Shown here one piece after another: positions 1-64,000 of a stretch of 64,000 nucleotides of DNA. The DNA is taken from contig CAYQPO010000001.1 in NCBI GenBank assembly GCA_964420015.1, positions 87,048 to 151,047 of the forward strand, read 5' to 3'. How positions within the stretch are numbered: position 1 is the first letter of the stretch; the number at the start of each line of letters is the position of its first letter. This DNA comes from an uncultured Candidatus Saccharibacteria bacterium (GTDB lineage Bacteria > Patescibacteriota > Minisyncoccia > Phycocordibacterales > SBAW01). Below the pieces are notes generated by a model. That model was not told where the DNA came from. It was given only the letters and a program-made list of their open reading frames with translations, and did no database searches. The position numbers were made by a program, and so were the translations under genes.

Positions 1-507
1 CGAATCATAGCTCTGCTGCTCATACTGTTCGCCGATGTTGCGGCGGCGGCGGACAAAAAGGACGTCGACGAACTCATCCAGTTTGTAGTGAACAAAAAAC
101 AGCCCGGCATAAGATACATGCACTACCACGGCCGCGATTTCGTCAGCATTGCGGGCGTCACCTTTGACCACTACACAGCAGGAGGGATCGAGCGTGTTAC
201 AGTGGTCGTTCCCTACTTTGCCCCAAACGCACGCGGCGTTTTGGTACGAGTGCCTTGGTCAACACAAAAAGACGTGGTCATTATGCTCTCGAAGGTTCCT
301 TCAGACAAAACCGACTTCTACTCGAGTAGCGGTCCACGTTTAGTGATGACAGACGACAATAGCGACGGCACACTCGACCAATACGCCGTTGGTGATGCAG
401 CGACAGTTGAGATAGAGCAAAGTGACAAGAAGCCAAGCGCCGAGGAACAAACCTTTTACGATAAGACCATAGAGCGACTGCTCGCCCTCTATCGATCACT
501 CAACTGA
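1..507 (+). CDS. hypothetical exported protein (5'-partial; frame is open to the window start, N-terminus is hydrophobic)
   Basis: ORF 88..507 continues in frame to position 1 (…RIIALLLILFADVAAAADKK…). No recognisable motif. Confidence 0.4.
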   Translation, partial: RIIALLLILFADVAAAADKKDVDELIQFVVNKKQPGIRYMHYHGRDFVSIAGVTFDHYTAGGIERVTVVVPYFAPNARGVLVRVPWSTQKDVVIMLSKVPSDKTDFYSSSGPRLVMTDDNSDGTLDQYAVGDAATVEIEQSDKKPSAEEQTFYDKTIERLLALYRSLN

Positions 508-563
508 AGTTGAACGCCGCGCAACAGGAGTTACGCGGCAATTTTTTATCCCACCAACCGCAA

Positions 564-580
564 CAAAGGTCAGACCTATG
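564..580. repeat. REP-like palindrome CAAAGGTCAGACCTaTG (one mismatch; overlaps the RAYT stop codon), preceded by CCACCAAC
   Basis: Read directly from the sequence. Same core as the copies at 1064, 1270 and 54220. Confidence 0.6.
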
Positions 581-1256
581 CAACAACAGTTTTGAAAGAA
601 GTCAAAAGTTCTTCCAAATCATTCTGGTTTTTTAAAAATTCTGGCGTCTCTTCGTATGCGATCACTGCCCGTTCGGGTCTAGGTCCGATTGAGTAGTCGT
701 AAAAACTGGAATACGGGTAGTTAGATAGAAAACTTCGAGCAGCGTCGTGACGCGTGATGCCCTCTTTCTCCCAGCCAGGAAATCGTATAGAGAGTGCATT
801 GAGATGAACGTACGCAAAAATATACCTGAAATAAGCCTCATTGCCGACGAGCCGGCTTTTAAATGCCCCTTGTGCCAAAATCCCGCTGTGGTTATACAAA
901 AGATTAAAGTACATGGAATACGCCGTGAGAACTTTTCGCGTAAATTTAGTTATTCCATTTTTACTTTTTTGCCTAACAATAAGATGGAAGTGATTGGGCA
1001 TAAGAGCATAGGCAAATAAATCTACTAAAGATTTTGTCGGCTTTTCTTCCAAAAATATCGTGGCAAAGGTCTGACCTTTGTATTTTCGCAATAAGTCACG
1101 CAGATTTATGGGCTCTTCTGTATTCGCCAAATGAAGTAAAAGCATAAAACGCCGGTGATCAGCGTCGGTTTTAAAAATTTCTTGCTTATGAGCTCCACGG
1201 TTAAAAAGATGGTAGACCTCACCATCTACAAAAGGGGCATCTCTGAGCATTTCCAA
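576..1256 (-). CDS. REP-associated tyrosine transposase / IS200-like HUH transposase (COG1943-like)
   Basis: HUH motif LMPNHFHLIV. Overall similarity to the transposase IS200-like fold (…RRFMLLL…AYALMPNHFHL…YVHLN…). Flanked by REP palindromes. Confidence 0.7.
   Translation of the reverse strand: MEMLRDAPFVDGEVYHLFNRGAHKQEIFKTDADHRRFMLLLHLANTEEPINLRDLLRKYKGQTFATIFLEEKPTKSLVDLFAYALMPNHFHLIVRQKSKNGITKFTRKVLTAYSMYFNLLYNHSGILAQGAFKSRLVGNEAYFRYIFAYVHLNALSIRFPGWEKEGITRHDAARSFLSNYPYSSFYDYSIGPRPERAVIAYEETPEFLKNQNDLEELLTSFKTVVA
1064..1080. repeat. REP palindrome CAAAGGTCTGACCTTTG embedded in-frame in the RAYT gene (encodes …YKGQTFA…)
   Basis: Perfect 17-bp palindrome, identical to the copy at 1270..1286. 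Confidence 0.65.
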
Positions 1257-1269
1257 ATAGTACCACCAA

Positions 1270-1286
1270 CAAAGGTCTGACCTTTG
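1270..1286. repeat. REP palindrome CAAAGGTCTGACCTTTG 14 bp upstream of the RAYT start, preceded by CCACCAAC
   Basis: Perfect palindrome. Confidence 0.65.
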
Positions 1287-2378
1287 TCATCCTACTAAGC
1301 GGGCGATGTCGTGGGCGGTCACAAAGACCATCAGTACAATAAGGAGCGCCAAGCCCGCAAGCGAGAGCATATTGACCAACCGCACCGAAACTGGTCGACG
1401 CAATAAGCCTTCGATGCCGATGATCAGCAGTCGACCGCCATCGAGCCCAGGAATCGGCAAGATGTTGATGACTGCCAAGTTGATCGAGATCAGTGCTACC
1501 AAAAACGCCCCTTCAGAAAAGCCTTGTTTGACCGCCGACGCCCCTACCGAAGCAATCCCCACCGGCCCAGAGACCCCGCCAAGCCCGTGGCCTTGCACCA
1601 AGCCGCCCAAAAATACACCCAGACCCTGCACGGTGCCCACAACTAAGTCTTTTGCGGTGGCCGCTCCCTCTAGCAGCGCAAGGTGGATTGGTAATTTCAA
1701 AATACCTACATCGCCGAGTTCAACCCCTATTGCCTTACGCCCGTCGACCAACCCCTCGACTCCTTTGGCAAGAAAAGTTTTTTCATCCCCGTTTCGCAAG
1801 ACGGTGATGATCACGCTCTCGTCTTGATGCGCTGTAATAAAATTACGCACCACGTCTGCCTGTCGACTGTTGTTAAGAGTGCGCACATCGAGTTGTGCAT
1901 CTGCCGTTTGGAGCTTTTCCACCACATCACCGGGGGCGAAGCCCGCCGCCTCGGCGGGCGAGCCGGGCAACACACCCACGATTGTGGGGCGGGCATTGGT
2001 CACCGGGCCAAGGCCCTGATAGTCGGCCGAAGTGGGCACGCCGACCATATAGGCCGCGCTCAAAATGAGCCAGCCCACGAGGAGGTTCACCACCACTCCG
2101 GCAGCAATCACCGCAGCTTGAGTCCAACGACTCTTTTGGCTCATGCTTCTTGGGCCGGCCTCTACAGCATCTTCGCCAAAGATTTTTACATAGCCGCCTA
2201 CAAGCAGCAGGTTAAACGAGTAGAGGGTCTCCCCTACCCGCACACTAAGGAGCCTCGGCGGAAATCCGATCGAAAATTCATCAACCCGTATACCGGCGAG
2301 CTTGGCCGCAACAAAGTGCCCCAACTCGTGTACGAGTATCAAGGCAATCAAGCAAACAATAAAAATCAGCAGCGACAT
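1287..2378 (-). CDS. rseP: RIP site-2 zinc metalloprotease (M50) with PDZ domain
   Basis: HELGH zinc motif near the N-terminus. Multi-TM with a PDZ-like middle region. C-terminal LDGG motif. Confidence 0.85.
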   Translation of the reverse strand: MSLLIFIVCLIALILVHELGHFVAAKLAGIRVDEFSIGFPPRLLSVRVGETLYSFNLLLVGGYVKIFGEDAVEAGPRSMSQKSRWTQAAVIAAGVVVNLLVGWLILSAAYMVGVPTSADYQGLGPVTNARPTIVGVLPGSPAEAAGFAPGDVVEKLQTADAQLDVRTLNNSRQADVVRNFITAHQDESVIITVLRNGDEKTFLAKGVEGLVDGRKAIGVELGDVGILKLPIHLALLEGAATAKDLVVGTVQGLGVFLGGLVQGHGLGGVSGPVGIASVGASAVKQGFSEGAFLVALISINLAVINILPIPGLDGGRLLIIGIEGLLRRPVSVRLVNMLSLAGLALLIVLMVFVTAHDIARLVG

Positions 2379-2929
2379 TAGCTTGAGATTTCACGCTCTT
2401 TACGCTCAAGCATCGCCTCGAAATTTTTGTTAGTGGCGTCGACGCGCTTTTGCATCTCGTCTTTGGCACGAAACTTGTCGTCCTCGGTCATCTTTTTATC
2501 CTTTTCTTGTTTTTGGATATCACTCCACACCTCATCACGCGCACCGCGCAGTGCCGTACGCACCTCCTCCATCCGCTCTTTGGCAATTCTGAGCAATTTT
2601 TGTCGCGTCTCGCCGGTTAACTCAGGAAAGATGACCCGGACCCCGCCCTCGCCCGCCGAGACCGACACCCCAAGATTAGCCACCGTAATCGCCTTCTCAA
2701 TTTCTTTAGCCATCGCAGCGTCCCACGGAGCGATCTTGATAGAGCGCGTGTCCTCGACCGCTACGGTAGCCACTTGGTTGACTGGTACGCGGGTGCCATA
2801 GCTCTCGACCATTATCCCGTCTAAAATCGCCGGCGCGGCTCTGCCGGTGCGGATCGCACCCATCTCTTTTTGTGCACGCTCCTCGAGCTCCTTCAACCGC
2901 TTCTCAAACGGCTTAAAATCATATGCCAT
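2378..2929 (-). CDS. frr: ribosome recycling factor
   Basis: ~184 aa, charged coiled-coil, RRF-like sequence (…VESYGTRVPVNQVATV…IFPELTGETRQKL…). Start taken at MAYDFKPF. Confidence 0.8.
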   Translation of the reverse strand: MAYDFKPFEKRLKELEERAQKEMGAIRTGRAAPAILDGIMVESYGTRVPVNQVATVAVEDTRSIKIAPWDAAMAKEIEKAITVANLGVSVSAGEGGVRVIFPELTGETRQKLLRIAKERMEEVRTALRGARDEVWSDIQKQEKDKKMTEDDKFRAKDEMQKRVDATNKNFEAMLERKEREISS

Positions 2930-2975
2930 AGGTACAAAACAGTATACCAAACCTCATCCTTGCCGCTGGATTTTG

Positions 2976-3638
2976 CTATACCCGAAATTTTTTGGCGGCT
3001 TTGGGATAAATTTTAACCAGCGGATCTTTGGTCGTGTCGTATATGCGCGCGGGGGCCAGGTAGCGGCCGTAGTGGATCACCCGGTGGGTAAAGGTGCCCC
3101 ACTCACGCTCGGGCAGAAGCTCCATTAAATCTTTTTCGATCCTGACTGGATCTTTAAAATCAGAAAGGTCATACCGCTGCACAAACCTAATCACGTGTGT
3201 ATCAACCGTGATGCCGGCAGTAATACCATAGGCCTCTTTGAGCACCACGGTGGCGGTTTTGCGCGCAACGCCAGGCAGCTTCAGCATCTCCTCGATTGTT
3301 TTAGGCACCTTGCCGCCGAACTCATTTTCAACCATCTTTGCAGCAGCCAAAATGTTTTTGGTTTTGTTTTGATAAAAGCCCGAAGACTTTATGTCTTCCG
3401 CAAACTCTGCTGGGTTGGCGTGCACGTAGTCGTTGAGTGTTTTGTATTTTTTAAACAATTTCTCGGTAATTTTGTTGACCATTTTGTCGGTACACTGAGC
3501 CGAGAGCTGTACCGCGACCATCAGTTGCCACGGTGTTTTGTAGTTGAGCTCAATTTCGGCTCTTGGAAAAAGCTTTTTGAGCGCACGGTCGAGCTTTTGG
3601 ATTCGCCCTTTGCGCTCTCCTAGTTTTTTGGGCGTCAT
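2976..3638 (-). CDS. nth: endonuclease III-like HhH-GPD DNA glycosylase
   Basis: HhH-GPD signature (…LKLPGVARKTATVVL…VDTHVIRF…). No obvious 4Fe-4S cysteine cluster. Confidence 0.65.
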   Translation of the reverse strand: MTPKKLGERKGRIQKLDRALKKLFPRAEIELNYKTPWQLMVAVQLSAQCTDKMVNKITEKLFKKYKTLNDYVHANPAEFAEDIKSSGFYQNKTKNILAAAKMVENEFGGKVPKTIEEMLKLPGVARKTATVVLKEAYGITAGITVDTHVIRFVQRYDLSDFKDPVRIEKDLMELLPEREWGTFTHRVIHYGRYLAPARIYDTTKDPLVKIYPKAAKKFRV

Positions 3639-4234
3639 GCGGTTGGGAGCGAAAGGGCCAAATGCTCGAGCAACAGCTTAATGCTCGGAGAGCGGTCGGC
3701 TAGATAACCGCGCACCATGGCTAGGTCTTCAAGTGCTTGGGTGTTTTTCTTGACATTGGTGGCTAGGGCAGCCTCCAAGCCGTTGACCAAATCGAGCGTG
3801 CGTTCACGAAGAGCTTCCTCGTCTTTTATGAACTTTGTAATGAAGTCACTTCGTTGCTTTTGGTTTAATTTTAAAAATTGGAAGCTTTTTTCGGATTTCG
3901 GATTTCGGATGTCGGGTTTTTCATACGGCAACATCCGCGACTTGAGCGTCGGCAGCAATGCCCCATGGGGCACCAACACCACAAAGGTCGTCCCCGCCTG
4001 CGGCTCTTCGAACAATTTCAACAATGCTTGTTGCGCCTCAGTAGTAATAGAAGACGCCCCAATAAAAAACAAAGCCTCATTAAAATTTTTGAGCCCCGCG
4101 AGCGCGATGAGCGCTCGCGCCTCGTCTATCCCAAAGCGTTCATGGCGCTCGGCCACAAACGGCTTGAGTGCAGCCTTAAGCGCGTCAAATTCGCCCAAAC
4201 TCCCCTCGTAATAATACGTATGATGCGTGAGCAT
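3635..4234 (-). CDS. holB: DNA polymerase III delta'-like clamp-loader subunit (short form)
   Basis: LLKLFEEP…TTFVVLV…LPTLKSRM resembles the delta'/gamma-tau 'LLKTLEEPP…TIxSRC' region. Confidence 0.5.
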   Translation of the reverse strand: MLTHHTYYYEGSLGEFDALKAALKPFVAERHERFGIDEARALIALAGLKNFNEALFFIGASSITTEAQQALLKLFEEPQAGTTFVVLVPHGALLPTLKSRMLPYEKPDIRNPKSEKSFQFLKLNQKQRSDFITKFIKDEEALRERTLDLVNGLEAALATNVKKNTQALEDLAMVRGYLADRSPSIKLLLEHLALSLPTA

Positions 4235-4243
4235 GGCTCTATT

Positions 4244-5257
4244 TTAGCGCTTGGCAACGATCGCTTTTTTGTAGGTGTCGAGATGATCGAGCGCAATACC
4301 CGAGCCCTTAGCCACGCAATAGAGCGCGTCTTCGGCCACTTGAGCCTTGACCCCGGTGCGGCGCAGCACTAACTCGGCAAAGTTGCGCAAGAGTGCGGTA
4401 CCCCCAGTCATGGTTATTCCGTTGTCGATAATATCGGCCGCGAGCTCGGGCGGTGTGTCTTGGAGCACGTCGCGGATGGCCTTGATCATCTCGCGGAGCT
4501 CTTTGCCCATTGCTTTAACAATATCGTTGGTCCGGAGCTCTGCCGAGCGCGGTAACCCCGTGATAAAATCGCGGCCGCGCACCACCATAAGTAACTCTTC
4601 TTGCACCGGTACCGCAGAGCCGATACCGATCTTGACGTCTTCGGCAGTCTTGTCGCCAATAGCCAAGTTGTAAGTCTTTTTAATATAGTCGGCAATCGCG
4701 TGGTCGAGTTTGTCGCCAGCGCACTTGACGCTCGTCGAGGAGACTATTCCCCCGAGGCTGATCACTGCCACATCGATGGTGCCACCGCCAATGTCGACCA
4801 CCATGTGCCCGCGCGCCTCTTGGATAGGGATCCCCGCGCCGATCGCCGCGAGCACCGACTCTTTTACCACATACGCATTCTTGGCCCCCGCGCGGATCGC
4901 AGCCTCAACGACCGCGCGCCGTTCAGTCGAGGTTACGCCGGTGGGTACACTCACCATTACATCTGGTTTAAACAATTGCCAGCGACCAACAGCCTTGCGG
5001 ATAAAGTAGCGCAACATCGCCTGCGTCACGCGGTAGTCGGCGATCACCCCGTCGCGCATGGGGCGGTAGGCCACGATCTCGCCAGGCGTGCGCCCGATCA
5101 TCTCTTTGGCCTCGGCGCCTACGGCCAAGATGCGCTTATCAATTTCAGAGATAGCAACCACACTTGGCTCGTTTAAAACCACCCCCTTGCCCGGCACAAA
5201 CACCAGCGTGTTTGCGGTCCCGAGGTCTATGCCTAATTTGGGGGTCAAGAGTGCCAT
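4244..5257 (-). CDS. mreB: rod-shape determining actin-like protein MreB
   Basis: IDLGTANTLV, NEPSVVA and DIGGGT motifs. 337 aa. Confidence 0.9.
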   Translation of the reverse strand: MALLTPKLGIDLGTANTLVFVPGKGVVLNEPSVVAISEIDKRILAVGAEAKEMIGRTPGEIVAYRPMRDGVIADYRVTQAMLRYFIRKAVGRWQLFKPDVMVSVPTGVTSTERRAVVEAAIRAGAKNAYVVKESVLAAIGAGIPIQEARGHMVVDIGGGTIDVAVISLGGIVSSTSVKCAGDKLDHAIADYIKKTYNLAIGDKTAEDVKIGIGSAVPVQEELLMVVRGRDFITGLPRSAELRTNDIVKAMGKELREMIKAIRDVLQDTPPELAADIIDNGITMTGGTALLRNFAELVLRRTGVKAQVAEDALYCVAKGSGIALDHLDTYKKAIVAKR

Positions 5258-5296
5258 CGCTCTGGCATTGTACCCCTCTAAAACTTCGAGGACAAA

Positions 5297-5578
5297 TTAG
5301 GCCTCTTTTTGATGATTTTTAGGGTTGATCTCCCACCAAAACTTTTTAGAAAAGTCTTTGGCATCGTCGCAGACGCGTTTGAGGTAGTAAATGTCCTGCG
5401 TCGGCATTGCGCTCATGAGCCTTGCCATTCGCGCGATGGTGAGTGGCGGGTAATCATCTTTAATGCGGCCGGGGTTGAGCCGCTCGATGAAGTATTTCAT
5501 CAATTCGCCGCGCTCGGTCTGCTTGTCTTGCTTAGAGCGCTTGGAGGGCTCGCGCATATGTTTGCCTATATGCTCCAT
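5297..5578 (-). CDS. hypothetical small protein
   Basis: 93-aa ORF divergent from def. No motif recognised. Confidence 0.35.
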   Translation of the reverse strand: MEHIGKHMREPSKRSKQDKQTERGELMKYFIERLNPGRIKDDYPPLTIARMARLMSAMPTQDIYYLKRVCDDAKDFSKKFWWEINPKNHQKEA

Positions 5579-6158
5579 GCGCCGATTGTACTATATTGAG
5601 TGTGTGAAGGACCCAGTCGTACAAGTTGGCGACCCTGTACTACGCGCAAAGGCCTCGCCCGTATCTAAAAAAGATATCGGCTCGCGCAAGTTGCAGGCGG
5701 TGATCAAAAAAATGAGCGCAACACTAAAAAACGAAGGATTTGGCGTTGCCATCGCCGCGCCCCAGATCGGCGAGTCTATCCGCGTCTTCGTGGTCTTGGG
5801 GAAAGTCTTTCAGCCAGAAGAGGACGATGAAGCCAGCTCGCAGCCTCCACCACCCGACCGTGTGTTTATCAACCCCGAGCTTTTGCGTGTCTCCAAAAGT
5901 AAAAAAGAAATGACCGAAGGGTGCCTCAGTGTGCGGCACAAATATGGCTCGGTGATGCGCCACGAAAAGGCATCGGTGCGTGCATGGAACGAAAAGGGTG
6001 AGGAGTTTGTCTACCACGGCGCAGGGTTGATCGGACAGATCTTTCAGCACGAAATCGACCATCTCAACGGCATACTCTATATAGACAAAGCGGTCGCGGT
6101 AGCCGACGACAAAGACTGGGAAGAACTGCGCGAAAAGCGTGCCAAAAAGCATGCCTAA
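5577..6158 (+). CDS. def: peptide deformylase
   Basis: GVAIAAPQIG, EGCLS and HEIDHL motifs. The start could be ATG 5577 or GTG 5604. Confidence 0.85.
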   Translation: MRRLYYIECVKDPVVQVGDPVLRAKASPVSKKDIGSRKLQAVIKKMSATLKNEGFGVAIAAPQIGESIRVFVVLGKVFQPEEDDEASSQPPPPDRVFINPELLRVSKSKKEMTEGCLSVRHKYGSVMRHEKASVRAWNEKGEEFVYHGAGLIGQIFQHEIDHLNGILYIDKAVAVADDKDWEELREKRAKKHA

Positions 6159-6903
6159 TCCCCTTTTTGCGTTTTTTGGGAGCTCGGTCGACTCGCAGTT
6201 TGCACTCGACCAGCTTGAGCGCGTGGGGCTGAAACCCGCGCTCATCGTGCGCGACAAAAACTTTCCCGACGAGTTGTTTAACACCGAATGGGATTTCTTT
6301 TTGGTAGCTTCGTTTGGCAAAATTTTGCCCAAAAAAATCCTCGACTTACCCAAACACGGTTGTCTCAACATCCACCCTTCACTTTTGCCAAAGTTTCGCG
6401 GGCCTTCGCCGTATGTTTCGGCGATTTTGGCCAACGAGCGCACAACGGGGGTGAGCTTGATGCTCATGCAAGAAAAGATGGACGCCGGGCCGATCCTGGC
6501 ACAAGCAAAAATAGAACTCGAAGAGAGCGAGTGGCCGCCCAAAGGTTTGGTCTTGAGCGAAATGCTCTTTACTGAAGGGGTGAACTTACTTATCGAGGCA
6601 CTCCCCCTGCTTCTGGAGGGGAAACTCTCACCCCAAACACAAGACGAAAGCCAGGCAACCTATACTAAAAAATTTAGCGATACCGACGCATTGCTTGATC
6701 TAGACGACAACGCTCGGCAAAACTTACTCAAGATCCGTGCGTTCGACAAAAACCCACGCGCACACTTTATAACCAGCACGGGCAAGCGCGTGGTGGTAAC
6801 CGACGCGACGATACACCACGACAAACTTGAGATCCTAAAAGTAATACCCGAGGGCAAAAAAGAAATGCTCTACGCAGAGTATCTGCGCGGCGTTAGGGCT
6901 TAG
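6139..6903 (+). CDS. fmt: methionyl-tRNA formyltransferase
   Basis: HPSLLPKFRG followed by GVSLMLM…MDAGPIL. Forms a def-fmt operon. Confidence 0.8.
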   Translation: MPKSMPNPLFAFFGSSVDSQFALDQLERVGLKPALIVRDKNFPDELFNTEWDFFLVASFGKILPKKILDLPKHGCLNIHPSLLPKFRGPSPYVSAILANERTTGVSLMLMQEKMDAGPILAQAKIELEESEWPPKGLVLSEMLFTEGVNLLIEALPLLLEGKLSPQTQDESQATYTKKFSDTDALLDLDDNARQNLLKIRAFDKNPRAHFITSTGKRVVVTDATIHHDKLEILKVIPEGKKEMLYAEYLRGVRA

Positions 6904-7258
6904 AACGCCACCCGCGCAAGTAGTCTTTGAGGCGCGCGGCGCTCTTGCGCACGAGGTGCAGCTGTTTCTTTTTGCTGCGGGAAAGCTCGGCTTGCAGCTC
7001 GCCTATCGCCAAGTCGACCGACTCATGCAAGACCGCGCCCCACCGCTCGACGCGATACACCTCGCCCCGTGCTTCAACCGTAAACTCAGTGCGAAACTTG
7101 CCGCTGCGGCCCTCGGGCAAATACTGCACTTCGACATCAACGTGCGCGGTCGGGTCGTCTTGTAAAAACTTTTCAGCGTGCGCCAAGCGTTTTTCGATGT
7201 ATGAGCGGATTTCGTTGCTCATCTCAAGCCCTGTGCTTTTAATGTTGTAGTTGAGCAT
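6893..7258 (-). CDS. hpf: ribosome hibernation promoting factor / ribosome-associated inhibitor (short HPF)
   Basis: MLNYNIKSTGLEMS…IEKRL… is typical of YfiA/HPF. Start taken at MLNY. Confidence 0.7.
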   Translation of the reverse strand: MLNYNIKSTGLEMSNEIRSYIEKRLAHAEKFLQDDPTAHVDVEVQYLPEGRSGKFRTEFTVEARGEVYRVERWGAVLHESVDLAIGELQAELSRSKKKQLHLVRKSAARLKDYLRGWRSKP

Positions 7259-7279
7259 ACATTGCAAAGTATAGCAGCC

Positions 7280-7846
7280 CTAAAAATAGAGCCGGTACTC
7301 AAATGCATGGTTACCTAGGACGTAGACCCGCACCGAGGAATCTGCGAGCCCCCAATAGCGCATCCACTCACCAAAAAATCCTTGAAAGTGCTCAGGTGCG
7401 TAGTCACAGTTTTGGATAGTGATTATAATATTGTCCCGACCACGGCGAGCGCTAAAGTCGCTGTGATTAAATACTGCACGCGCGATTGAGCCCGCGTTGC
7501 GTATGAGCGTATGAAAGCCCTCGCGCGTATGCGGCAAAGAATTAAGGAGTGTTGCACCGAGAGTCGTCTGGGTAAAATTCTTAAAATGCAGCGCGCCCGC
7601 AGCCTCGGCGCGGGCAGCGCCTTGCAGACCATGACCTTCCTCGAGCAGGTCAAGTACGAGCTCGATCAAGCGCACCTCCTCGCACACGGGCACTTCTTGC
7701 AAAGCCCCAAACCTAAGTGGCGCTCCAAAGCGGCGCTCGAGCTCTCGTAGCGCCTCTTCGCCTTTGCGCCTGCGCAGGACGCTGAGATGGCTGTTTACAA
7801 ATACGCCCTTGATGGTCGCTTGCTTGCGTCGCAACATCGTAAGCAT
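7280..7846 (-). CDS. hypothetical protein
   Basis: 188-aa ORF with host-like GC. No motif recognised. Confidence 0.4.
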   Translation of the reverse strand: MLTMLRRKQATIKGVFVNSHLSVLRRRKGEEALRELERRFGAPLRFGALQEVPVCEEVRLIELVLDLLEEGHGLQGAARAEAAGALHFKNFTQTTLGATLLNSLPHTREGFHTLIRNAGSIARAVFNHSDFSARRGRDNIIITIQNCDYAPEHFQGFFGEWMRYWGLADSSVRVYVLGNHAFEYRLYF

Positions 7847-8240
7847 CGTGCCTACCTTATCCCATCAAAGCTAAACGGTTTATGAATTTTAGAAAAGAGC
7901 AGGCGGCCTTTTGGGCCGCCTGTGTCTCACCAACTAGGACGAGCTAACTTGCCGGCGCAACGCCGTTGTTGGGCGTCTTCGGCGTCTCGGAGGGCCGCTC
8001 GGTTTTGGCGGCATTCGCGACCAGCTGCTTTGCCGCAGCGGCGAGCAATTCCGGGTAGGAGCGGTGAGCCGGCTTGGTTTGGCCGACCTCGGCCAAGATA
8101 AGAATTTGTGTCATTCAACTCCCCGTGATTATATCCCGCTGCACGAATGCGCAGCGTTCTGCCAGATATACTACCATAAACCCAAAAAAACGGCTATAAT
8201 CCTTGCGTCCGACATATAGTCTGATAAAAGTTCGACATAT

Positions 8241-8312
8241 TCCTCGGTAGCTCAATGGTAGAGCAGCTCCCTGTTAAGGAGTTGGTTGTAGGTTCGAGTC
8301 CTACCCGAGGAG
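8241..8312 (+). tRNA. tRNA-Asn (anticodon GTT)
   Basis: 72-nt cloverleaf. Acceptor TCCTCGG/CCGAGGA. D-stem GCTC/GAGC. Anticodon loop CTGTTAA. T-loop TTCGAGT. No encoded CCA. Confidence 0.85.
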
Positions 8313-10004
8313 CAGAGTTGGACGAACGGAGGCGAAAACCTCCGTTTCGTCTTTATCCGCCTCACATTTTTCAGGTTCGAACGCAGGGTTTTCTGACTTT
8401 GCCGTAAGTAGGCCGTTGATTATGGCGGAATATAAACTTGCGTGGCGAATACTAGCTTTTCTGTCCTTTATCGTTAGGTTCGAACCGGTCTCGATCAAGG
8501 CCTCTCTTTTGGCGACAAAGTCATCGCTCAAAAATACTTTTTCAATTCCGACGGCTAGACTAAAAGCTTTCTGCGCTTTGGCGATTCTGGTTAAGTCTAC
8601 CCGGTCGTAAGCGGCTAATTCCATCTCGAGTATGTCGATCTCTGCTTTGAACACTGTTCTCGCGTTTAGCATGTCCTGGTCCGTCAGCAATCCTCTCGCA
8701 CGCATCAGGGTGAGTTCCCGATCCTCACCGCGCTTCTTTTCGAGAGTCTTGGTCAATGATGCCTTTCTTTCAAATTCGTCCTTCCTTTCAGTAGTCACCA
8801 GACTGTCTAGATTTTTTATGCACCAATCAGCAAGACTTTGCGAGATGGAGAGATTTTTCTTGAAGTGATCAGCCAAATACTTATCAATGTGTTTTTCGTC
8901 CAGCGCACCTTCCTTGCAGTCAGGATGTTGTTTCTTTGTACAATGGTAGAACGCATAATGGAGGTACTTTGGATTCTCCATTCGATCAATACGTACACCG
9001 CACCCCGGACAGGTTGTCTTTCCAGGATAGGAGAATTTCTTTTTACATGTAGGACAGATTAACTGGTACTTGGGATCGGCGGTGATAGTGCCGCCACAAC
9101 CTCCACACTCTGAAACAATTTTGTATGGGAACAAATCTTTATTTAATGATGGTCGAGGACGTCCACGTTTACCGAGTATTTTTTGATTTTCCCAGTATTG
9201 TTCCTCTGTGATCATTCTCGGTATTTCTTTGTTGAGCTCGTGTCTTCTACCGTCTTTGGTGACAAAAAAGCCGGCATATACAGGGTTTCGAAGCAATGTG
9301 TCTATTACGTATGAAATAACCAGCTTCTTTCCACCCTGTTTTTTATGAAGCACCGTTCGGATGCCCATCTCATCATTCGCAGTCCTCATTATTTGTCGTG
9401 CAGAATACTTTCGACTGTTAAACATCAAGAGAAGTTGTTTTATGAGACCGTAACGGTTCTTATCGACTAACCAGCCGCGGTCTCCGGGTTCTTTCGACAT
9501 ATCGTTTAGAAAACCTATCGGAGCGACACCATTGGGATAACCTTTTTCTTGCTCACGTGTTCGTAAGCCTCGTTTTGTATCAACGCTCAAGTCCCGAAGG
9601 TACTGGTTAGCAATACCGAGTTCGACTGCCATGATGAGCACATTGTCGCTAGGATGATAGCTGCGGTCGAATGTTTGAATATGTTTAATTACACCTTGTT
9701 GAAGCATCCAGCTAACAGTGCCACCATCGATTGGATTGCGTGATAATCGATTGAGTTTCCATGAGATGATGCCTTCCGCCTCCCCTCGACTTATTCTCTC
9801 GACCATCTGCGTGAACAATGGTCTGCCAGGTGCCTTTGCGGATTTTGCTTCTTCAAACTTACCAACGACCTCTAGTCCGAGACGAGAAGCAAGCGCTTCT
9901 AGTTCGCGGATTTGATCAGGTAAAGACTGGACTTGTTTATCCTCAGTGTCCGTCGACTTTCGAACATACATGAAGTATTTTATTTTTTGATTTTCATTTT
10001 TCAT
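8301..10004 (-). CDS. large serine recombinase (resolvase/invertase-type integrase with Zn-ribbon and coiled-coil)
   Basis: N-terminal YVRKSTDTEDKQVQSLPDQ catalytic Ser region. ~568 aa with CxxC…CxxC ribbons (CGGCGGT, CPTCKKK, CPGCG). Start taken at MKNENQ. The 3' end overlaps tRNA-Asn. Confidence 0.8.
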   Translation of the reverse strand: MKNENQKIKYFMYVRKSTDTEDKQVQSLPDQIRELEALASRLGLEVVGKFEEAKSAKAPGRPLFTQMVERISRGEAEGIISWKLNRLSRNPIDGGTVSWMLQQGVIKHIQTFDRSYHPSDNVLIMAVELGIANQYLRDLSVDTKRGLRTREQEKGYPNGVAPIGFLNDMSKEPGDRGWLVDKNRYGLIKQLLLMFNSRKYSARQIMRTANDEMGIRTVLHKKQGGKKLVISYVIDTLLRNPVYAGFFVTKDGRRHELNKEIPRMITEEQYWENQKILGKRGRPRPSLNKDLFPYKIVSECGGCGGTITADPKYQLICPTCKKKFSYPGKTTCPGCGVRIDRMENPKYLHYAFYHCTKKQHPDCKEGALDEKHIDKYLADHFKKNLSISQSLADWCIKNLDSLVTTERKDEFERKASLTKTLEKKRGEDRELTLMRARGLLTDQDMLNARTVFKAEIDILEMELAAYDRVDLTRIAKAQKAFSLAVGIEKVFLSDDFVAKREALIETGSNLTIKDRKASIRHASLYSAIINGLLTAKSENPAFEPEKCEADKDETEVFASVRPTLLLG

Positions 10005-10451
10005 AAAACAAAAGTGGAGCAACAACGTAGTTCTTAATCGCCAGACCAAGAATGTTGTTGCCCCGCTTTTATCCTCAAAGCCAGAGTTTGAGCGTCTTGG
10101 TCTGGCACTATCACTATGGTCCACACATACACGAAAGCAACTGCTGATACTTGGCCCGTGTGTCAGACCCCCCCTTACCCCCACGGCTTTTTGCCTTAGA
10201 GGATCGCCGTGCCCTTATCCCGTTTTCTCTCGGAGGGCGACTTGGTTTCAGTTATCCTGCCGGTTAGCGCAAGCGCCCCCGGTGGTGAACATGACTGCGT
10301 TAGAAACCTCTCGCTACACCGCAATCAGTGGTTGGCTTTCTGCCGATACTCGGCCATCCCTGTACCGTGGGATCACGGAGCCAGCCCTATGCCTGTTTTG
10401 TTTTTACAAGCCCCGCATAGGGTCTCACCCCCAGGGCTTGAAGAGGCGCGA

Positions 10452-10661
10452 TCACGCGCTGGTCTTTGGGTCGAGGGATTTTCCGTCCCTCGCATCAACG
10501 AGTGAATATTCTTCACTCGCTCGTGCGAGAGCAGTAACTCCTAGTCTTGTAAGACGCAGCAAAGAAGCGCCGATTTTTTCGGCTTGTTCATCGGTCAGCG
10601 AGATACCCTTATCACGAAGAATGATCTCCTTTAGTTCTTTTTTGGCTTCCTGCGATAACAT
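10452..10661 (-). CDS. hypothetical small helical protein (island-borne)
   Basis: 69-aa ATG ORF, MLSQEAKKELKEIILRDKGISLTDEQAEKIG… No family assigned. Confidence 0.3.
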   Translation of the reverse strand: MLSQEAKKELKEIILRDKGISLTDEQAEKIGASLLRLTRLGVTALARASEEYSLVDARDGKSLDPKTSA

Positions 10662-11224
10662 GAGAAGCCCTCTCTTTTCCTGACGGGTTCCAGACGCTAC
10701 AAGTAGCGACCCGCCAAGAAAGCAAAGGGCTTCTCGGTGTGCGTCTGGAGTTACGCCATATCAAAAAGACCCTACACACGACGTGCGGGGTCTTTTTGGC
10801 AATGCCAAAAGAAGAGCCACCACGCGTACGTGACGGATCCTTCTTTTTTCATTGAGTTGCCTCAAAAGTTGCTCTAAGGAGGTTCGGTTGCGGCTTTGAT
10901 TTTTGCCGTTTACCGATGGTCTTTGATTGTAAAAGAGCGGGTAGATTCATTCTACCGGTCCGTAGAGGACCGTCAATCGGGGTGGTGTGGGTCCGCAGCA
11001 AAATGCTAAAATCTTATTGTGGGCCGGTAAGGCACACGAAAATTGAATAAAGCGCCTAAACCAGCGGCAACGCTGGCATGGCAAAAGAAGTCCGAACAGA
11101 CATAGAGAACCCGTCATGGGGGTGTCTGTTCGGCCATATCGGGAAACCGGTATGCCGGCGCAAGCCGGGACCCGTGGCGGGTTCTCTGTGTACCTCCCGG
11201 GGTTATTGGCTAAGCCAAACCTCT

Positions 11225-11623
11225 ATGAAGAATAAGAAAGCAGTCGTTGGACTCTGTATTTTTATACTGGTCTGTTTGGTGTTCGCCGTCTGGCTCTCAA
11301 TGCTTCCAACAAGCCCGAACAAACAAGCACTGCCCAGCAATTCGACAGTTGGGTTAGGCGAGCAAGGGTTCCTTGCTGCCTCCACCACGGTCGGCGTCTC
11401 AAAAGACGCCTACGACGCATACTTCAAAGCGACATCGGCAAACGACGCCGTCGGGTATTACCAGCTCAAGGAAAGTGGGCAGATTTTCGACCTCACTGTA
11501 AAAACAAAAGTGCTCGTGCTTAGCAGCTCATGGGGCTATGACGAGATCCGTTTTCTCGATGGCGTCCATGTCGGTCAGACCGCGTGGGTTGGCTATGAGA
11601 CCATTTCTCAAAATCATCTTTGA
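11225..11623 (+). CDS. hypothetical membrane-anchored protein
   Basis: MKNKKAVVGLCIFILVCLVFAVWL signal anchor, then a soluble domain. Confidence 0.45.
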   Translation: MKNKKAVVGLCIFILVCLVFAVWLSMLPTSPNKQALPSNSTVGLGEQGFLAASTTVGVSKDAYDAYFKATSANDAVGYYQLKESGQIFDLTVKTKVLVLSSSWGYDEIRFLDGVHVGQTAWVGYETISQNHL

Positions 11624-11668
11624 CCGGGATCTTTTTAGTGTGTAAGGTTATGTTAAGTTACTGTTTAT

Positions 11669-11857
11669 ATGGCTGACACGAGAAAAGCCGAAATTATTAC
11701 CCTAGCTGAAGCTTCTGCCATTTTGGGTTTGCACCCAAATACCCTTCGCAAATGGGATAACAATGGCTATTTGAAGGCTATACGGATTGGTACTCGCAAA
11801 GATCGTCGATATAGAAAGAGCGATATATTGAGATTGCTCGACCACAAGAATCACTAA
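11669..11857 (+). CDS. excisionase/AlpA-type HTH DNA-binding protein (candidate RDF or operon regulator)
   Basis: 62 aa. ITLAEASAILGLHPNTLRKW…IRIGTRKDRRYRKSDI is typical of the HTH_17 / Xis family. Sits 5 nt upstream of the giant ORF. Confidence 0.65.
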   Translation: MADTRKAEIITLAEASAILGLHPNTLRKWDNNGYLKAIRIGTRKDRRYRKSDILRLLDHKNH

Positions 11858-11861
11858 ACTC

Positions 11862-14800
11862 ATGACTACTACCCCATCAATTAAAAAAGAAAGTGGAGCC
11901 AGTGGTGTAAATGCTCCTGCAAATGGCCTTCTATTCTTCAAGGAGGTAGCGAAATACTTCATGGACTTTTTGGAGACAGACTTCCATAAGCGGAAGTTGC
12001 CTCGACGAACTATTAGATACCGTGATGGTGATAATCTCCTTGTCGGATTAAATCTTCAGAAGTATGAGACATTCAATAAATTAATATTAAAACTTATTGG
12101 AAAGAACTTTGAAAAAAACATCTTAGGTAAGCTCGAGAAAGGTGTTTACCAGACATTACTACCAAAAAATCTGCTTGACCTTATCAAACTCCAAATCGGA
12201 AAAATTGAAGGGTCGTTAATAAACCAAATTACAGAAGATATTGCTGAGGAAATAGAGAAGTCAGGTACATTGCATGCAGAAGAATACGATATTGCTCTTT
12301 CAAACTCTATTGAGGCAGCTGCAAATATTATTCGTGATGAATTGGTTGATCCGTTCATAAAAAGTATAGAGAAACCATTGCAGAATTTACACCTTGGCGA
12401 AGAGGACGACATTTTCCGAATCGAGGAAGAAATGACCTCTGTTCTAGTAAAACAACTGGAAAGTAAAATTTCAGAGATATTGAATCTCTTTATCGCCGGA
12501 GAAAACATAAATCTCCAAAAAGAATTGAAGAGCATACTAGTACTATCGGATGTGAAAGGCACGTTGGAAACCTTTTTCGAAGACTTGCATGTCGCTGACC
12601 TCTTTGCGGAAGTATTCGAGATGCAACGTAATATGAGCATTCTTGATAAGCAGGATTTTTATCTTTACTTCGGCGACATTTCTTTCAATAACATAAAATA
12701 CCCCATCTTTTACATACCAGTCAGCGTAACAAGACAGGGTGAAGCGTTGAATCTAGAGTTTGATACACAGATCTACATAAACAAAAGAGCATTGGAATAT
12801 ATCGTTCAGGAATATAACACTCTAAAAGGAACCGGGGGCAGTCTCAAGAATGTCACGGAACGAATTATTTATCTTGCCCAGCACACGGACGATTTACAGG
12901 ATATTCTTTCAGAAATACTCATTGAAATAGGAAACCTTTTCGAGATAAATAACCATGTAGACTTTTCCGTATCTGAGACTGTAACGGCAAAAGGTGCATC
13001 AGTGCGCATATCGAACTCTTGTTATCTGTGTCTCTTCGACAAATCTGACGAAGCGTTAGTAAACGACTACGAGGATATTTTACGTGAATTGAATGCTGAA
13101 GGTGGACTGCTTGCTGAGGCGTTTAATAAATTACTTGGGGATTTTTTACACAATAACCCAGAGCCAGTGAATCCGGAGGTTGAGAAGGAGTGGGATGACA
13201 CAGAGACTTCTGATCGCCTTGTCGCACAAAGCCCTATTCCCTTGAATGCCGAGCAGTTGCAGATTCTTTCGGCAATAAAGAAAGATAGATGTAAGTACAT
13301 GATCGTTGAAGGCCCACCCGGTACTGGTAAAAGCCATACCATTACAGCGATTATTTTCGACGCAATATTGAGAGACAAATCCATCCTTGTTCTCTCAGAT
13401 AAAAAAGAAGCCCTTGATGTCGTAGAGAAAAACATTACTCAAACAATAAATAAGGTCCGGTTTGATAAGAACTTTCAGAACCCTATTCTGCGTCTTGGTA
13501 AGACTGGCAATACTTACGCACAAATACTTGCAAAAGGTACTGTCGAGAGTATCAAAACTCACTATCGTGCTGTTAGAAAGGACTTCGAGACCATCGAAGA
13601 GAATATAGACAAATCCAGCAATACGCTCAAGGAGGATTTGGAGGCGGAAATTATTGCCTATGGAAGTATAAACGTTCAGGAAATTCAGGAGCTTGTACAG
13701 CTTGAAGATACACTCAAAAATGCAAAATTGGTCTTTGACATAGATGAACTACTTGAGGATGAAAATGCTGCACTTGAGCTCGCGGAGATGAGATCTTCTC
13801 TTGAAGAGTTTTCTGGACAATTCAGAGGAATACATACTGAGGGAATATTAAAATTGCTCGGTATAAAGCTTAAGAACATAAACACAATAGATGAATACGA
13901 GGGACTTCTGCGCTTCCTGACGGCAACTCAAGAAAGCGTAAAGAAGGTACAAGACACCTTTGGAACAAAAGTGGAGGCCGTACAGAAATTCACTTCATTC
14001 ACAAAGGAAAACCTTGGAGAGCTAAACAAATTTGTGAAAGAATACACAGATCTCAAAGCTTTCCTCGTCGGGTTCCTTTTTAAAAAAGAGAGGGTTGTCG
14101 AAGTCGATTTACGATTCATGCGTACCTTGAACAGTTCATATGCTACGCCGCATGAACATCTGGTCGCATTGAAAGATGCTGTTGCCATCTTTGAATTCAT
14201 TGCGGGTCAGGGGCGAGAAATAAACAAGCAGTTCGAATCCGATTTTGACTTTATTGCACTTGTTCATTACATCCTTCGAGAGGGCGAGACTGCCGAAAGC
14301 CTCAATGAAGTTCTTGCATCTGCTGAAGAGGTTAAATATTTCAAGGAGTTTTCTGAAAAGTACCCTAAAACAGTAGTGCGCTCAGAGCTTGATCTGCAAA
14401 ATCTTGTTTCTCTGAACGACTGTGCCATTCTCTCTCTTGGAGAGTCCGAGTTCGACAAACAGCTTCGCTATTTAAACCTTCGTCAAAAAATAACGAGAGA
14501 GTTCTCGAACATACCAGATTTAAACTACGCTTTAAAAAGGAAGAATATTGAAGATTTGGTGATCACTCAAGTTGCATATCTCATGGATGGAAGGCTCATT
14601 AATTTTTATGAGCATAGTAAAAGTGACGCAGAGACGCTAAGAAACGTAATTCGAAGTAAACAAAGATTCCCCCGAGACGAATTTCAAAAACTTAAAGAAG
14701 CCTTTCCCTGTATCTTGGCAGGCATTAGAGACTACGCTGAATATATTCCTCTTGAACAGGAAATGTTTGATTTGGTCATAATTGACGAAGCTTCACAGGT

Positions 14801-16445
14801 TAGTGTAGCGCAAGCATTTCCGGCCCTGTTGCGCGCAAAGAAGGTTCTTATACTAGGAGATAAAAAGCAGTTTAGCAATATAAAAGCGGCACAGGCTCGA
14901 TCAGACACGAACAGAGAGTACCTTAATACTCTTGAGCAATCCTTCAAACGAAATGTATCAAGTGAAACAACACAGCTTGTAAGACTCAGTAAATTTAATA
15001 TCAAAACTTCAATTCTCGAATTTTTTGAATTTATTAGCAATTACAACACTCAACTCGTTAAACACTTTCGTGGCTACAAAGAAATAATCTCCTATTCCAA
15101 TAAGTTCTTCTATCAAGGAAAACTGCAGGTAATGAAAATCCGAGGAAAGGCTATAGACGACGTAATAAAGTTTACGTACGTTGATGCGAAGGCAGAGGAC
15201 GAGGTGTATCCGAATGCAAATATAAAGGAAGTCGAAGCAATTATTGCTCAATTGCAATCCCTAAAAGAAGCTGGGACAGAAACTAGCGTAGGCATTATTA
15301 CTCCCCACACAAATCAGCAAAAGTTATTGGTGGAACAAATAAATAAAATGCCTGATAGAGACTACTATATCGATAATCTCCAGCTGAAAATAATGACATT
15401 CGATACGTGTCAGGGTGAAGAGAGGGACATTATTTTTTATTCGATGGTTGGCTCAAAGCATAGCGATAAACTTTGGGGTGTGTTTATAAAAGATCTCAAG
15501 GATGTCGACATTGAAGAGGACGGCCAGATCAAAGCACAGCGACTAAACGTAGGATTCAGTCGCGCCAAGGAATGCATGCATTTTATCTTGAGTAAACCTC
15601 TGGATGACTTTAATGGGTCTATTGGTGATGCCCTAAGACATTATTTCTATATATCAGAAGAAGCAAAGAAGGAACGGGGTGTCGCGGAAACAGATGCTCG
15701 ATCACAGAAAGAGCCTGAAGTACTTAATTGGTTTTACCAAACGAGCTTTTGGAAAAAGAACACTGATTCTATCGAGTTCATACCCCAATTTGAGATTGGT
15801 AAATACTTAAAACAGCTTAATCCATCGTACATTCATCCATACTACAAAGTTGACTTTCTTCTCATTTATAAAGACGCGAAGCAAAAAGAACATAAGATCA
15901 TTATTGAATATGACGGTTTTCAAGAGCATTTTGTAAACACTGACGCTGTAAATGCTTACAACTATCAGAATTATTATTCTGACGACGATGTATACCGACA
16001 AAAGGTACTTGAGAGTTATGGTTACAAATTCTTACGAATAAATCGATTCAACGTCGGGAGCAACCCTATAAAGACTTTGGATGAACGGATTGCGCGGTTG
16101 GTAAAAGACGAACCTAACGAAAACCCTTTGCTGAATAACATTCATATGACCGTTGAAGGCCTCCAGAATGGAGCTATGAAAGAATGCCCGAAATGTAAGG
16201 AGATAAGATCCTATAGTGATTTTAAAGACTCCTCGTTACTCACTGGCGTGGGCCGATTCTGCAAGACCTGCAAGAATAATCGAATTACAGTTCAAGCGGC
16301 CCTAGTGGCTGCACGTCCTGCCCCGGTTCTCACAGATACAAAATGTCCACGCTGTAGCTCCCCGATGATTTTGAGAAGTGGTCGAAGAGGAAAATTTTAT
16401 GGTTGTTCCCGCTTCCCATATTGTCGCGGTACAAGAAACCTATAA
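11862..16445 (+). CDS. giant DUF4011 - SF1B (Upf1/DNA2-like) helicase - DUF559/Vsr-like endonuclease - C-terminal Zn-ribbon protein (Hhe-like)
   Basis: DUF4011-like N-terminal segment (…DISFNNIKYPIFYIPVSV…). Walker A GPPGTGKSHT. Motif II LVIIDEASQV. Motif V/VI TFDTCQGEERD. Vsr/DUF559-like C-terminal block (…IIIEYDGFQEH…GYKFLRINRFN). Ribbons CPKC…CKTC and topoisomerase-type CPRC…GCSRFPYC. Confidence 0.75.
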   Translation: MTTTPSIKKESGASGVNAPANGLLFFKEVAKYFMDFLETDFHKRKLPRRTIRYRDGDNLLVGLNLQKYETFNKLILKLIGKNFEKNILGKLEKGVYQTLLPKNLLDLIKLQIGKIEGSLINQITEDIAEEIEKSGTLHAEEYDIALSNSIEAAANIIRDELVDPFIKSIEKPLQNLHLGEEDDIFRIEEEMTSVLVKQLESKISEILNLFIAGENINLQKELKSILVLSDVKGTLETFFEDLHVADLFAEVFEMQRNMSILDKQDFYLYFGDISFNNIKYPIFYIPVSVTRQGEALNLEFDTQIYINKRALEYIVQEYNTLKGTGGSLKNVTERIIYLAQHTDDLQDILSEILIEIGNLFEINNHVDFSVSETVTAKGASVRISNSCYLCLFDKSDEALVNDYEDILRELNAEGGLLAEAFNKLLGDFLHNNPEPVNPEVEKEWDDTETSDRLVAQSPIPLNAEQLQILSAIKKDRCKYMIVEGPPGTGKSHTITAIIFDAILRDKSILVLSDKKEALDVVEKNITQTINKVRFDKNFQNPILRLGKTGNTYAQILAKGTVESIKTHYRAVRKDFETIEENIDKSSNTLKEDLEAEIIAYGSINVQEIQELVQLEDTLKNAKLVFDIDELLEDENAALELAEMRSSLEEFSGQFRGIHTEGILKLLGIKLKNINTIDEYEGLLRFLTATQESVKKVQDTFGTKVEAVQKFTSFTKENLGELNKFVKEYTDLKAFLVGFLFKKERVVEVDLRFMRTLNSSYATPHEHLVALKDAVAIFEFIAGQGREINKQFESDFDFIALVHYILREGETAESLNEVLASAEEVKYFKEFSEKYPKTVVRSELDLQNLVSLNDCAILSLGESEFDKQLRYLNLRQKITREFSNIPDLNYALKRKNIEDLVITQVAYLMDGRLINFYEHSKSDAETLRNVIRSKQRFPRDEFQKLKEAFPCILAGIRDYAEYIPLEQEMFDLVIIDEASQVSVAQAFPALLRAKKVLILGDKKQFSNIKAAQARSDTNREYLNTLEQSFKRNVSSETTQLVRLSKFNIKTSILEFFEFISNYNTQLVKHFRGYKEIISYSNKFFYQGKLQVMKIRGKAIDDVIKFTYVDAKAEDEVYPNANIKEVEAIIAQLQSLKEAGTETSVGIITPHTNQQKLLVEQINKMPDRDYYIDNLQLKIMTFDTCQGEERDIIFYSMVGSKHSDKLWGVFIKDLKDVDIEEDGQIKAQRLNVGFSRAKECMHFILSKPLDDFNGSIGDALRHYFYISEEAKKERGVAETDARSQKEPEVLNWFYQTSFWKKNTDSIEFIPQFEIGKYLKQLNPSYIHPYYKVDFLLIYKDAKQKEHKIIIEYDGFQEHFVNTDAVNAYNYQNYYSDDDVYRQKVLESYGYKFLRINRFNVGSNPIKTLDERIARLVKDEPNENPLLNNIHMTVEGLQNGAMKECPKCKEIRSYSDFKDSSLLTGVGRFCKTCKNNRITVQAALVAARPAPVLTDTKCPRCSSPMILRSGRRGKFYGCSRFPYCRGTRNL

Positions 16446-18001
16446 TGAAATATCTAATATCAAAAACTACATTTCTTTCTTTTCTTGAATGCTACAGAGA
16501 CGTATGGCTCCGTATTCACCGTCCCGAACAGGTGGGAAAGCTTCAGATCTCCGATTTTGAGCTTCACATTCTTGAGCAAGGTAATGAGGTAGAGGCTGAA
16601 GCTCGAAAACTGTTTCCTGACGGCGTCTATATTACTTCAACAGAAGACGACGCAGTAAATGACACTGTTTGTTTGATGCGAGAAAAGACAGCAACCATTT
16701 TTCAAGCCACATTTCTTGTAGATGGCTTCATTGCTAAGAACGATATGCTTGTTTATGACAAGGTGGGTGATAAGTGGGATCTCTACGAAGTGAAGGGAAC
16801 AAACTCTTTAAAAGAAGAAGGTGCCGGCTCTAGAGACCATATTGATGACCTTGCCTTTCAATTGAGTGTATTGAGGCGGTCAAATGCAAATGTGGGTCGT
16901 TGTTTCATTATTCATCTCAACAAAGAATATGTACGTGCGGGTGATATTGATCTCAAAGCTCTGTTTGTTGTTGATGATGTTACGGATAAAATAGAAGCAC
17001 GTTTGCCTGAGATAGAAGAGAAAATGAAAGTGGCTAAAGAATATTTAACTTCAGAGAAGGAACCGCCGCGAGGTTGTGAGTGTGTTTATAAGGCACGAAA
17101 GAAACACTGTACTAGCTTCCAACTCTCAAACCCAGAGATACCCGAATATTCTGTACACGACTTATCTCGTGTAAGTCAGAAAAAACTCGACCTATTTATC
17201 GAGCGAGGCATTTTTGATCTGAACGACATACCAGATGATTTTGAGCTCACTGATAATCAAAAAAATCAGGTGATGGCGCATAAGCGACAAAAATCAATAA
17301 TTAACATTGAAAATATAAAGAAGGAACTTAATGAACTCACTTTTCCATTCTATTTTTTTGACTATGAAGCCTTTGGCCCAGCGATACCTGCTTTTAACGG
17401 ATACGGTCCTTACAAGCACATACCGTTTCAATTTTCTATTCATATTCTGCGAAGCCCCACGACCCCTTTAGAGCACGTGGAGTTTTTACACGATAGTCTC
17501 TCTGACCCATCGGAAAAAGTAGTTGAGATATTAAAAAAACACATTCCGCCCGGAGGAACGATAATTGCGTGGTACAAACATTTTGAAAAAATGGTCTGCA
17601 AGGAAATAGGAATCCGGTTACCTCAACATGCTGCGTATCTTGAAGAGTTCAACAGCAGAATTTATGATCTGATGGACATATTCCATGACCAACACTACGT
17701 ACATCCTAGTTTTAAAGGAAAGAGCTCAATCAAGAAAGTACTCCCGACCTTAGCTGCTGAATTGCGTTACGACATGCTTGCTATCCAAGAAGGAGGACAG
17801 GCCGCAGATGCTTGGTGGAAGATGGTATCGCCGAACACATCAGTGGATGAAAAGAAACAAATTGCCCATGATCTGAAGGTCTATTGTGGTCTTGATACAT
17901 ATGCCATGTACGCAATTTGGCATCACTTGCAAGAAACAATAACGGATGGAGTGGTACCGACACGTCTTCTTTATCCACCGATTCATTCAGTCAAGAAATA
18001 A
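16445..18001 (+). CDS. DUF2779-like protein with N-terminal Cas4/RecB-type PD-(D/E)XK nuclease motifs
   Basis: N-terminus MKYLISKTTFLSFLECYRDVWL resembles the DUF2779 start. D…D…EVK nuclease triad (…KNDMLVYD…LYEVKG). The ATG overlaps the stop of the giant ORF (TAATG). Confidence 0.6.
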   Translation: MKYLISKTTFLSFLECYRDVWLRIHRPEQVGKLQISDFELHILEQGNEVEAEARKLFPDGVYITSTEDDAVNDTVCLMREKTATIFQATFLVDGFIAKNDMLVYDKVGDKWDLYEVKGTNSLKEEGAGSRDHIDDLAFQLSVLRRSNANVGRCFIIHLNKEYVRAGDIDLKALFVVDDVTDKIEARLPEIEEKMKVAKEYLTSEKEPPRGCECVYKARKKHCTSFQLSNPEIPEYSVHDLSRVSQKKLDLFIERGIFDLNDIPDDFELTDNQKNQVMAHKRQKSIINIENIKKELNELTFPFYFFDYEAFGPAIPAFNGYGPYKHIPFQFSIHILRSPTTPLEHVEFLHDSLSDPSEKVVEILKKHIPPGGTIIAWYKHFEKMVCKEIGIRLPQHAAYLEEFNSRIYDLMDIFHDQHYVHPSFKGKSSIKKVLPTLAAELRYDMLAIQEGGQAADAWWKMVSPNTSVDEKKQIAHDLKVYCGLDTYAMYAIWHHLQETITDGVVPTRLLYPPIHSVKK

Positions 18002-18169
18002 AACATAGTTGCAATATCTTTACGAAGAGCTGGAATGGTTCGATGTCTCTCCCGAGCGAAAAGAATGCTAACGAGCTCCGGCGGATCATTAAAGAAACAA
18101 CTGGCGACAATGTGTCGCTACAGGAGGTCTACAAAATTTGGCACTATCTCCAGAAAATATTTCTCTGCA

Positions 18170-18823
18170 CTAGCTTGTGGAGAGGCAGGAAGCCACCTGT
18201 CCGGCCGGAACAGCCACCATTGTTCGAGACACTGCATTCAGATCACAAACTACGGAAGGCCGGAGAGACTGGCGCATAACAGGTGTTTCGTCCTCGCGTT
18301 CCTCCAGGTGGCGTTCACTCCACCTCGGATCGTTTGGATTGTTGTGTCTGTGGAGCGCGAGCGCGTCGATAATTTCCCGAAGGTGTCCTTGGCATTTTGC
18401 GCGCTCCGGTTCAGGCAGCACGTCGACTAAAAATCGCACATCGTCCACGCTGACCGTGCTCATGATTTTGTGCTGGACCATCTGCTTTTCGCTAAAGTCA
18501 TGGAAGTACTGCAGCCAGAGCTTTTGGCTGAATGGATTGCCTTTGACCGCCGAGCGGTAGATGCCCTCAATCACAGCGCTCGTTTTGCCGAAGGCCCATT
18601 CCTTGCGCAGTGTGGTCACGCGCGCCTCGAAGTCAGGGCGGCGCTTCCATCGCGCCGGCGTGTTGGCGCCTATCTTGTAAAAGTCGACGAACTGTTCCTG
18701 CGTTTCGATGCCAAGTCTCATGCGTTCGCTCGGCGGCATAGCGCTCCAGAGGATAAATTCTGTGTACACGTCGACACGGTTAGGTTCTCTATTTTCACCA
18801 TTTGTCACCATTTGTTTGTTCAT
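18170..18823 (-). CDS. hypothetical protein (possibly phage/island-related)
   Basis: 217-aa ORF with no recognised motif. Confidence 0.35.
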   Translation of the reverse strand: MNKQMVTNGENREPNRVDVYTEFILWSAMPPSERMRLGIETQEQFVDFYKIGANTPARWKRRPDFEARVTTLRKEWAFGKTSAVIEGIYRSAVKGNPFSQKLWLQYFHDFSEKQMVQHKIMSTVSVDDVRFLVDVLPEPERAKCQGHLREIIDALALHRHNNPNDPRWSERHLEEREDETPVMRQSLRPSVVCDLNAVSRTMVAVPAGQVASCLSTS

Positions 18824-19133
18824 GGTTTCGTTGCAAACATGTTGCTACTGTTCGCTTTTTCTTAATTGTACGCCTCCTGCATCAAACGGTGAATGGTGAT
18901 TTTGCCCTTACTGTGGGTCCACGCGCGAGAAGGGGTCGAAGGGCGGTGAATCCTCAACTTGTCATGGGCCATCGCACACCGGGGCGAACAGGGGCTAATT
19001 ATGGGGTAAGGGCGGTTTCTACCTTGTCCCGGTATTGGATAGAATTGCGTAAAGCATGTGTTCGGACATTGTCCAACATGTGGAGCAAACGATTTTAGGT
19101 CTTAAAACAAGGAGATTTTGGGGAGGAGTTTTA

Positions 19134-19493
19134 ATGGTTCGAACCTGTTATACTTCTTTTATGGAAGCTGATTTTTCAAACTTTGCCAATCTAGATATTC
19201 GCGTCGGGACGATTACTAAAGCAGAGCCAGCAAAAACCAATAAACCAACCTATCGAATGACGATAGATTTTGGCCCTGAAATCGGAACGAAGATTTCATG
19301 CGGCGCATATACCAACTACTCGACTGATTATTTGGTCGGAAAACGCGTGGTTGGCGTAGTTAACTTCGCTCCTCGCAAAATGGGACCTGAAGTCTCTGGG
19401 GTTTTAGTTTTGGGTGTGCACGATCCCAATAGCACGGGTACACTCTTCCTCACTGTTGACGGTGAAGCTCCAAACGGCTCAAAGATATTTTAA
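19134..19493 (+). CDS. CsaA/Trbp111-like tRNA-binding domain protein
   Basis: …FANLDIRVGTITKAE…VVNFAPRKM…SGVLVLG… is the EMAP/tRNA-binding OB fold. GGAGG RBS 7 nt before ATG 19134. Confidence 0.7.
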   Translation: MVRTCYTSFMEADFSNFANLDIRVGTITKAEPAKTNKPTYRMTIDFGPEIGTKISCGAYTNYSTDYLVGKRVVGVVNFAPRKMGPEVSGVLVLGVHDPNSTGTLFLTVDGEAPNGSKIF

Positions 19494-19547
19494 GCTCTGG
19501 ATTTAAGAGGAATTGTTTCTAACCTCATTCAGTGCCCGGAGTTCGCA

Positions 19548-20912
19548 CTAGATCCGATATCCCATCTCGCCATGCACGGCCACGTCTAACCCTTCGGCCT
19601 CCTCCTTGGCCGAGACGCGCAATGGGAAGCGCACCCATCCGAGTACTTTGAGGATCACCCAAGTGACAACGAACGAGTAAACACCCACCGCGGCAACGGC
19701 AATAAACTGCACCCACAACTGATGCGGATTGCCAAAGAGGAGTCCATTTTGCCCGGCTGAGTTGATCGCCTGCTCGGCAAACACCCCCGTGAGCAAAGCG
19801 CCGGTGAGCCCGCCTATCCCGTGGCCCGCCCACACATCGAGCGTGTCGTCTATTTTTATTGCTCTGCCGCGAATATAAACGGCAGCATACGTTACTGCCC
19901 CACCCAAGATACCAATCGCAATAGAGGCCACCGGCCCCACAAAGCCCGACGCCGGCGTAATGGCCACAAGGCCACACACCGCGCCTATGGCCGCTGCCAT
20001 GGCCGAGGGGCGGCGATTCTCCGCCCACGAGAGCGCGACCCAAGTGAGCGCTGCCGCTGCAGCTGCGGTATTGGTGACCACAAAGGCGCTTGCGGCGAGC
20101 GCGCCCGAAGCGAGCGCCGACCCCGCGTTGAACCCAAACCACCCAAACCACAGTAGAGCGGCCCCCAAGATCACAAAGGGAACATTGTTGGCAGTAGAGC
20201 CAGGATGACGCGTCTCGAGCCGCTTACCCACCAAAAGCGCCGCCGCAAGCGCCGAGAAGCCAGCGGTCATATGCACCACGGTGCCACCGGCGAAGTCTAG
20301 TGCCCCGAGTGAGTGGAGCCAGCCCATAGGGCTCCATACCCAGTGCGCGACGGGGTCGTACACCAGTGTGGCCCATAGGAGCGTAAATATGACCAGCGTC
20401 TTAAACTTAATGCGCTCAACAAAAGCGCCGATGATGAGCGCCGGTGTAATGATCGCGAACATCGCCTGGAAGATCATAAAGACGAGCGCAGGGATCGTAC
20501 TCGCGTAGTTGGTATCAGGTGCAAACCCCACGCCGCGCAACCCGAAGTGGGCCAGATCGCCCAAAAGACCGTGCCCCAAATCGGGGCCAAACGCGAGCGT
20601 ATATCCCACCACCACCCACTGCACCGAAATGAGCGCCAATATGATCATCGACTGCTTAATCACCGAGACGACATTTTTGCTACTGACCATCCCGCCGTAG
20701 AAAAACCCAACCGCAGGCGTCATGATCATGACCAAGGCCGAGGAGGCGAGCATCCACGCGGTATCCCCGCTCGAGAGCGCGCTTCCTGCGTCGCCCGCCG
20801 AAGCGCCGCCAAACTGTGTCGCTGCCCATCCGACCAGGACCCCGAGCCCCAACCACCCGACCAAGTGCCACACAAAACCCGTCTCGCGTGCCGACCTTAG
20901 AAGTTGTTCCAT
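19548..20912 (-). CDS. amt: ammonium transporter
   Basis: ~11 TM. Amt signature regions (…FFYGGMV…DFAGGTVVHM…). Confidence 0.85.
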   Translation of the reverse strand: MEQLLRSARETGFVWHLVGWLGLGVLVGWAATQFGGASAGDAGSALSSGDTAWMLASSALVMIMTPAVGFFYGGMVSSKNVVSVIKQSMIILALISVQWVVVGYTLAFGPDLGHGLLGDLAHFGLRGVGFAPDTNYASTIPALVFMIFQAMFAIITPALIIGAFVERIKFKTLVIFTLLWATLVYDPVAHWVWSPMGWLHSLGALDFAGGTVVHMTAGFSALAAALLVGKRLETRHPGSTANNVPFVILGAALLWFGWFGFNAGSALASGALAASAFVVTNTAAAAAALTWVALSWAENRRPSAMAAAIGAVCGLVAITPASGFVGPVASIAIGILGGAVTYAAVYIRGRAIKIDDTLDVWAGHGIGGLTGALLTGVFAEQAINSAGQNGLLFGNPHQLWVQFIAVAAVGVYSFVVTWVILKVLGWVRFPLRVSAKEEAEGLDVAVHGEMGYRI

Positions 20913-22324
20913 AGAAGTTGATTAGTCACCTCATGGTGATAAATTATCTCGGTACGCTTTATGGTCGTACCGAGGGCTTTCGGCGAGCGGTCCGCCGCGG
21001 CCTGCTTATAATGCACGAACTTTTCCTTAGACTCTTCGCCTAAGATTTTCGTGACAAATTTGCTCGCCTTACACAGCGCGATCGCGTCGTAGATATTGTC
21101 GGGCAAAAAGCGCAGGCGCTCGCGCTTGTCCTTGTCTTTATGCAACTTCTCGCCCTCGAGCCCTGTCTTGATCATCGTGTAGAGGAGGAGGTAGGGGTTG
21201 GCATCGGGTGCAACGCTACGCAACTCAATGCGCGCGGTGCGTTCGTTGCCCACGGGGATGCGTATCATCGAACCCCGATCGACGGCCGAAACTTTTATTT
21301 GATTAGGTGCCTCGAAGTGTGGGTCGAGCCGGCGATAGGCGTTGACTGAGGAGTTGATGATGAGGCAGATCTCGGGCGCATGGTTGAGGAGTCGAAGGAT
21401 GAAATCCCACGCAATTTTAGAAAGTCCGTCTTGCCCTTTGGGGTCATAAAATATATTCTTGCCATTTTTACTGAGTGAGAAGTTGGTGTGCATGCCTGAG
21501 CCATTGATGCCCATGAACGGCTTAGGGAGAAAGGTCGCGGTCATCCCCATGTTGCGCGCTACTTGCCGGCAAATGAGCTTGTAGAGTTGAATGTTGTCTG
21601 CGGCCCGTACCACCTCGGCGTAGCTAAAGTTCATCTCAAACTGGCTGGGGGCAACTTCGGGGTGGTCCTTTTCGTTTTTAAAGCCCATCGCGCGCTGAGC
21701 CTCGGCCGCAGCATCAATAAAAAGCCGCAGGCGATCCTGCGGGAGTGAGTGGTAGTATCCACCGGTTGTTATGAGCTTGAACCCCTCCTCTACCCTATAG
21801 TGTTGCTCGCTCGCTATGCCGTCGACCAAAAAACCCTCTATTTCGGGTGCAGCAAAAGCGGTCAAGCCCCCTTCGCGTTTAATCTTTTGCGTGAGTGCGC
21901 GCAGCTGACCGCGAAAGTCGCTGTAGTAGGGCGAGCGGTCACGGTTTAAGACCGAAGCGAAAAAGATCACCTTGCCCGGGCCAAAGATCTCCGAGGGCAT
22001 CCAGCGGATAGAGGAGAAATCGACCTCAAGCCGCAAATCGCTCTCGTGCTGCTGCGTAAAGCCGCGGATAGAACTCCCGTCGAAGGTAAGATTATTAAGC
22101 GAGTCGAGGAGGAACTTCTTGTCATAGTCGAGCATGTGCAGGCGCCCTTCTATGTCGGTAAAGCAGATGGTGACGGCCTTGATGCGTTTCTCTTTCTTGA
22201 GATAGGCAGTGTACTTTTTTTGCAATGCGGCGAAGGTGAGCTTTTCCGCATCCCCTTTTGCTTTGAGGTTGATCTCCTCTAACTTGTCGTACGGGATTTC
22301 GAGAAAATTCTTCAGTCCGGTCAT
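20897..22324 (-). CDS. glnA: glutamine synthetase
   Basis: GSGMHTNFS motif. 475 aa. Overlaps the downstream amt start by 16 nt. Confidence 0.85.
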   Translation of the reverse strand: MTGLKNFLEIPYDKLEEINLKAKGDAEKLTFAALQKKYTAYLKKEKRIKAVTICFTDIEGRLHMLDYDKKFLLDSLNNLTFDGSSIRGFTQQHESDLRLEVDFSSIRWMPSEIFGPGKVIFFASVLNRDRSPYYSDFRGQLRALTQKIKREGGLTAFAAPEIEGFLVDGIASEQHYRVEEGFKLITTGGYYHSLPQDRLRLFIDAAAEAQRAMGFKNEKDHPEVAPSQFEMNFSYAEVVRAADNIQLYKLICRQVARNMGMTATFLPKPFMGINGSGMHTNFSLSKNGKNIFYDPKGQDGLSKIAWDFILRLLNHAPEICLIINSSVNAYRRLDPHFEAPNQIKVSAVDRGSMIRIPVGNERTARIELRSVAPDANPYLLLYTMIKTGLEGEKLHKDKDKRERLRFLPDNIYDAIALCKASKFVTKILGEESKEKFVHYKQAAADRSPKALGTTIKRTEIIYHHEVTNQLLWNNF

Positions 22325-22444
22325 TTAAGGATTAATTGGCCAATAATTACTTTAAAATTAATACGAATTAATATTATAGGACTATTAATTAACTGTGGAT
22401 AAGTGTTTGCGCGACACTGAGCCCTTGAGTGTCAAACGAGGGAG

Positions 22445-23605
22445 CTATTTTTTGCTCGTGGTAAGGGTGACCGGCAAGCGGAGCATCCTGGTGACGCTCC
22501 AATCACCAAACGGGTTTACATAGTAGATGTAGAATGAGGACCCAAGTACCAGAGGGTTGCCCCCTGCGGTGTTAAGGAGTGTCGGATAGTAGTATGTGTT
22601 GTTAGGATTTCCTGCGGGGGTAACCGTGGTCGTAGTATTCCAATTGCTGATACCGTCTTGGGAGAACGTAATGTTTATGCTATTCCAGCCATTGTCGTAG
22701 ACCATGGCGTACTGATTAATGGTGGAGACGTAGGCAACATTCGGGTCCCAGCAGGTGCCACTGCAGGGGAAGATAGTGCTAAAGGCCCCGCCGCCGTTTT
22801 GAGGATTGGCGAGATCGGTCACGCCGGGTTGGCTAAATGATCCGTTGTAATATTTTTTGAATACCGTCCCTGCGCCAGAGGTAAACGGCGCTCCTGCCTG
22901 AGCGGCTGCAATGAGCGCAGAGAGTGGTGCGCGGGCCGTGGCCATTTGAAAGCCCGAGCAGTTAGTGCCCATGTCGTTGTAGTACACATAGAGGTACCCA
23001 TCGCCTTTTGAAACGAGTGTGCCGGGGCCCACGTCGATCTGGCAATTATTTGCACGAGCTGTTTGCGGGGCGATCACCTGGCCAAGTTTGTGCCATGTGG
23101 TGCCATGGTCTGCAGAGTAGGCAAGCCCCAGACCCGCATAGAACGGAGTCCCTGAAGTTGGAGAGTACCAGTACTCGCCGTGATAGAGCTGAAGCAACAG
23201 ATTGCTCTTTGCATCAAAGTAGAGGGCTCCTCCGCCTGCATAGTTTTGATCAAAACTACCCGAAGCACCGCGCGCAATGTTTGTAGCAATAGTTATTTTT
23301 GAAATGGTGGTGGTGCTGTTTATGTTGCTCCAGGTCCAACACAATGAGTTGAGGTTAAGGCCGTCGGGAGCGCAGAAAAAGTTGGTTGTGCCCATTTGAG
23401 TTGCTCCAAGTGTCCCATCGGGGGCGTAGATATTTCCAAACGTTGCGGCTCGCTGCGAGGGCGTCATGAGCAGTTGTGAAGAGCCGACGTTTACCGTTAG
23501 AGTACCGGCCTCAGCACTATGAGACAGACCAAGTAATGCAACCACACCGACCGTACAAACTATTAAAATCAAAAACAGGTGTCCTTTAAAATTCTGCATG
23601 CACAT
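22445..23605 (-). CDS. secreted BNR/Asp-box repeat (sialidase-like beta-propeller) protein
   Basis: Signal peptide. Asp-box YSADHGTTW (SxDxGxTW). Rich in Gly, Thr, Asn and Tyr. Confidence 0.55.
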   Translation of the reverse strand: MCMQNFKGHLFLILIVCTVGVVALLGLSHSAEAGTLTVNVGSSQLLMTPSQRAATFGNIYAPDGTLGATQMGTTNFFCAPDGLNLNSLCWTWSNINSTTTISKITIATNIARGASGSFDQNYAGGGALYFDAKSNLLLQLYHGEYWYSPTSGTPFYAGLGLAYSADHGTTWHKLGQVIAPQTARANNCQIDVGPGTLVSKGDGYLYVYYNDMGTNCSGFQMATARAPLSALIAAAQAGAPFTSGAGTVFKKYYNGSFSQPGVTDLANPQNGGGAFSTIFPCSGTCWDPNVAYVSTINQYAMVYDNGWNSINITFSQDGISNWNTTTTVTPAGNPNNTYYYPTLLNTAGGNPLVLGSSFYIYYVNPFGDWSVTRMLRLPVTLTTSKK

Positions 23606-23731
23606 ATGCTAGCACTACTCGGGCTCCTCAGGTAGGACACGAAACCACAAGGGAGCTGCTCTACCCTATTTATGCAAGCTTCATGTTTGCTTCTGCTATA
23701 CTAAAAAGACTATTGGATAACTAACAATGCT

Positions 23732-24070
23732 ATGAAAAAGTACTTTGTGTTGTATATGGCGAGCGAGGGCGACTTTAAAAAAGCGATGGCGCAGATGCCT
23801 ACGATGACCGAGGCAGAGCGCAAAGCGTCGATGGACGAGTGGATGGTGTGGATGAAGAGTAAGGGTGGCGTCGTCGACATGGGTGCACCTTTGGGCAAGA
23901 CCAAACGGGTGACGCCAAGCGCTATAGCCGACGCACGCAACGAAATAGGCGGCTACTCGATCGTCGAGGCCCAGAGCCACGAGGAGGCTGCTCAAAAGAT
24001 GCAAGACAGCCCGCACTTCAAGATGATCCCCGGCGGGTGGATCGAGGTGATGGAGATCATGCCGATGTAG
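23732..24070 (+). CDS. hypothetical small protein (YciI/Dabb-like size)
   Basis: 112-aa ORF. No confident motif. Confidence 0.4.
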   Translation: MKKYFVLYMASEGDFKKAMAQMPTMTEAERKASMDEWMVWMKSKGGVVDMGAPLGKTKRVTPSAIADARNEIGGYSIVEAQSHEEAAQKMQDSPHFKMIPGGWIEVMEIMPM

Positions 24071-24083
24071 TGAGTCGGCCTTG

Positions 24084-24413
24084 CTACTTAGTTTTACTGA
24101 GAACCCATTTTTGTGATGGGCTGAGTGGCTTGTCGTTGCGGTGCATGCAGCCGGCCCAGCAACAAGGTCGGCGCATGCCGCCTTTCAATTTTGAGAGGGC
24201 TTTTTTGATGCGGATGCTGCGCGTCTCGAGCTTTTTACCCGAGATGACCCAACAAATCCACTCGCTGCGCGCGAGCGGCGTGATGTCGTTCCACACCACA
24301 AGTGATTTAGGGCTCGCCGCGAGCGCTGCGCGCAAATCTGGGGGCAGTGTGTGTACGGTGCTGGTAGTAGCAACGGTCGTCATATCAAGCATCCTATCAC
24401 CTACATCGTGCAC
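24084..24413 (-). CDS. YdeI/OmpD-associated (DUF1801-like) family protein
   Basis: …LARSEWICWVISGKKLETRSIRIKKALSKLKGGMRRPCCWAG… The start may be the internal Met (MTTVATT) at 24383. Confidence 0.5.
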   Translation of the reverse strand: MHDVGDRMLDMTTVATTSTVHTLPPDLRAALAASPKSLVVWNDITPLARSEWICWVISGKKLETRSIRIKKALSKLKGGMRRPCCWAGCMHRNDKPLSPSQKWVLSKTK

Positions 24414-24469
24414 AAAAAGTTAATGCTACACTTTTAGTACGGCCGCGCTTCCTTGCGCATGGTGGCCGG

Positions 24470-24835
24470 ATGCACACCAGGAGCAGCAGCATGATCATCC
24501 GCGCATGGGTAGCGGGAGCAGTGCTCTTGGCTACGCCGGCATGGGCAGACTCACCCGAAACGACTCCGCCTAAACCAGCGGGCCGCTATGTTGAGTTTTC
24601 TGTCGACGGAGGCAAAACCTTTGTCAGCACGAGACTCACCAGCGTCGAGTACTGGTTTAAAAAGGGGCAGCTGGTCTTCCGCACTGACCGGTGGAAACAT
24701 ACGACCCCAAGGGAGTTTAGAAATTTCATACGCAAACTGCACCGGCCTCCCACGATCGACTTCAGATCGACCGTGGCCGGCGCAGGAGTGCACGACCAGC
24801 CGCCGCAGGCGGTTGCGACTATCCCAGTGCGCTAG
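24470..24835 (+). CDS. hypothetical secreted protein
   Basis: Signal peptide …AVLLATPAWADSP. Confidence 0.4.
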   Translation: MHTRSSSMIIRAWVAGAVLLATPAWADSPETTPPKPAGRYVEFSVDGGKTFVSTRLTSVEYWFKKGQLVFRTDRWKHTTPREFRNFIRKLHRPPTIDFRSTVAGAGVHDQPPQAVATIPVR

Positions 24836-24865
24836 GGCACCGGGTAACACTTCTGGAGGATCGGG

Positions 24866-25132
24866 ATGAAGAAGCATCTGTTGATTGCGGCTCTGGCAGC
24901 GCTGGCGCTGAACAGCTCTCTGCCGGCGCAGGCCAACGACGCCGACAAAACGGCTCACAATGTCGCCGCGGAGGCGAACCGTGACGCCAAGGCTGCGGCC
25001 CGCGAGTACGATCGTACAGTCGACTGGGTCGGCCGGCGGCTCGAAGGCAATGCAAAGACGCTCGAGCGAGCTGGCGAGAGCATCAGCCAGTTTGCCAAGC
25101 ACCTTGGCCGACACCGCGACCAAAACAAGTAG
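24866..25132 (+). CDS. hypothetical small secreted protein
   Basis: Signal peptide MKKHLLIAALAALALNSSLPAQA. Followed by an intrinsic terminator. Confidence 0.45.
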   Translation: MKKHLLIAALAALALNSSLPAQANDADKTAHNVAAEANRDAKAAAREYDRTVDWVGRRLEGNAKTLERAGESISQFAKHLGRHRDQNK

Positions 25133-25140
25133 CACAAACA

Positions 25141-25175
25141 AGCCCCGGCCATTCGGCCGGGGCTTTCGGTGTTTT
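25141..25175 (+). terminator. rho-independent terminator AGCCCCGGCC-ATTC-GGCCGGGGCT + T-tract
   Basis: Perfect 10-bp GC stem plus TTTCGGTGTTTT. Near-identical to the hairpin at 49704. Confidence 0.7.
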
Positions 25176-25274
25176 GGAACGCGGCAAAATAGCCCCGTTG
25201 GCAAGCCTTTGAGTTTTGTCTATACTGCGGGCGGATTGAGCCGAATTTCATAGCCTGCAACCAAGGAGCGTGCA

Positions 25275-26582
25275 ATGCTTAACGTCCCGAACTTGTCTGA
25301 TGCGTCGCTCCTCGTGCTGCGGCGGATCGAACACTATCTCACGCGGTGGAAGGAGTTCCCCACCCCGTTTGCACTGACCAACGAGGAGGCTCCAAACCGT
25401 GCCTGGAAGCAGCGTCAAAAGATCTTGCGCGAATATCATGCACTGGAAAGTGCTCGAGCAATCGCGCGCACGACGCAAGAGTGGTCCACGGGGAGCGTAA
25501 CTGCACTCGGCGCTGAGCTACTACTGCGGCCACCACAGTGTGGGCCAAAAGACCCCATCTTCCGCGACGAAAAAAGAACGGCCCGGCGCCGACACAGGTT
25601 GCGCGGCAAGCTGGCAGAGGTGTTGCGCTTTATTGGTCGCTTCGTGGGGGAGCATGGGCATTTCCCCTCGCCAGTCACGATCACCGAGTACTTGAGCCAC
25701 AAGGTTACCAGCTGGGGGCGCTCGCACACGATCGCCTATCTGCGTAGACTAGAGGATGAAGGGGTCGTCGCCCGCAAGAAAAAGCACAAGCATGCCGCGT
25801 GGGAGAAAGAAGGGTACATCACTCCCAACGGGCAGATCCTCTACGAGACGCTCCCGCTTGAGCACAAGCCTAAGCGAGAGCGGCCCAAGCGCAAAGGAGG
25901 CGGCATTGCAGCAGACGGCGGCACCAAGTTTAAGAATATGCTGCTCTCGGCCGAAAGGCTGGGGTCGGAGATGATCCAATTTGCCGACCGCTACTCCAAA
26001 CTTGGGGCGCGGGTCAAAAAGGGTAACGCGCGGCAACTGGGCTTGCGTATGGCGACCTTTTCGCTCGAGGAGGGTCGCACCTGCTCGCCCGACTGTGGGT
26101 TGCGCAAGATGTGCTACGCGGGCAAGATGTCACTGCAAAAGCGCATCTTGTACGAGGGCACCAAAACCGCAACACTGCTTGCAGAAGAGATGCGGAGGGC
26201 TGGTCCACTGCACTACCGGGTCAACACGGTGGGCGACATCCCGGACTCGGAGTTCTTGCTGATACTCTTTGCAGGGATTGGTACCTCCCTCTCGACCGCC
26301 TTTGGGTATACCCACTGGCAGCCTGAGGACCCGCTCGGAGCGCAGATCCGTGAGTTCTCGGATCGGTACTGGGACTTCTTTGCAATTCGCACAAGCTACG
26401 AGCACGGCTCCCGCAAGCCCTTGCCCGAGCGTGCGGCAGTTGTTATGCCCGAGTTTAGCAAAAAACTGCTCGAGTTGCACAACGCAGTCCCCTGTCCGCA
26501 ACAATTGGGACAGAGCCTCAGTTGTGCCGCCTGCGGCTATTGTTGGAACACGAGGCGTAACGTCGCGTTTCGACATCACTAG
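25275..26582 (+). CDS. hypothetical protein with tandem winged-helix-like N-terminal regions and a Cys-rich C-terminal domain
   Basis: …TITEYLSHKVTSWGRSHTIAYLRRLEDEGVV… HTH-like. C-terminal CSPDCGLRKMCYAG…CPQQ…CAACGYC. Confidence 0.4.
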   Translation: MLNVPNLSDASLLVLRRIEHYLTRWKEFPTPFALTNEEAPNRAWKQRQKILREYHALESARAIARTTQEWSTGSVTALGAELLLRPPQCGPKDPIFRDEKRTARRRHRLRGKLAEVLRFIGRFVGEHGHFPSPVTITEYLSHKVTSWGRSHTIAYLRRLEDEGVVARKKKHKHAAWEKEGYITPNGQILYETLPLEHKPKRERPKRKGGGIAADGGTKFKNMLLSAERLGSEMIQFADRYSKLGARVKKGNARQLGLRMATFSLEEGRTCSPDCGLRKMCYAGKMSLQKRILYEGTKTATLLAEEMRRAGPLHYRVNTVGDIPDSEFLLILFAGIGTSLSTAFGYTHWQPEDPLGAQIREFSDRYWDFFAIRTSYEHGSRKPLPERAAVVMPEFSKKLLELHNAVPCPQQLGQSLSCAACGYCWNTRRNVAFRHH

Positions 26583-26636
26583 TCGACAGCCAACCAACAC
26601 TCCCGGCGCAGCCTCCTTAGGCTGCGCCGGTATCTT

Positions 26637-27125
26637 TTATTTCAGCTTAACCGAGTTGAGCGCGGTGTTAGCCGCCGAAATATCAGCGATGATTGCGACC
26701 AAGCTATTAGAGATGTTGCTCGCATTGCTCGCGGTGATCGCAACTCCTTTAAGCGCCGCAAGGCGGTTTGATGCATCTTTCATCGCTGCAATTGCTGCAT
26801 CCATGTTGTTGCCCTTGGCTGCCGCGACACTAACTGCGAGCGAGAGTTTCGGGACGATCACATCGAGCGCTGCTACCGCGCCTGCGACCTCAGCTGCGGC
26901 CGCAGTGAGTTTGGCCGAGTCGCTGCCGGCAGCTTTAATGTCAGCTGCGGCCTTGTTGGTAATATTGACCACGCCGACGCTCGAGGGTGCTACACCGGCG
27001 TTGTTGGCGTTAGCTGCGGCAGCACCTTGAGAGCCTGCCGACACGCCCGGGATAATCCCCGCCCACCACAAAAGCCCTACAATAATTGCTGCGACGATCA
27101 CACCCCAGATAACCTTTTGAGACAT
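26637..27125 (-). CDS. hypothetical Ala-rich membrane-anchored protein
   Basis: N-terminal TM. Low-complexity A/S/N-rich helical repeats. Confidence 0.4.
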   Translation of the reverse strand: MSQKVIWGVIVAAIIVGLLWWAGIIPGVSAGSQGAAAANANNAGVAPSSVGVVNITNKAAADIKAAGSDSAKLTAAAAEVAGAVAALDVIVPKLSLAVSVAAAKGNNMDAAIAAMKDASNRLAALKGVAITASNASNISNSLVAIIADISAANTALNSVKLK

Positions 27126-27296
27126 ATAAAAAACTTAAAAAATAAATATAAACCCACTCCCCTTCAGTATAGCTTCATATTTATTTCTTGCACTGGGCTT
27201 TGGGGACAGCCAACTGAACTTAACGAACCTTTAATACCAGTCGCTGTAGCATAGGCTCGTGCGCATATTACTCGGCATAAAACCCATTAAAAAATT

Positions 27297-27470
27297 ATGG
27301 CAAACAACACTTCTCGTCGCGGCTTCGCCTCGATGGACAAGGAGAAACAGCGACAAATAGCCAGCAAGGGCGGCAAGGCTGCACACGAGCGCGGCACCGC
27401 GCACGAGTTTAACTCGCGCGAGGCCGCTGAGGCCGGCCGCCTGGGCGGGCTCGCCCGCGGTCGCCGTTAG
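27297..27470 (+). CDS. KGG-repeat general stress peptide (not in the ORF track; 57 aa)
   Basis: MANNTSRRGFASMDKEKQRQIASKGGKAAHERGTAHEFNSREAAEAGRLGGLARGRR. KGG and GG-x-R repeats typical of the YciG/Con-6 family. A terminator hairpin follows. Confidence 0.5.
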   Translation: MANNTSRRGFASMDKEKQRQIASKGGKAAHERGTAHEFNSREAAEAGRLGGLARGRR

Positions 27471-27552
27471 CTACGGCGCAAAACCTGATGCAGAGACCGC
27501 CTTCGCTGTGCGCAGGCGGTTTTTGTAAACAAAAAGCCGGAGTAAAACGAGT

Positions 27553-28896
27553 TCATCGTTTTGCTCCGGCCGCCGGGAAGAAAGCAAGTTGTACCGGCTT
27601 CCCTAATCGCTTGTAGTAACTCTCGGGCAGCTCCAGTTGGGCGAGCTTAGCGAGTTGCACCACCGCGACGAGAAAGTTCCACCCGTAGAAACGCATGGCG
27701 AACGCGATCACATCGCCGTGCGCTTTGCACTTGTGACAATGGAAGGTCTGCAAGATGGGGCTTGCGGTTAGGCTCTGCCCTCGTGCTCGACAAAACGGAC
27801 AGGGCGCCCGCACGCCAGTGGCTTTGGGTGCCCACTGATGCTGCGGCATACACGAACGTACGTAGGGCACCACAGGCACCTTTTGTCGAAGCTCATCGAG
27901 CCATTGCTTGTCGAACCGATATCGCATCTTGCCTTGCGGCTTGGGCGGGCATTTCTGCGCCAAGATCGGCTCGCAGAGCGCGAGCTTTTCTTTGATCGCA
28001 TTGACTCGCTCGGTTCGTATCGCTCCGTCGAAGCGATCCTCCAGCTCCTTAAACCATGCGATCCGCCCCCGCAGCTGCGGGAGCGCTACGTCCAGCAAAC
28101 TATTGCTCAACAACACTTCGAGCTGCCGCTCGAGCGTGTCATAAAAGCCTTTCGTATGCGTAACGCGCTTGCGCCCTAGTTGCACGCCGGTGACCACCAC
28201 TGGGTGCGTGCGTCGATCTCCAGGTGACGTCTTTTTTTCGTTTACCCGGAAACCCGCACGCCCAACGATGTAGCGGATCTGCCCACGCACATAGCGTGGA
28301 ATCTCCGCCGCCGAAGAGAAGTTAAGGTCATCGGCGTAGCGCGTGTAGGTTATCGGCGCGTGCTTGTGCTCTTGGTGATGCGCAAGCAACTGCCCGATCG
28401 GCTCGTCGAGCCAAGAGCGAGCAACGAGCTCAAAGAGCAAAGGAGAACACGGCGCCCCTTGAGCAAGCCCGAGGTTTGGCACCATGCAATAGCGCTCTAC
28501 AAAGTCGATAACCTCCCTTGCCTCCCCAAACCACGGGTCGAGCAACAGAAGTTGTGCCGCCAGCTTGGAGGCCGACACGCTTGGGTAGGCATCTTTTAAG
28601 TCGAGTTGGAAGAAGTAACGATTGAGTTGATGGTCGAGCGCTCCTCGCACAGGAGACTGGCTGATGCCGGGCACCAATTTCTCGATCACTTCGACCAGGT
28701 TTTCGTGCACCGCTCGAAGCTCATCGCTGGGCTTCGAGATCGTTCGCCTTTTGCCCTTTATATTTCGGCGCTTGGTGACAAACGTCAGAGCATCGCGAGG
28801 ATGCCCCGAAAGTAGTTCGGCTATCCTCATTGCATGCTCCTCAGAGAGTGACCGTCCAAAAAGAGTGTAATCGGGCATACCAAAGCAGTCAAACAA
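27553..28896 (-). CDS. retron-type reverse transcriptase fused to a C-terminal DnaG-like CHC2 zinc finger
   Basis: RT motifs FFQLDLKDAY (A), GLAQGAPCSPLLF (B), YTRYADDL (C), HPVVVTGVQL (retron-like VTG). C-terminal CPFCRARGQ…FHCHKCKAHGDVIAF matches the primase CHC2 pattern. TTG start at 28896; the alternative is ATG at 28878. Confidence 0.75.
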   Translation of the reverse strand: MFDCFGMPDYTLFGRSLSEEHAMRIAELLSGHPRDALTFVTKRRNIKGKRRTISKPSDELRAVHENLVEVIEKLVPGISQSPVRGALDHQLNRYFFQLDLKDAYPSVSASKLAAQLLLLDPWFGEAREVIDFVERYCMVPNLGLAQGAPCSPLLFELVARSWLDEPIGQLLAHHQEHKHAPITYTRYADDLNFSSAAEIPRYVRGQIRYIVGRAGFRVNEKKTSPGDRRTHPVVVTGVQLGRKRVTHTKGFYDTLERQLEVLLSNSLLDVALPQLRGRIAWFKELEDRFDGAIRTERVNAIKEKLALCEPILAQKCPPKPQGKMRYRFDKQWLDELRQKVPVVPYVRSCMPQHQWAPKATGVRAPCPFCRARGQSLTASPILQTFHCHKCKAHGDVIAFAMRFYGWNFLVAVVQLAKLAQLELPESYYKRLGKPVQLAFFPAAGAKR

Positions 28897-28929
28897 AAAA
28901 GCTCCGATCTTGATCGGAGCTTTTACCTC

Positions 28930-29270
28930 GAGGCCTGGGGGCCATCAAGACAGTGATGTGGTTGAGGCAACGGCGAAGCCGGTTGCTGATCCTCCCCCTG
29001 GCGGTCGGATCGACATGTGAGACACCACCGATGCCGTCGTGCACCAGGGAGCGACCTCAAGGAGCGACCTGCGGTCGCACTCGAAGCATGCTCAGGGCTC
29101 AAGGCCACCGGGCAGGTGGCTATTGCCGGCACGCGTCCTATGCGCGGGGAGTCCTACGTAGCGTCCTACGAGGTTTACCCCAGAAGACCCTTCAAGCGCA
29201 ACGCCGGAAGGGGCAGTGTAGTAGAAAAGAACATCACGATGGTGCTCATTAAAGAGTTCCCCCAGGCCAA
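28930..29270 (-). ncRNA. candidate retron msr-msd-like structured ncRNA upstream of the RT
   Basis: ~340-bp GC-rich ORF-poor region bracketed by a 10-bp inverted repeat (CCCCCAGGCC 29259..29268 and GGCCTGGGGG 28932..28941). Internal hairpins. A TATAGT -10-like element sits just upstream on the minus strand. Confidence 0.3.
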
Positions 29271-29311
29271 CCGTGTGCACTATACCTCAAATTTCTGCCG
29301 CTCAGCTTATT

Positions 29312-29341
29312 TTGACATAAAGCTCGGCTGTGTGTTATACT
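29312..29341 (+). promoter_or_regulatory. sigma70-type promoter TTGACA-N18-TATACT for the OMP gene
   Basis: Near-consensus hexamers ~50 bp upstream of ATG 29390. GAGGGAAAGGA RBS. Confidence 0.5.
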
Positions 29342-29389
29342 GTAGAGCGGATTGGGCAATCAAGCCCGCCTGAGGGAAAGGACCTTTCT

Positions 29390-30097
29390 ATGAATCGTTC
29401 TCTGTCGGGGGCCTTGGTGGCCCTTTCGCTTTGCTTTGCGGCTCCGGCCACCGCGGCCGACGCTCCGAGCCTCCCGCGTCGCCAGTACGTGCCGGCTAAC
29501 GATTACGTCCGCCAAAACTGGGCGGGCGACTATATCGGCTTGACCGGCAGCTACAGCTGGGGTCGTGCCTCGTCGTGGGACTCCACGACCGGCGGCTTCA
29601 ACTACGGCACACACGGCGGCCTCGGTGGCGTCAGCTACCTGCACTACTGGCAGTTTGGCAACGTGGTCTTCGGACCCGAGGTCACCTGGTCGTGGGGCTC
29701 GGTCAGCGGCAAGAAGATCTTCGACTGCGGCCCGGGCTGCGTGCCTGTTAGCCACGCGAAGATCACTTCGCTCGGCACCGTCGGCGCCAACGTCGGCTAC
29801 GCGCTCGGCGACTTCTTGCCCTACGTCGGCGGCGGGTATGCCCGCGCGTCGACAACGATCCGCTCCGACCTCAACTTGGGCGGCACGACGCTCCTGTCGA
29901 TGACCAGCAGGCAACCGGCCGACGGCTGGTATGCCAAAGCGGGCCTCGAGTACAAGCTGACCGACAACATCACCGTCGGCCTCGCCTACCAGCGGACCGA
30001 GCTGACGCTCTCCGACTTCGGCGACTCGACCGGCTTTCGATCGAGCCAGAAGGCGACCGATAACGCGATCAGAGCCGATCTTCGGCTGCGCTTTTGA
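29390..30097 (+). CDS. outer-membrane beta-barrel protein (OmpA-like/opacity-family barrel)
   Basis: Signal peptide …AAPATAADA. Alternating amphipathic beta strands rich in Gly and aromatics. Ends with the C-terminal …LRLRF OMP signature. Confidence 0.7.
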   Translation: MNRSLSGALVALSLCFAAPATAADAPSLPRRQYVPANDYVRQNWAGDYIGLTGSYSWGRASSWDSTTGGFNYGTHGGLGGVSYLHYWQFGNVVFGPEVTWSWGSVSGKKIFDCGPGCVPVSHAKITSLGTVGANVGYALGDFLPYVGGGYARASTTIRSDLNLGGTTLLSMTSRQPADGWYAKAGLEYKLTDNITVGLAYQRTELTLSDFGDSTGFRSSQKATDNAIRADLRLRF

Positions 30098-30119
30098 GCT
30101 GATCGCACGCACTACAAAA

Positions 30120-30147
30120 GGCCCGGGACTTCTCCCGGGCCTTTTTG
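30120..30147. terminator. bidirectional intrinsic terminator GGCCCGGGA-CTTC-TCCCGGGCC flanked by A/T tracts
   Basis: Lies between the convergent OMP and SWIB genes. Confidence 0.7.
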
Positions 30148-30166
30148 TGCGTCAAAAACGCTCTGT

Positions 30167-30424
30167 TTATTTGAGGTGCCCGGAGACGAGCTTAGTCATC
30201 TCGAACATGGTTACCTCCCCTTTACCGCCGAACACTTTCTTAAGCTTGTCATCGGCCAAAATATTGCGCTTATTTTTGGGGTTTTGGAGATCATGCTTCT
30301 TGATGTAATCCCAGATCTTTTTAACTACCTCCCCGCGCGACATTGGACCCTTCCCTACCACCGCCTCGAGGTCAGCCGAGAGGTGCATAGGTTTGAGCAG
30401 TGCCGGATTTGCTTGCCTTGCCAT
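30167..30424 (-). CDS. SWIB/MDM2 domain protein
   Basis: …GPMSRGEVVKKIWDYIKKHDLQNPKNKRNILADDKLKKVFG… is the SWIB fold consensus. Start taken at MARQ. Confidence 0.7.
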   Translation of the reverse strand: MARQANPALLKPMHLSADLEAVVGKGPMSRGEVVKKIWDYIKKHDLQNPKNKRNILADDKLKKVFGGKGEVTMFEMTKLVSGHLK

Positions 30425-30677
30425 TCTTTTATTCAAATAATTGATTAATTTCGCACAGCGCCAGTATAGCACTCCCCTAGGGAGTGCCTAGAGGGCCCTG
30501 TGGGCAGGGCTTCACCCCCACCTCAGGCGCAACGGCCTACACTTTTTGTTATGGAACTCGTCTTGGTATGCAGGCAGTGCGGCCACACCGAGCGCGGCGA
30601 GAGCGCCCGAGGCTTAATGGTCAAGGTTCGCATGCTCAACCATCTCAACCGAGCCCACCCCGACGAGGTCGAGTCGT

Positions 30678-31472
30678 TTACACACTCGGTCGAGCAGACG
30701 CAACCCTCGTCACACTAAAGCTCGCGCCGTCTTGCCCCAGCACCGAGGGCGCCGCTAGTGCGCTCCCAAAGTGGCTATAGAGCGAAAGTGGGGTCGCGCC
30801 CGCGCTCTCGGGCGTGGTGGCGATGCCATCTTTAACTGCGCCTGCTGCACGAAACACCACTGCCCCAAAGTCGACCAGGGGCAAGAGCCCAACATGCCGC
30901 CCCCCAACCACCAGCGGGCTTTCTTCGACCCAATTGGCCGAGGAGTGTTCCGAGTGATAGGTAACCGTGCGTACACTTTGTTTGTCGGTTGTGTTGTTTA
31001 CAAAGAGTATCTGCCAGGTATCGGTCCCCACTTCGGTAAGAGCGACCGTGATCGAGTCGCCGGCCGACACCGAAAGTGGCGCCACTTGCGACACCTCTGG
31101 CAAGGTCTCGTACCAAGTCTCGTACTCGACCTGGCCGTTTTCGGTCATGCTTTGTGTGCCGGCTTGGATCAAATCATCGCTCTCTACCCCACCGATCCCC
31201 ACCCAGGTTGCCTCGCCAGCAAGTGAGTGCGCTGCAAGGACCTGCGGCACCCGCCACGTTGCTGAGACTGCCGTGTAGGTACCCTGGTTGGCAATGTATC
31301 CGGCCCAGTTGTACGAGGCGGCAGTGGTCGTTGCAAGCGGCGCATAAAACGCTGGCTGGCTGTTGCCCTCAAGCAAGGTGGCAGAGCTCCCGGGTGAGTT
31401 ACCCAAAAAAACTGCTGCAACACTGAGGAGCACACCTATGGAGAGCAGCTTAAGAAGCTGGGGCGCGCGCAT
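30678..31472 (-). CDS. secreted peptidase G1 (eqolisin / scytalidoglutamic peptidase)-like protein
   Basis: Signal peptide. SYNWAGY matches the G1 N-terminal SxNWAG. TWVGIGG and …NWVEES… resemble the Q/E catalytic-region motifs. Confidence 0.55.
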   Translation of the reverse strand: MRAPQLLKLLSIGVLLSVAAVFLGNSPGSSATLLEGNSQPAFYAPLATTTAASYNWAGYIANQGTYTAVSATWRVPQVLAAHSLAGEATWVGIGGVESDDLIQAGTQSMTENGQVEYETWYETLPEVSQVAPLSVSAGDSITVALTEVGTDTWQILFVNNTTDKQSVRTVTYHSEHSSANWVEESPLVVGGRHVGLLPLVDFGAVVFRAAGAVKDGIATTPESAGATPLSLYSHFGSALAAPSVLGQDGASFSVTRVASARPSV

Positions 31473-31556
31473 GCAGACACGCTACCAAACCACATAAAAA
31501 GAAAAGGTGAAGCCTCTTGCGCTTGGAGCTTTTTTCAGACAATCTTCACTGCAACC

Positions 31557-33668
31557 GTGATGGCATACCTTATCGGCCGCATGCACTACCTCCGCGCACT
31601 CTTTTCGCGCTCCTACCTTGCCCGCTTTGTTGCAATCGTAGCGGTCCATGCAAGCATCGTCGAGCTCAGCCTGTTTTTGGTGCCGCCCAATCTCCCCGGC
31701 GCATCGTTAGTCTGGCCTCCCTCGGCAGTCGGCTTGGCATTTTTGTGGTTTTGGGGGTTAGAGATGTGGCCCGCGCTCGTGGGCGCGTTTTTTGCCGTGC
31801 TGCTGGCAAACGGTATCTCGCCGCCCCTGGTTGCAACCACAGCGCTGGGCAACGCGCTGGAGGCATTGATCGGCGCGTTTATACTGCGGTACTATCTCGA
31901 TTTCGATCCGATGCTCTGGCGCCTGCGCGACGCATTGGGGCTCATTGTTGCCGCGTTTTTGGCTGCGCTCGCCTCGGCGACAATCATCTCGCTGGGTGTT
32001 GGGCTCATCTTACACGACGGGACGCCCTCGTCAGTGTTATGGTTGGGACTCTGGATCGGGCATACTGTCTCGATCATCACCTTCGGGCCATTTGCATTGC
32101 GTTGGTTTCATAAACCGTACTTCACTCGCACGCGCAATGAATGGATCGAGGGCATGATTGGCTTTGGTGTGTTAATCGCGCTCAGCTTTTTGATGAGCTG
32201 GACTCCGTACACCACGATCGGCGGCATACCGCTCCTGTACGTAGCGGTCATGGTGCTCATCTGGGTGGCCCTGCGCACCGGCCCGCGTGGCATTGCCTTT
32301 GCGCTTTTGGTCTTTGCGCTCATCCTTTCGACCGGCGTACTCTATGGGCACGCTTTACAATCACCAAGTGCTGATCCCCGCCAAATACTGTTTGGGGTTC
32401 AGATGATCATTGGTGTGCTCTCGCTTATCTTTTTGCTCTTTACCTCAATCACCGAGGAGCGCAAGGAGGCCGTGATCGCCCTTGAGGCTCACGTGGGCCA
32501 GCTTGAAGGGGCACTACAAAAAATCAGCAGCGAAGACCAGGCCAAGACCGACTTTATCGCGATCCTCGCACACGAGCTGCGCAACCCCCTTTCTCCCATA
32601 GTCTCCGCCCTCGAGCTCATCAAGCATAACGGCATAGAACCTGAAAACGAAAAGCTGGTGACGAGCATCGCCTCGCATGTCCACACCATGGCGCGGCTTT
32701 TGGACGACTTATTGGACATATCCCGCATCTCGCTCAAGCGCCTTAAACTCCAAAAAGAACCTGTGGAGATTCGTTCGGTCTTTGAGCGGGCACTCGAAAT
32801 GGTGCACCCACAAATTGAAGCGCGTGGGCATCGGCTTGCGGTTGAACTCCCCCAAGAAGAAATCTGGCTTCATGGTGATCCGGTGCGTTTAGGACAAATC
32901 TTCGTCAACCTGCTCAACAACGCGGCTAAATATACTGAGCAAGGCGGAGCGCTTAGTCTCAAGGCAAAACGCGATGGCCCGACCCTTGTGGTCGAGGTCC
33001 GCGACAGCGGCATAGGGATCTCACCCGATCGTCTAAGTGCTATTTTTGAGCCCTTTGGCGGCGACACGCCGGCGCGCGGATCGGCGGGACTCAGAATTGG
33101 TCTCTCCCTTGCCAAGCGCATGGCGCAGATGCACCACGGTACTCTCGAGGCCCATTCGGCGGGCGAAGGCAAAGGCTCCCAGTTTGTCGTGAGGCTCCCA
33201 CTTCCTACCAATATGCCCTTACCACTCCACGAAAACCCCAAACGTGTCCGCAGTCGCTTTTCGCGCGAAACGCTTGCACGGAGTGCTGCCAGAGACGAGC
33301 GGCTCAAAATTTTGGTTGTCGATGACAACGAAGCGGCTGCACAAAACCTTGGTCGTTTGCTTGAGCTCGGCGGCCACACTACTGCGATCGCGTATGATGC
33401 GCCACAGGCGCTTGCGCTTGCACGGCGTCTAGAACCCCATGTGGCGCTTCTCGACATCGGACTGCCGAGCATGGACGGCTACCAACTTGCAAAAGAGCTG
33501 CAAGTGCTCTTGCCGCAAATACAGTTGGTTGCTATTACAGGCTTTGGCCAGGCCGAGGACCGCCAAAGGGCTAGAGAAGCAGGCTTTGAAGAACATATGG
33601 TAAAACCAGTCTCCATTGTCGATGTCGAGCGTGTGCTCGGCGAGTTGCGCAATGGCGACACGTCCTAA
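31557..33668 (+). CDS. hybrid sensor histidine kinase / response regulator with polytopic N-terminal membrane domain
   Basis: ~8 TM. HisKA H-box IAILAHELRNPLSPI. HATPase (…GIGISPD…GLSLAKRMAQMHHG…). C-terminal receiver (LKILVVDDNE…LLDIGLPSMDG…). Confidence 0.8.
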   Translation: MMAYLIGRMHYLRALFSRSYLARFVAIVAVHASIVELSLFLVPPNLPGASLVWPPSAVGLAFLWFWGLEMWPALVGAFFAVLLANGISPPLVATTALGNALEALIGAFILRYYLDFDPMLWRLRDALGLIVAAFLAALASATIISLGVGLILHDGTPSSVLWLGLWIGHTVSIITFGPFALRWFHKPYFTRTRNEWIEGMIGFGVLIALSFLMSWTPYTTIGGIPLLYVAVMVLIWVALRTGPRGIAFALLVFALILSTGVLYGHALQSPSADPRQILFGVQMIIGVLSLIFLLFTSITEERKEAVIALEAHVGQLEGALQKISSEDQAKTDFIAILAHELRNPLSPIVSALELIKHNGIEPENEKLVTSIASHVHTMARLLDDLLDISRISLKRLKLQKEPVEIRSVFERALEMVHPQIEARGHRLAVELPQEEIWLHGDPVRLGQIFVNLLNNAAKYTEQGGALSLKAKRDGPTLVVEVRDSGIGISPDRLSAIFEPFGGDTPARGSAGLRIGLSLAKRMAQMHHGTLEAHSAGEGKGSQFVVRLPLPTNMPLPLHENPKRVRSRFSRETLARSAARDERLKILVVDDNEAAAQNLGRLLELGGHTTAIAYDAPQALALARRLEPHVALLDIGLPSMDGYQLAKELQVLLPQIQLVAITGFGQAEDRQRAREAGFEEHMVKPVSIVDVERVLGELRNGDTS

Positions 33669-34315
33669 GATTTTATTACTCCGTACACCACCAAGCGTTC
33701 GTCATACGTCTTCTGTCCCGCGATCCACACACCTTCGCACGTTATTAAATTGAGCCGTGCTTGATCTGCACGATTAAACAACAGCTCGGTCGGCACCGCT
33801 TGGTATGGATAGGTGGCGATTTCGCTCACCACAAAGCGCCGCACGCTCGAACTCGCCGTAACCACATCGATCTCGTCGCCCACTGCGATATCGCTCAAAT
33901 GTTTAAACACGCCAGGGAGTGCCAACCCGTTATCAACATGGCCGTCCATCACCGCGCTTCCTACAAACCCGGGTACCGTGCCCGCTTTGTACCATGCGAC
34001 GTCGGTAAAGTTACTCGGTACCGCCATCGCGCCACTTTTAGCGATCCCCACATACTGGATGTGTGCATCGAGGTTCAGTCTCGGAATTCGTAAGCGCACA
34101 GGCAAGTCGCCCCCAACTGCTACTTGTTTTGACACAGGCTGTATTGCCGCCTCGGGTTCGTTTTCGGGAGCAATAGTTGCGCGCGCGAGCGTATAGACAA
34201 AAACGCCCACACCGCCCACGAGGAGTAGCGCGGCGATAAGCGTTTTAGGAGAAGTCTTCACGGGAGCTGTAAGCGTAGCGACGCGGACTGAAACAGACGT
34301 GAATATTATGCCCAA
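33665..34315 (-). CDS. sortase (class F-like transpeptidase)
   Basis: N-terminal TM. …LRIPRLNLDAHIQYVG…GHVD…NLITCEG… carries the conserved His, the TLxTC Cys and the downstream Arg region. Confidence 0.7.
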   Translation of the reverse strand: MGIIFTSVSVRVATLTAPVKTSPKTLIAALLLVGGVGVFVYTLARATIAPENEPEAAIQPVSKQVAVGGDLPVRLRIPRLNLDAHIQYVGIAKSGAMAVPSNFTDVAWYKAGTVPGFVGSAVMDGHVDNGLALPGVFKHLSDIAVGDEIDVVTASSSVRRFVVSEIATYPYQAVPTELLFNRADQARLNLITCEGVWIAGQKTYDERLVVYGVIKS

Positions 34316-34768
34316 CTAGTACCAGCCAAAATACTGCAGCGCTTTGCGCACTACCCACACAGTAAAGAGCGCCAAGAGGAGGGAGGCCAGAATGTCGACT
34401 AAGTAATGGAGTCCTGCCGCGACGCGCGCAAACCCGATCAAAAACGCAAGGATCCAGAGCGCCAATCCAGAGCGCACGTCGGCGATCCAAGCGACGCTTG
34501 CCAAAATGCTGCTTGCAAGCATATGGTCTGAAGGAAAGCTGTTATCAATGTCATGCGGCACAAGCGGCGTAAACCCTTCTTGAGCAAATGGTTGCGGGTG
34601 GCTAAAGAAGAGCCCTGCAACGCGCGCGAGCGCATACCCAACCGCAAGAGAAACGACCGCGAGAAGTGCGAGCCGATTGCGATGCGGCGAGACGAGCACC
34701 ACTGCCACTGCACCGAGCGCCACAATATAGATAAGGTATTTTGCTCCAAAAATAATGAGTGCGTCCAT
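34316..34768 (-). CDS. PAP2-family phosphatase (membrane)
   Basis: FPSDHM and RVAAGLHYLVD match the PAP2 motifs PSGH and SRxxxxxHxxxD. Confidence 0.65.
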   Translation of the reverse strand: MDALIIFGAKYLIYIVALGAVAVVLVSPHRNRLALLAVVSLAVGYALARVAGLFFSHPQPFAQEGFTPLVPHDIDNSFPSDHMLASSILASVAWIADVRSGLALWILAFLIGFARVAAGLHYLVDILASLLLALFTVWVVRKALQYFGWY

Positions 34769-35915
34769 AGCTCTTATGATACCTCACAGACAAAACGCCC
34801 CGCGGCAAGCCGCGGGCGTTCGAATCGGTGGTATGATCCCTGCCATGGGCTTTATAAATTACGAGTATTTGCGGCCAATAAACGAGCCGGTATGGTTTGC
34901 TGCGCTCCATATGCGTAACGCGCTGCGCAGGCGCGCTGCGCAAAGTAATAATGCGACACTGATTATCAACGTGAGTCTTATCGGTGAATTTGCGGCCTCG
35001 CTTCCTGCCATGCACGCACTGATGGAGCAGTGCCCCGGCCCGGTCGATCTTCTCGTCTCTCCCCCACTGCGCTCGCTCGCCGAGCGCGTGCGCGGTGTGC
35101 GCAAAGTCTATACCGCAAGCTCCTCATTTAAACGCGCCGGCGAGCGAGGCAGCGAGATGCTTCCCTCAGCGCAGTACGACACTATCGTCGCCTTCCGGAT
35201 GAGCGCAGGGGCATACCACGCACTTAGTCGTGTACAGGCAGAGCATGTGCGCAGCGGTCTTACACACGTTGTCTCCTATGGATTTCATATAGGTTGGAGC
35301 ATGGCCCGCGGCAAAACGCCCATGAGCCTTCGAGAACATTCTTTTAAGATCGCACACTTGTCCGACAGAAAGCCAACCCTCAAAGAGCTTTTTAATTTTA
35401 CCGACGAAGAATATGCCTTGGGCAAAGCGCGTGTGGGGAGTGGGCCCGTGGTAGCAATACACACCGGAGCATCGTGGGTGCGCAATAGTTGGCCCCTTGA
35501 GAATTGGGCGGCGCTACTCGTCCTCCTGCATACCCATGGGTACATTACAGCGCTTGTCGGTACGCAAAAAGAGCAGGCTGATTTCGACGCATTGCAAACA
35601 ATGCTCCCTTTTCCTATCCGCTCACTCGTTGGCTTGCCGCTCCCAGAGCTACTGCCAACACTTGTTGCTTGCAAGGCATTTATCGGCGTAGACTCCGGGC
35701 CACGAAACCTCGCGCATCTTTGCGACCTTCGGAGCGTAACCTTGCTAGGACCAGCGCCGCACCTCTTTACCCCACACGATAAGCGCGACCGGGTGCTTGA
35801 TAAATCTGGAGGCCGGCGTGTACTTGAACGTTATATAAAGACAAAGGGCAAAAGTTTAATGGAACAGCACACGCCGCAAGAAGTGTTCGAGCAATTTATG
35901 CAGCTGCCCCAATAG
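34755..35915 (+). CDS. glycosyltransferase family 9 (LPS heptosyltransferase-like)
   Basis: …IINVSLIGEFAASLPA…WPLENWAALL…FIGVDSGPRNLAHL… The true start is probably an internal Met (34833 or 34845). Confidence 0.6.
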   Translation: MSASIALMIPHRQNAPRQAAGVRIGGMIPAMGFINYEYLRPINEPVWFAALHMRNALRRRAAQSNNATLIINVSLIGEFAASLPAMHALMEQCPGPVDLLVSPPLRSLAERVRGVRKVYTASSSFKRAGERGSEMLPSAQYDTIVAFRMSAGAYHALSRVQAEHVRSGLTHVVSYGFHIGWSMARGKTPMSLREHSFKIAHLSDRKPTLKELFNFTDEEYALGKARVGSGPVVAIHTGASWVRNSWPLENWAALLVLLHTHGYITALVGTQKEQADFDALQTMLPFPIRSLVGLPLPELLPTLVACKAFIGVDSGPRNLAHLCDLRSVTLLGPAPHLFTPHDKRDRVLDKSGGRRVLERYIKTKGKSLMEQHTPQEVFEQFMQLPQ

Positions 35916-37080
35916 TTTTGGCGTGATGTGCAAGCGCACTAGCATATGCTTGCTCCCAACGGTCAACCACTTTTTCGACCGCGCATGTCTGAGCAGACTC
36001 TCTCGCCAAAGCGCCCTCGCGCTTGCGCATCTCCTCACTGTTGAGCAACTCAACAAGGACTTGCGTGCAGCTATGGGTATCGCGCGGCTCAACAAGCCGC
36101 ATGCCGCCCACAGGCCTTGGTGTAGCAGCCGAGCGGGCAACTACTGCTGGCGTGCCAGCTGCCATCGCTTGGAGGCGCGCGAGGCCCTGGGTTTCAGAAG
36201 TACTCATAGAACAAAACACATCCGCCGCTCCTAAAAGTTTGGCGAGGGGTTCTTTGCCCAGCGTGCCGATAAAACGCACGTGCTCTGGTATGCCAAGCGC
36301 TCGCGCCTGCGCTTCTAACTCGCTGCGAATATCGCCGTGCCCGGCGATGAGCAGTTGTGCTTGCGGAGAAGCATTGAGCACTTCGGGCACGGCACCAAGC
36401 AACACGTCGATTGATTTTTCTTTCACCAAACGGCCGGCATAGACTATCAGCGGGCCCTCGACACCATATGCGCGCCGCACTGCAACACGCTCGTCTTCAT
36501 CAAGCGGCACAAAGAGCGAGAGATCAATCGGGTTGGTTATAGCCGCATGCGGCGCTACAATCGGTCCGCCAAGCTCCTCGAGCGCAAAAGCGGTGGGTGC
36601 GGAGACAAAGTCGGCTTGGTTGCACAAAAAGCGCACATAGCGCGCAAGCCACTTAAGCACTCGGGGTGTGAGGTATGCTGCATGCAACTCCATCGCCAAA
36701 TGGTTTGTCACCACCAGTGGAATGTTAAAAAGTTTTGCGGCTACAGTCGCTTCAAGCGCCAGCCCCCAAATGGTTTGGATATGAATAAGATCCGGCCTGC
36801 GCCATGCAAAATAGAGCAAATGGGTGGGAAACGGCAACGGCATACGATACAGAGGTGCAAACCACGGGATAGAAAGCAGTCGATGGATGGTCACTCCGGG
36901 GCCCAAGTCGCGCTCGCGATGCGGCACCCCGCCACGAACATACTCGCGCTTAGGATAATACGGCACATAAAACTCAACGGTATGCCCACGTGCTGCCAAG
37001 CCGCGCGCCAAAAGCTCGGCTGAGTCGTGCGTGCCCCCGAGGTTGGGGTAAAAATAGTCTGAGACCAGCGCAATCTTCAT
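35896..37080 (-). CDS. glycosyltransferase family 4 (GT-B)
   Basis: MKIALVSDYFYPNLGGTHDSAELL… The C-terminal half has the EX7E-like region typical of GT4. Confidence 0.7.
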   Translation of the reverse strand: MKIALVSDYFYPNLGGTHDSAELLARGLAARGHTVEFYVPYYPKREYVRGGVPHRERDLGPGVTIHRLLSIPWFAPLYRMPLPFPTHLLYFAWRRPDLIHIQTIWGLALEATVAAKLFNIPLVVTNHLAMELHAAYLTPRVLKWLARYVRFLCNQADFVSAPTAFALEELGGPIVAPHAAITNPIDLSLFVPLDEDERVAVRRAYGVEGPLIVYAGRLVKEKSIDVLLGAVPEVLNASPQAQLLIAGHGDIRSELEAQARALGIPEHVRFIGTLGKEPLAKLLGAADVFCSMSTSETQGLARLQAMAAGTPAVVARSAATPRPVGGMRLVEPRDTHSCTQVLVELLNSEEMRKREGALARESAQTCAVEKVVDRWEQAYASALAHHAKTIGAAA

Positions 37081-37694
37081 TGGGTAGGTGGCGGAGTATC
37101 GTCTTTAACTTCCTTGAGCATACGTTTACTCAGTTTGATACTCACGAAAAAGTACCCCACCAAAAAAACCGAAAGGCCGAGCAAGACATATTCGAAATTG
37201 GAAATAAGCCGCTCTATCGTACCTCCCAGCGCACCACCCAAAAAATATCCCAGCACCAACAAGACGCCATATTGCACCACTGCCGCAACCGCTCCCCAGC
37301 CAAAAAATTTCTGGAGTGGCATGTGTATCATGCCCGCCACCACGATAAAACTGGTAGAAATGCCGTACGATATTTTGCCCAAAAGCATCGTGATGCCTGC
37401 GCGGCGCGTCCAGAGACCGCGGACGTGCTCTAAATGCGCCTCCTCCACGCCGATTTTTGCAAGCAAACGGTGCGCGAGCCTGGTACGACCGCCGTAGTAG
37501 CCAAGCAGATAGTAGAGGCCGTCCATAAACATATCGCGGCCAAAGAAAAATGCCGCCAGAACAAAAATATTAAAGTAGCCCGCCGCCGCAAGTGTCCCCG
37601 CCACAAAGGCGATCACTGGCCCCTCGGCAAAAGAAAGCGGAACCAAGATTAGCCAGCGGCTTTCGATGAGCGTCTGCGCAAGGTGGCTGTCCAT
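37077..37694 (-). CDS. DedA/VTT-domain membrane protein
   Basis: Multi-TM with a DedA-like core (…RRAGITMLLGKISYG…). Confidence 0.6.
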   Translation of the reverse strand: MDSHLAQTLIESRWLILVPLSFAEGPVIAFVAGTLAAAGYFNIFVLAAFFFGRDMFMDGLYYLLGYYGGRTRLAHRLLAKIGVEEAHLEHVRGLWTRRAGITMLLGKISYGISTSFIVVAGMIHMPLQKFFGWGAVAAVVQYGVLLVLGYFLGGALGGTIERLISNFEYVLLGLSVFLVGYFFVSIKLSKRMLKEVKDDTPPPTQ

Positions 37695-37717
37695 ATGGGA
37701 AGCAGTATACTACTCCT

Positions 37718-38383
37718 ATGTGGTTAGGGGCGCTCGTTGAACGATACAAAACATACTCTGCAAATCGAGAATTCTGGCTCTCGACCTTGACCGGAATACT
37801 CCTGTTTGCACTCAGTGTGATCGCGAGTTTCTACGCGATCACGTATGCCACAGAGCGTGCAAGCAACTCGGTAACCGACCTCGTACTCTCCAACACGCCC
37901 ATATTCGACCTAAACGCGCTCATGGTAGTGGGCACCCTACTACTAATCGCGTGTATTACATTTTTATTCTTGCATAACCCACAATGGATGCCGTTTGGTT
38001 TACACACTCTGGCGCTGTTCTTTTTTATCCGCTCCGCTTTTACCGTGTTTACCCACGTAGCATCCTACCCCATTCCGTTAAACTCGACACCCGACATCCA
38101 AAGCTCAATTGGACGATTCCTCTTTGGATTTGGAGGTGACCTCTTTTTTTCTGCACATACGGCGGTTCCGTTTTTAATGGCACTCTTGTGTTGGCATAAC
38201 ACAAGATTGCGCACGCTTTTTTTGCTCTGGTCGGTCTGCTTTGGCGTAGTGGTCCTACTTGGTCATTTGCACTACACGATTGACGTAGTTTCAGCCTACT
38301 TTATTACCTACGGGATCTATCACCTGGCGCTGTGGCTTTTCCCTAAGGAGCGAGAGCTCTTTTTGACCGACACAAACTCCTAA
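37718..38383 (+). CDS. PAP2-like polytopic membrane protein
   Basis: SAHTAVPF and LGHLHYTIDV motifs. Confidence 0.5.
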   Translation: MWLGALVERYKTYSANREFWLSTLTGILLFALSVIASFYAITYATERASNSVTDLVLSNTPIFDLNALMVVGTLLLIACITFLFLHNPQWMPFGLHTLALFFFIRSAFTVFTHVASYPIPLNSTPDIQSSIGRFLFGFGGDLFFSAHTAVPFLMALLCWHNTRLRTLFLLWSVCFGVVVLLGHLHYTIDVVSAYFITYGIYHLALWLFPKERELFLTDTNS

Positions 38384-38431
38384 AGAGTCGCTTCATTAAC
38401 GCTTCAGGATCTATCCCGCTATACTGGGAGC

Positions 38432-39121
38432 ATGCACATACTGATAGTCGAAGACGAAGAGCGCTTGGCTAAGGCGCTTAAAAAAGGATTGGAACTTAAA
38501 GGGTATGCGGTCGACTGGCTCCCCGACAGCGAAAAGGCTCGCAATCGCATCATGCTGTATCGCAATGAGTACGATCTCATTATCCTCGACCTCATGCTCC
38601 CCGGGATAGACGGGGCGGCCATCACTGAGACCGTGCGCAAAGACGGTGTCATCACCCCAATCATTATCTTGACCGCACGTAACGAGACTGAGCATAAGGT
38701 CGATTTGCTCAACAAAGGTGCAGACGATTACGTGGTGAAGCCTTTTTCCTTTGAAGAACTCTTAAGCCGCATCCAAGCGGTGCTCCGTAGACCCGCGCAG
38801 AGCAAACCCGTAACGCTTAAGGTAGGACCTTTGCAAATGGACATGGCGACCCGTACGGTAAAAAAAGATGACGAGGAGATCTCGCTTACGCTCAAAGAGT
38901 TTGCCCTCTTGGAGTGTTTTATGCGCCAGCCAGGCGAAGTGCTCTCACGCGAAAAATTGTTCGACCATGTGTGGGACTTCAACTCGCTCTCGTGGAGCAA
39001 TGTTTTGGATGTGCATATGAAAAATCTGCGCAAAAAACTGGGCACCGATGCAAACAATGAACAACTATTTGAAACAGTTCGCGGTGTGGGCTATCGCCTC
39101 TTGGGAGAGGTGCGCGAATAG
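38432..39121 (+). CDS. OmpR-family response regulator
   Basis: Receiver (ILIVEDE…LILDLMLPGIDG) plus winged-helix C-terminal domain (…VRGVGYRL). Confidence 0.85.
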   Translation: MHILIVEDEERLAKALKKGLELKGYAVDWLPDSEKARNRIMLYRNEYDLIILDLMLPGIDGAAITETVRKDGVITPIIILTARNETEHKVDLLNKGADDYVVKPFSFEELLSRIQAVLRRPAQSKPVTLKVGPLQMDMATRTVKKDDEEISLTLKEFALLECFMRQPGEVLSREKLFDHVWDFNSLSWSNVLDVHMKNLRKKLGTDANNEQLFETVRGVGYRLLGEVRE

Positions 39122-39911
39122 TCTCCTCAAAACAATTTTTGCTCGCGAGATATACGCGAGTCAAAAACGCTTCATTGCTGATGTAGCGCATGAGCTGCGC
39201 ACTCCTCTTTCAACCATCAAAACGTCGGCTGAAGTGGCACTCATCGACACGGGACTGCCCAAAGACGCGCGGGAGAGCTTCAAAGAAATTTTGGGCGAAC
39301 TAGAGCGCATCTCGGGGATCATCGACAACTTACTTTCTTTAAACACGCTTACCCGCCCCGAACAGATGCACTTTAAAAATCTTGACCTTATCCCTCTGGC
39401 AGAAGCGACTGTCGCACGCCACAAGCTGCTTGCGCGCGAGCGTGGAATCCGTCTGCGGCTCTACACCAAACCCGGCTCAATTAGTTGGGCCAATGCGGTC
39501 GCAGTCGAGCAGATCATGACCAACCTTATTAAAAATGCCCTTCTCTATACGCCTTCTAGCGAAGGCGGCGTTGTCTTAGTGCGCTTGAGGCCTCAAGACG
39601 GCAGAATCTTGTTTGAGGTCGAGGACAGCGGCGTTGGAATTTCACAAGAAGAGCTTGCACACATTTTTGAGCCGTTTTACCGAGCCGATACCTCGCGCAC
39701 ACAACTAAAAACTAAAACTGGCTCGGGCCTAGGCCTCACCATCGTACATGAGATGGTCAAAGCGATGCAGGGCGAGATTGTTGTCCGCAGTCGGCGACGC
39801 CATGGCACTACGGTATCGGTGTATCTTCCCCAAGGGGGCGCTGCTGCAAAAGAGCGTGAAGCGCTCACCCAAAATGCACTCTCGTTCACCTCCCATTCAG
39901 CGGGCTCTTAA
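39084..39911 (+). CDS. soluble sensor histidine kinase (cognate to the OmpR-type RR)
   Basis: H-box IADVAHELRTPLSTI. HATPase N/G boxes (…NLIKNALLYT…DSGVGIS…GSGLGLTIV…). Probable GTG start at 39084 overlapping the RR gene. Confidence 0.7.
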   Translation: MWAIASWERCANSLLKTIFAREIYASQKRFIADVAHELRTPLSTIKTSAEVALIDTGLPKDARESFKEILGELERISGIIDNLLSLNTLTRPEQMHFKNLDLIPLAEATVARHKLLARERGIRLRLYTKPGSISWANAVAVEQIMTNLIKNALLYTPSSEGGVVLVRLRPQDGRILFEVEDSGVGISQEELAHIFEPFYRADTSRTQLKTKTGSGLGLTIVHEMVKAMQGEIVVRSRRRHGTTVSVYLPQGGAAAKEREALTQNALSFTSHSAGS

Positions 39912-40111
39912 TACAATGTGGTTTCGACGGCGTGTGGAACCGCATAGCGGCCGCTGTCACTTTTACTAGCAGACGCGAGTTCTTATAGGCATAGTAGCCT
40001 AACGGTCAAAGACGAGTATGACGGAAGAAGTACTGGTTTAGCCGGAGGGCCCCCGCACCAAGGTGCGCGGGGCCCTCCGGCGTATCGTCTTTATGTTCTA
40101 CAATAGAACTC

Positions 40112-40888
40112 ATGAGAGGCCTTGCGCCGCGTATAGTTGTATTTGACCTCGACGGCACACTCGCCGAGAGCAAACAACGTGTCTCGGGGGAAATGGCCGA
40201 CCTACTTAGTGAGCTTATAAAGCACACACGCGTTGCGGTCATGTCGGGCGGCGGGATGAGGCAGTTCGAGCTGCAGCTCCTCAATTTTTTGCCCCGCGAG
40301 ACTAATCTACAAAACCTCTATCTCTTTCCTGACAACGCGGCGCAATGCTTTATCTTTCGCAACGGGCAGTGGCACGCGCAATACGACAACGCGCTCTCAG
40401 CATCGGAGCGCGACCGCATCTTGATGGCACTTGGTGAAGCGCTCGAGGAGGTTGGGCTTGCGGACGCACCCGTGCGTATCTGGGGCGAACGGATCGAAAA
40501 CCGTGGAGCAGAGATCGCCTTCTCCCCTTTAGGCCAACAAGCGCCGCTTCAAGCCAAACAAGAGTGGCATAAAGCGCACGAGGACTCACGTCACCAACTG
40601 GTTGAAACCTTGCACAAAAAATTGCCTGAGTTTGGGGTAACTACCGGCGGTCTCACCACTATCGATATCACGCGCAAGGGCATCGATAAGGCTTACGGGG
40701 TGCAGCGTTTGCGCGAACTTGCTCGCGCCGACATCGGACAAATGCTCTACGTGGGCGACGCACTCGAAGAGGGTGGCAATGACGCAGTCGTGGTACCTAC
40801 GGGCATTCCGACCCACGCGGTATTTGGTCCCGTAGAAACACGTGGGCTCATTGAGGAAATCTTGAGTGTTTCTAAACATGCATCGTAG
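40112..40888 (+). CDS. HAD-superfamily (IIB, PMM/Cof-like) hydrolase
   Basis: VFDLDGTL motif I. …VGDALEEGGNDA… motif IV. Confidence 0.6.
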   Translation: MRGLAPRIVVFDLDGTLAESKQRVSGEMADLLSELIKHTRVAVMSGGGMRQFELQLLNFLPRETNLQNLYLFPDNAAQCFIFRNGQWHAQYDNALSASERDRILMALGEALEEVGLADAPVRIWGERIENRGAEIAFSPLGQQAPLQAKQEWHKAHEDSRHQLVETLHKKLPEFGVTTGGLTTIDITRKGIDKAYGVQRLRELARADIGQMLYVGDALEEGGNDAVVVPTGIPTHAVFGPVETRGLIEEILSVSKHAS

Positions 40889-40929
40889 TCCACGCTTGCT
40901 GGTTACCAAAGAAGCGTTATAGTTTAAGC

Positions 40930-42288
40930 ATGTTCGAGCGAATACTGTCGCCCGCCCGTTTGGCAGCTACAGGTGCTCTCCTGGCGTTCGTCTTCCCTTG
41001 TGTTGCCGCTGCGGCGCTTAATCCACCAACGATCACCGTCAGTGGACAAAACTTGCCCGTCACCGATACCATAGACAACACCCTATTCGCTCCCGACAGT
41101 GGCTGGTCGGTGGTGATGACGTTTGGCGAAGCGCTGATCACTCCTCCGACTGTGGTGGCGAGCGACCATGCCACTGAGAGCTTCCCGCAACTGGTTTCTT
41201 TGTGCGATAACCAGGCCGCGTCAACAACGTATTGCTTTACCTACACCAAACCAAGTACTTTTCACCAAGGCTCGCTGTATTACTTTGATGTCTCCGACGC
41301 GGCCGGAGCAAGTGGAAGCATGTCGCTCACCAGTTATCGCTTTATCCTTGATACCGCTGCCCCCGTGCTTGCCTTTACCTCCGTACCCAACCCAAGCCAC
41401 AGCGCCCTCCCCACCATCGCCGGCACCTCGGACGATGCGCAGTCGCCCATCACCGTGCATGTCTACAGTGCCACGCAGAGCGTGTACATGATCACGAGCG
41501 CTCCTACGGGCAACTGGTCGGTCACCGTGCCTGCGGGGAGCCCTCTTAGCGCCGGCTCCTATACGGTCGAGGCCTCGAGCACCGATCCCTATGGCCACCG
41601 CGCGACTCCTATAACTGCCACACTCGTGGTTGACAACAGTGCGCCGGCTATCACCTTCCCCTACAGCCCTGCGGCCAGTGGCTATGCAAGCTCAACAACT
41701 GTAGTAGTGCCGTTTGTGGTGAGCGACCCGGACAACGACTCGGTCGCCATACAATGCTGGTTTAATGCCGGAGCGCCTCACCCCTGCGCGATGCCAAGCG
41801 AGACTTCTCAAGGCACGCTTGCAGAAGGCCCAAACACCTTTCATATAACTGCGACTGATGTCTATGGCAATGTCACCACGACCGTCCGCAGTTTTATAGT
41901 TGATGTGACGCCCCCCGTGCTCAGCGAAGTGGCCCCCATCGGCACTACCACGAACACCTCGCCGGCCTATCAAGTGGTTGCGAGCGAAGCGGCGAGTCTG
42001 GCCTTCGGTGGGAGTTGCGCCACCAACACGGTTTCAGTACCCGCAGGTCAAAGTACGATTATTTTTACCAACCTTTCAGTGGGGACGTATAGCAATTGCA
42101 CGGTCATCCCAACCGACCTGGCAGGCAACCGAGGTCTGGTGCTTGCAGTGACCCCCTTCACCATCGTGAGCACAAGTCCATCGCAGGGCTTGCCCCAGGG
42201 GCTTTCTACAGGCACCAACACCACCTCGGTCCAAAACGCGAGCGCTCAGGGGAAAGCGTCCGTGCAAACACACGTCCTAAACAAATAA
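40930..42288 (+). CDS. secreted surface protein with Ig-like (Big-type) repeats
   Basis: Signal peptide. Repeated ~90-aa beta-rich T/S/P/V modules. Confidence 0.5.
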   Translation: MFERILSPARLAATGALLAFVFPCVAAAALNPPTITVSGQNLPVTDTIDNTLFAPDSGWSVVMTFGEALITPPTVVASDHATESFPQLVSLCDNQAASTTYCFTYTKPSTFHQGSLYYFDVSDAAGASGSMSLTSYRFILDTAAPVLAFTSVPNPSHSALPTIAGTSDDAQSPITVHVYSATQSVYMITSAPTGNWSVTVPAGSPLSAGSYTVEASSTDPYGHRATPITATLVVDNSAPAITFPYSPAASGYASSTTVVVPFVVSDPDNDSVAIQCWFNAGAPHPCAMPSETSQGTLAEGPNTFHITATDVYGNVTTTVRSFIVDVTPPVLSEVAPIGTTTNTSPAYQVVASEAASLAFGGSCATNTVSVPAGQSTIIFTNLSVGTYSNCTVIPTDLAGNRGLVLAVTPFTIVSTSPSQGLPQGLSTGTNTTSVQNASAQGKASVQTHVLNK

Positions 42289-42290
42289 GT

Positions 42291-42737
42291 ATGACCCCCG
42301 GGCTGAAAATACTTATTTGTATGTTCGCAGCAGCGTTCGTGGCGGGGGTGGTGCTCGTCGTGTTGCCCGGTAATAGCAAAGCCCCGAGCATTCCACAAAC
42401 CACAAGCACGACTAAGAAGCTCCCGCCTGTAACGGATGTTACTGTACGGATGCTTTCTAAAACTTCCTTGCAAATTAGCGGCAGTATGAGCAACACTTGG
42501 TATTTCGAGGCGACCTTCCCCGTCGAGCTCCTCGATGCAACTAGCGCAGTGATTGCTCGGGCCCCCGCACAAGCAAAGACCGATTGGACTCTACCTGGCC
42601 TCGTGCCTTTTTTGGTCACCCTCTCGTTCCCTCCACAACCAGCAGGGAGCAGCGGCACGGTAATCTTTAAGAAGGACAACCCTTCCGGCGACCCGAGCCG
42701 CGATGACTCAGTGAGCGCCCCTGTAGTTTTTCAGTAG
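42291..42737 (+). CDS. hypothetical membrane-anchored secreted protein
   Basis: N-terminal TM MTPGLKILICMFAAAFVAGVVLVVL. Confidence 0.45.
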   Translation: MTPGLKILICMFAAAFVAGVVLVVLPGNSKAPSIPQTTSTTKKLPPVTDVTVRMLSKTSLQISGSMSNTWYFEATFPVELLDATSAVIARAPAQAKTDWTLPGLVPFLVTLSFPPQPAGSSGTVIFKKDNPSGDPSRDDSVSAPVVFQ

Positions 42738-42831
42738 TATTCATTCACCTGAGCTTAACGAGCAAAGAGCAATAGTTACCCCCGAACCTCAGCAGGTCCG
42801 GGGTTTCTTTATAAGCATTACTTTCATCTCT

Positions 42832-44097
42832 ATGTACACGATTCGCAAATTTGCAGCGGCGCTCAGCGTGGCTGCGCTCGTCGTGGGCCCGCTCTCGGCG
42901 CTCGCTGCCCCCGGAGGCCCAGCGGTGACACTCACCTCGAGCGCGCCGTTCATTCAAGCGACGCCCACCAACGTCACCTGGGCCTCGCCGATCCCGTTTA
43001 GCGTGAGCCTGTCGAGTTCGACCACGAACTTTGATGCAGCCGACATCCAGGTTGTCGGGGGCTCGGTACAAAACTTTGCGGGGAGCGATGCTGCTTACAC
43101 GTTTAGCGTCAAACCGGGCGATGGCGACCCCAGCCACGACACCGAGCCACGCTACGTGCAGGTACAAATTAACGCCGATCAGTTTGATGGCAACCAGGCG
43201 AGCCAATCAATCGCCTTTTGGTATGACCCAAGTCAAGCTCCGGTCGACACCACCGCTCCGGTGGTAACTATCACCCAAGGCCCAACCGACGGCTCGACGC
43301 AACCAGTTGCAAACGCCTCAAGCAGTGCAGCGATACACTTCGAGTTTACGGTGGACGACGCCTCTTCGACCGTACGATGTTCGATCGTGGACGCAAGCTC
43401 AACCGACTCCTTCTTCGGTTGCGGCTCACCCCAGGACTATGCTCTGCCTGTAGGCAACTATCGTTTTGTAGTCCAGGCAACTGACCAGGCCAACAATATC
43501 GGCTCGAGCACGCGAAGCTTTATGGTTGCAGTAAGCTCCACTACCGCAACCACCACGAGCGACACGGGCGGTTCTTCGTCTGGCTCTGCGGGTGGTGGCA
43601 CTGGTAGCGGACCTACACTCCCCAACGGCGGAGGCATTGCGCCTAACAATACGGGCAATGGCATGATCGTCGGTTCTGGGCCTATAGCACCGGGGAGCCC
43701 TGGTGGGAGTTTTATTCCCACCGGCTCTGGGGTGTTTGTGAATCCTAACCCACCCATAATCCCCACCACTGCGGGCAACGGAGGCTTGAGTCCTTTGGCA
43801 CTTGCCCCGGCGCCGGCCACCGTGGCCTCGCGCTCAAGTCTTGCAGCCGTCCCACGCTCAGGAGCACGTCTGACCGCCACCACACAAACCCCCTCGGGCG
43901 ACCTCTCGAATCCTGCCTCGAGTACTGATACCTCGCAATCTGCGATTGCTGAAGACCAAAACGCTTCCTCGACCCTCTTGCAAGGCCAAGGAGCGGCGGT
44001 AGCAACTGCAGGCGCCTCGAGCGCAGTTTGGTTCTGGGGCATTGTGGTCCTCCTTGCCCTCGCCGTCATCGGCTGGCTCCTGTACCGCTCTGCTTAA
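42832..44097 (+). CDS. secreted Ig-like repeat surface protein with C-terminal TM anchor
   Basis: Signal peptide, Ig-like modules, Gly/Ser/Pro-rich linker, C-terminal …WFWGIVVLLALAVIGWLLYRSA. Confidence 0.5.
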   Translation: MYTIRKFAAALSVAALVVGPLSALAAPGGPAVTLTSSAPFIQATPTNVTWASPIPFSVSLSSSTTNFDAADIQVVGGSVQNFAGSDAAYTFSVKPGDGDPSHDTEPRYVQVQINADQFDGNQASQSIAFWYDPSQAPVDTTAPVVTITQGPTDGSTQPVANASSSAAIHFEFTVDDASSTVRCSIVDASSTDSFFGCGSPQDYALPVGNYRFVVQATDQANNIGSSTRSFMVAVSSTTATTTSDTGGSSSGSAGGGTGSGPTLPNGGGIAPNNTGNGMIVGSGPIAPGSPGGSFIPTGSGVFVNPNPPIIPTTAGNGGLSPLALAPAPATVASRSSLAAVPRSGARLTATTQTPSGDLSNPASSTDTSQSAIAEDQNASSTLLQGQGAAVATAGASSAVWFWGIVVLLALAVIGWLLYRSA

Positions 44098-44126
44098 TGC
44101 TCCACCTCACCAAGAAAAAGGCTTGC

Positions 44127-44579
44127 CTAGAGCGAGCCTTTTTCTTTGGCGTCCATCTTCAAGATCTCGGCGCGCCAGCCGATGCCGTTGGCGACCACTT
44201 GCAAGAGCGACCCCATGCCGGCTAGGGCCAGCACAAAGAGCACCGACCACGCCCAGGGGAATACAAAATAACAAAACACCACCACCAATGCCGCCCACAT
44301 CCCAATGCACCACGGACAGCTCAAAAGATCGCGCACGGTGGCACAAAAACTGTTGTCAAAGTTCCAGAGGTCGCGAAACCACCGAGCGATTTTGTCATAC
44401 ACAATAAGACGCGTGATCCTAAGCGTTGCAAAGGCAAGCATCACCGTGTCAAACGGCGGTACGGATATTAAAAAACCGCCGCGGATCTCGCGCATCTCCC
44501 AAATTGCTGCTCCCAACACGAGGAGAAAAAATACACTAAAAATAAAGTTCCACCCATTCTCTTTTTTGAGCGCTGACAT
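44127..44579 (-). CDS. DUF1360-like membrane protein
   Basis: CPWCIGMW motif, 4 TM. Confidence 0.5.
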   Translation of the reverse strand: MSALKKENGWNFIFSVFFLLVLGAAIWEMREIRGGFLISVPPFDTVMLAFATLRITRLIVYDKIARWFRDLWNFDNSFCATVRDLLSCPWCIGMWAALVVVFCYFVFPWAWSVLFVLALAGMGSLLQVVANGIGWRAEILKMDAKEKGSL

Positions 44580-44756
44580 GCCTCAAATATACCCTAACTG
44601 GGGGCTTTTTTGCCATGCCCAATTGCGTCTTGATGAAAACTATTCTCTCGTGCCCTATCCACAGGAATTTGGCCACCTTGAGCAAACCTCCGGCCCTATA
44701 CTGAAAAATTGTGAGCTGCACTCCAGCCGTTTATTTCTAATTTTTTAGCTTTACGC

Positions 44757-47700
44757 ATGGCCCCTCTTCAAAAGATCAAAAAACGCAACGGGCAGATCGT
44801 CGACTTCTACCCTCAAAACATCACGGTTGCTGTGCAAAAGGCTTTTGCCGCCACGGTGGGCGACAGCCACGATCAACAGGCCCAGGAGATCACCCGTGTC
44901 GTGGTTGAGACGCTTGCCGCTAAATTTGGCAACACAGCGATCATCCCGAGCGTAGAGGATGTGCAAGATCTTGTGGAGATGGCACTGATGCAGCGGGGCT
45001 ACTATAACGTCGCTAAGGCTTACATCATCTACCGGTACGAGCACACAAAGCTGCGTGAGGAAAAACGCCAAGAAATTGCTGAGAAAATTAGCGAAAATCA
45101 ACTGCTGATCACCAAGCGCGATGGCTCGCAGGAAAACTTTAGTGAGACCAAGCTTGGCCGCACACTTGCCCGCGCCACCGAGGGCTTTGAGCGCATCGTC
45201 GACCAAGCGGCCGTTATTGCCCGCGTGCGCCAGGAGATGTACGAAGGGATCAAAACCAAAGAGATCCACGACGTGCTCATTATGGTCACCCGCTCGATGA
45301 TCGAGCGGGACCCGGCCCATTCCTATGTGGCCGCACGTTTGCTCCTCGAGTACATGTACCGCGAGGTGGTCGGCGAGGTTGAGGACTACTCAAAGCTCGA
45401 GGAAGAGCACCGCAAGGCCTTCGCCCGCTCTATCAATCGCGGGGTCGAGATCGGCTGGTTTGATCCGCGCATGCTCGAGTTTAATCTCGATACTATGGCT
45501 GAGGCGATCGACCTCAAACGTGACCGCGACTTTAAATATCTGGGCCTGCAGACCCTCCAGAGCAACTATCTTTCCAAAGATCAAAAAAACAGCCGCAAAC
45601 TACTTGAGACTCCACAAATTTTCTGGATGCGCGTCGCCATGGGTTGTGCACTGAATGAAAAACCCGAAGACCGTGAGCGTATCGCGATAGAGTTTTACGA
45701 AATTATGTCAGGGATGTACTACATGCCCTCCTCGCCCACGCTCTACCACGCGGGCACCACGATTCCACAGCTTTCTTCCTGCTTTCTCTCCACCGTGCCT
45801 GACGATCTGCATTATATTTTTGACGAATACAAAGACGCAGCGCAGCTTCTAAAGTTTGCCGGGGGCACCGGGACCGATTGGACCCCGGTGCGCGCGCTCG
45901 GCTCCTTGATCAAAAAGATTGGCGTCGAGAGCCAGGGTGTAGTCCCCTTCCTTAAAATCGCCAACGATGTGACCATCTCGATCAATCGCTCGGGCCGCAG
46001 GCGCGGTGCGGCTGCCGTTTACCTCGAGTATTGGCACCTCGAGATCGAAGACTTTATGGAGCTCAAAAAGAACACCGGCGACGAGCGCCGCCGCACACAT
46101 GACCTTAACACTGCTGCGTGGATCCCCGACTTGTTTATGAAACGCCTACAAGAAGACGGCTACTGGATGCTCTTTAGCCCCTCCGACGTGCCCGACCTGC
46201 ACGACCTCTATGGCAAGCGCTTTGAGGAAGCCTACGCGCGCTATGAAGAGCTTGCCGAGGAGGGCAAAATCCCCCACCACAAAAAGCTGCGTGCGGCAGA
46301 CCTCTGGCGCAAGCACCTCACCATGCTGTTTGAGACGGGTCACCCGTGGATCACCTGGAAGGACCCGAGCAATGTGCGCTCGCCGCAAGACCACGTCGGT
46401 GTGGTGCACTCCTCAAACCTCTGCACCGAAATAACCCTCAACTCCTCGGCCGAAGAAACCGCAGTGTGCAACCTCGGGTCGCTTAACTTGGTGAGCTTTG
46501 TAAACGACGGGCGCTTCGATCGCGACTTGGTTGCGCGTGTGGTGCCGGTTGCAATGCGCATGCTCGACAATGTCATCGATATCAACTTCTACCCCACCGA
46601 AAAAACCAAACGCTCCAACCTGCGGCACCGTCCGGTGGGCCTCGGTATCCGCGGGCTCATGGACGCGCTCTACAAGCTCAACCTCAACTTTGACACCGAC
46701 GAGGCAGTCGCGTTTAGCGACGAATCGCAGGAGGTGATCGCTTACCACGCAATCCTCTCCTCAGCTCTGCTTGCTAAAGAGCGTGGCGTCTACGAAACCT
46801 ACAAAGGTTCTAAGTGGGACCGCGGTATCCTGCCCCAAGACACCATTGCGCTCCTCGAGCAAGAGCGCGGCACGGTGATCGATGTCCCCCGCCACGAAAC
46901 ACTCGACTGGCGCTTGGTGAGAGAGGCTATCAAGCAGTGGGGCATGCGCAACTCCAATACGATGGCCCATGCACCTACCGCAACCACCGCCAACATCGCT
47001 GGTTGCTATCCCACCATCGAGCCGATCTATAAAAATATTTATGTAAAGTCGAACATGGCTGGCGACTTTATGATTGTCAACGAGTATCTCGTCAACGACC
47101 TCAAAACGTTGGGACTTTGGACTGCGGAGATGCTCGAGAAGATCAAATACTACGACGGTTCTATCCAAGACATCGCCGAAATCCCGCCGGGGATTAAAGA
47201 AAAGTATAAAGAGGTGTTCGAAATGGAGCCGCAGTGGCTCATCAAAGCAGCTGCCTACCGCGGTCGCTGGATGGATCAGTCGCAGTCGCTCAACATTTTC
47301 TACGGTGGCACCTCAGGCAAAGTGCTCTCACAAATATATGAGTATGCTTGGAGCCTCGGGCTTAAAACTACCTACTACCTGCGCACGTTGGGCGCTAGTC
47401 GCGTTGAAAAATCAACCGTAAATCTGGCCAAATTTGGCGCCACCAGTTCGAAGGATGCTGGCGCTTCTGTGGTCTCGGCAGTTGCGGTCCAGGAGATGGT
47501 AGCCGCGGTGAGCAAAAATGACGACCCAATGGCTAAGACCACCGTGGGCGCTGTGCAAAGCATGAGCGTGGGCGAGGTCGCCGCTATTGTTGAGGCCGAG
47601 CAGGTTCGCGCAGGCCAGATGGACATTATTGCGCTGGCTAAAACCGCTCCTGCAGCCCCAGTGCCCGCTTTGCAGCCGATGGTTAAAAAAGGAGTGCCCT

Positions 47701-47786
47701 CTTTCGGCGCTGTGGTCGAAAAAAAAAGCCCCGGGAACCCTAGGGTCGAGATAATTGGCGAAGTCTGCGAGAGCTGCTCGGCGTAG
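44757..47786 (+). CDS. nrdA: class I ribonucleotide reductase alpha subunit with two N-terminal ATP-cones
   Basis: Two ATP-cone segments (KRNGQIVDF…, KRDGSQENF…). Catalytic SNLCTEI. C-terminal CESCS pair. Confidence 0.85.
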   Translation: MAPLQKIKKRNGQIVDFYPQNITVAVQKAFAATVGDSHDQQAQEITRVVVETLAAKFGNTAIIPSVEDVQDLVEMALMQRGYYNVAKAYIIYRYEHTKLREEKRQEIAEKISENQLLITKRDGSQENFSETKLGRTLARATEGFERIVDQAAVIARVRQEMYEGIKTKEIHDVLIMVTRSMIERDPAHSYVAARLLLEYMYREVVGEVEDYSKLEEEHRKAFARSINRGVEIGWFDPRMLEFNLDTMAEAIDLKRDRDFKYLGLQTLQSNYLSKDQKNSRKLLETPQIFWMRVAMGCALNEKPEDRERIAIEFYEIMSGMYYMPSSPTLYHAGTTIPQLSSCFLSTVPDDLHYIFDEYKDAAQLLKFAGGTGTDWTPVRALGSLIKKIGVESQGVVPFLKIANDVTISINRSGRRRGAAAVYLEYWHLEIEDFMELKKNTGDERRRTHDLNTAAWIPDLFMKRLQEDGYWMLFSPSDVPDLHDLYGKRFEEAYARYEELAEEGKIPHHKKLRAADLWRKHLTMLFETGHPWITWKDPSNVRSPQDHVGVVHSSNLCTEITLNSSAEETAVCNLGSLNLVSFVNDGRFDRDLVARVVPVAMRMLDNVIDINFYPTEKTKRSNLRHRPVGLGIRGLMDALYKLNLNFDTDEAVAFSDESQEVIAYHAILSSALLAKERGVYETYKGSKWDRGILPQDTIALLEQERGTVIDVPRHETLDWRLVREAIKQWGMRNSNTMAHAPTATTANIAGCYPTIEPIYKNIYVKSNMAGDFMIVNEYLVNDLKTLGLWTAEMLEKIKYYDGSIQDIAEIPPGIKEKYKEVFEMEPQWLIKAAAYRGRWMDQSQSLNIFYGGTSGKVLSQIYEYAWSLGLKTTYYLRTLGASRVEKSTVNLAKFGATSSKDAGASVVSAVAVQEMVAAVSKNDDPMAKTTVGAVQSMSVGEVAAIVEAEQVRAGQMDIIALAKTAPAAPVPALQPMVKKGVPSFGAVVEKKSPGNPRVEIIGEVCESCSA

Positions 47787-47805
47787 TTTGGTACACTAAA
47801 CCACC

Positions 47806-48057
47806 ATGGCAAAGAAAGAACCGACAAATGGCGAAATCATGAGTTTTGTAAAAAAGCAGTTTCAATTGCAGCAGGAGTTGCTTGAAAAAACTGCCTACGA
47901 TATTCGCGACTTACGCCAAGGCCAAATGCTACACGACAAACGATTTGATGAAATTGAACAGACGCTTGATGGAGTTACCCGCGCAGTAGACAAAGATGCA
48001 ATAAAAGTCATAGATCACGAGCGCAGGATCCATCGGCTCGAGTTCCGTTCTAAGTAA
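47806..48057 (+). CDS. hypothetical small coiled-coil protein
   Basis: 83 aa. Good context between nrdA and its terminator. Confidence 0.4.
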   Translation: MAKKEPTNGEIMSFVKKQFQLQQELLEKTAYDIRDLRQGQMLHDKRFDEIEQTLDGVTRAVDKDAIKVIDHERRIHRLEFRSK

Positions 48058-48063
48058 AATATG

Positions 48064-48090
48064 AAAAGGCCCCGCGGTTGGGGCCTTTCC
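48064..48090. terminator. bidirectional intrinsic terminator GGCCCC-GCGGTT-GGGGCC
   Basis: GC hairpin flanked by AAAA and TTT. Confidence 0.6.
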
Positions 48091-48109
48091 CAACATGCGG
48101 GGCCGTGAC

Positions 48110-48505
48110 CTACTCCTGATCGGCCGCCCAGTGGCGACCCTCGCGATCCCGACCATAACGCCGTGCAATCTCATCAGGCCGACGAAACTGATGCTCATGG
48201 TAGATCACTGCGATCATCGCGGCGACCAGCGTCTCCACCACCAACTCGATCATGTCTTTGAGCGAGTGATTGAGTTTGGCGAGCTCCTGCTTGCCATGCT
48301 CGGTGCCGTGGACGATGGCAACGCGGTTGTGCAAGCTCATCCGCTCGGCGCGCTGCCTGATCTGAGCTACGTAGCGTTCGACGAACACATCGACCTGTTC
48401 AATGGGCGAGAGGCGCAAATCTAGGCCATCGACTTTCAAGTCCTTGACCAAGCCGCGGGCCCGATCAAGCACTCCTTTAGAGAACTCTGCTACCTGTCCA
48501 GTCAT
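48110..48505 (-). CDS. hypothetical protein
   Basis: 131-aa ORF. No motif recognised. Confidence 0.35.
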   Translation of the reverse strand: MTGQVAEFSKGVLDRARGLVKDLKVDGLDLRLSPIEQVDVFVERYVAQIRQRAERMSLHNRVAIVHGTEHGKQELAKLNHSLKDMIELVVETLVAAMIAVIYHEHQFRRPDEIARRYGRDREGRHWAADQE

Positions 48506-48672
48506 GGTGAACTCCTCGTAGTTGTAGCCGTGGGAGGGAATCTCGATGACCTGAAAACCCTACTATATACAAAGCTCGGCTGTCAAGGCCTATCGTTAGG
48601 CTCACATGTGTTCTTTGCTGCGCTATCCCCTTGCCCGCCCTGACCCCACCGCTACAATCAAAAGTACACACC

Positions 48673-49665
48673 ATGGCAGTAATCAACGGCGCGTCGACCA
48701 CCGACCCGAACAAAATTCTCCCGATGCGCTACCCATGGGCACGTACGCACTACAAAAAAGGTGTGGCCAACAACTGGGTGCCCGAGGAGGTCTCTATGCA
48801 GCAAGACGTCGAACTCTGGAAGAAGCCCGGAGCGCTCAGCGAGGACGAGCGCCGCATGATCATGTGGAATCTCGGGTTTTTCTCTACCGCAGAGTCGCTC
48901 ACCGCTAACAATCTCGTGCTCGCGATTTATCGCCATATCACCAACCCCGAGTGCCGGCAATATTTGCTGCGTCAGGCTTACGAAGAGGCGGTGCATACCG
49001 ACACGTTTATCTACTGCTGCGACACGCTGGGGCTCAATCCAGACGAAATTTATAAGATGTACGAGAACATCCCCAGCATTAAGGAGAAGGACCAATTCGT
49101 GGTCGACATGACCCGCTCGGTATTTGACCCGGGCTTTTCTACCCAAGGCAGCGAAAATATCCAAAAATTCGTGCACGATCTGGTGGGCTACTACGTTATT
49201 ATGGAGGGTATCTTTTTTTATGCAGGCTTTGCGATGATGCTCTCGATGCTGCGCAAAAATCGCATGGTCGGCGTGGGCGAGCAATTCCAGTTTATTTTGC
49301 GCGACGAGTCAGTGCATCTTGCGTTTGGCGCCGACCTCATCAACACGATCGTGGCCGAAAATCCGGCCATTTGGACGCCCGAGTTTAAAGAGACCCTGAC
49401 CAAAAACATCCGAGTTGGGGTTGAGTTGGAAAAACAGTATGCCGACGACGCACTGCCCAGAGGCGTGGTGGGCCTCTCGCCGAGCTCGGTCAAACAGTAC
49501 GTCGAGCATGTCGCCGACCGTCGCTTGGAGCGCATTGGTCTGCAAAAGCAGTACCATGTCGACAACCCCTTCCCCTGGATGAGTGAGATTATGGACATGC
49601 CTAAAGAAAAGAACTTTTTCGAAACGCGCGTTACAGAGTATAAAACTGGAGAGCTGGATTGGTGA
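48673..49665 (+). CDS. nrdB: class I ribonucleotide reductase beta (R2) subunit
   Basis: Diiron ligand motifs …EEAVHTD… and …RDESVHL…. C-terminal …ELDW. Confidence 0.85.
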   Translation: MAVINGASTTDPNKILPMRYPWARTHYKKGVANNWVPEEVSMQQDVELWKKPGALSEDERRMIMWNLGFFSTAESLTANNLVLAIYRHITNPECRQYLLRQAYEEAVHTDTFIYCCDTLGLNPDEIYKMYENIPSIKEKDQFVVDMTRSVFDPGFSTQGSENIQKFVHDLVGYYVIMEGIFFYAGFAMMLSMLRKNRMVGVGEQFQFILRDESVHLAFGADLINTIVAENPAIWTPEFKETLTKNIRVGVELEKQYADDALPRGVVGLSPSSVKQYVEHVADRRLERIGLQKQYHVDNPFPWMSEIMDMPKEKNFFETRVTEYKTGELDW

Positions 49666-49700
49666 TTTTCTAAATCACCTTGAGCTTGTCGAACGGGTAA

Positions 49701-49731
49701 AAAAGCCCCGGCCATCGGCCGGGGCTTTTCG
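49701..49731 (+). terminator. rho-independent terminator AGCCCCGGCC-ATC-GGCCGGGGCT + TTTTCG
   Basis: Near-identical to the terminator at 25141. Confidence 0.7.
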
Positions 49732-49871
49732 TCACTGTTGATTGGGCTGGTTAAGCCCGCTCAAGTGCTCGCTCTCGTCATGGTGCGTAGTCATTGCCTG
49801 CAACCAGACGAGGATCAGCAACCCAAGCGCGCCGAACACAAAGAGAGCGCGCAGTAGCTTCAGAAGTAGCT

Positions 49872-50168
49872 TCATTGGTCTCTCACCACCTGAGCCCTAT
49901 TTCCGAAGAGCTCTTTCAGAATGTTCGAATTTCCCTCCAACAGCTCTTCGGAGAAGCGAATCTCCAGATTCAGATTGCGTGCCCGCGCAACCAGATCTAG
50001 CCGGTCGCAAACATCCGCAACGTCACCACGGGGATGACACAGTGACAGTTGTTCTCCGCAGTACGGATCATGCTGCCCAACAAAAAGAAAGCCTGGAGTC
50101 TCGGCCGACGCAACCAAAACGACGAGCGTAAGCTTCGGCTCATCAAGGAGCCTCAGTTTTGTGGTCAT
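49872..50168 (-). CDS. hypothetical protein
   Basis: 98-aa ORF of uncertain reality. Confidence 0.25.
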   Translation of the reverse strand: MTTKLRLLDEPKLTLVVLVASAETPGFLFVGQHDPYCGEQLSLCHPRGDVADVCDRLDLVARARNLNLEIRFSEELLEGNSNILKELFGNRAQVVRDQ

Positions 50169-50222
50169 GGCGTCCTCGCTCTGTAGTACAGGTTCACTCG
50201 ATAGTGTGCCACAAAAGTAGGG

Positions 50223-50987
50223 CTACTTCAAACTTTTTTCCACCCCATATTCGCCCACTTTGGTGCGCAAAATATGCAGTGCCAAGGCCGGGCAACCGAG
50301 CTCCTCGCCAAGCCCATTGGCGATCGAGCGCACGTAGGTCCCCGAGCTACATGCAACTTCGATGGTGGCACAGGGGAACTCTCTGGTGCCGTCTTTTTTT
50401 AGATGCCGACGCCAACCAAGCATCACCTCTTCTTGTCGAAAGTCGCCGTTGACCTTTGCAACCGACTCGTCGATGTAGCTCAAGAGTGTCGGCTCGTCGA
50501 CTTTGTACATTTTTTCTATTTCGATGTTATGGATGGTCACGCTCCGGCGCGGCATGATAAGCGAGCCGAGCGCACCTCCTCTTGCCCATTCAAACAACGA
50601 TTTGCCTTCGACTGTTTTGCTGGAGTACGGCGGGTACTCTTGCTCGATATGGCCGCGAAATTCGTTGAGCGCTTTTTGGACCTTTTGTTTAGTAATCTCT
50701 TCGGCCTCGCCCGTATCCATGACTCTGCCCAGCACATCGTAGGTGTCGGTTGAGAAGCCCCACAATACGTCTACCACATACTCCTTATTGAGCTCCAAAT
50801 AGGCATCGCGACTTTGGTTAGCCGCCCCGACTAAGCAGAGCATTACGCCTTCGGCCATTGGGTCGAGCCGGCCAGCGTAGGAGAGCACTTCATGCTCGTA
50901 ATGGGGCTTTTGGGTACGCAGGCGCTCGAGCCGTTCGCGCGGCGTTTCGCCAAGCTGTTTGTAGAGATTTAAGACCGTGCCGCGCAT
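50223..50987 (-). CDS. truB: tRNA pseudouridine(55) synthase
   Basis: …GRLDPMAEGVML… with the catalytic Asp region. C-terminal PUA-like region. Start taken at MRGTVLNLYK. Confidence 0.8.
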   Translation of the reverse strand: MRGTVLNLYKQLGETPRERLERLRTQKPHYEHEVLSYAGRLDPMAEGVMLCLVGAANQSRDAYLELNKEYVVDVLWGFSTDTYDVLGRVMDTGEAEEITKQKVQKALNEFRGHIEQEYPPYSSKTVEGKSLFEWARGGALGSLIMPRRSVTIHNIEIEKMYKVDEPTLLSYIDESVAKVNGDFRQEEVMLGWRRHLKKDGTREFPCATIEVACSSGTYVRSIANGLGEELGCPALALHILRTKVGEYGVEKSLK

Positions 50988-51042
50988 TTCTGTTACAATA
51001 CTCGATACCAGCCGCGCAGGCAAAAATTTGGCAAAAATTCAG

Positions 51043-52290
51043 ATGACCAAGAACAAACTCTCGACCGAACCGTATAAAGGTGTGCGCGACTTCTACCCCG
51101 AGGACTATGCGCTGCAAAAATTTATATTTTCTACGTGGCGCAGTGTCGCCGAGAAAGCGGGTTATGTCGAGTATGAGGCCTCCATTTTAGAGCCAGCCGA
51201 GCTTTACAAAGCCAAAGGTGCTGACAACGAAGAGATACTCAAAGAACAAATATACGCATTTAAAGATCGCGGCGAGCGCGAGGTGACGTTGCGCCCTGAG
51301 ATGACGCCGAGCTTAGCGCGCATGGTTGCGGGGCGTCGACGCGAGCTTGGCTTCCCCTTGCGGTGGTATTCGATCCCCAACTGCTTTCGCTATGAGCGCC
51401 CGCAGCGCGGGCGCCTGCGCGAATTTTGGCAACTCAATGTCGATTTGTTTGGGAGCAAAAGTCTCGCCGCCGACGGCGAGGTGATTGGCGTAGCCTACGG
51501 CATCATGCGCGCGCTCGGCGGGAGCGAGAGCGACTTTGTCATCAAAGTGGGCTCGCGCCCGGCTATGAATCAGGTCGCTAAGCGCGCGGGCCTCTCGAGC
51601 GAAAATACGAAGAAGTTTTTTGGCTTGCTCGATCGGCGCGACAAACTATCGAGCGTCGATTTTGAGACGGGGTTGCGCGAGCTTGGGGTCCAAGCGAGTG
51701 CGGTCTCGGCTAGTGACGTGCCCGAGGATGTCGCCGAGCTCATCGAAAAGTTCAATCAAGCAGGCATCGAAAATATCGTCTACGACCCAGCCATTGTGCG
51801 CGGCTTTGCCTACTACACCGGCATCGTCTTCGAGGTCTTTGACACCCATCCTCAAAACAACCGCGCCTTGTTTGGCGGAGGGCGCTACGACAACTTAACT
51901 GCTATGTTCGACGACGAGCCTCTGCCGGGAGTGGGCTTTGGTATGGGCGACGTAACCATACGCGACTTTTTAGAAACGCGGGGCCTTATCCCTGCCTATA
52001 CTCCTCCAACGCAGGTCTACGTTGCGGTCACCGACCCAACTCTCGCCTACGAGGCGCAGACGCTCGCAGGAGAGATGCGCAGGCAAGGGGTGAACGTGGC
52101 GATCGACTTCGGCGAGCGCAAACTGGGCGACCAAATTAAAGTTGCGGTCAAGCACGCAGTGCCGTGGTTGGTAGTGGTCGGGCAAAACGAACTCCAAAGC
52201 GGCGAGTTTATGGTTAAAAACCTTGGGACAGGCACTCAAGAGTCTATGCGTCGCGAGCAATTGGGGGAGTTTTTTGCTACTCTCAAATAA
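51043..52290 (+). CDS. hisS: histidyl-tRNA synthetase
   Basis: Class II motifs (…LRPEMTPSLARMVA…RWYSIPNCFRYERPQRGRLREFWQ…). C-terminal anticodon-binding domain. Confidence 0.85.
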   Translation: MTKNKLSTEPYKGVRDFYPEDYALQKFIFSTWRSVAEKAGYVEYEASILEPAELYKAKGADNEEILKEQIYAFKDRGEREVTLRPEMTPSLARMVAGRRRELGFPLRWYSIPNCFRYERPQRGRLREFWQLNVDLFGSKSLAADGEVIGVAYGIMRALGGSESDFVIKVGSRPAMNQVAKRAGLSSENTKKFFGLLDRRDKLSSVDFETGLRELGVQASAVSASDVPEDVAELIEKFNQAGIENIVYDPAIVRGFAYYTGIVFEVFDTHPQNNRALFGGGRYDNLTAMFDDEPLPGVGFGMGDVTIRDFLETRGLIPAYTPPTQVYVAVTDPTLAYEAQTLAGEMRRQGVNVAIDFGERKLGDQIKVAVKHAVPWLVVVGQNELQSGEFMVKNLGTGTQESMRREQLGEFFATLK

Positions 52291-52297
52291 CCCCCAA

Positions 52298-52870
52298 ATG
52301 AAACGACTCACCTTCGATATAGAAACTGAGGGCGTATGGCGCGGTAATGGCGACTTCTCAAACCTAGAAATTTCGGTATTGGGCGTGCACGACTCCGAGA
52401 GCGGCGAGCTCATCGGCTTTTATCGCGACGAGCTGAGCAAAGCGTGGCCACTGTTTGAGTCGGCCGATATTATTGTAGGCTATAACTCGGACCACTTCGA
52501 CATCCCGATCCTCAATAAATACTACGCAGGCGACTTGAGTAAGATTAAAAGCATCGACTTGCTCAAAGAGGTTAAAAATGTTTTGGGCCGCCGCCTCAAA
52601 CTCGACAACTTGGCCGAGGCAACACTCGGCCGCGGCAAGATAGGTGACGGCCTCGAGGCGGTCGAGTGGTGGAAGCAAGGACTGAAGGAAAAGGTCAAAG
52701 AATATTGTTTGATGGATGTCAAAATCACCAGCGACTTGTACGACTATGCAAAAAAGCAAGGGTCGCTTAAGTACCGCGACTACGACGGTCTGCGCGATAT
52801 AAAGCTCGATACCTCTGGTTGGGAGGTAGTGTCTGACTCCCCGGCCCTCACACACACGCTACCTTTTTAG
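52298..52870 (+). CDS. DEDD-family 3'-5' exonuclease
   Basis: Exo I FDIETEG. Exo II …VGYNSDHFDIPIL…. Exo III …YCLMDV…. Confidence 0.65.
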   Translation: MKRLTFDIETEGVWRGNGDFSNLEISVLGVHDSESGELIGFYRDELSKAWPLFESADIIVGYNSDHFDIPILNKYYAGDLSKIKSIDLLKEVKNVLGRRLKLDNLAEATLGRGKIGDGLEAVEWWKQGLKEKVKEYCLMDVKITSDLYDYAKKQGSLKYRDYDGLRDIKLDTSGWEVVSDSPALTHTLPF

Positions 52871-52943
52871 TTGCCTCTGGCGTTGCGTTTTAAAACAACA
52901 AAGCCCCGCAATCGACAGGGCTTTGCGCCTTCGGTTGCGGGAC

Positions 52944-53357
52944 TCAGAAGTGGATATACTTGCCATTCGTCCTCTCGCCGAGGATATAGACTAAAACGCC
53001 ATAACCGTCACTTTCGGCCACTACGCAGGTTTGGCGCCGTTCGGCTTCTTGCCATACCTTATTGGTCCGACTGGCGATATAGAACTTGCGCGACCGGTAG
53101 CGATTATTGGCCACGTAGTTGCCCCGAGCATAGTGGTTATAGTAAGTGAACGGGCCCCAGTGATTGGTACCGTTCTTAACCTTGCAGTCGGCCAGATACT
53201 TTTCGTAGCCCGCCTGTTTCGCCTCACGCTGCTCCTGCTCGGCTTTTTCCACTGCTTGCTGCTGCTCAAACTTTTCGCGAGCAACCTTTTGTTCAGAAGT
53301 CTCACCGCAGGCGATAAGCGCCAAGGCTGCAAGAGCAAGTGCGAACGTCCGGAACAT
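52944..53357 (-). CDS. hypothetical lipoprotein
   Basis: Signal peptide with lipobox LIACG. Confidence 0.45.
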   Translation of the reverse strand: MFRTFALALAALALIACGETSEQKVAREKFEQQQAVEKAEQEQREAKQAGYEKYLADCKVKNGTNHWGPFTYYNHYARGNYVANNRYRSRKFYIASRTNKVWQEAERRQTCVVAESDGYGVLVYILGERTNGKYIHF

Positions 53358-53483
53358 GTTTTCACTCCCTGTTGGATGTGCTGCGGGCGAATCTGCCCTT
53401 CGCCCGACAGTTTAACATATAAAGTATCACGTTGTCAATAGTGTTGCAAAGTAAGGCTTTTTTTGTGTTAAAATCTTCAGCAT

Positions 53484-54209
53484 ATGAAATCCCAATATGT
53501 GTTGCCCATTACTATCGTGATCGCCGGTGCGCTCATTGCTGGAGCGGTGTTCTGGAGCGGCAAAAATTCTACCCAAGGCATGGCGCCCAACACTAACCCC
53601 AACGGCTCTATCACTGCCCGCGCCTATACCCCCGGCCAAGACCACATTTTGGGCAACCCTAACGCTGCAGTAAAAGTGGTTGAGTATATGGACTTGGAGT
53701 GCCCACACTGCAAGGTGTTTAACACCACGATGCACCAGATTATTGCGTACTACGGCAAGAGCGGCCAGGTGGCCTGGGTACAGCGACCCTTCCCGCTGGC
53801 ACAGATCCACTCTAAAGCCCCGCAAGAGGCACAAGCCGCCGAGTGCGCCGCAGCCCAAGGCGGCGACACAGCCTACTTCGCTTACACCGACAAAATCTTT
53901 GAAATCACTCCCTCGGACAATGGCCTCGACCTCGCACAACTCCCGACGGTGGCACAGCAAGTTGGCTTGGATGTAGCTAAGTTCAACGACTGCCTCTCTA
54001 AAAACACCTACGCTCAAAAAGTTACCGACAGCTACAACGAAGCGCTCTCCTACGGTGCGCAGGGCACGCCGTTTAGCCTCGTGATGGTCGGGACCGAAGC
54101 GGTTGCGCTCTCGGGCGACCAACCCTACGACAGCATGCGTGCCGCGATCGACGCCGTCCTCTCGAGTACCGGCCAGCCGAGCACGACTGCCTCAACCACG
54201 GCTCAATAG
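53484..54209 (+). CDS. DsbA-like thiol:disulfide oxidoreductase
   Basis: N-terminal TM. CPHC active site. Thioredoxin fold. Confidence 0.75.
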   Translation: MKSQYVLPITIVIAGALIAGAVFWSGKNSTQGMAPNTNPNGSITARAYTPGQDHILGNPNAAVKVVEYMDLECPHCKVFNTTMHQIIAYYGKSGQVAWVQRPFPLAQIHSKAPQEAQAAECAAAQGGDTAYFAYTDKIFEITPSDNGLDLAQLPTVAQQVGLDVAKFNDCLSKNTYAQKVTDSYNEALSYGAQGTPFSLVMVGTEAVALSGDQPYDSMRAAIDAVLSSTGQPSTTASTTAQ

Positions 54210-54219
54210 TCAAAAAATA

Positions 54220-54236
54220 CAAAGGTCAGACCTTTG
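54220..54236. repeat. REP palindrome CAAAGGTCAGACCTTTG 11 bp after the DsbA-like gene stop
   Basis: Identical core to the REPs flanking the RAYT at 0.5-1.3 kb. Confidence 0.65.
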
Positions 54237-54291
54237 TAAAAGCAAAAGGGCGGAAGGGTTCCGACCACCCTTTCGCCCCTTCTAGTTTCGA

Positions 54292-54567
54292 TCACACATC
54301 GACAGCGGTTCTCGGTTTCAATTTCGGAGAATCGCTGATGACACTGTCTGCGACCTTAGTGAACAGCACGATACCAGACCGAGCCTCGAGGTCACCCTGA
54401 CTGTGAGAAAGTGCTGATGGGCTAAACCTTGTGTAGATGATCTGATCAGCATGATAGCCCAGACTGTTCATGTTTTCGATCAGTTTCTGGAGGCCTAATC
54501 CAGATCGCGCCCCGACAGTGCCCTCGGCACAGAATTCTTCGACACGTTGCTGAACCGACATTACCAA
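54292..54567 (-). CDS. hypothetical small protein
   Basis: 91 aa. No motif recognised. Confidence 0.3.
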   Translation of the reverse strand: MVMSVQQRVEEFCAEGTVGARSGLGLQKLIENMNSLGYHADQIIYTRFSPSALSHSQGDLEARSGIVLFTKVADSVISDSPKLKPRTAVDV

Positions 54568-54647
54568 AATCTCCCTTGCCGTTGCGTTCTAAGTTCGCCA
54601 CAAATTATACTATAGAATATGGAATACTGTCAAGTTCCCAAAACCCT

Positions 54648-55502
54648 TTATTCTTCGGGCCTAAAATGGGCGTCGTACTCTTCGGGAGTCACGTTGATGC
54701 GGTAGATGTCGAAGCTGTTCTCCCCCTCGAAAATGTCAGAAGGGTTGGGCAAAAAGACATTCATGTGTTTGAGTGCCTCGGTTGCATCGCGCAGCAGGCG
54801 GTTAAAGATAATGAACTCTTGGCGAAAGGTGCGAAAGTCGATCACGTGCCGACGCATTTGCGAGCTCCCGTCTTGATTGCGGCTGATCTTGCACTCGTGG
54901 ATGATAAAGCACCGTACCGGCTTACCAAAGGTTTTTTTGACCGTATAGTAGTTGAAGATTGCTTGGAGTACAAATAATGCTTTGTCACCTCTATAGGGGC
55001 TAAACGCCGCCACGAACTTATGATCGACGATATCGACTCCGCGTGGGTCGACTTTGCTTTGCACCACAAGATCTGAAACCGCTTTGATAGGCAGCTCGAG
55101 GCCAGAGACCGGCACGGTCGCCTTAACCTCTACCCCGAGCACGTTGTATTTTGGCGGCCGAGCCAAATAAAAACCAACTGCCTGCGCATACTCGCGCTCC
55201 ATACTCTCGCGCTTGGCTTTTTTCGCTGCTTTGGTTTTGGCCTTGCCAAAGTTGATCTCAAAGTCGGGCACGCTGCGCAAATATTCCAGTCCGAGTGCCA
55301 CCGCAGTCTCTTTGCCCAAACCGCCGTAGTAGTGCTGGAGTGCGGTGTGCGCGGCGCGTCCAACTACGCCTGCCGGACTGCTGGGCGTGTCATAAATTTG
55401 CTCGACATAGCGCTTGTGCCACGCAAGCGGATTGCGCAAGAACGCCATCAAACTTGAGTGGCTCCAATGCTCAATCGGCAGCTTTTGCTTGGCCATAGGC
55501 AC
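54648..55502 (-). CDS. PD-(D/E)XK (Cas4/RecB-like) nuclease family protein
   Basis: N-terminal …WSHSSLMAFLRNPLAWHKRY… Core …DIVDHKF… and …ECKISR…. Confidence 0.5.
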   Translation of the reverse strand: MPMAKQKLPIEHWSHSSLMAFLRNPLAWHKRYVEQIYDTPSSPAGVVGRAAHTALQHYYGGLGKETAVALGLEYLRSVPDFEINFGKAKTKAAKKAKRESMEREYAQAVGFYLARPPKYNVLGVEVKATVPVSGLELPIKAVSDLVVQSKVDPRGVDIVDHKFVAAFSPYRGDKALFVLQAIFNYYTVKKTFGKPVRCFIIHECKISRNQDGSSQMRRHVIDFRTFRQEFIIFNRLLRDATEALKHMNVFLPNPSDIFEGENSFDIYRINVTPEEYDAHFRPEE

Positions 55503-55587
55503 AGTATAGCCTCATTGACGATTCAGGTGTTTTGTCCTATTATCCAACGCGGTACGCGCGGCACGAGCTTGCCGCAGGGAGAGTTTA

Positions 55588-55692
55588 ATGGATGGCCCAG
55601 TTGTCCCGGAGCCGGCGAGCAACCGCGGACTGCTTCGAGGCACAGTGGTTTTTCTCTTGATCGTTGGCACCCTGTGGTTGGTCTTGCACTAA
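55588..55692 (+). CDS. possible 34-aa membrane peptide
   Basis: AGGGAG RBS. MDGPVVPEPASNRGLLRGTVVFLLIVGTLWLVLH. A terminator follows. Confidence 0.25.
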   Translation: MDGPVVPEPASNRGLLRGTVVFLLIVGTLWLVLH

Positions 55693-55705
55693 CCCACGGC
55701 GCCAA

Positions 55706-55737
55706 AACGCCCGGCGATGAGTCGGGCGTTTTGTTTT
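55706..55737. terminator. bidirectional intrinsic terminator (ACGCCCG-GCGATGAGT-CGGGCGT + T-tracts) downstream of rpoD
   Basis: GC stem with T-runs on both strands. Confidence 0.65.
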
Positions 55738-56984
55738 TAGTAACTCCGCAATCTTTTAGCTTTTTCGTGCGTGCGGATGCGCTCAAGCGCTTTAGCCTCG
55801 ATCTGGCGGATGCGCTCGCGGGTAACGCCAAACTTCTTCCCCACCTCCTCGAGCGTGTGGTAGATGCCGTCTTCGAGCCCATGGCGCAGTTTCAAAATTT
55901 CGCGCTCCTTGGGCGAGAGCTCGTCGAGGATCTCGCGCAGCTGGTCGGCCAAAATGCGCCGCGCCACCTCCTGGTCAGGCGAAAGAATTTTGTCGTCTTT
56001 GATGAAGTCGCCCAAAACCGACTTACCGTCTTCGTCGGCATCGCCAACCGGGCTCTCAAGCGAAACCGTGTCTTGGTCGATCTTCTCTATCTGGTAGATT
56101 TTCTCGACGTCGACGCCCATCTCGAGCGCTACCTCCTCGGCAAGCGGGTCGCGGCCAAGATCCTGAGAGAGTCGGCGTGAGACCTGCTTGTATTTAGCAA
56201 TCGTCTCGACCATGTGCACTGGGATACGGATCGTGCGGCTCTGATCGGCAAGCGCGCGCGTAATCGCCTGGCGGATCCACCACGTTGCGTAGGTTGAGAA
56301 TTTGAATCCTTTGGTAAAGTCGAACTTGTCCACCGCCTTGAAGAGCCCGAGATTGCCCTCTTGAATAAGGTCGAGCAAGGTCAAGTCGGGCGAGCGGCCC
56401 ACATACTTTTTGGCAATAGAGACCACCAAGCGCAGGTTGGCTCGTGCGAGCAAGTTGCGCGCCTCGCTGTCACCCTCGGTGATGCGCTTGGCCAAGGCGC
56501 GCTCTTGCTCGCCATTTAAGAGCGGATACTTACCTATCTCGCGCAGGTACATTTGGATCGAGTCGTACTGGCTGTCGGAGCGAGAGTAGCCCTTCTCTTG
56601 GTCGGGTTCGGAGACGTCGAGCATGCCGCCACCTTCGAGCACATCGATGTGTGCAGTCGAAAACTTTTCATACAGCACCTCCAAAAACTCGACATCCGTC
56701 TCGATATTGGGAAAGCTTTTTAAGATTTCATCATAGGTGACGAAGCCGCGCTCGCGACCGCGCGCCATGAGTGCTTCTGCTTTTTTGTTTTGTTCGTCGA
56801 CGCGTTTTTGGAGTTTGGAAGAGAGTTTGGGCACCGGCGGAGCCTTTTTAGTAATTAGCTTTTTCTTGGGCGCAAGCTTAGCCCGGCGCGCTTTGGAGAG
56901 CGCCTTAAACTTGGCCGACACCCTGGCCGGCCCTCCGGCTTTTTTGCGTCGGGGTTTAGTTTTTGTACCCTTCTTTTTAGTCAT
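55737..56984 (-). CDS. rpoD: primary sigma-70 factor
   Basis: Regions 2-4 (…[19 protein letters not shown]…[13 protein letters not shown]…, …[11 protein letters not shown]…). Basic N-terminal tail. Confidence 0.9.
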
Positions 56985-57003
56985 TATGTTGTTGACGATT
57001 ATA

Positions 57004-58635
57004 TCACAAAAACTTCATTTTAAAACGTTCTTTTTGAAGCATGCGCTGTATGTCAGCAAGCATGTCGCCTGCAACCACTCGCTCGCTTGTATGATCGCCC
57101 ACTTCGGCATCGAACTTAAACCGTAAATCTTCGGCAAAGGGCTCGAGCTCTTCTTGGTAGCGCGCAAGGCGCTCAGTCCCCAAGAGCGTCTTCAGTTCCT
57201 CTTTACCCGAAGCAAACCCAAAAAGCAGCATACCGATCTTTTTTTGCAAGGGCATCAGCGTCGATTCTGCAACGTCTTGATGAATATCCGGTGAATCACC
57301 CTCTTGTGGAATTGGTCTTTTGGCCACTTCGGCGCGCACGGCATCCTCGCTCACGCCAAGCTTGTTGGCCACAAGCCGGATGTTTTGCTCGCGTTCAATC
57401 TCACTCTGCATCGCTGCAATAAGCGGCAAGATATTTGCCTCGACCAGCTTGCGATAGCTCCCCACATCTTTTGCCTGCGGTCTAAGCGCACCGAGAAAGA
57501 ACTCGACCGCCCTATGCGCAGTGCGGACAGCAGCCTTTAATAGCTCGGGGTTTTCTTTGGCCACGTCGGCCGGGTCTGCTCCCGGGGGGAAGGTCGGCAC
57601 CTTGACCTCAAATCCTTGTGCAGCGGCAAGGTAGGCGCTCCTAAGCCCGGCGCGGATGCCCGCCTGGTCGGCATCAAGTGCAAGCACTAAGCGCTTCGAG
57701 AGTCTGCTCAGGATTTGCAGGTGTTCTGCTGTGAGTGCAGTCCCCGAGAGCGCCACGGCGAAGTGCAGCCCCGATTGGTGCGCAAGAATCAAGTCGAACT
57801 GGCCCTCAACCAGCAAAATGCAGTCGAGCTTGCGTATGTAATTGCGCGCAGCATGGAGCCCGTAGAGTGTACGTGATTTTTTAAAGAGTGCCGTTTCAGG
57901 CGAGTTAACGTACTTTGCGGGTTCGCTGTCTTGCTTGGCCCCCGGGACCGCTTCAAAAAACCTTCCTGAGACCGCGATGGGCGCTCCACCGAGATCGAAT
58001 ATCGGGAACATGATCCGGCCGCGAAACCGGTCAAATACTCTTACCTCTTCTGGTCGCTGCGCTCCTGCAGGTCGTTTCTCAGAACGAACTCCAAAGCCCG
58101 CGTCTACCATATCCGGATACCCAAAACCCAAACTCAACAAGTGTCTCGAGAGGCTGTCCCAGGTGGCGGGCGCGTAGCCTATGCGCCACTCTTTAATGGT
58201 CTCCTCACTCACCCCCCGTGTGTGGAGGTAGTCGTGCACATCCCTACGTACTACAAGCTGGCTTTCAAAATATTTCACCGCCGCTTCGCAGACCTCTCTG
58301 AGCCGCTCCTCGATGTGGGCCTGCTCAGGGTCTTTAGGCCTGAAGCTCCGGCTCTCTAGTTTGACCCCGGCCTTTTCTGCCAGCTGCTTTAAAACGGTTA
58401 GAAAGTCGCTCCCCTCTATTTTTTGCAGGAACGAGAACACGTCTCCCCCCTCGCCACAGCCAAAACACTTATATGTCCCGCGCTCGGGTGAGACATGAAA
58501 GCTCGGTGTGCGCTCTTTGTGGAAGGGGCAGCGGCCAGTGTAGCTCTTGCCCGCCCGCCGCAGCTGCACATACTGCCCCACCACCTCGACAATATTGATC
58601 CGGTCTTTAATTTGCTGCACTTCATCCCCCGCCAT
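57004..58635 (-). CDS. dnaG: DNA primase
   Basis: CHC2 Zn finger [13 protein letters not shown]…[21 protein letters not shown] (…LVEGQFD…LALDADQAG). Confidence 0.9.
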
Positions 58636-58720
58636 AGGCTAATAGTATAACACTTGACACTGTCGGACAGTGTAATGCATAATGTGCACAATTTGGAAAT
58701 GCACCTTGGGAGAAGGCCCT

Positions 58721-58849
58721 ATGGAAATATTGACCGGCTTGTTTTTGCTCGGTGCTGGGATTAGCCACATCATAGAGGTTGACGCGACTGGAGTATTGCT
58801 CATGCTGGCCGGTTGCACTCACTTCTTGCATGCTTGGTTAGAGAAGTAA
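58721..58849 (+). CDS. possible 42-aa hydrophobic peptide
   Basis: GGGAGAAGG RBS. MEILTGLFLLGAGISHIIEVDATGVLLMLAGCTHFLHAWLEK. A strong terminator follows immediately. Confidence 0.35.
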   Translation: MEILTGLFLLGAGISHIIEVDATGVLLMLAGCTHFLHAWLEK

Positions 58850-58856
58850 AGTACGA

Positions 58857-58887
58857 AACGCCGGCGCTTTCGCGCCGGCGTTTTTAA
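58857..58887 (+). terminator. rho-independent terminator AACGCCGGCGC-TTTC-GCGCCGGCGTT + TTTTT
   Basis: Perfect 11-bp stem plus a T5 tract. Confidence 0.75.
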
Positions 58888-58933
58888 TTCTAAAACTATA
58901 TAAACGCATTTAAATATAGATATTGTGGAAAAT

Positions 58934-58947
58934 TTCGCATATGCGAA
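58934..58947. repeat. palindrome TTCGCATATGCGAA (operator-like) upstream of the PaaX-like gene
   Basis: Perfect 14-bp palindrome. Second copy at 59499..59512 within a ~24-bp direct repeat (GGAAAAtTTCGCATATGCGAA). Confidence 0.6.
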
Positions 58948-58971
58948 AAAGTGATTAGTATAATCTTTACT

Positions 58972-59463
58972 ATGGTGAGATCTTCAAAAGGCGCGGCGAT
59001 GCAGGGCGGCAAAGAACTGCTGCTTGATGTGCTGCAACTGGTGCTCGACCAAGCCCCGATTGACCGCCGCTATGCTAAGAAACTCTATTACTTACGGCAA
59101 GAAAAATATATTATCCATACCCGGGGCAAAGACCAACTAACTGGCAAAGGCGCTCGCGCACTGAGCGAACGAAAGTTATGGCAGCTGAGAATCCCAACAC
59201 CTAAGCGCTGGGATGGCGCATGGCACTTGGTACTGTTTGATATCCCTAAAGACAAGCGCCGTAGGCGTGACATATTTCGCACACACCTGAGAGAACTCGG
59301 CCTTCGGTTATATCAAAATTCAGTCTGGGTACATCCATACCCACTAGAAAAAGAAATCCTACAGATAGCAGAGTTTCACAAACTTAAAGATTGTGTGTCG
59401 TTTGTGACAGCAGAAAAGATAAGCGGCGAGAAACACCTCATGCAAGCATTTGGCCTATTGTAA
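58972..59463 (+). CDS. PaaX-like small transcriptional regulator domain protein
   Basis: …WDGAWHLVLFDIPKDKRRRRDIFRTHLRELGLRLYQNSVWVHP… matches the PaaX core (W.G.W.L….P….R….R..L…GFG…SVW). Confidence 0.55.
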   Translation: MVRSSKGAAMQGGKELLLDVLQLVLDQAPIDRRYAKKLYYLRQEKYIIHTRGKDQLTGKGARALSERKLWQLRIPTPKRWDGAWHLVLFDIPKDKRRRRDIFRTHLRELGLRLYQNSVWVHPYPLEKEILQIAEFHKLKDCVSFVTAEKISGEKHLMQAFGLL

Positions 59464-59498
59464 TTGGCTATAACTGTCTATATTGAATTTAGGAAAAA

Positions 59499-59512
59499 TT
59501 CGCATATGCGAA
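59499..59512. repeat. second copy of palindrome TTCGCATATGCGAA downstream of the PaaX-like gene
   Basis: Perfect 14-bp palindrome. Confidence 0.6.
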
Positions 59513-59630
59513 GTTTTCGGTAAGTTTTTTACAGGATCTACTGCACAACGGAGGCAAAAAGGCGCGGAGGCTGTCTGGCCTCCACGCCTTTTTTTACTTT
59601 TAAATTTCTTGCTCTGAGCTTGTCGAAGGG

Positions 59631-62600
59631 TTAGCGAGCGAGTTCGCGGTCGCCTTCTATAGTCTGCAGCGGCTTGGGGGCAAGCTTCTCAACAATCGCG
59701 GCCTTCGGCGAGCCTTTAAAGCCCGTACCTGCGGGGATCAAGCGGCCCAGGATCACGTTCTCCTTCAAACCCTCGAGGGCATCTTGCGCACCGTAGATCG
59801 AGGCTTTAATAAGCATGCGGGTCGTATTTTGGAACGACGCTGCTGAAAGGAAGCTTGCACGACTAAGCGAGACATCGAGAATACCCATGACCATAGGCTC
59901 CCCTTTTGCAACTTCGCCACCCGCCTCGGTGGCAACCACATTTGCTGCCTCAAAGTCTGCCTGCGGTACCACGTCCCCGAGCGAATACTCGGTCGTACCC
60001 GAAGCAGTAATGCGCACGCGGCTAAACATTTGCCGCACGATCACCTCAACGTGCTTGACCGAGATCGACGCACCCTGGAGCTCGTAGATCTTAATGACTT
60101 CGGCCATCACATACTCTTGCGTGCGTTCTTTGCCTGCATACTTAAAGAGCTCTGCCAAGTCGGCCGACCCGTCGGTGAGCAACTGACCCTTCTCGACACG
60201 GCTGCCTACTTTAACCAGTGGCACGCGGCGCACGTGGGCCTCATATTCGACCATATCCTTCTTACTTTTTTTGTGTTCGATGTCAGGAGCCACCACGATA
60301 GTTTTTTCCTTGCCGTCATCGCGGATTTCAACCACTTCTCCAGAGACTGAGGCGACCACCGCCGGATTGCGCGGTGCACGACGCTCAAAGATCTCCTCAA
60401 CGCGGGGCAGACCTTGCGTCACATCGCCGCCTGAAGACGCTGCGCCGCCAGCGTGCTTAACGTTCATGGTGAGCTGCGTGCCCGGCTCGCCGATCGCTTG
60501 TGCGGCGACCGTACCGACCGCTTCGCCGAGTGTTACTGGCTTCATGGTGCCGAGATCTGCGCCATAGCAGCGAGCGCAAAGGCCTGTCGAAGTTTTGCAT
60601 GCTACCGGCGAGCGGACCACTACCTCCGGGACACCGAGCTCTTCGATACGCTTAGCGTCAACGCTCGTGATAAAGTGGCCCTTCTTGTACTCAATCTTGC
60701 CATCTTTTTCGATAGACTCTGCCAAATAGCGACCGTCGATGTTTTTAGCAAGGAAGGTGCCGATACCCGAGGCCGACTCGCGCGAAATAGTGAGACCTTC
60801 CTTGGTGCCGCAGTCCTCCTCAACAATGACAATGTCTTGTGCAACATCGAAGAGGCGCCGGGTGAGGTATCCTGCCTTGGCGGTCGAGAGTGCGGTTGCA
60901 GCCAAGCCTGAGCGCGAACCGTGCGTGGTGGTAAAGTACTCTATTGGGCTAAGGCCCTCCTTCATCGACTTGGTTACGGGGAGCTCAATCGTGTCGCCGG
61001 AGGGTGAGGCAATGAGGCCCTTCATACCCGCCATTTGGGTCAACTGTGCGACCGAACCGCGGGCCTTCGACTTAAGCATGTCGGAGACTGAGCCGTTTAC
61101 CGGCAGTGCGGTCGGAATCAGCTTCTCGATGTCGGCTTTGGCTTGGTGCCAAATTTCGATGTTCATCTGGTAGCGCTCCTCTTCAGTCAACAATCCTTCT
61201 TGCCAGTGGCGGATCACTTCGTCTGACCTTTTTTGTGCAGCAGCGATGATCGCGTTCTTCTCCTCAGGCACGCGGATGTCGTCGAGCGACCAGGTGATGC
61301 CAGATTGCGTTACATAGCGAAAACCAAATGCTTTGATTTTGTCCATGATCTCGGGGACCTTTTCCAAACCATAGCGGTTAATAAGGTCATCTACGAGTTT
61401 GCCAAGCTTCTCTTTGCCGATAGAATCGTTGATGTAGGGATAATCTCCGGGGAAGACGGTGTTGAAGAGCAGTCGCCCGACCGTGGTCTCAAAAAGTTGG
61501 CCACCAAACTGAGCGTATTTCTCCTTCTCCGAGGGTTGCACCTTGATCTTGGCTTGAAAGCCTACTGCGCCGTAGTCGTAGGCCAAAATCGCGGCGTTCG
61601 GCGATTGGAAAGCACTCCCTTCTCCCTTCGCACCCGCAACCTCTTTGGTCATCCAATAACTGCCGAGCAAAATGTCGAGGAGTTTTGTTGCCACAACCGG
61701 CTGGCCGTCGCCCGGTTTGAGGATGTTTTTCGGTGCAGCCATAATCTCGCGCGCCTCGGCTTGAGCCTCAGGCGAGAGCGGCACGTGGACAGCCATCTGG
61801 TCGCCATCGAAGTCGGCATTGAACGCCGGGCACACCATCGGGTGGAGCTGGATCGCGTTACCCTCGATCAGGATCGGCTGGAATGCCTGGATACCCAAGC
61901 GGTGTAGCGTTGGTGCGCGGTTAAGCATCACGTATTTGTCTCTAATGACATCTTCGAGGATTGCCCACACCTCTGGCACACCTTCGTCGATGAGCCGCCC
62001 GGCGCCACGGATGTTATAGGCGAGCTCTTTTTCAAGCAGCTTGCCGATCACGAAGGGGCGGAACAGCTCGAGCGCCATGTGTTTAGGCAAACCGCACTGA
62101 TTGAGCTTGAGCTCCGGACCGACGACAATTACCGAGCGGCCAGAGTAGTCGACGCGCTTGCCGAGTAAGTTTTGGCGGAAAAGGCCAGACTTGCCCTTGA
62201 GATTGTCCGCGAGCGACTTCAGTGGCCTGGTGCGAGCCTGGGTGGTGGCGGAAAAAGCGGCCCCGCCGTGGCGGATTGAGTTGTCGATAAGCGCGTCGAT
62301 CGCCTCTTGCAAGATGCGCTTCTCGTTGCGCAGGATCACGTCCGGCGCATGGATCTCGAGGAGCTTTTTGAGACGGTTGTTGCGGTTGATGACGCGGCGA
62401 TAGAGGTCGTTGACGTCGCTCGTCGCATGGCGGCCGCCCTCGAGTGCGACCATAGGCCGAAGCCCCGGCGGGATAATCGGGATGCGGGTTAAGAACATCC
62501 ACTCGGGACGGACGTTAGCCCGCACCATGCCACGGAGTATTGAGAGGCGCTTGCCGAGCTTCTCGCGCTCAGCGGCACCGGCGTCGGGCAATCTTGCTTC

Positions 62601-64000
62601 AATTTCTTTGACCAGCTCCTTGAGGTTGAGCGTCTTGCAGAGGTTGTAGATAGCCTCGGCGCCGATCCCTGCCTCGAACATCGCGCCATATTTAATGGCA
62701 AAGCGATGATACTTTGCTTCGTCGAGCACCGCGCCCACCTCGATTCCGTCGATGTCACGCTTAGCCTCCAAGAAGAGCTCTTTAATTTTTTCTTTGCTCT
62801 TGTCGTCTTGGAGATTTTTAAGTTTGGTCTTGTACTCCGCCTCAAGCTCATGTACGATGCGCTCCTTCTCTTTTTGGTGCACGGCGCCCACCATGTAGCC
62901 AGCAAAGTAGACTACCTTCTCCAGATCAGAGCCAGAGATACCGAGAATGCTCGCGAGACGCGACGGGATGGCACGCAAGAACCACACGTGTGCGACGGGG
63001 ACAGCGAGATCGACATGACCCATGCGTTCGCGACGCACAATCGAGCGCGTGATCTCTACACCGCATTTCTCGCAGACGATGCCCTTGTAGCGGATGCCAC
63101 GATATTTACCGCAGTAGCATTCATAATCGCGTTCAGGGCCAAAGATCTTTTCGTCAAAGAGTGAGTTCTTCTCCGGGCGCTGGGTGCGATAGTTGATTGT
63201 CTCAGGCTTGGTAACCTCACCGTGCGACCACTCCAAGATACGCTCGGGCGAAGCGGGGCGGATGCGCAAACCGTCGAAATCACCGGTCTCGGCGCCCGGC
63301 GTTTTGCGGCCAGAGCGCAGTGGGGCTCCGCCTTGCATAAGTTCGATGTCGAGTGCAAGCCCGCGCAGGGTGTGCAAGAGTACGTTGAACGAAGCCGGTG
63401 CAAAGTGATGGGTGATCCGCTCACCGCGCACGATCGCGTCGAACGCAGCCGAGCGGCCAGTAATGTCGTCAGACTTGACCGTGAGCATTTCGCGCAGTGT
63501 GTACGCCGCGCCGTAGCCAAGCAAGGCCCAGACCTCCATCTCGCCGAAACGCTGACCACCACCCTGTGCTTTGCCGCCAAGGGGCTGCTGCGTAATGAGA
63601 CTATAGGGGCCGATCGAGCGCATGTGGATTTTGTCCTCGACCATGTGGTGGAGCTTCAAGATATACATGTAGCCGACGGCGACCTCTTGCTCAAACGCCT
63701 CACCGGTGCGACCGTCGTAGAGCTTCATCTTGCCACTCTCATTAAAGCCGGCCGCTTTGAGCTCCTCACGGATCTCGCCTTCGGTCGCACCGGCAAACGG
63801 TGGGCAGATAGCTTGATAATTAAGCGTGTTAGCGGCGAGCCCCAAGTGAAGCTCGAGGATCTGGCCAAGGTTCATACGGCTGGGCACGCCGAGCGGAGTT
63901 AAAATCACGTCTACCGGGCGGCCGTCTTTGGTATACGGCATGTCCTCTTCGGGCAAAATGCGCGAAATGACGCCCTTATTTCCGTGGCGGCCGGCGAGTT
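59631..64000 (-). CDS. rpoBC: RNA polymerase beta-beta' fusion (rpoB C-terminal part fused in-frame to full rpoC; 5'-partial, continues beyond the window)
   Basis: Upstream of the ORF-track start the frame stays open to the window edge, with the RpoB C-terminus (…[18 protein letters not shown]…[13 protein letters not shown]…). It continues without a stop through …[38 protein letters not shown]… into the RpoC N-terminus (Zn CxC…Cxx[10 protein letters not shown]) to the stop at 59631. Confidence 0.8.

Follow-up and report, generated by a model that had tools for sequence, protein, structure and literature searches.

A reverse transcriptase gene that ends in a primase zinc-binding domain

The window, as we call the whole 64,000-nucleotide stretch of DNA analysed here, carries on its minus strand a gene for a reverse transcriptase (RT) that continues into a DnaG-type zinc-binding domain (ZBD). 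A sequence-only reading of this DNA had placed a convergent KGG gene on one side of the RT gene and a divergent OMP gene on the other, with no effector gene adjacent. These observations stand, but the 559-nt gap towards the OMP gene, overlooked in that reading, holds a conserved structured RNA. The gene and the parts of its protein are the following.

27553..28830, minus strand: coding sequence of the RT-zinc-ribbon fusion, 425 aa, ATG at 28830, stop codon 27553-27555
28837..28842, minus strand: Shine-Dalgarno sequence GAGGAG, visible in the DNA 6 nt ahead of the ATG
28156..28830, minus strand: RT fingers and palm, residues 1-225, from Pfam RVT_1 and the PADLOC/NCBIfam retron RT models; motif A with D77, YADD with D167/D168, GALDH replacing NAxxH (H67), and VTG at residues 213-215
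27946..28155, minus strand: RT helical thumb, residues ~226-295, from the family profile against Ec86 RT, positions 15-294
27622..27909, minus strand: DnaG-type ZBD, residues ~308-403, from Pfam PF01807, TIGR01391 and profiles
27799-27801 and 27727-27729, minus strand: codons of C344 and C368, the outermost of the zinc ligands C344, C347, C365 and C368

The protein had been given as 447 aa, the length of the minus-strand frame that the ORF listing gives between a TTG at 28896 and the stop at 27553. Translation almost certainly begins instead at the ATG at 28830 (MRIAELL...), which yields 425 aa; this N-terminus is that of the called protein P0001 and is common to all homologues, and the 22 additional codons of the TTG-started frame overlap the predicted terminator tail and promoter described below. 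The motifs that had been picked out by eye are all present (LDLKDAY, QGAPCSPLLF, YADD, VVVTGVQL and CPFC...FHCHKCKAHGDVIAF). Pfam finds RVT_1 at residues 44-225 (47.4 bits, cut-off 29.6) and Zn_ribbon_DnaG (PF01807) at residues 330-425 (49.6 bits, cut-off 24.9, E=3.5e-13), and neither Toprim nor any other domain after the zinc ribbon.

An AF2 model of the fusion protein has a pLDDT of 91. It predicts three long helices with high pLDDT in the thumb (227-241, 247-266 and 274-293), and places the actual linker, short and of low confidence, near residue 301-303. The region previously taken for a helical linker of ~90 aa, and for a possible effector, is mostly retron RT thumb, as the family profile aligns to Ec86 RT through position ~294.

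The RT falls in the retron clade

The RT belongs to the retron clade, as placed by sequence profile and predicted fold. The family profile matched the solved retron RTs Ec86, Ec83, Ec78 and Ec67 at E=7e-36 to 5e-28, with Ec86 best (6.9e-36, positions 15-294), against 2e-10 for the group II RT GsI-IIC, 1.6e-7 for DRT2, 2.4e-6 for DRT9 and 1.4e-5 for a DGR RT. Foldseek searches with the AF2 model returned retron RTs as the top 13 matches, and the DRT2 and DRT9 RT-ncRNA complexes were also among the matches. PADLOC retron RT models match at E~1e-25; every retron RT type model scores alike (~60-110 bits) and none stands out, and the NCBIfam type models all lie far below their cut-offs (retron_St85_RT, 104 bits against 235). 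Rfam gave no match to group II intron RNA (Intron_gpII) in the 64-kb window, and this, with the profile and Foldseek results, bears out the retron-type RT proposed in the sequence-only reading.

Retron RTs carry an NAXXH motif in region X, where H is the most conserved residue, and a VTG triplet in RT7, region Y, where G is the most conserved (Mestre et al., 2020, PMC7736814). Across the family NAxxH retains its N in 44 of 45 members and its H in all 45; the window protein, with GALDH, keeps the H and has G for N. T214 and G215 of the VTG triplet occur in 42/45 and 44/45 members (VVVTGV in the window protein), and the catalytic residues D77, D167 and D168 are invariant in 45/45. The close relative P0175 has YVDG where YVDD is expected.

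None of the effector genes or fused domains listed for retron types I-XIII is present at the locus. A DnaG-finger type is absent from the published retron classification, in whose dataset some members may sit unclassified. The architecture had been called unrecognised, and indeed no retron type, DRT class, PADLOC, NCBIfam or Rfam entry or searchable paper describes an RT plus DnaG finger.

The fused domain is that of DNA primase

The finger had been described as primase-like and lacking a Toprim domain; Pfam and profile comparison identify it as a genuine DnaG ZBD. The family profile matches the ZBDs of Geobacillus stearothermophilus DnaG (1D0Q, E=2.2e-33, positions 309-403) and Aquifex aeolicus DnaG (2AU3, E=7e-25), and TIGR01391 (dnaG) is matched at positions 2-97 of 414 only. 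The whole N-terminal ZBD of DnaG is present in the family, and most members show its CPFHxEKTPSF...FYHCFGCGxHGDxIxF signature and the helix before the ribbon. Unlike DnaG primase, the family has neither the Toprim RNA-polymerase domain nor the helicase-binding domain.

The ligands themselves vary. The CHC2 pattern claimed earlier is right as to the finger but not as to C-H-C-C in the window protein, which has four cysteines (CxxC...CxxC); this Cys for the His ligand of DnaG is shared by its branch. In a census of 45 members, four ligands survive in 35 (29 CHCC, 5 CCCC from the window protein's branch, and 1 with altered spacing) and 10 lack three or four zinc ligands, a further difference from DnaG. 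The sequence-only reading had named a lack of cysteine conservation among homologs as a refutation; the conservation is partial, and these losses imply that zinc binding itself is not essential to the domain's role.

A structured RNA accompanies the RT gene

A structured RNA of 240-390 nt lies directly upstream of the RT gene, on the same strand, in 15 of 15 distinct loci with readable upstream DNA, and the linkage of RNA and RT is strict across at least 10 different gene neighbourhoods. In the window the whole predicted transcript runs from ~29272 to ~28890, with these elements.

28932..29268, minus strand: partner ncRNA core, 337 nt from P1 5' arm to P1 3' arm, conserved upstream of members
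29259..29268, minus strand: P1 5' arm, GGCCUGGGGG, pairs with 28932-28941
28932..28941, minus strand: P1 3' arm, CCCCCAGGCC, pairs with 29259-29268
29232..29242, minus strand: P2 5' arm, CCAUCGUGAUG, pairs with CAUCAC...GAUGG at 28942-28958 in the MFE fold
28942..28958, minus strand: P2 3' arm, CAUCAC(UGUCUU)GAUGG
29215..29231, minus strand: pyrimidine-rich, G-free tract, UUCUUUUCUACUACACU, adjoining the P2 5' arm on its 3' side
29279..29284, minus strand: candidate -10 box of the RNA promoter, TATAGT
28897..28924, minus strand: intrinsic terminator hairpin, 12 bp with a 4-nt loop, then a T-rich tail; predicted RNA 3' end
28864..28892, minus strand: putative promoter TTGACT-N17-TACACT, from a consensus scan, in the space that separates the RNA terminator from the RT gene

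The window RNA has an MFE of -154 kcal/mol (z=-3.7 against shuffles) and about six hairpins, with long hairpins in its 3' part, and single-sequence folds bring the RNA ends together (z -2.7 to -3.7). In an alignment of 9-11 related sequences that was curated by hand and is biased towards the proposed structure, 97.2% of P1/P2 cells are paired and 9 of 19 pairs are compensatory, a result equalled by 0 of 500 shuffles, with slid registers at 36-50%. Helix 1 (P1) has two-sided changes in 6 of its 12 pairs, with 98.9% of cells paired, and helix 2 (P2) has them in 3 of 7; the loci L114 and L116 supply further compensatory changes. Unsupervised alignment with MAFFT and RNAalifold put the RNA 3' ends out of register, and its consensus was uninformative. 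In length and branching the RNA exceeds a classical msr-msd, which counts against a retron-like reading.

One criterion for retrons is a neighbouring ncRNA in which the 5' and 3' ends (a1/a2) hybridise (Mestre et al., 2020, PMC7736814), and the P1/P2 closing helix provides such pairing both in the curated alignment and in single-sequence MFE folds. Retron RNAs are further expected to have one to three short hairpins in the msr, one or two long hairpins in the msd, and a conserved branching G with an opposing G (Mestre et al., 2020, PMC7736814); in the sequence of the partner RNA neither a branching G nor a template segment is identifiable. The 3' third of the RNA is the more variable part in the close pair L114/L116, and not so in two other pairs.

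In 8 of 8 Saccharibacteria-type RNAs the longest G-free run, 14-42 nt in length and rich in CUA/CUAC, begins at this point, directly 3' of the P2 5' arm; it is short in L033 and much reduced, nearly absent, in L114 and L116. No known RNA family emerged from Rfam, whether the whole window was searched at the gathering threshold or 28800-29400 with E allowed up to 10; the matches were chance ones on the terminator. A DRT2-style 'neo' gene within the RNA was considered and rejected, no frame being consistently stop-free across the RNAs.

The RNA and the RT gene appear to be transcribed separately. Most Saccharibacteria-type loci have TATAGT or TATACT at a distance of 7-45 nt upstream of the P1 5' arm; in the window the consensus scan missed the -35 box, which is weak there. 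A hairpin with a T-run occupies the position of the terminator in 13 of 13 loci tested, and also in L114 and L116, and an equivalent TTGACx-N17-TACACT (or similar -10 box) lies at the place of the second promoter in all other loci read. Retrons typically, though not by definition, carry msr-msd and ret on one transcript (Mestre et al., 2020, PMC7736814); here the predicted terminator and promoter intervene in every locus, with read-through possible.

The family is rare and resides among housekeeping genes

In an exhaustive search, about 50 diverged clusters (50% identity representatives) among 1.84 billion representatives match the family profile end to end, most with one to few members, so that the family is rare and patchy; a word-indexed search with the same profile gave 16 matches. 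About 50 clusters, diverged down to ~27% identity, retain an uninterrupted fusion ORF of 390-450 aa. The few members with a source name come from candidate-phylum bacteria (Saccharibacteria, Kaiserbacteria and a 'KSB1' MAG).

The loci examined are chromosomal and lie among housekeeping genes, in a gene order kept across deep divergence. ComEC and RNase H flank the RT gene in Kaiserbacteria and the 'KSB1' MAG, and RecJ follows two genes beyond; this adjacency was seen in one subclade only, and the ComEC-RNase H arrangement is kept there although the RTs are 41% identical. No gene is common to the different contexts examined that might serve as a conserved effector neighbour. A DUF7227/GP88-like gene lies near the RT gene in the window and directly downstream of it in L114/L115 (52% identity); tblastn found it absent from the other family loci, and we therefore read it as local synteny and not as a partner. 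A phage origin was likewise rejected, IMG/VR contigs holding only ordinary retron-type RT cores and no RT-ZBD fusion.

The label 'defence-associated' given in the sequence-only reading does not fit these neighbourhoods, which have housekeeping genes in conserved order, no defence genes and no viral contigs among them. Defence systems seldom have such a context and a conserved position, and this counts against one here. The RT diverges faster than most of its neighbours: it is 44% identical in one comparison, against 64-92% for 6 of 8 neighbours (exceptions OMP, 31%, and a 162-aa protein, 50%), and 41% identical in another, against 56-66% for 5 of 6 (exception HIT, 42%). This faster evolution fits a role in conflict or defence.

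A proposed retron-like ribonucleoprotein without a toxin gene

The fusion and its RNA together appear to be an undescribed retron-like type that lacks a toxin gene. We favour, with a probability of roughly 0.6, a two-component retron-like ribonucleoprotein (RNP), in which a retron-clade RT-ZBD acts with the upstream RNA of ~340 nt and copies part of it into DNA. The two ends of the RNA would pair in a long closing helix, P1 and P2, as the counterpart of the retron a1/a2 stem, and the RT, expressed from its own promoter, would bind the RNA in trans. It would copy part of the 3' region of the RNA, which may be the more variable, into single-stranded cDNA of the msDNA type. In primases the ZBD is the module that grips the single-stranded template; here the fused ZBD may hold the single-stranded product or the G-free single-stranded tract of the RNA, and would replace the 'third component', the sensor or effector partner, of classical retrons. 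A role in conflict or phage defence is plausible as the default by analogy with characterised retrons.

Possible, though we would not lean on it, is a bolder reading in which a new kind of retron uses the ZBD as its output module, or the complex is a CPR-specific, vertically inherited cDNA-making RNP for replication, repair or transformation. As an output module, the ZBD would be released by a disturbance of the RNA-cDNA complex, such as phage nucleases or methylases might cause; it could then stall lagging-strand priming by engaging either single-stranded DNA or the DnaG/DnaB primosome, and so arrest both phage and host replication without a toxin enzyme. The non-immune version, in which the RNP would feed DNA into replication, repair or transformation, is hinted at by the ComEC-RNase H-RecJ neighbourhood in Kaiserbacteria.

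An unlikely explanation is a domesticated function outside immunity: the protein would be a replication or repair factor that makes short DNA from the RNA, with the primase finger docking on single-stranded DNA at forks, gaps or incoming transforming DNA and the cDNA handed over as primer or patch, by analogy with primase ZBDs, which recognise template and pass primers to polymerase. The housekeeping neighbourhoods with their conserved gene order and lack of defence genes agree with it, as do the completeness of the primase ZBD, the invariant catalytic residues, the absence of members from viral contigs, and the ComEC-RT-RNase H arrangement with RecJ nearby, kept at 41% RT identity. Against this, that adjacency is confined to one subclade, the family is rare and patchy at about 50 clusters in 1.84 billion representatives, the RT outpaces most neighbours in divergence, as is more typical of conflict genes, and zinc ligands are lost in 10/45 members and YVDD is altered to YVDG in one. 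Moreover, every experimentally characterised retron is, to our knowledge, a defence system.

We think it quite improbable that the system works like DRT2 or DRT9, where the closing helix would join the template ends and allow repeated copying (rolling-circle or repeat-addition) into long repetitive cDNA, for instance from the G-free CUAC-rich tract, this cDNA being the effector or encoding one. An RT and RNA with no effector gene, the predicted separate transcription unit of the RNA, the conserved end-closing helices with a conserved G-free tract of repeated CUAC adjoining them, and the presence of DRT2/DRT9 complexes among the Foldseek matches would all suit such a mechanism; yet the RT is far nearer to retron RTs (6.9e-36 against 1.6e-7 and 2.4e-6), no frame stays stop-free across the RNAs, and L033 has only a short tract and L114/L116 almost none.

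The altered N of NAxxH in the window protein, YVDG in P0175 and the 10 members without zinc ligands could be taken as signs of a relic in decay and without function, in which an RT gene picked up part of dnaG, its 5' end, by accident and GC-rich intergenic DNA beside it is mistaken for an RNA. This is very improbable, given an ORF intact in about 50 clusters down to ~27% identity with invariant catalytic aspartates, RNA helices kept through compensatory changes, and a terminator and promoter kept in every locus; in compact CPR genomes, a conserved functionless spacer of 560 nt would also be unexpected. A group II intron, another mobile retroelement RT or a DGR shows only in weak RT-core similarity (TIGR04416, 22.8 bits against a cut-off of 300, E=4e-5; GsI-IIC, 2e-10; DGR, 1.4e-5) and is ruled out by domain, Rfam, profile and repeat searches: as the sequence-only reading held, Pfam finds no maturase domain, nor is there an endonuclease domain or group II intron RNA in the window, retron RTs are ahead by at least 25 orders of magnitude (Ec86 7e-36 against 2e-10), the gene is single-copy at a conserved chromosomal position, and no direct repeats of at least 40 nt that could be template and variable repeats occur within the 13 kb from 22000 to 35000.

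All characterised retrons, as far as we know, pair an RT-msDNA module with a cell-killing effector. The sole extra part of this family, besides RT and closed RNA, is a small nucleic-acid-binding finger borrowed from DNA primase. Ultra-small candidate-phylum bacteria are generally poor in known defence systems, and in them the family is a long-term chromosomal resident. Should the retron-like RNP make cDNA, the retron repertoire would gain a new type, and tools for retron-based DNA production would have an attractive compact RT, one protein of ~410-450 aa whose RNA acts in trans and is transcribed on its own; it would also pose the testable question of how a retron can act without a toxin, or whether it is used outside immunity. 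The RNA would also be a large structured class new to Rfam and specific to Patescibacteria-type genomes. An output module or a non-immune RNP, if either proved true, would be a retron function without precedent.

Comparison with known systems

The only published associations of an RT with a CHC2-type DnaG finger that we found are in UG/Abi class 3 (UG29, fused; UG6 and UG24, with a primase gene). The PADLOC models RT_UG29 and RTasDnaG-like match canonical members of our family across the zinc-finger stretch only (RT_UG29 at positions ~6-102 of 2280). Class 3 RTs belong to another clade, their primase has finger and Toprim and is N-terminal or a separate gene, and their proteins reach ~2500 aa with a hydrolase or phosphohydrolase effector domain; the present family, with a retron-clade RT and neither Toprim nor hydrolase, does not belong to UG29/DRT class 3.

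With DRT2 and DRT9 the family shares an RT with a dedicated structured RNA and no toxin gene, and in both the product DNA could be the functional output. The RTs of DRT2 and DRT9 are of another clade and have no zinc ribbon, and the family RNA has no consistent stop-free frame.

Classical retrons (Ec86/Eco1 of type II-A; Ec78 and Ec83 of type I) resemble the family in RT clade, in NAxxH-type and VTG motifs, in a retron-like thumb, and in a structured RNA directly upstream on the same strand whose ends pair like a1/a2. They differ in having an accessory effector gene, which the family lacks, its DnaG ZBD being fused to the thumb; in an msr-msd of ~150-250 nt, against 240-390 nt and about six hairpins; and in the predicted terminator and separate promoter that lie between RNA and ret in the family. 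Classical retrons sit in prophages or defence islands, whereas the family occupies a syntenic housekeeping position in candidate-phylum bacteria.

Similar in design are the single-gene retrons with fused domains, type I-C (Ec67/Eco2, RT-Toprim), XI (RT-protease), XII (RT-TIR) and VII-A1 (RT-DUF3800), which also carry the 'third component' as a C-terminal fusion; the Toprim of type I-C comes, like the ZBD, from the world of primases and topoisomerases. Their fusions are potentially cell-killing enzymes (nuclease, protease, NADase), whereas that of the present family, with no Toprim and no known catalysis, is a nucleic-acid-binding zinc ribbon of ~95 aa.

A retron-type reverse transcriptase fused to a primase zinc-binding domain

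The locus has two components: RT-ZBD (P0001), a retron-type reverse transcriptase (RT) fused to a DnaG zinc-binding domain (ZBD), and a structured partner RNA of ~340 nt upstream on the same strand, its ends closed by helices P1 and P2. An earlier sequence-only reading described the RT and overlooked the RNA.

Features of the window (window positions; partner RNA elements listed 5' to 3')
27553..28896, minus: open reading frame, 447 aa from a TTG (ORF listing)
29284-29279, minus: RNA -10 box TATAGT, first of the element
29268-29259, minus: P1 5' arm GGCCUGGGGG, followed by a small hairpin
after the small hairpin, minus: P2 5' arm CCAUCGUGAUG, preceding the G-free tract
29215-29231, minus: G-free tract UUCUUUUCUACUACACU, then ~250 nt of hairpins
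past the ~250 nt of hairpins, minus: P2 3' arm CAUCAC..GAUGG, preceding the P1 3' arm
28941-28932, minus: P1 3' arm CCCCCAGGCC, preceding the terminator
28924-28897, minus: predicted terminator hairpin, 12 bp with U-tail, independently reported by a consensus scan
28892-28864, minus: promoter-like site TTGACT-N17-TACACT (consensus scan), followed by Shine-Dalgarno and ATG
11053-11168, plus: LOOT RNA RF03000 (Rfam)
8241-8312, plus: tRNA (Rfam)

Pfam confirmed the previously noted RT and zinc finger, placing RVT_1 (47.4 bits, residues 44-225 of the open reading frame) and Zn_ribbon_DnaG (PF01807; 49.6 bits, residues 330-425) above gathering threshold and no other domain above it; the RT and zinc motifs quoted earlier are all present. 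Toprim is absent, as the NCBIfam dnaG model aligns over its first ~97 positions only. Translation almost certainly begins not at the TTG but at the ATG at 28830 (425 aa): public assemblies call the 425-aa form, all homologues have an MR[IL]xEL N-terminus there, and the Shine-Dalgarno GAGGAG precedes the ATG by 6 nt. The 22 additional codons of the TTG-started frame overlap the predicted terminator tail and the promoter.

The polymerase belongs with retron RTs. Its top PADLOC matches were retron RT models II-A, III-A and VI (E~1e-25), and its top NCBIfam match was retron_St85_RT (104 bits, cut-off 235). When a profile built from 45 family members was run against all PDB sequences, its positions 15-294 matched the retron Ec86 RT (6.9e-36), with the Ec83, Ec78, Eco7 and Ec67 RTs next, and its positions 309-403 matched the DnaG zinc-binding domain 1D0Q (2.2e-33; Aquifex DnaG, 7e-25); other RTs scored 2e-10 (group II intron), 1.6e-7 (DRT2), 2.4e-6 (DRT9) and 1.4e-5 (DGR). 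Retron RTs also ranked best when an AlphaFold2 model from the 45-member alignment (pLDDT 91, pTM 0.72) was compared with the PDB using Foldseek. Given the Ec86 match and this model, what had been taken for a 90-aa helical linker is largely the retron thumb; the model has only a short low-confidence stretch, at about residues 301-303. The fused primase ZBD is complete and includes the helix before the ribbon. Canonical members matched all PADLOC retron RT types at a similar level, none standing out, and matched RT_UG29 and RTasDnaG-like across the finger alone.

Catalytic aspartates are conserved across a sizeable family

A word-indexed search returned only the window protein and two relatives at ~44% identity. 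Searched exhaustively with HMMER, 1.84 billion representatives yielded ~50 end-to-end clusters (50% identity level) of 390-450 aa, below which ranked ordinary ~300-aa retron RTs matching in the RT core alone. RT-ZBD is no singleton; it belongs to a sizeable family from candidate-phylum bacteria: named relatives come from Candidatus Saccharibacteria MAGs, a Candidatus Kaiserbacteria genome (OGG55025.1 / A0A1F6D0X8) and a “KSB1” MAG, Saccharibacteria and Kaiserbacteria being candidate phyla in the NCBI taxonomy. Together with common gene order, these relatives place the window's own organism, probably in Saccharibacteria.

Most members carry the DnaG signature GLCPFHxEKTPSFxV...FYHCFGCGxHGDVIxF. 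Across 45 aligned members catalytic D77, D167 and D168 are invariant, NAxxH retains N in 44 and H in all 45, and VTG retains T in 42 and G in 44. Zinc ligands are CHCC in 29, CCCC in five (the branch of the window protein, which has CxxC...CxxC), altered in spacing in one, and lost at three or four positions in 10. Polymerase chemistry is therefore selected everywhere, and zinc binding is dispensable in one fifth of the family.

Individual members vary. The window protein alone of the 45 has G for the N of NAxxH (GALDH; residue 63, codon 28642-28644). P0175 (relative's locus L114, 8001-9317; 42% identity) has YVDG in place of YVDD at catalytic motif C on four independent contigs, and its nearest relative, at L116, retains YVDD; P0175 may be a copy without polymerase activity, although its RNA, terminator and promoter are retained. 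P0044 (558 aa) has two tandem DnaG-type ZBDs behind the RT (two CPFx...FYHCFGCGAHG motifs). A 430-aa Saccharibacteria RT (L007 / L020, 4603-5895) has motif A (YFYQLDLKDAF) and an ITG triplet in common with the family, at 31% identity over the RT core; its C-terminal region differs and lacks cysteine pairs, and it may represent a sister family carrying another fused module.

A dedicated partner RNA with a covarying closing helix

The 559-nt gap between the RT start at 28830 and the divergent outer-membrane-protein (OMP) gene holds a conserved element on the RT strand, whose order is identical at all 15 distinct loci with readable DNA, in at least 10 gene neighbourhoods. Rfam gave the partner RNA no match at either threshold used. 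LOOT RNA RF03000 (80 bits; function not known) and the tRNA are the window's sole matches at gathering threshold.

Single-sequence folds of four RNAs paired the ends in every case, with energies 2.7-3.7 SD under dinucleotide shuffles. The P1 arms are GGCCUGGGGG/CCCCCAGGCC in the window, L002, L003 and L006, AGCCGGGGGAGC/GCUCCCCCGGCU in L013-L017, GGCCUGGAGAG/CUCUCCAGGCC in L033, GGUCUGGG/CCCAGGCC in L027 and GGUUUGGGGUC/GACCCCAAGCC in L031. In a curated P1/P2 alignment, made by hand around the proposed helices after unsupervised alignment was unsuccessful, 97.2% of cells hold standard pairs and 9 of the 19 pairs change on both sides; none of 500 shuffles did as well, and pairing fell to 36-50% when the partner was shifted by 1-3 columns. 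L114 and L116 add compensatory changes in P1 as well as P2. By comparison of sequences, the closing helix covaries.

The longest G-free run begins directly behind the P2 5' arm in all eight Saccharibacteria-type RNAs (window, L002, L003, L006, L013, L015, L017 and L033), and is CUA/CUAC-rich and 14-42 nt long; L114 and L116 retain much less of it. It may offer a single-stranded site that binds protein or acts as template.

The RNA-RT pair is a chromosomal resident of varied neighbourhoods

The window, L002 and L016 have in common a MASE1 histidine kinase and the OMP gene beside RNA and RT, and the window and L002 alone also PAP2, sortase, Peptidase_A4 and SWIB; despite the common neighbourhood, the three RTs are 35-44% identical. 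Elsewhere the pair adjoins S30AE, SET, SWIB, def, fmt and mreB (L003, L006, L114), or stands in the order ComEC, RNA-RT, RNase H, .., RecJ, HIT, PGK, TIM (Kaiserbacteria and “KSB1” MAG). In this last order (L027-L031, ~5000-11500), which is conserved between RTs only 41% identical, the pair has ComEC on one side and a convergent RNase H gene on the other, with RecJ two genes on. ComEC, RNase H and RecJ all have single-stranded DNA or RNA-DNA hybrids as substrates.

The RT is more diverged than most neighbours: in one comparison it was 44% identical against 64-92% in six of eight neighbours (OMP 31%, a 162-aa protein 50%), and in a second 41% against 56-66% in five of six (HIT 42%). Among the family loci examined no gene is common to all contexts and no neighbour resembles a known effector, and IMG/VR viral contigs hold no RT-ZBD member. 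This is the pattern of a long-standing, fast-evolving resident of the chromosome rather than of defence-island cargo.

The gene for a small KGG stress protein is downstream of the RT in the window (27297-27470, plus) but upstream of the RNA in syntenic L002 (9290-9478), which indicates that the RNA-RT module was locally rearranged or re-inserted. About 1 kb from the RT, window 25275-26582 (plus) encodes a protein of 435 aa that ends in a Cys-rich DUF7227/GP88-like domain (Pfam E=3e-5, under its cut-off; phrog_2554 E=1e-9). In L115, and in L114 (9434-10864), the gene next downstream of the RT, on the RT strand, encodes a homologue at 52% identity; no counterpart was found at the remaining family loci searched. 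OMP beta-barrels (PF13505) occur a few genes from sortase (window 29390-30097, plus, and 30167-30472, minus; L114 10923-11645), and eukaryote-like SWIB and SET domain genes are likewise present in these presumed Saccharibacteria genomes, an envelope and chromatin-type mix that is odd for the lineage.

Possible mechanism and role

The system lacks an effector gene and comprises an RT of the retron clade whose catalytic residues are intact, a primase ZBD fused to it, and a dedicated RNA that has its own predicted terminator and ends closed by a covarying helix. We suggest that the RT binds this RNA in trans and would reverse-transcribe part of it, probably the 3' region adjoining P2/P1 as in retrons; a search of the RNA for a branching G and a template segment located neither. 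In primases the ZBD binds single-stranded template, and here it may grip the single-stranded product or the G-free tract as a built-in third module. Several bacterial primases recognise CTA as a template triplet, which makes the CUA-rich tract, speculatively, a candidate ZBD ligand.

By analogy, a role in conflict or defence would be the default, consistent with an RT that evolves faster than most neighbours. Genomic context gives the earlier label “defence-associated” no support and is compatible with a non-immune role.

Comparison with known systems

The retron classification comprises 13 types; none has a DnaG finger, and the one zinc finger among them is a SWIM finger, in the accessory protein of type XIII. 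The hallmarks it defines are NAXXH, VTG, a1/a2 and a single transcript (Mestre 2020; PMC7736814). Full-text searches of the literature yielded no description of a retron-type RT fused to a DnaG zinc finger alone, two recent retron surveys being silent too. The novelty proposed from sequence holds as far as testable. The published RT-DnaG associations UG29, UG6 and UG24 are UG/Abi class 3 systems that combine zinc finger and Toprim, N-terminally or in a separate gene, with hydrolase domains, whereas RT-ZBD has the finger without Toprim. New retron-type fusions are a recurrent kind of discovery; a toxin-less retron with a primase finger, stably inherited in minimal genomes, is unexpected. The RNA-RT pair lacks the type-specific features of retron types, and single-transcript organisation is predicted not to hold, but in its RT clade, in its RT motifs and in having a closed RNA it agrees with classical retrons, and we class it as retron-like, an assignment made from sequence rather than from msDNA.

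What the first reader, a model, noticed from the sequence alone, without database searches (positions are those of the whole stretch)
28897..29290. Structured ~340-bp non-coding region upstream of the RT with a1/a2-like inverted repeats and an internal hairpin ladder (candidate msr-msd)
Upstream of the RT on its own strand lies a GC-rich stretch with only short, implausible ORFs. It is bracketed by a perfect 10-bp inverted repeat: CCCCCAGGCC at 29259..29268 and GGCCTGGGGG at 28932..28941, ~315 nt apart. This is the geometry of retron a1/a2 repeats, with the a2-like arm ~35 nt before the RT start. Inside are several local palindromes: GCGACC-TGC-GGTCGC at 29064..29078, GCCACC-GGGCA-GGTGGC at 29102..29118, AGCATGCT, and tandem GTCCTACG and GGAGCGACCT direct repeats. 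Immediately before the RT start codon is a perfect 8-bp hairpin (GCTCCGAT-CTTG-ATCGGAGC, 28901..28920) followed by a T-run on the RT strand. This could be an attenuator or terminator separating the ncRNA from the RT, or the 3' stem of the RNA. A TATAGT -10-like hexamer (minus strand, 29279..29284) would start transcription right at the a1-like arm. On the opposite strand a near-consensus sigma70 promoter (TTGACA-N18-TATACT, 29312..29341) drives the OMP gene. The two transcription units are therefore divergent from a ~60-bp core.
Basis: seen in the sequence. Interest (0 to 1): 0.6.

Follow-up and report, generated by a model that had tools for sequence, protein, structure and literature searches.

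The report
Large conserved RNA beside retron-type RT
The stretch encodes a large, tightly folded non-coding RNA with its own promoter and terminator that always accompanies a rare retron-type reverse transcriptase fused to a primase zinc-finger domain, so it is most likely a new variant of the bacterial retron RNA/enzyme pair.

Summary
The 10-bp inverted repeat, inner palindromes, direct repeats, terminator hairpin, TATAGT box and divergent OMP promoter are at the stated coordinates. One correction: the RT starts at ATG 28830, not 28896. The hairpin is therefore a terminator about 67 nt upstream of the start codon, followed by a TTGACT-N17-TACACT promoter.

The region is a ~375-nt minus-strand ncRNA gene (about 29272 to 28897). 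Four independent close homologous RT loci share its plan. More distant relatives share parts of it. The plan is a closing stem P1, a second long-range stem P2 ending in GAYG|UUCU, a multi-hairpin interior, a terminator, then an RT promoter. P1, P2 and one inner hairpin keep pairing through changed bases. Folds beat shuffles (z -2.8 to -6.7) and favour the RT strand. No reading frame is conserved.

The RT is retron-type by sequence, motifs and predicted fold, and carries a C-terminal DnaG zinc-binding domain. That fusion is not mentioned in the 13-type retron classification paper.

Departures from canonical msr-msd:
- about twice the usual size;
- at least eight helices;
- apparently a separate transcription unit;
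- no assignable branching G;
- no Rfam match.

msDNA synthesis is untested. Verdict: new variant of a known kind; interest about 0.6.

The parts
28897..29272 (-). Whole ncRNA gene. The 5' end is inferred about 7 nt downstream of the TATAGT box. The 3' end is the U-tract of the terminator. About 375 nt.
   Evidence: Promoter box and terminator. Fold z = -4.26. The same architecture is found in the close homologous loci L161, L162, L165 and L166, and in part in the more distant relatives.
29279..29284 (-). -10-like box TATAGT of the ncRNA.
   Evidence: (G/A)TATAG(T/A) is conserved upstream of the RNA in window, L161, L162, L165 and L166. It lies 8-10 or 45-47 nt before P1. The -35 element is weak, and the consensus scan did not call this promoter.
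29259..29268 (-).
   Evidence: GGCCUGG is invariant in the 5 close loci. Positions 8 and 10 switch G-C to A-U together with their partners.
28932..28941 (-).
29245..29256 (-). P1a, a small hairpin inserted between P1 and P2 on the 5' strand (CUC-UUUAAU-GAG).
   Evidence: Larger hairpins sit at the same place in L162, L165 and L166; it is absent in L161.
29231..29242 (-). P2 5' strand, CCAUCGUGAUGU.
   Evidence: It pairs with 28942-28959. P2 is present at the same place in all 5 close loci, with different sequences.
28942..28959 (-). P2 3' strand, ACAUCAC-UGUCUU-GAUGG, abutting the P1 3' arm.
   Evidence: dG -12.8 kcal/mol, 0 of 300 shuffles as good.
29228..29235 (-). Invariant motif GAUGUUCU (family consensus GAYG|UUCU) at the inner end of P2.
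   Evidence: A U/C-rich UUCU element also follows the closing stem in L167 and L170.
29135..29169 (-). Three copies of (G/A)UAGGAC (29163-29169, 29151-29157, 29135-29141). The last aligns with the family GGUAG(G/A) motif.
29119..29123 (-). Conserved AUAGC motif.
   Evidence: ATAGC is invariant in window, L162, L165 and L166; L161 reads ATAGA. GUAGR-N12-14-AUAGC also lies upstream of the RT in L170.
29102..29118 (-). P5 hairpin directly 3' of AUAG (GCCACC-UGCCC-GGUGGC).
   Evidence: The stem is CCACC/GGUGG here, CGGGG/CCCCG in L162 and L166, and CCGGG/CCCGG in L165 (sequences). Four of five positions differ on both sides with pairing kept.
28988..29056 (-). Longest inner hairpin (about 26 bp) in the more variable 3' part. 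It is the best candidate for an msd-like template stem.
   Evidence: In the L162/L166 comparison the 3' third of the RNA is the least conserved. The msd assignment is inference only.
28967..28986 (-). Short hairpin GCAACCGGC-UUC-GCCGUUGC, just before the P2 3' strand.
28897..28924 (-). Intrinsic terminator: 12-13 bp stem, 2-4 nt loop, U-tract. An A-tract on the other side makes it potentially bidirectional.
   Evidence: A hairpin followed by a U-run sits at the same place in L161, L162, L165 and L166, in L167 and L170 and in L169.
28864..28892 (-). Promoter-like TTGACT-N17-TACACT for the RT gene.
   Evidence: A TTGAC hexamer directly follows the terminator in L161, L162, L165 and L166 and in L167 and L170.
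27553..28830 (-). Retron-type reverse transcriptase, 425 aa. RT domain is about residues 20-270, with YADD. The DnaG-type zinc-binding domain is about residues 304-403 (27622-27921).
   Evidence: Pfam RVT_1 and Zn_ribbon_DnaG. PADLOC and NCBIfam best hits are retron RTs. PDB sequence hits are 13 retron or related RT chains plus the DnaG zinc domain 1d0q. By predicted fold, the top 13 hits are retron RTs.
26637..27125 (-). 162-aa membrane-anchored, Ala-rich protein downstream of the RT. Possible accessory protein; the link is unproven.
   Evidence: It is 50% identical to the 160-aa gene downstream of the RT in L161. A 162-aa gene also lies next to the RT on the P0003 contig. No family hits.
25275..26582 (+). 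435-aa protein with two winged-helix domains and a DUF7227/GP88-like C-terminal domain. Possible accessory protein; the link is weak.
   Evidence: It is 52% identical to the gene directly after the RT in L162. A homologue in L172 has no RT nearby.

Best explanation
Window 28897-29272 (minus strand) is the gene for a ~375-nt structured non-coding RNA. It is the dedicated RNA partner of the downstream retron-type reverse transcriptase, which carries a DnaG-type zinc-binding domain.

Shown or strongly indicated by sequence:
- The RNA has its own -10 box and intrinsic terminator.
- Its ends are clamped by a composite stem (P1 plus P2) that encloses about 270 nt of hairpins.
- The RT gene follows behind its own promoter.

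Inferred:
- The RNA is made in excess as a discrete molecule.
- The RT binds the conserved 5'/central part (GAYG|UUCU, GGUAG, AUAGC plus P5).
- The RT copies part of the more variable 3' region, next to the closing stem, into single-stranded cDNA, as retron RTs do with msr-msd.
- The zinc-binding domain, a single-stranded-DNA reader in primases, holds the cDNA product or senses foreign ssDNA.

Whether priming uses the 2'-OH of a G, which G, and what the output or effector is remain open.
For: 1. Conservation with the RT. Every recovered locus of the RT + zinc-ribbon family has 520-920 bp without a conserved reading frame or any Pfam-supported gene upstream of the RT. The only gene calls inside it are a 62-aa weak-KGG ORF in L161 and a 77-aa antisense ORF at the window's own locus. 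The four independent close lineages share the order: -10 box, P1, optional hairpin, P2 ending in GAYG|UUCU, interior, P2', P1', terminator, TTGAC promoter, SD, RT. L167 and L170 (33% and 27% RT identity) keep the closing repeat, terminator and promoter. RT-only relatives L001 and L169 keep P1, and L001 also P2.

2. Pairing kept through sequence change.
- P1: positions 8 and 10 change G-C to A-U; position 3 changes C-G to U-A in L001.
- P2: GUGAUG/CAUCAC versus UGACGA/UCGUCA versus UGGCGA/UCGUCA, always at the same place. Two compensatory changes and one G-U change occur in P2 between the sister loci L162 and L166.
- P5: four of five positions changed on both sides (sequences).

3. Stability and strand. 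z-scores are -2.8 to -6.7 in 7 loci. The RT-strand fold is more stable than the antisense fold in 6 of 7, by up to 50 kcal/mol, and has more G-U pairs. The L162/L166 consensus energy is -162 kcal/mol, against -108 for column shuffles and -107 for the antisense strand.

4. Purifying selection. Between L162 and L166 the central RNA is 93-100% identical, against 74% for the RT gene and 43% for upstream DNA.

5. Not coding. No stop-free frame is shared among homologues on either strand.

6. The RT is retron-type.
- PADLOC best hits are retron RT models, at about 1e-25. NCBIfam gives retron_St85_RT at 7e-30, below its cutoff.
- The H of NAxxH and the TG of VTG are invariant. These motifs are defined in PMC7736814.
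- PDB sequence hits are 13 retron or related RT chains (Ec86 best, 5e-11) plus the DnaG zinc-binding domain.
- By predicted fold, the top 13 PDB hits are retron RTs.

7. The locus is old in this lineage. It is syntenic with L161 (PeptA4 69%, HisK 63%, RT 44%), and the RT has host-like GC content.
Against: - There is no experimental or transcript evidence.
- The RNA is about twice the size of typical msr-msd and does not show the canonical 1-3 short msr hairpins plus one long msd hairpin (definition in PMC7736814).
- No G is conserved at the inner end of P1. The conserved Gs lie at the end of P2 and in AUAGC, and AUAGC has no consistent flanking a1/a2 pairing.
- A terminator plus promoter between the RNA and the RT departs from the single-transcript retron model.
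- There is no Rfam match to msr, the RT-1 to RT-19 motifs or the DUF3800 motifs.
- No recognised effector is present.
- Only about 4 independent close lineages could be compared. A pairwise count of compensatory pairs (7) did not exceed a column-shuffle control (mean 6.5). The covariation case therefore rests on the pre-specified helices P1, P2 and P5, not on the whole predicted fold.
Confidence: 0.6

Rival explanations
1. The RNA is the RT's partner, but it does not act as a retron-style msr-msd. It could be a pure scaffold or regulator of the RT-ZBD protein. Or it could be a template used in another way, as in DRT2 (rolling-circle concatemer) or DRT9 (homopolymer synthesis).
For: - Its size and multi-helix architecture resemble the large ncRNAs of DRT2 and DRT9 more than msr-msd (own knowledge of those systems).
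- The closing stem brings both ends of the interior together.
- It is a separate transcription unit.
- No branching G can be assigned.
- DRT2 and DRT9 RTs appear among the fold hits (ranks 20-35).
Against: - The RT is clearly closer to retron RTs than to DRT2 or DRT9 by sequence and fold, and it has the retron NAxxH and VTG motifs.
- No stop-free frame is conserved in either sense, and the lengths between the arms are not in a common phase (337, 298, 385, 358, 386 nt). This argues against a Neo-like concatemer ORF.
Confidence: 0.2
2. The region is a cis-regulatory leader of the RT mRNA, acting as a riboswitch or attenuator. The structured RNA would sense a signal and decide whether transcription passes the hairpin at 28897-28924 into the RT gene.
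For: - A strong terminator lies between a conserved structured RNA and the gene it precedes, on the same strand.
- The -35 element of the upstream promoter is weak.
Against: - A TTGAC-N17-TACACT-type promoter directly follows the terminator in the loci that have a terminator, so RT expression need not depend on read-through.
- No alternative anti-terminator pairing with the terminator stem was seen in the folds. The terminator folds on its own in all of them.
- L001 keeps the RNA but has no terminator.
- The size and the closed architecture are unusual for leaders, and there is no Rfam riboswitch hit.
Confidence: 0.08
3. It is an independent small or medium-sized regulatory RNA of the host, and lies next to the RT only by synteny.
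For: - It has its own promoter and terminator.
- The window and L161 are syntenic by descent.
Against: - The RNA stays immediately upstream of the RT, on the same strand, in loci whose other neighbours differ (L162, L167).
- It does so even in relatives with only 27-34% RT identity (L170, L001).
Confidence: 0.05
4. There is no RNA function. The features would be DNA-level inverted repeats, promoter architecture for the divergent OMP and RT genes, or a small protein gene. One gene caller placed a 77-aa ORF antisense at 29140-29373.
For: - A divergent promoter region lies nearby.
- An ORF was called there in one assembly.
- A single 10-bp repeat is only mildly improbable.
Against: - G-U pairs and the strand asymmetry of fold energy favour RNA on the RT strand.
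- No frame is conserved.
- The OMP promoter lies outside the element, and the element occurs without an OMP neighbour.
- The RNA is more conserved than the RT gene itself.
Confidence: 0.03

Closest known systems
Canonical retrons (msr-msd ncRNA plus RT, e.g. Ec86/Eco1), as defined in Mestre et al. 2020 (PMC7736814)
   Same: - The RT is of the retron clade by sequence, by the NAxxH and VTG motifs and by predicted fold.
- The ncRNA lies immediately upstream on the same strand.
- The ends of the RNA are closed by inverted repeats, like a1/a2.
- The 5' part is conserved and the 3' part is more variable.
   Different: - The RNA measures 300-390 nt between the arms, against roughly 150-250 nt for typical retron ncRNAs (own knowledge).
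- It has at least eight helices and a second closing helix (P2).
- A terminator and a separate promoter stand before the RT.
- There is no recognisable branching-G context at the arm.
- The RT carries a C-terminal DnaG zinc-binding domain.
- No known effector is present.
Retron type I-C (RT-Toprim fusion, Ec67/Eco2; PMC12916289)
   Same: A retron RT fused at its C-terminus to a module that also occurs in DnaG-type primases. Eco2 is among the top fold hits.
   Different: The fused module here is the zinc-binding domain, not the catalytic Toprim nuclease. The fusion therefore supplies no obvious enzymatic effector. The PADLOC RT-Toprim_I-C models score lower than the II-A, III-A and VI models.
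Retron type VII / DUF3800-associated RNA motifs and the RT-1 to RT-19 motifs (Weinberg et al. 2017, PMC5737381)
   Same: Structured RNAs found next to RT or DUF3800 genes. [quoted passage not shown]
   Different: None of these Rfam families matches the window or any homologous locus, even at permissive thresholds.
DRT2 and DRT9 (UG/Abi RTs with large ncRNAs)
   Same: An RT plus a large, structured upstream ncRNA that serves as scaffold and template, and a system built mainly of RT and RNA.
   Different: The RT here is retron-type, not UG/Abi. There is no conserved open frame of the kind DRT2 needs.

Membership tests
Retron (RT + msr-msd ncRNA) | The RT belongs to the retron clade. | tested here: met
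   All of the best 25 PADLOC hits shown (of 42) are retron RT models, the best at 1e-25. NCBIfam gives retron_St85_RT at 7e-30, below its family cutoff. PDB sequence hits are 13 retron or related RT chains plus the DnaG zinc domain. The top 13 Foldseek hits are retron RTs. It fits no single existing type well; the best score is 88 bits.
Retron (RT + msr-msd ncRNA) | The NAxxH motif (region X) and the VTG triplet (region Y). | tested here: met
   H67, T214 and G215 are invariant in the 9-sequence family alignment, whose consensus reads NALxH and VxxTG. The window itself reads GALDH and VVTG. Definition in PMC7736814.
Retron (RT + msr-msd ncRNA) | A structured ncRNA contiguous with the RT, upstream and on the same strand. 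| tested here: met
Retron (RT + msr-msd ncRNA) | Complementary a1/a2 ends that close the RNA. | tested here: met
   P1 is present in all close loci, with compensatory changes. It is extended by P2. Analogous repeats occur in L001, L167 and L170.
Retron (RT + msr-msd ncRNA) | An msr with 1-3 short stem-loops and an msd with a single or double long hairpin. | tested here: not met
   The interior of 250-330 nt folds into at least seven hairpins in every locus. A 26-bp hairpin (28988-29056) could be msd-like, but the overall layout is not canonical.
Retron (RT + msr-msd ncRNA) | A conserved branching G at the inner end of the 5' arm. | tested here: inconclusive
   The residues after P1 vary (AAC, GGU, AGU, ACC). 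Invariant Gs exist at GAYG|UUCU (the end of P2) and in AUAGC, but neither can be assigned as the branch point. The AGC context is recalled from the msDNA literature and was not verified here.
Retron (RT + msr-msd ncRNA) | msr-msd and the RT transcribed as one RNA. | tested here: not met
   Sequence predicts a terminator followed by a TTGAC-N17-TACACT promoter between the RNA and the RT in 7 loci. This is a prediction only, and read-through is not excluded. L001 lacks the terminator.
Retron (RT + msr-msd ncRNA) | Production of msDNA (a branched RNA-DNA molecule). | not testable with these tools
   This needs an experiment. [quoted passage not shown]
Retron (RT + msr-msd ncRNA) | An associated effector gene or domain (tripartite system). 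| tested here: inconclusive
   The fused DnaG zinc-binding domain is not a known effector. The paper defining the 13 retron types mentions no zinc finger. The DUF7227/GP88-like protein is adjacent in only two loci and occurs without an RT in L172. The 160-aa membrane protein is adjacent in three loci.
Known RT-associated RNA families in Rfam 15 (all 4227 families searched, which by own knowledge include msr RF00170, RT-1 to RT-19 and the DUF3800 motifs) | A covariance-model match. | tested here: not met
   No hit at gathering or permissive thresholds in the window or in 7 homologous loci. Only terminator-like chance matches appeared.
DRT2-like concatemer-template ncRNA | A template whose repeat unit carries a stop-free frame conserved among homologues. 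| tested here: not met
   Every frame has stops in L162, L165 and L001, and no frame or phase is shared.
Group II intron | The RT is encoded inside a large ribozyme with RNA domains on both sides. | tested here: not met
   The structure lies only upstream of the RT. There is no Rfam intron hit. Retron RTs outrank group II RTs in the fold search.

The most novel reading that the evidence does not exclude
This is a previously undescribed retron type. Its RT is fused to the DnaG primase zinc-binding domain and works with a giant (~300-390 nt between the arms), separately transcribed, multi-helix ncRNA. The pair has been inherited vertically in an uncultured bacterial lineage, without any recognised toxin or effector. 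The RNA would yield an unusually long or complex cDNA, or the zinc domain would couple cDNA synthesis to recognition of single-stranded DNA.
Probability: 0.45. Interest if true: 0.7.

Novelty: new variant of a known kind. Interest (0 to 1): 0.6.

Why it matters
Retrons are both anti-phage systems and genome-editing tools, and their RNA rules are known for only a few types.

- A retron-clade RT with a primase zinc-binding domain and an RNA twice the usual size would add a type outside the 13-type scheme.
- The RNA has its own promoter and terminator, so RNA and enzyme are naturally supplied in trans. That arrangement is convenient for engineering.
- The fusion raises the question of what a single-stranded-DNA-reading domain does on a retron RT.
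- It would also extend retron-like elements into poorly known, uncultured lineages. The nearest annotated relative is in a Saccharimonadia MAG.
- If the RNA turns out not to be reverse transcribed, it is still an unclassified large structured RNA tied to an RT.

Tried and rejected
1. Rfam at gathering and permissive thresholds, on the window and the homologous loci. Nothing relevant was found.

2. Scans of genome and metagenome collections with a profile of the RT family. Only L001 was informative.

3. Whole-RNA MAFFT plus RNAalifold on 5 sequences. The interior aligned poorly and only P1 was credible.

4. Pairwise L162/L166 count of compensatory pairs. It gave 7 pairs, but column-shuffled alignments give a mean of 6.5 (maximum 11) and the antisense strand gives 10. 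I therefore do not use this count as evidence; only the energies are informative.

5. Neo-like or small-protein reading. The window has a 318-nt stop-free antisense stretch, but it is not conserved in homologues.

6. AUAGC as a branching G with its own a1/a2 pairing. I inspected the flanks and the folds. The enclosing stem is local in the window and long-range in L162 and L165, so no consistent pairing was found.

7. A GUAGR-N12-14-AUAGC regular expression across 2.8 Mb of loci. About 20 chance hits were expected and 13 were found elsewhere, so the motif is meaningful only by position.

8. A covariance model of the motif region.

9. Viral contigs. No RT relatives were found. A loose DNA pattern gave only chance matches; 2 of 80 loci had a 3' arm, neither convincing.

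10. DUF7227 as an obligate partner. The L172 homologue has no RT nearby. Its C-terminal fold has no solved relative.

11. Taxonomy by exact cluster look-up. No names were returned.

13. Literature searches for retron plus CHC2, zinc ribbon, Patescibacteria or DUF7227. No description of this fusion was found.
Full report
WHAT IS THERE. Read on the minus strand, the interval between the OMP-like gene (ATG at 29390, plus strand; Pfam OMP_b-brl) and the RT contains these elements in order:
- a TATAGT box (29284-29279);
- the 5' arm GGCCUGGGGG (29268-29259);
- about 317 nt of GC-rich sequence;
- the 3' arm CCCCCAGGCC (28941-28932);
- a 12-13-bp hairpin with a U-tract (28924-28897);
- a TTGACT-N17-TACACT promoter-like site (28892-28864);
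- GAGGAG, and then the ATG at 28830.

The full arm-gap-arm pattern is unique in the window and absent from 100 shuffles. The mechanical ORF begins at TTG 28896. Every homologue, however, starts with the aligned Met (invariant M1) followed by Arg, Lys, Trp or Ser, which corresponds to ATG 28830. The hairpin is therefore not "immediately before the start codon". It is a terminator placed upstream of a separate RT promoter.

THE ENZYME. The 425-aa product has an RVT_1 domain and a C-terminal Zn_ribbon_DnaG domain.
- All of the best 25 PADLOC hits shown (of 42) are retron RT models (II-A, III-A and VI at about 1e-25). None scores as a true member of its type.
- NCBIfam gives retron_St85_RT at 7e-30, below its cutoff.
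- The retron hallmarks named by Mestre et al. 2020 (NAxxH with H most conserved; VTG with G most conserved; PMC7736814) are present. H67, T214 and G215 are invariant across the family.
- PDB sequence hits are 13 retron or related RT chains plus the Bacillus DnaG zinc-binding domain 1d0q.
- An AlphaFold model (pLDDT 80.5) finds retron RTs as its top 13 structural neighbours. Group II, G2L4, DRT2 and DRT9 RTs follow.

The fusion is rare. It forms 11 clusters at 90% identity among 5.8 billion proteins and about 48 clusters at 50% identity among 1.84 billion representatives. Scores then drop to ordinary ~300-aa retron RTs. The paper that defines the 13 retron types does not mention a zinc finger. 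Literature searches found no description of this fusion.

THE RNA IN HOMOLOGOUS LOCI. I recovered DNA for these RT + zinc-ribbon loci:
- L161: 44% RT identity, syntenic with the window.
- L162 (with L163 and L164 the same locus recovered from three samples): 42%.
- L165: 46%.
- L166: 43%.
- L167: 33%.
- L170: 27%.

I also recovered the RT-only relatives L169, L171 and L001, a Saccharimonadia MAG. All the RT + zinc-ribbon loci have 520-920 bp upstream of the RT with no conserved reading frame and no Pfam-supported gene; the only gene calls there are a 62-aa weak-KGG ORF in L161 and a 77-aa antisense ORF at the window's own locus.

In the window and L161, L162, L165 and L166 the layout is the same:
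- (G/A)TATAG(T/A);
- P1 5' arm GGCCUGGRGR;
- an optional hairpin (absent in L161);
- P2 5' strand ending in the invariant GAYG followed by UUCU;
- a 250-330-nt interior containing GGUAG(G/A) and (GCC)AUAGC followed directly by a hairpin (P5);
- P2 3' strand;
- P1 3' arm YCYCCAGGCC;
- 9-35 nt of linker;
- an intrinsic terminator;
- TTGAC-N17-TACACT (TAGCGT in L162 and L166);
- SD and the RT.

L167 and L170 keep a closing repeat (8 and 10 bp; interiors of 276 and 249 nt). Its 3' arm lies about 20 nt before a terminator that is itself followed by TTGAC. Its 5' arm is followed by a U/C-rich UUCU element. L001 has a 12-bp P1 and a 10-bp P2 enclosing 343 nt, with the RT 30 nt downstream and no terminator.

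IS IT AN RNA STRUCTURE?
1. Pre-specified helices keep pairing while their sequence changes.
   - P1 changes G-C to A-U at positions 8 and 10. L162 and L166 are sisters that differ at position 8, so this happened at least twice. Position 3 changes C-G to U-A in L001.
   - P2 is GUGAUG/CAUCAC in three loci and UGACGA/UCGUCA or UGGCGA/UCGUCA in two. It is always at the same place, and each is better than nearly all shuffles.
   - P5 is CCACC/GGUGG versus CGGGG/CCCCG versus CCGGG/CCCGG.
2. All seven RNAs fold better than dinucleotide shuffles (z -2.8 to -6.7). The RT-strand fold is more stable than the antisense fold in six of seven, by 19-51 kcal/mol in L162, L165 and L166, and contains more G-U pairs. 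This favours an RNA read on the RT strand over DNA-level repeats.
3. The L162/L166 consensus fold is -162 kcal/mol, against -108 for column shuffles and -107 for the antisense strand.
4. Between those two loci the central RNA is 93-100% identical. The RT gene is 74% identical and the DNA upstream of the promoter 43%. The 3' third of the RNA is the most variable, at 47-73%.
5. No reading frame is conserved on either strand.

One caution applies. The raw count of "compensatory" pairs in the pairwise RNAalifold structure (7) is no higher than in shuffled alignments (mean 6.5). I therefore do not claim support for the whole predicted fold. I claim it only for P1, P2, P5 and the terminator. With about four independent close lineages, statistical power is low.

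HOW IT MOST LIKELY WORKS.
- Shown by sequence: a discrete RNA gene and a retron-type RT gene arranged in tandem, each with its own promoter-like element and separated by a terminator. This arrangement is conserved across the family.
- Inferred: the RNA accumulates as a free ~375-nt molecule. The RT recognises the conserved 5'/central elements. Part of the RNA, probably the variable 3' region next to the closing stem, which includes the 26-bp hairpin at 28988-29056, is copied into single-stranded DNA as in retrons. The DnaG zinc-binding domain, which reads single-stranded template DNA in primases, holds the product or senses foreign ssDNA.
- Not resolved: the priming nucleotide, the cDNA boundaries and the output. 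Candidate priming nucleotides are the end of P1, the G of GAYG|UUCU and the G of AUAGC. RT-DNA positions in retron ncRNAs can at present only be determined empirically (PMC10849725).
- No recognised effector is encoded. The 162-aa membrane protein (conserved next to the RT in three loci) and the DUF7227/GP88-like protein are only candidates. The latter is adjacent in the window and in L162 at 52% identity. It has two LexA-like winged helices plus a phage-type domain with no solved relative. It also occurs without an RT, beside a serine recombinase, in L172.

COMPARISON WITH KNOWN SYSTEMS. The element works like a retron. It shares:
- the RT clade;
- the upstream, same-strand ncRNA;
- the a1/a2-like closure;
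- the polarity of a conserved 5' part and a variable 3' part.

It fails or leaves open several defining features:
- the canonical msr/msd layout is not met;
- a single transcript is not met, by prediction;
- the branching G is inconclusive;
- msDNA production is untestable here;
- the effector is inconclusive;
- there is no match to the Rfam library, which by my own knowledge includes the msr, RT-1 to RT-19 and DUF3800 motif families.

A terminator after a retron-like RNA has precedent in the DUF3800-associated motifs (PMC5737381). The nearest architectural analogue is type I-C (an RT-Toprim fusion), which borrows the other half of the DnaG primase module. DRT2 and DRT9 resemble it in RNA size, but the RT is not of their clade, and the DRT2-style open frame is absent.

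CONTEXT. The locus is syntenic with L161 (PeptA4 69%, HisK 63%, RT 44%, OMP 31%). The RT has host-like GC content (57.5%, against 40% for a nearby helicase island). This fits long residence rather than recent transfer. No relatives were found in viral contigs.

VERDICT. This is a conserved, structured, RT-linked ncRNA of a retron-type system, but a non-canonical one, and it is best filed as a new variant of a known kind. Confidence that it is the RT's cognate structured RNA is about 0.9. Confidence that it is reverse transcribed in a retron-like way is about 0.6. Interest is 0.6.

Noticed in passing
window 11053-11168 (+) and 8241-8312 (+): The Rfam gathering-threshold scan found a LOOT RNA (RF03000, 80 bits) and a tRNA. 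The LOOT RNA lies just upstream of the low-GC helicase gene.
   Followed up: no
window 11862-18001 (+): A low-GC island, 40% against 53% for the whole window. It encodes a 1527-aa SF1 helicase with a REase_MTES_1575 domain and a Top1-type zinc ribbon, followed by a DUF2779 protein. It looks like a horizontally acquired defence or mobile module.
   Followed up: partly
window 25275-26582 (+); L162 6434-7864; L172 8001-9353: A rare protein family (about 18 clusters) with two LexA-like winged-helix domains and a Cys-rich DUF7227/GP88 domain otherwise seen in phages (phrog_2554). It sits next to the RT in two loci. In L172 it sits beside a serine recombinase and a T4SS pilin gene, with no RT.
   Followed up: partly
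window 26637-27125 (-); L161 6478-6960: A 160-162-aa protein with an N-terminal membrane helix and an Ala-rich body lies downstream of the RT. It is 50% identical between the two loci and has no family match. A gene of the same size lies next to the RT on the P0003 contig.
   Followed up: partly
window 29135-29169 (-): Three copies of (G/A)UAGGAC lie within 35 nt of the RNA. The third aligns with a GGUAG(G/A) motif that sits 12-14 nt before AUAGC in L162, L165, L166 and L170. Their role is unknown.
   Followed up: partly
L001 5576-5918 (Saccharimonadia MAG JBKJLI010000003.1): An RT-only relative (about 306 aa, 34% identity, no zinc ribbon) has the same design: a 12-bp P1 plus a 10-bp P2 enclosing 343 nt. 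It has no terminator, and the RT starts 30 nt after the 3' arm. The large-RNA design therefore predates, or is independent of, the zinc-ribbon fusion.
   Followed up: partly
window 29140-29373 (+): One public assembly calls a 77-aa ORF here, antisense to the 5' part of the RNA and across its promoter. It has no Pfam hit, and no frame is conserved in homologues, so it is probably a spurious call.
   Followed up: partly
window 28897-28924: The terminator has an A-tract on its 5' side and a U-tract on its 3' side (AAAAGCUCCGAUC-AA-GAUCGGAGCUUUU). It could therefore also stop plus-strand transcription running antisense through the RT gene.
   Followed up: no
window 27333-27470 (+): A small KGG-repeat stress-protein gene converges on the 3' end of the RT. 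In L161 a weak KGG hit lies on the other side of the RNA instead, so there has been a local rearrangement around a fixed RNA-RT unit.
   Followed up: no
RT residues 344-368 (window about 27727-27801): The zinc ligands read CxxC...CxxC in the window protein, rather than the CHC2 pattern kept in P0010. P0007 and P0008 have CPLSNC. The second ligand therefore varies within the family.
   Followed up: no
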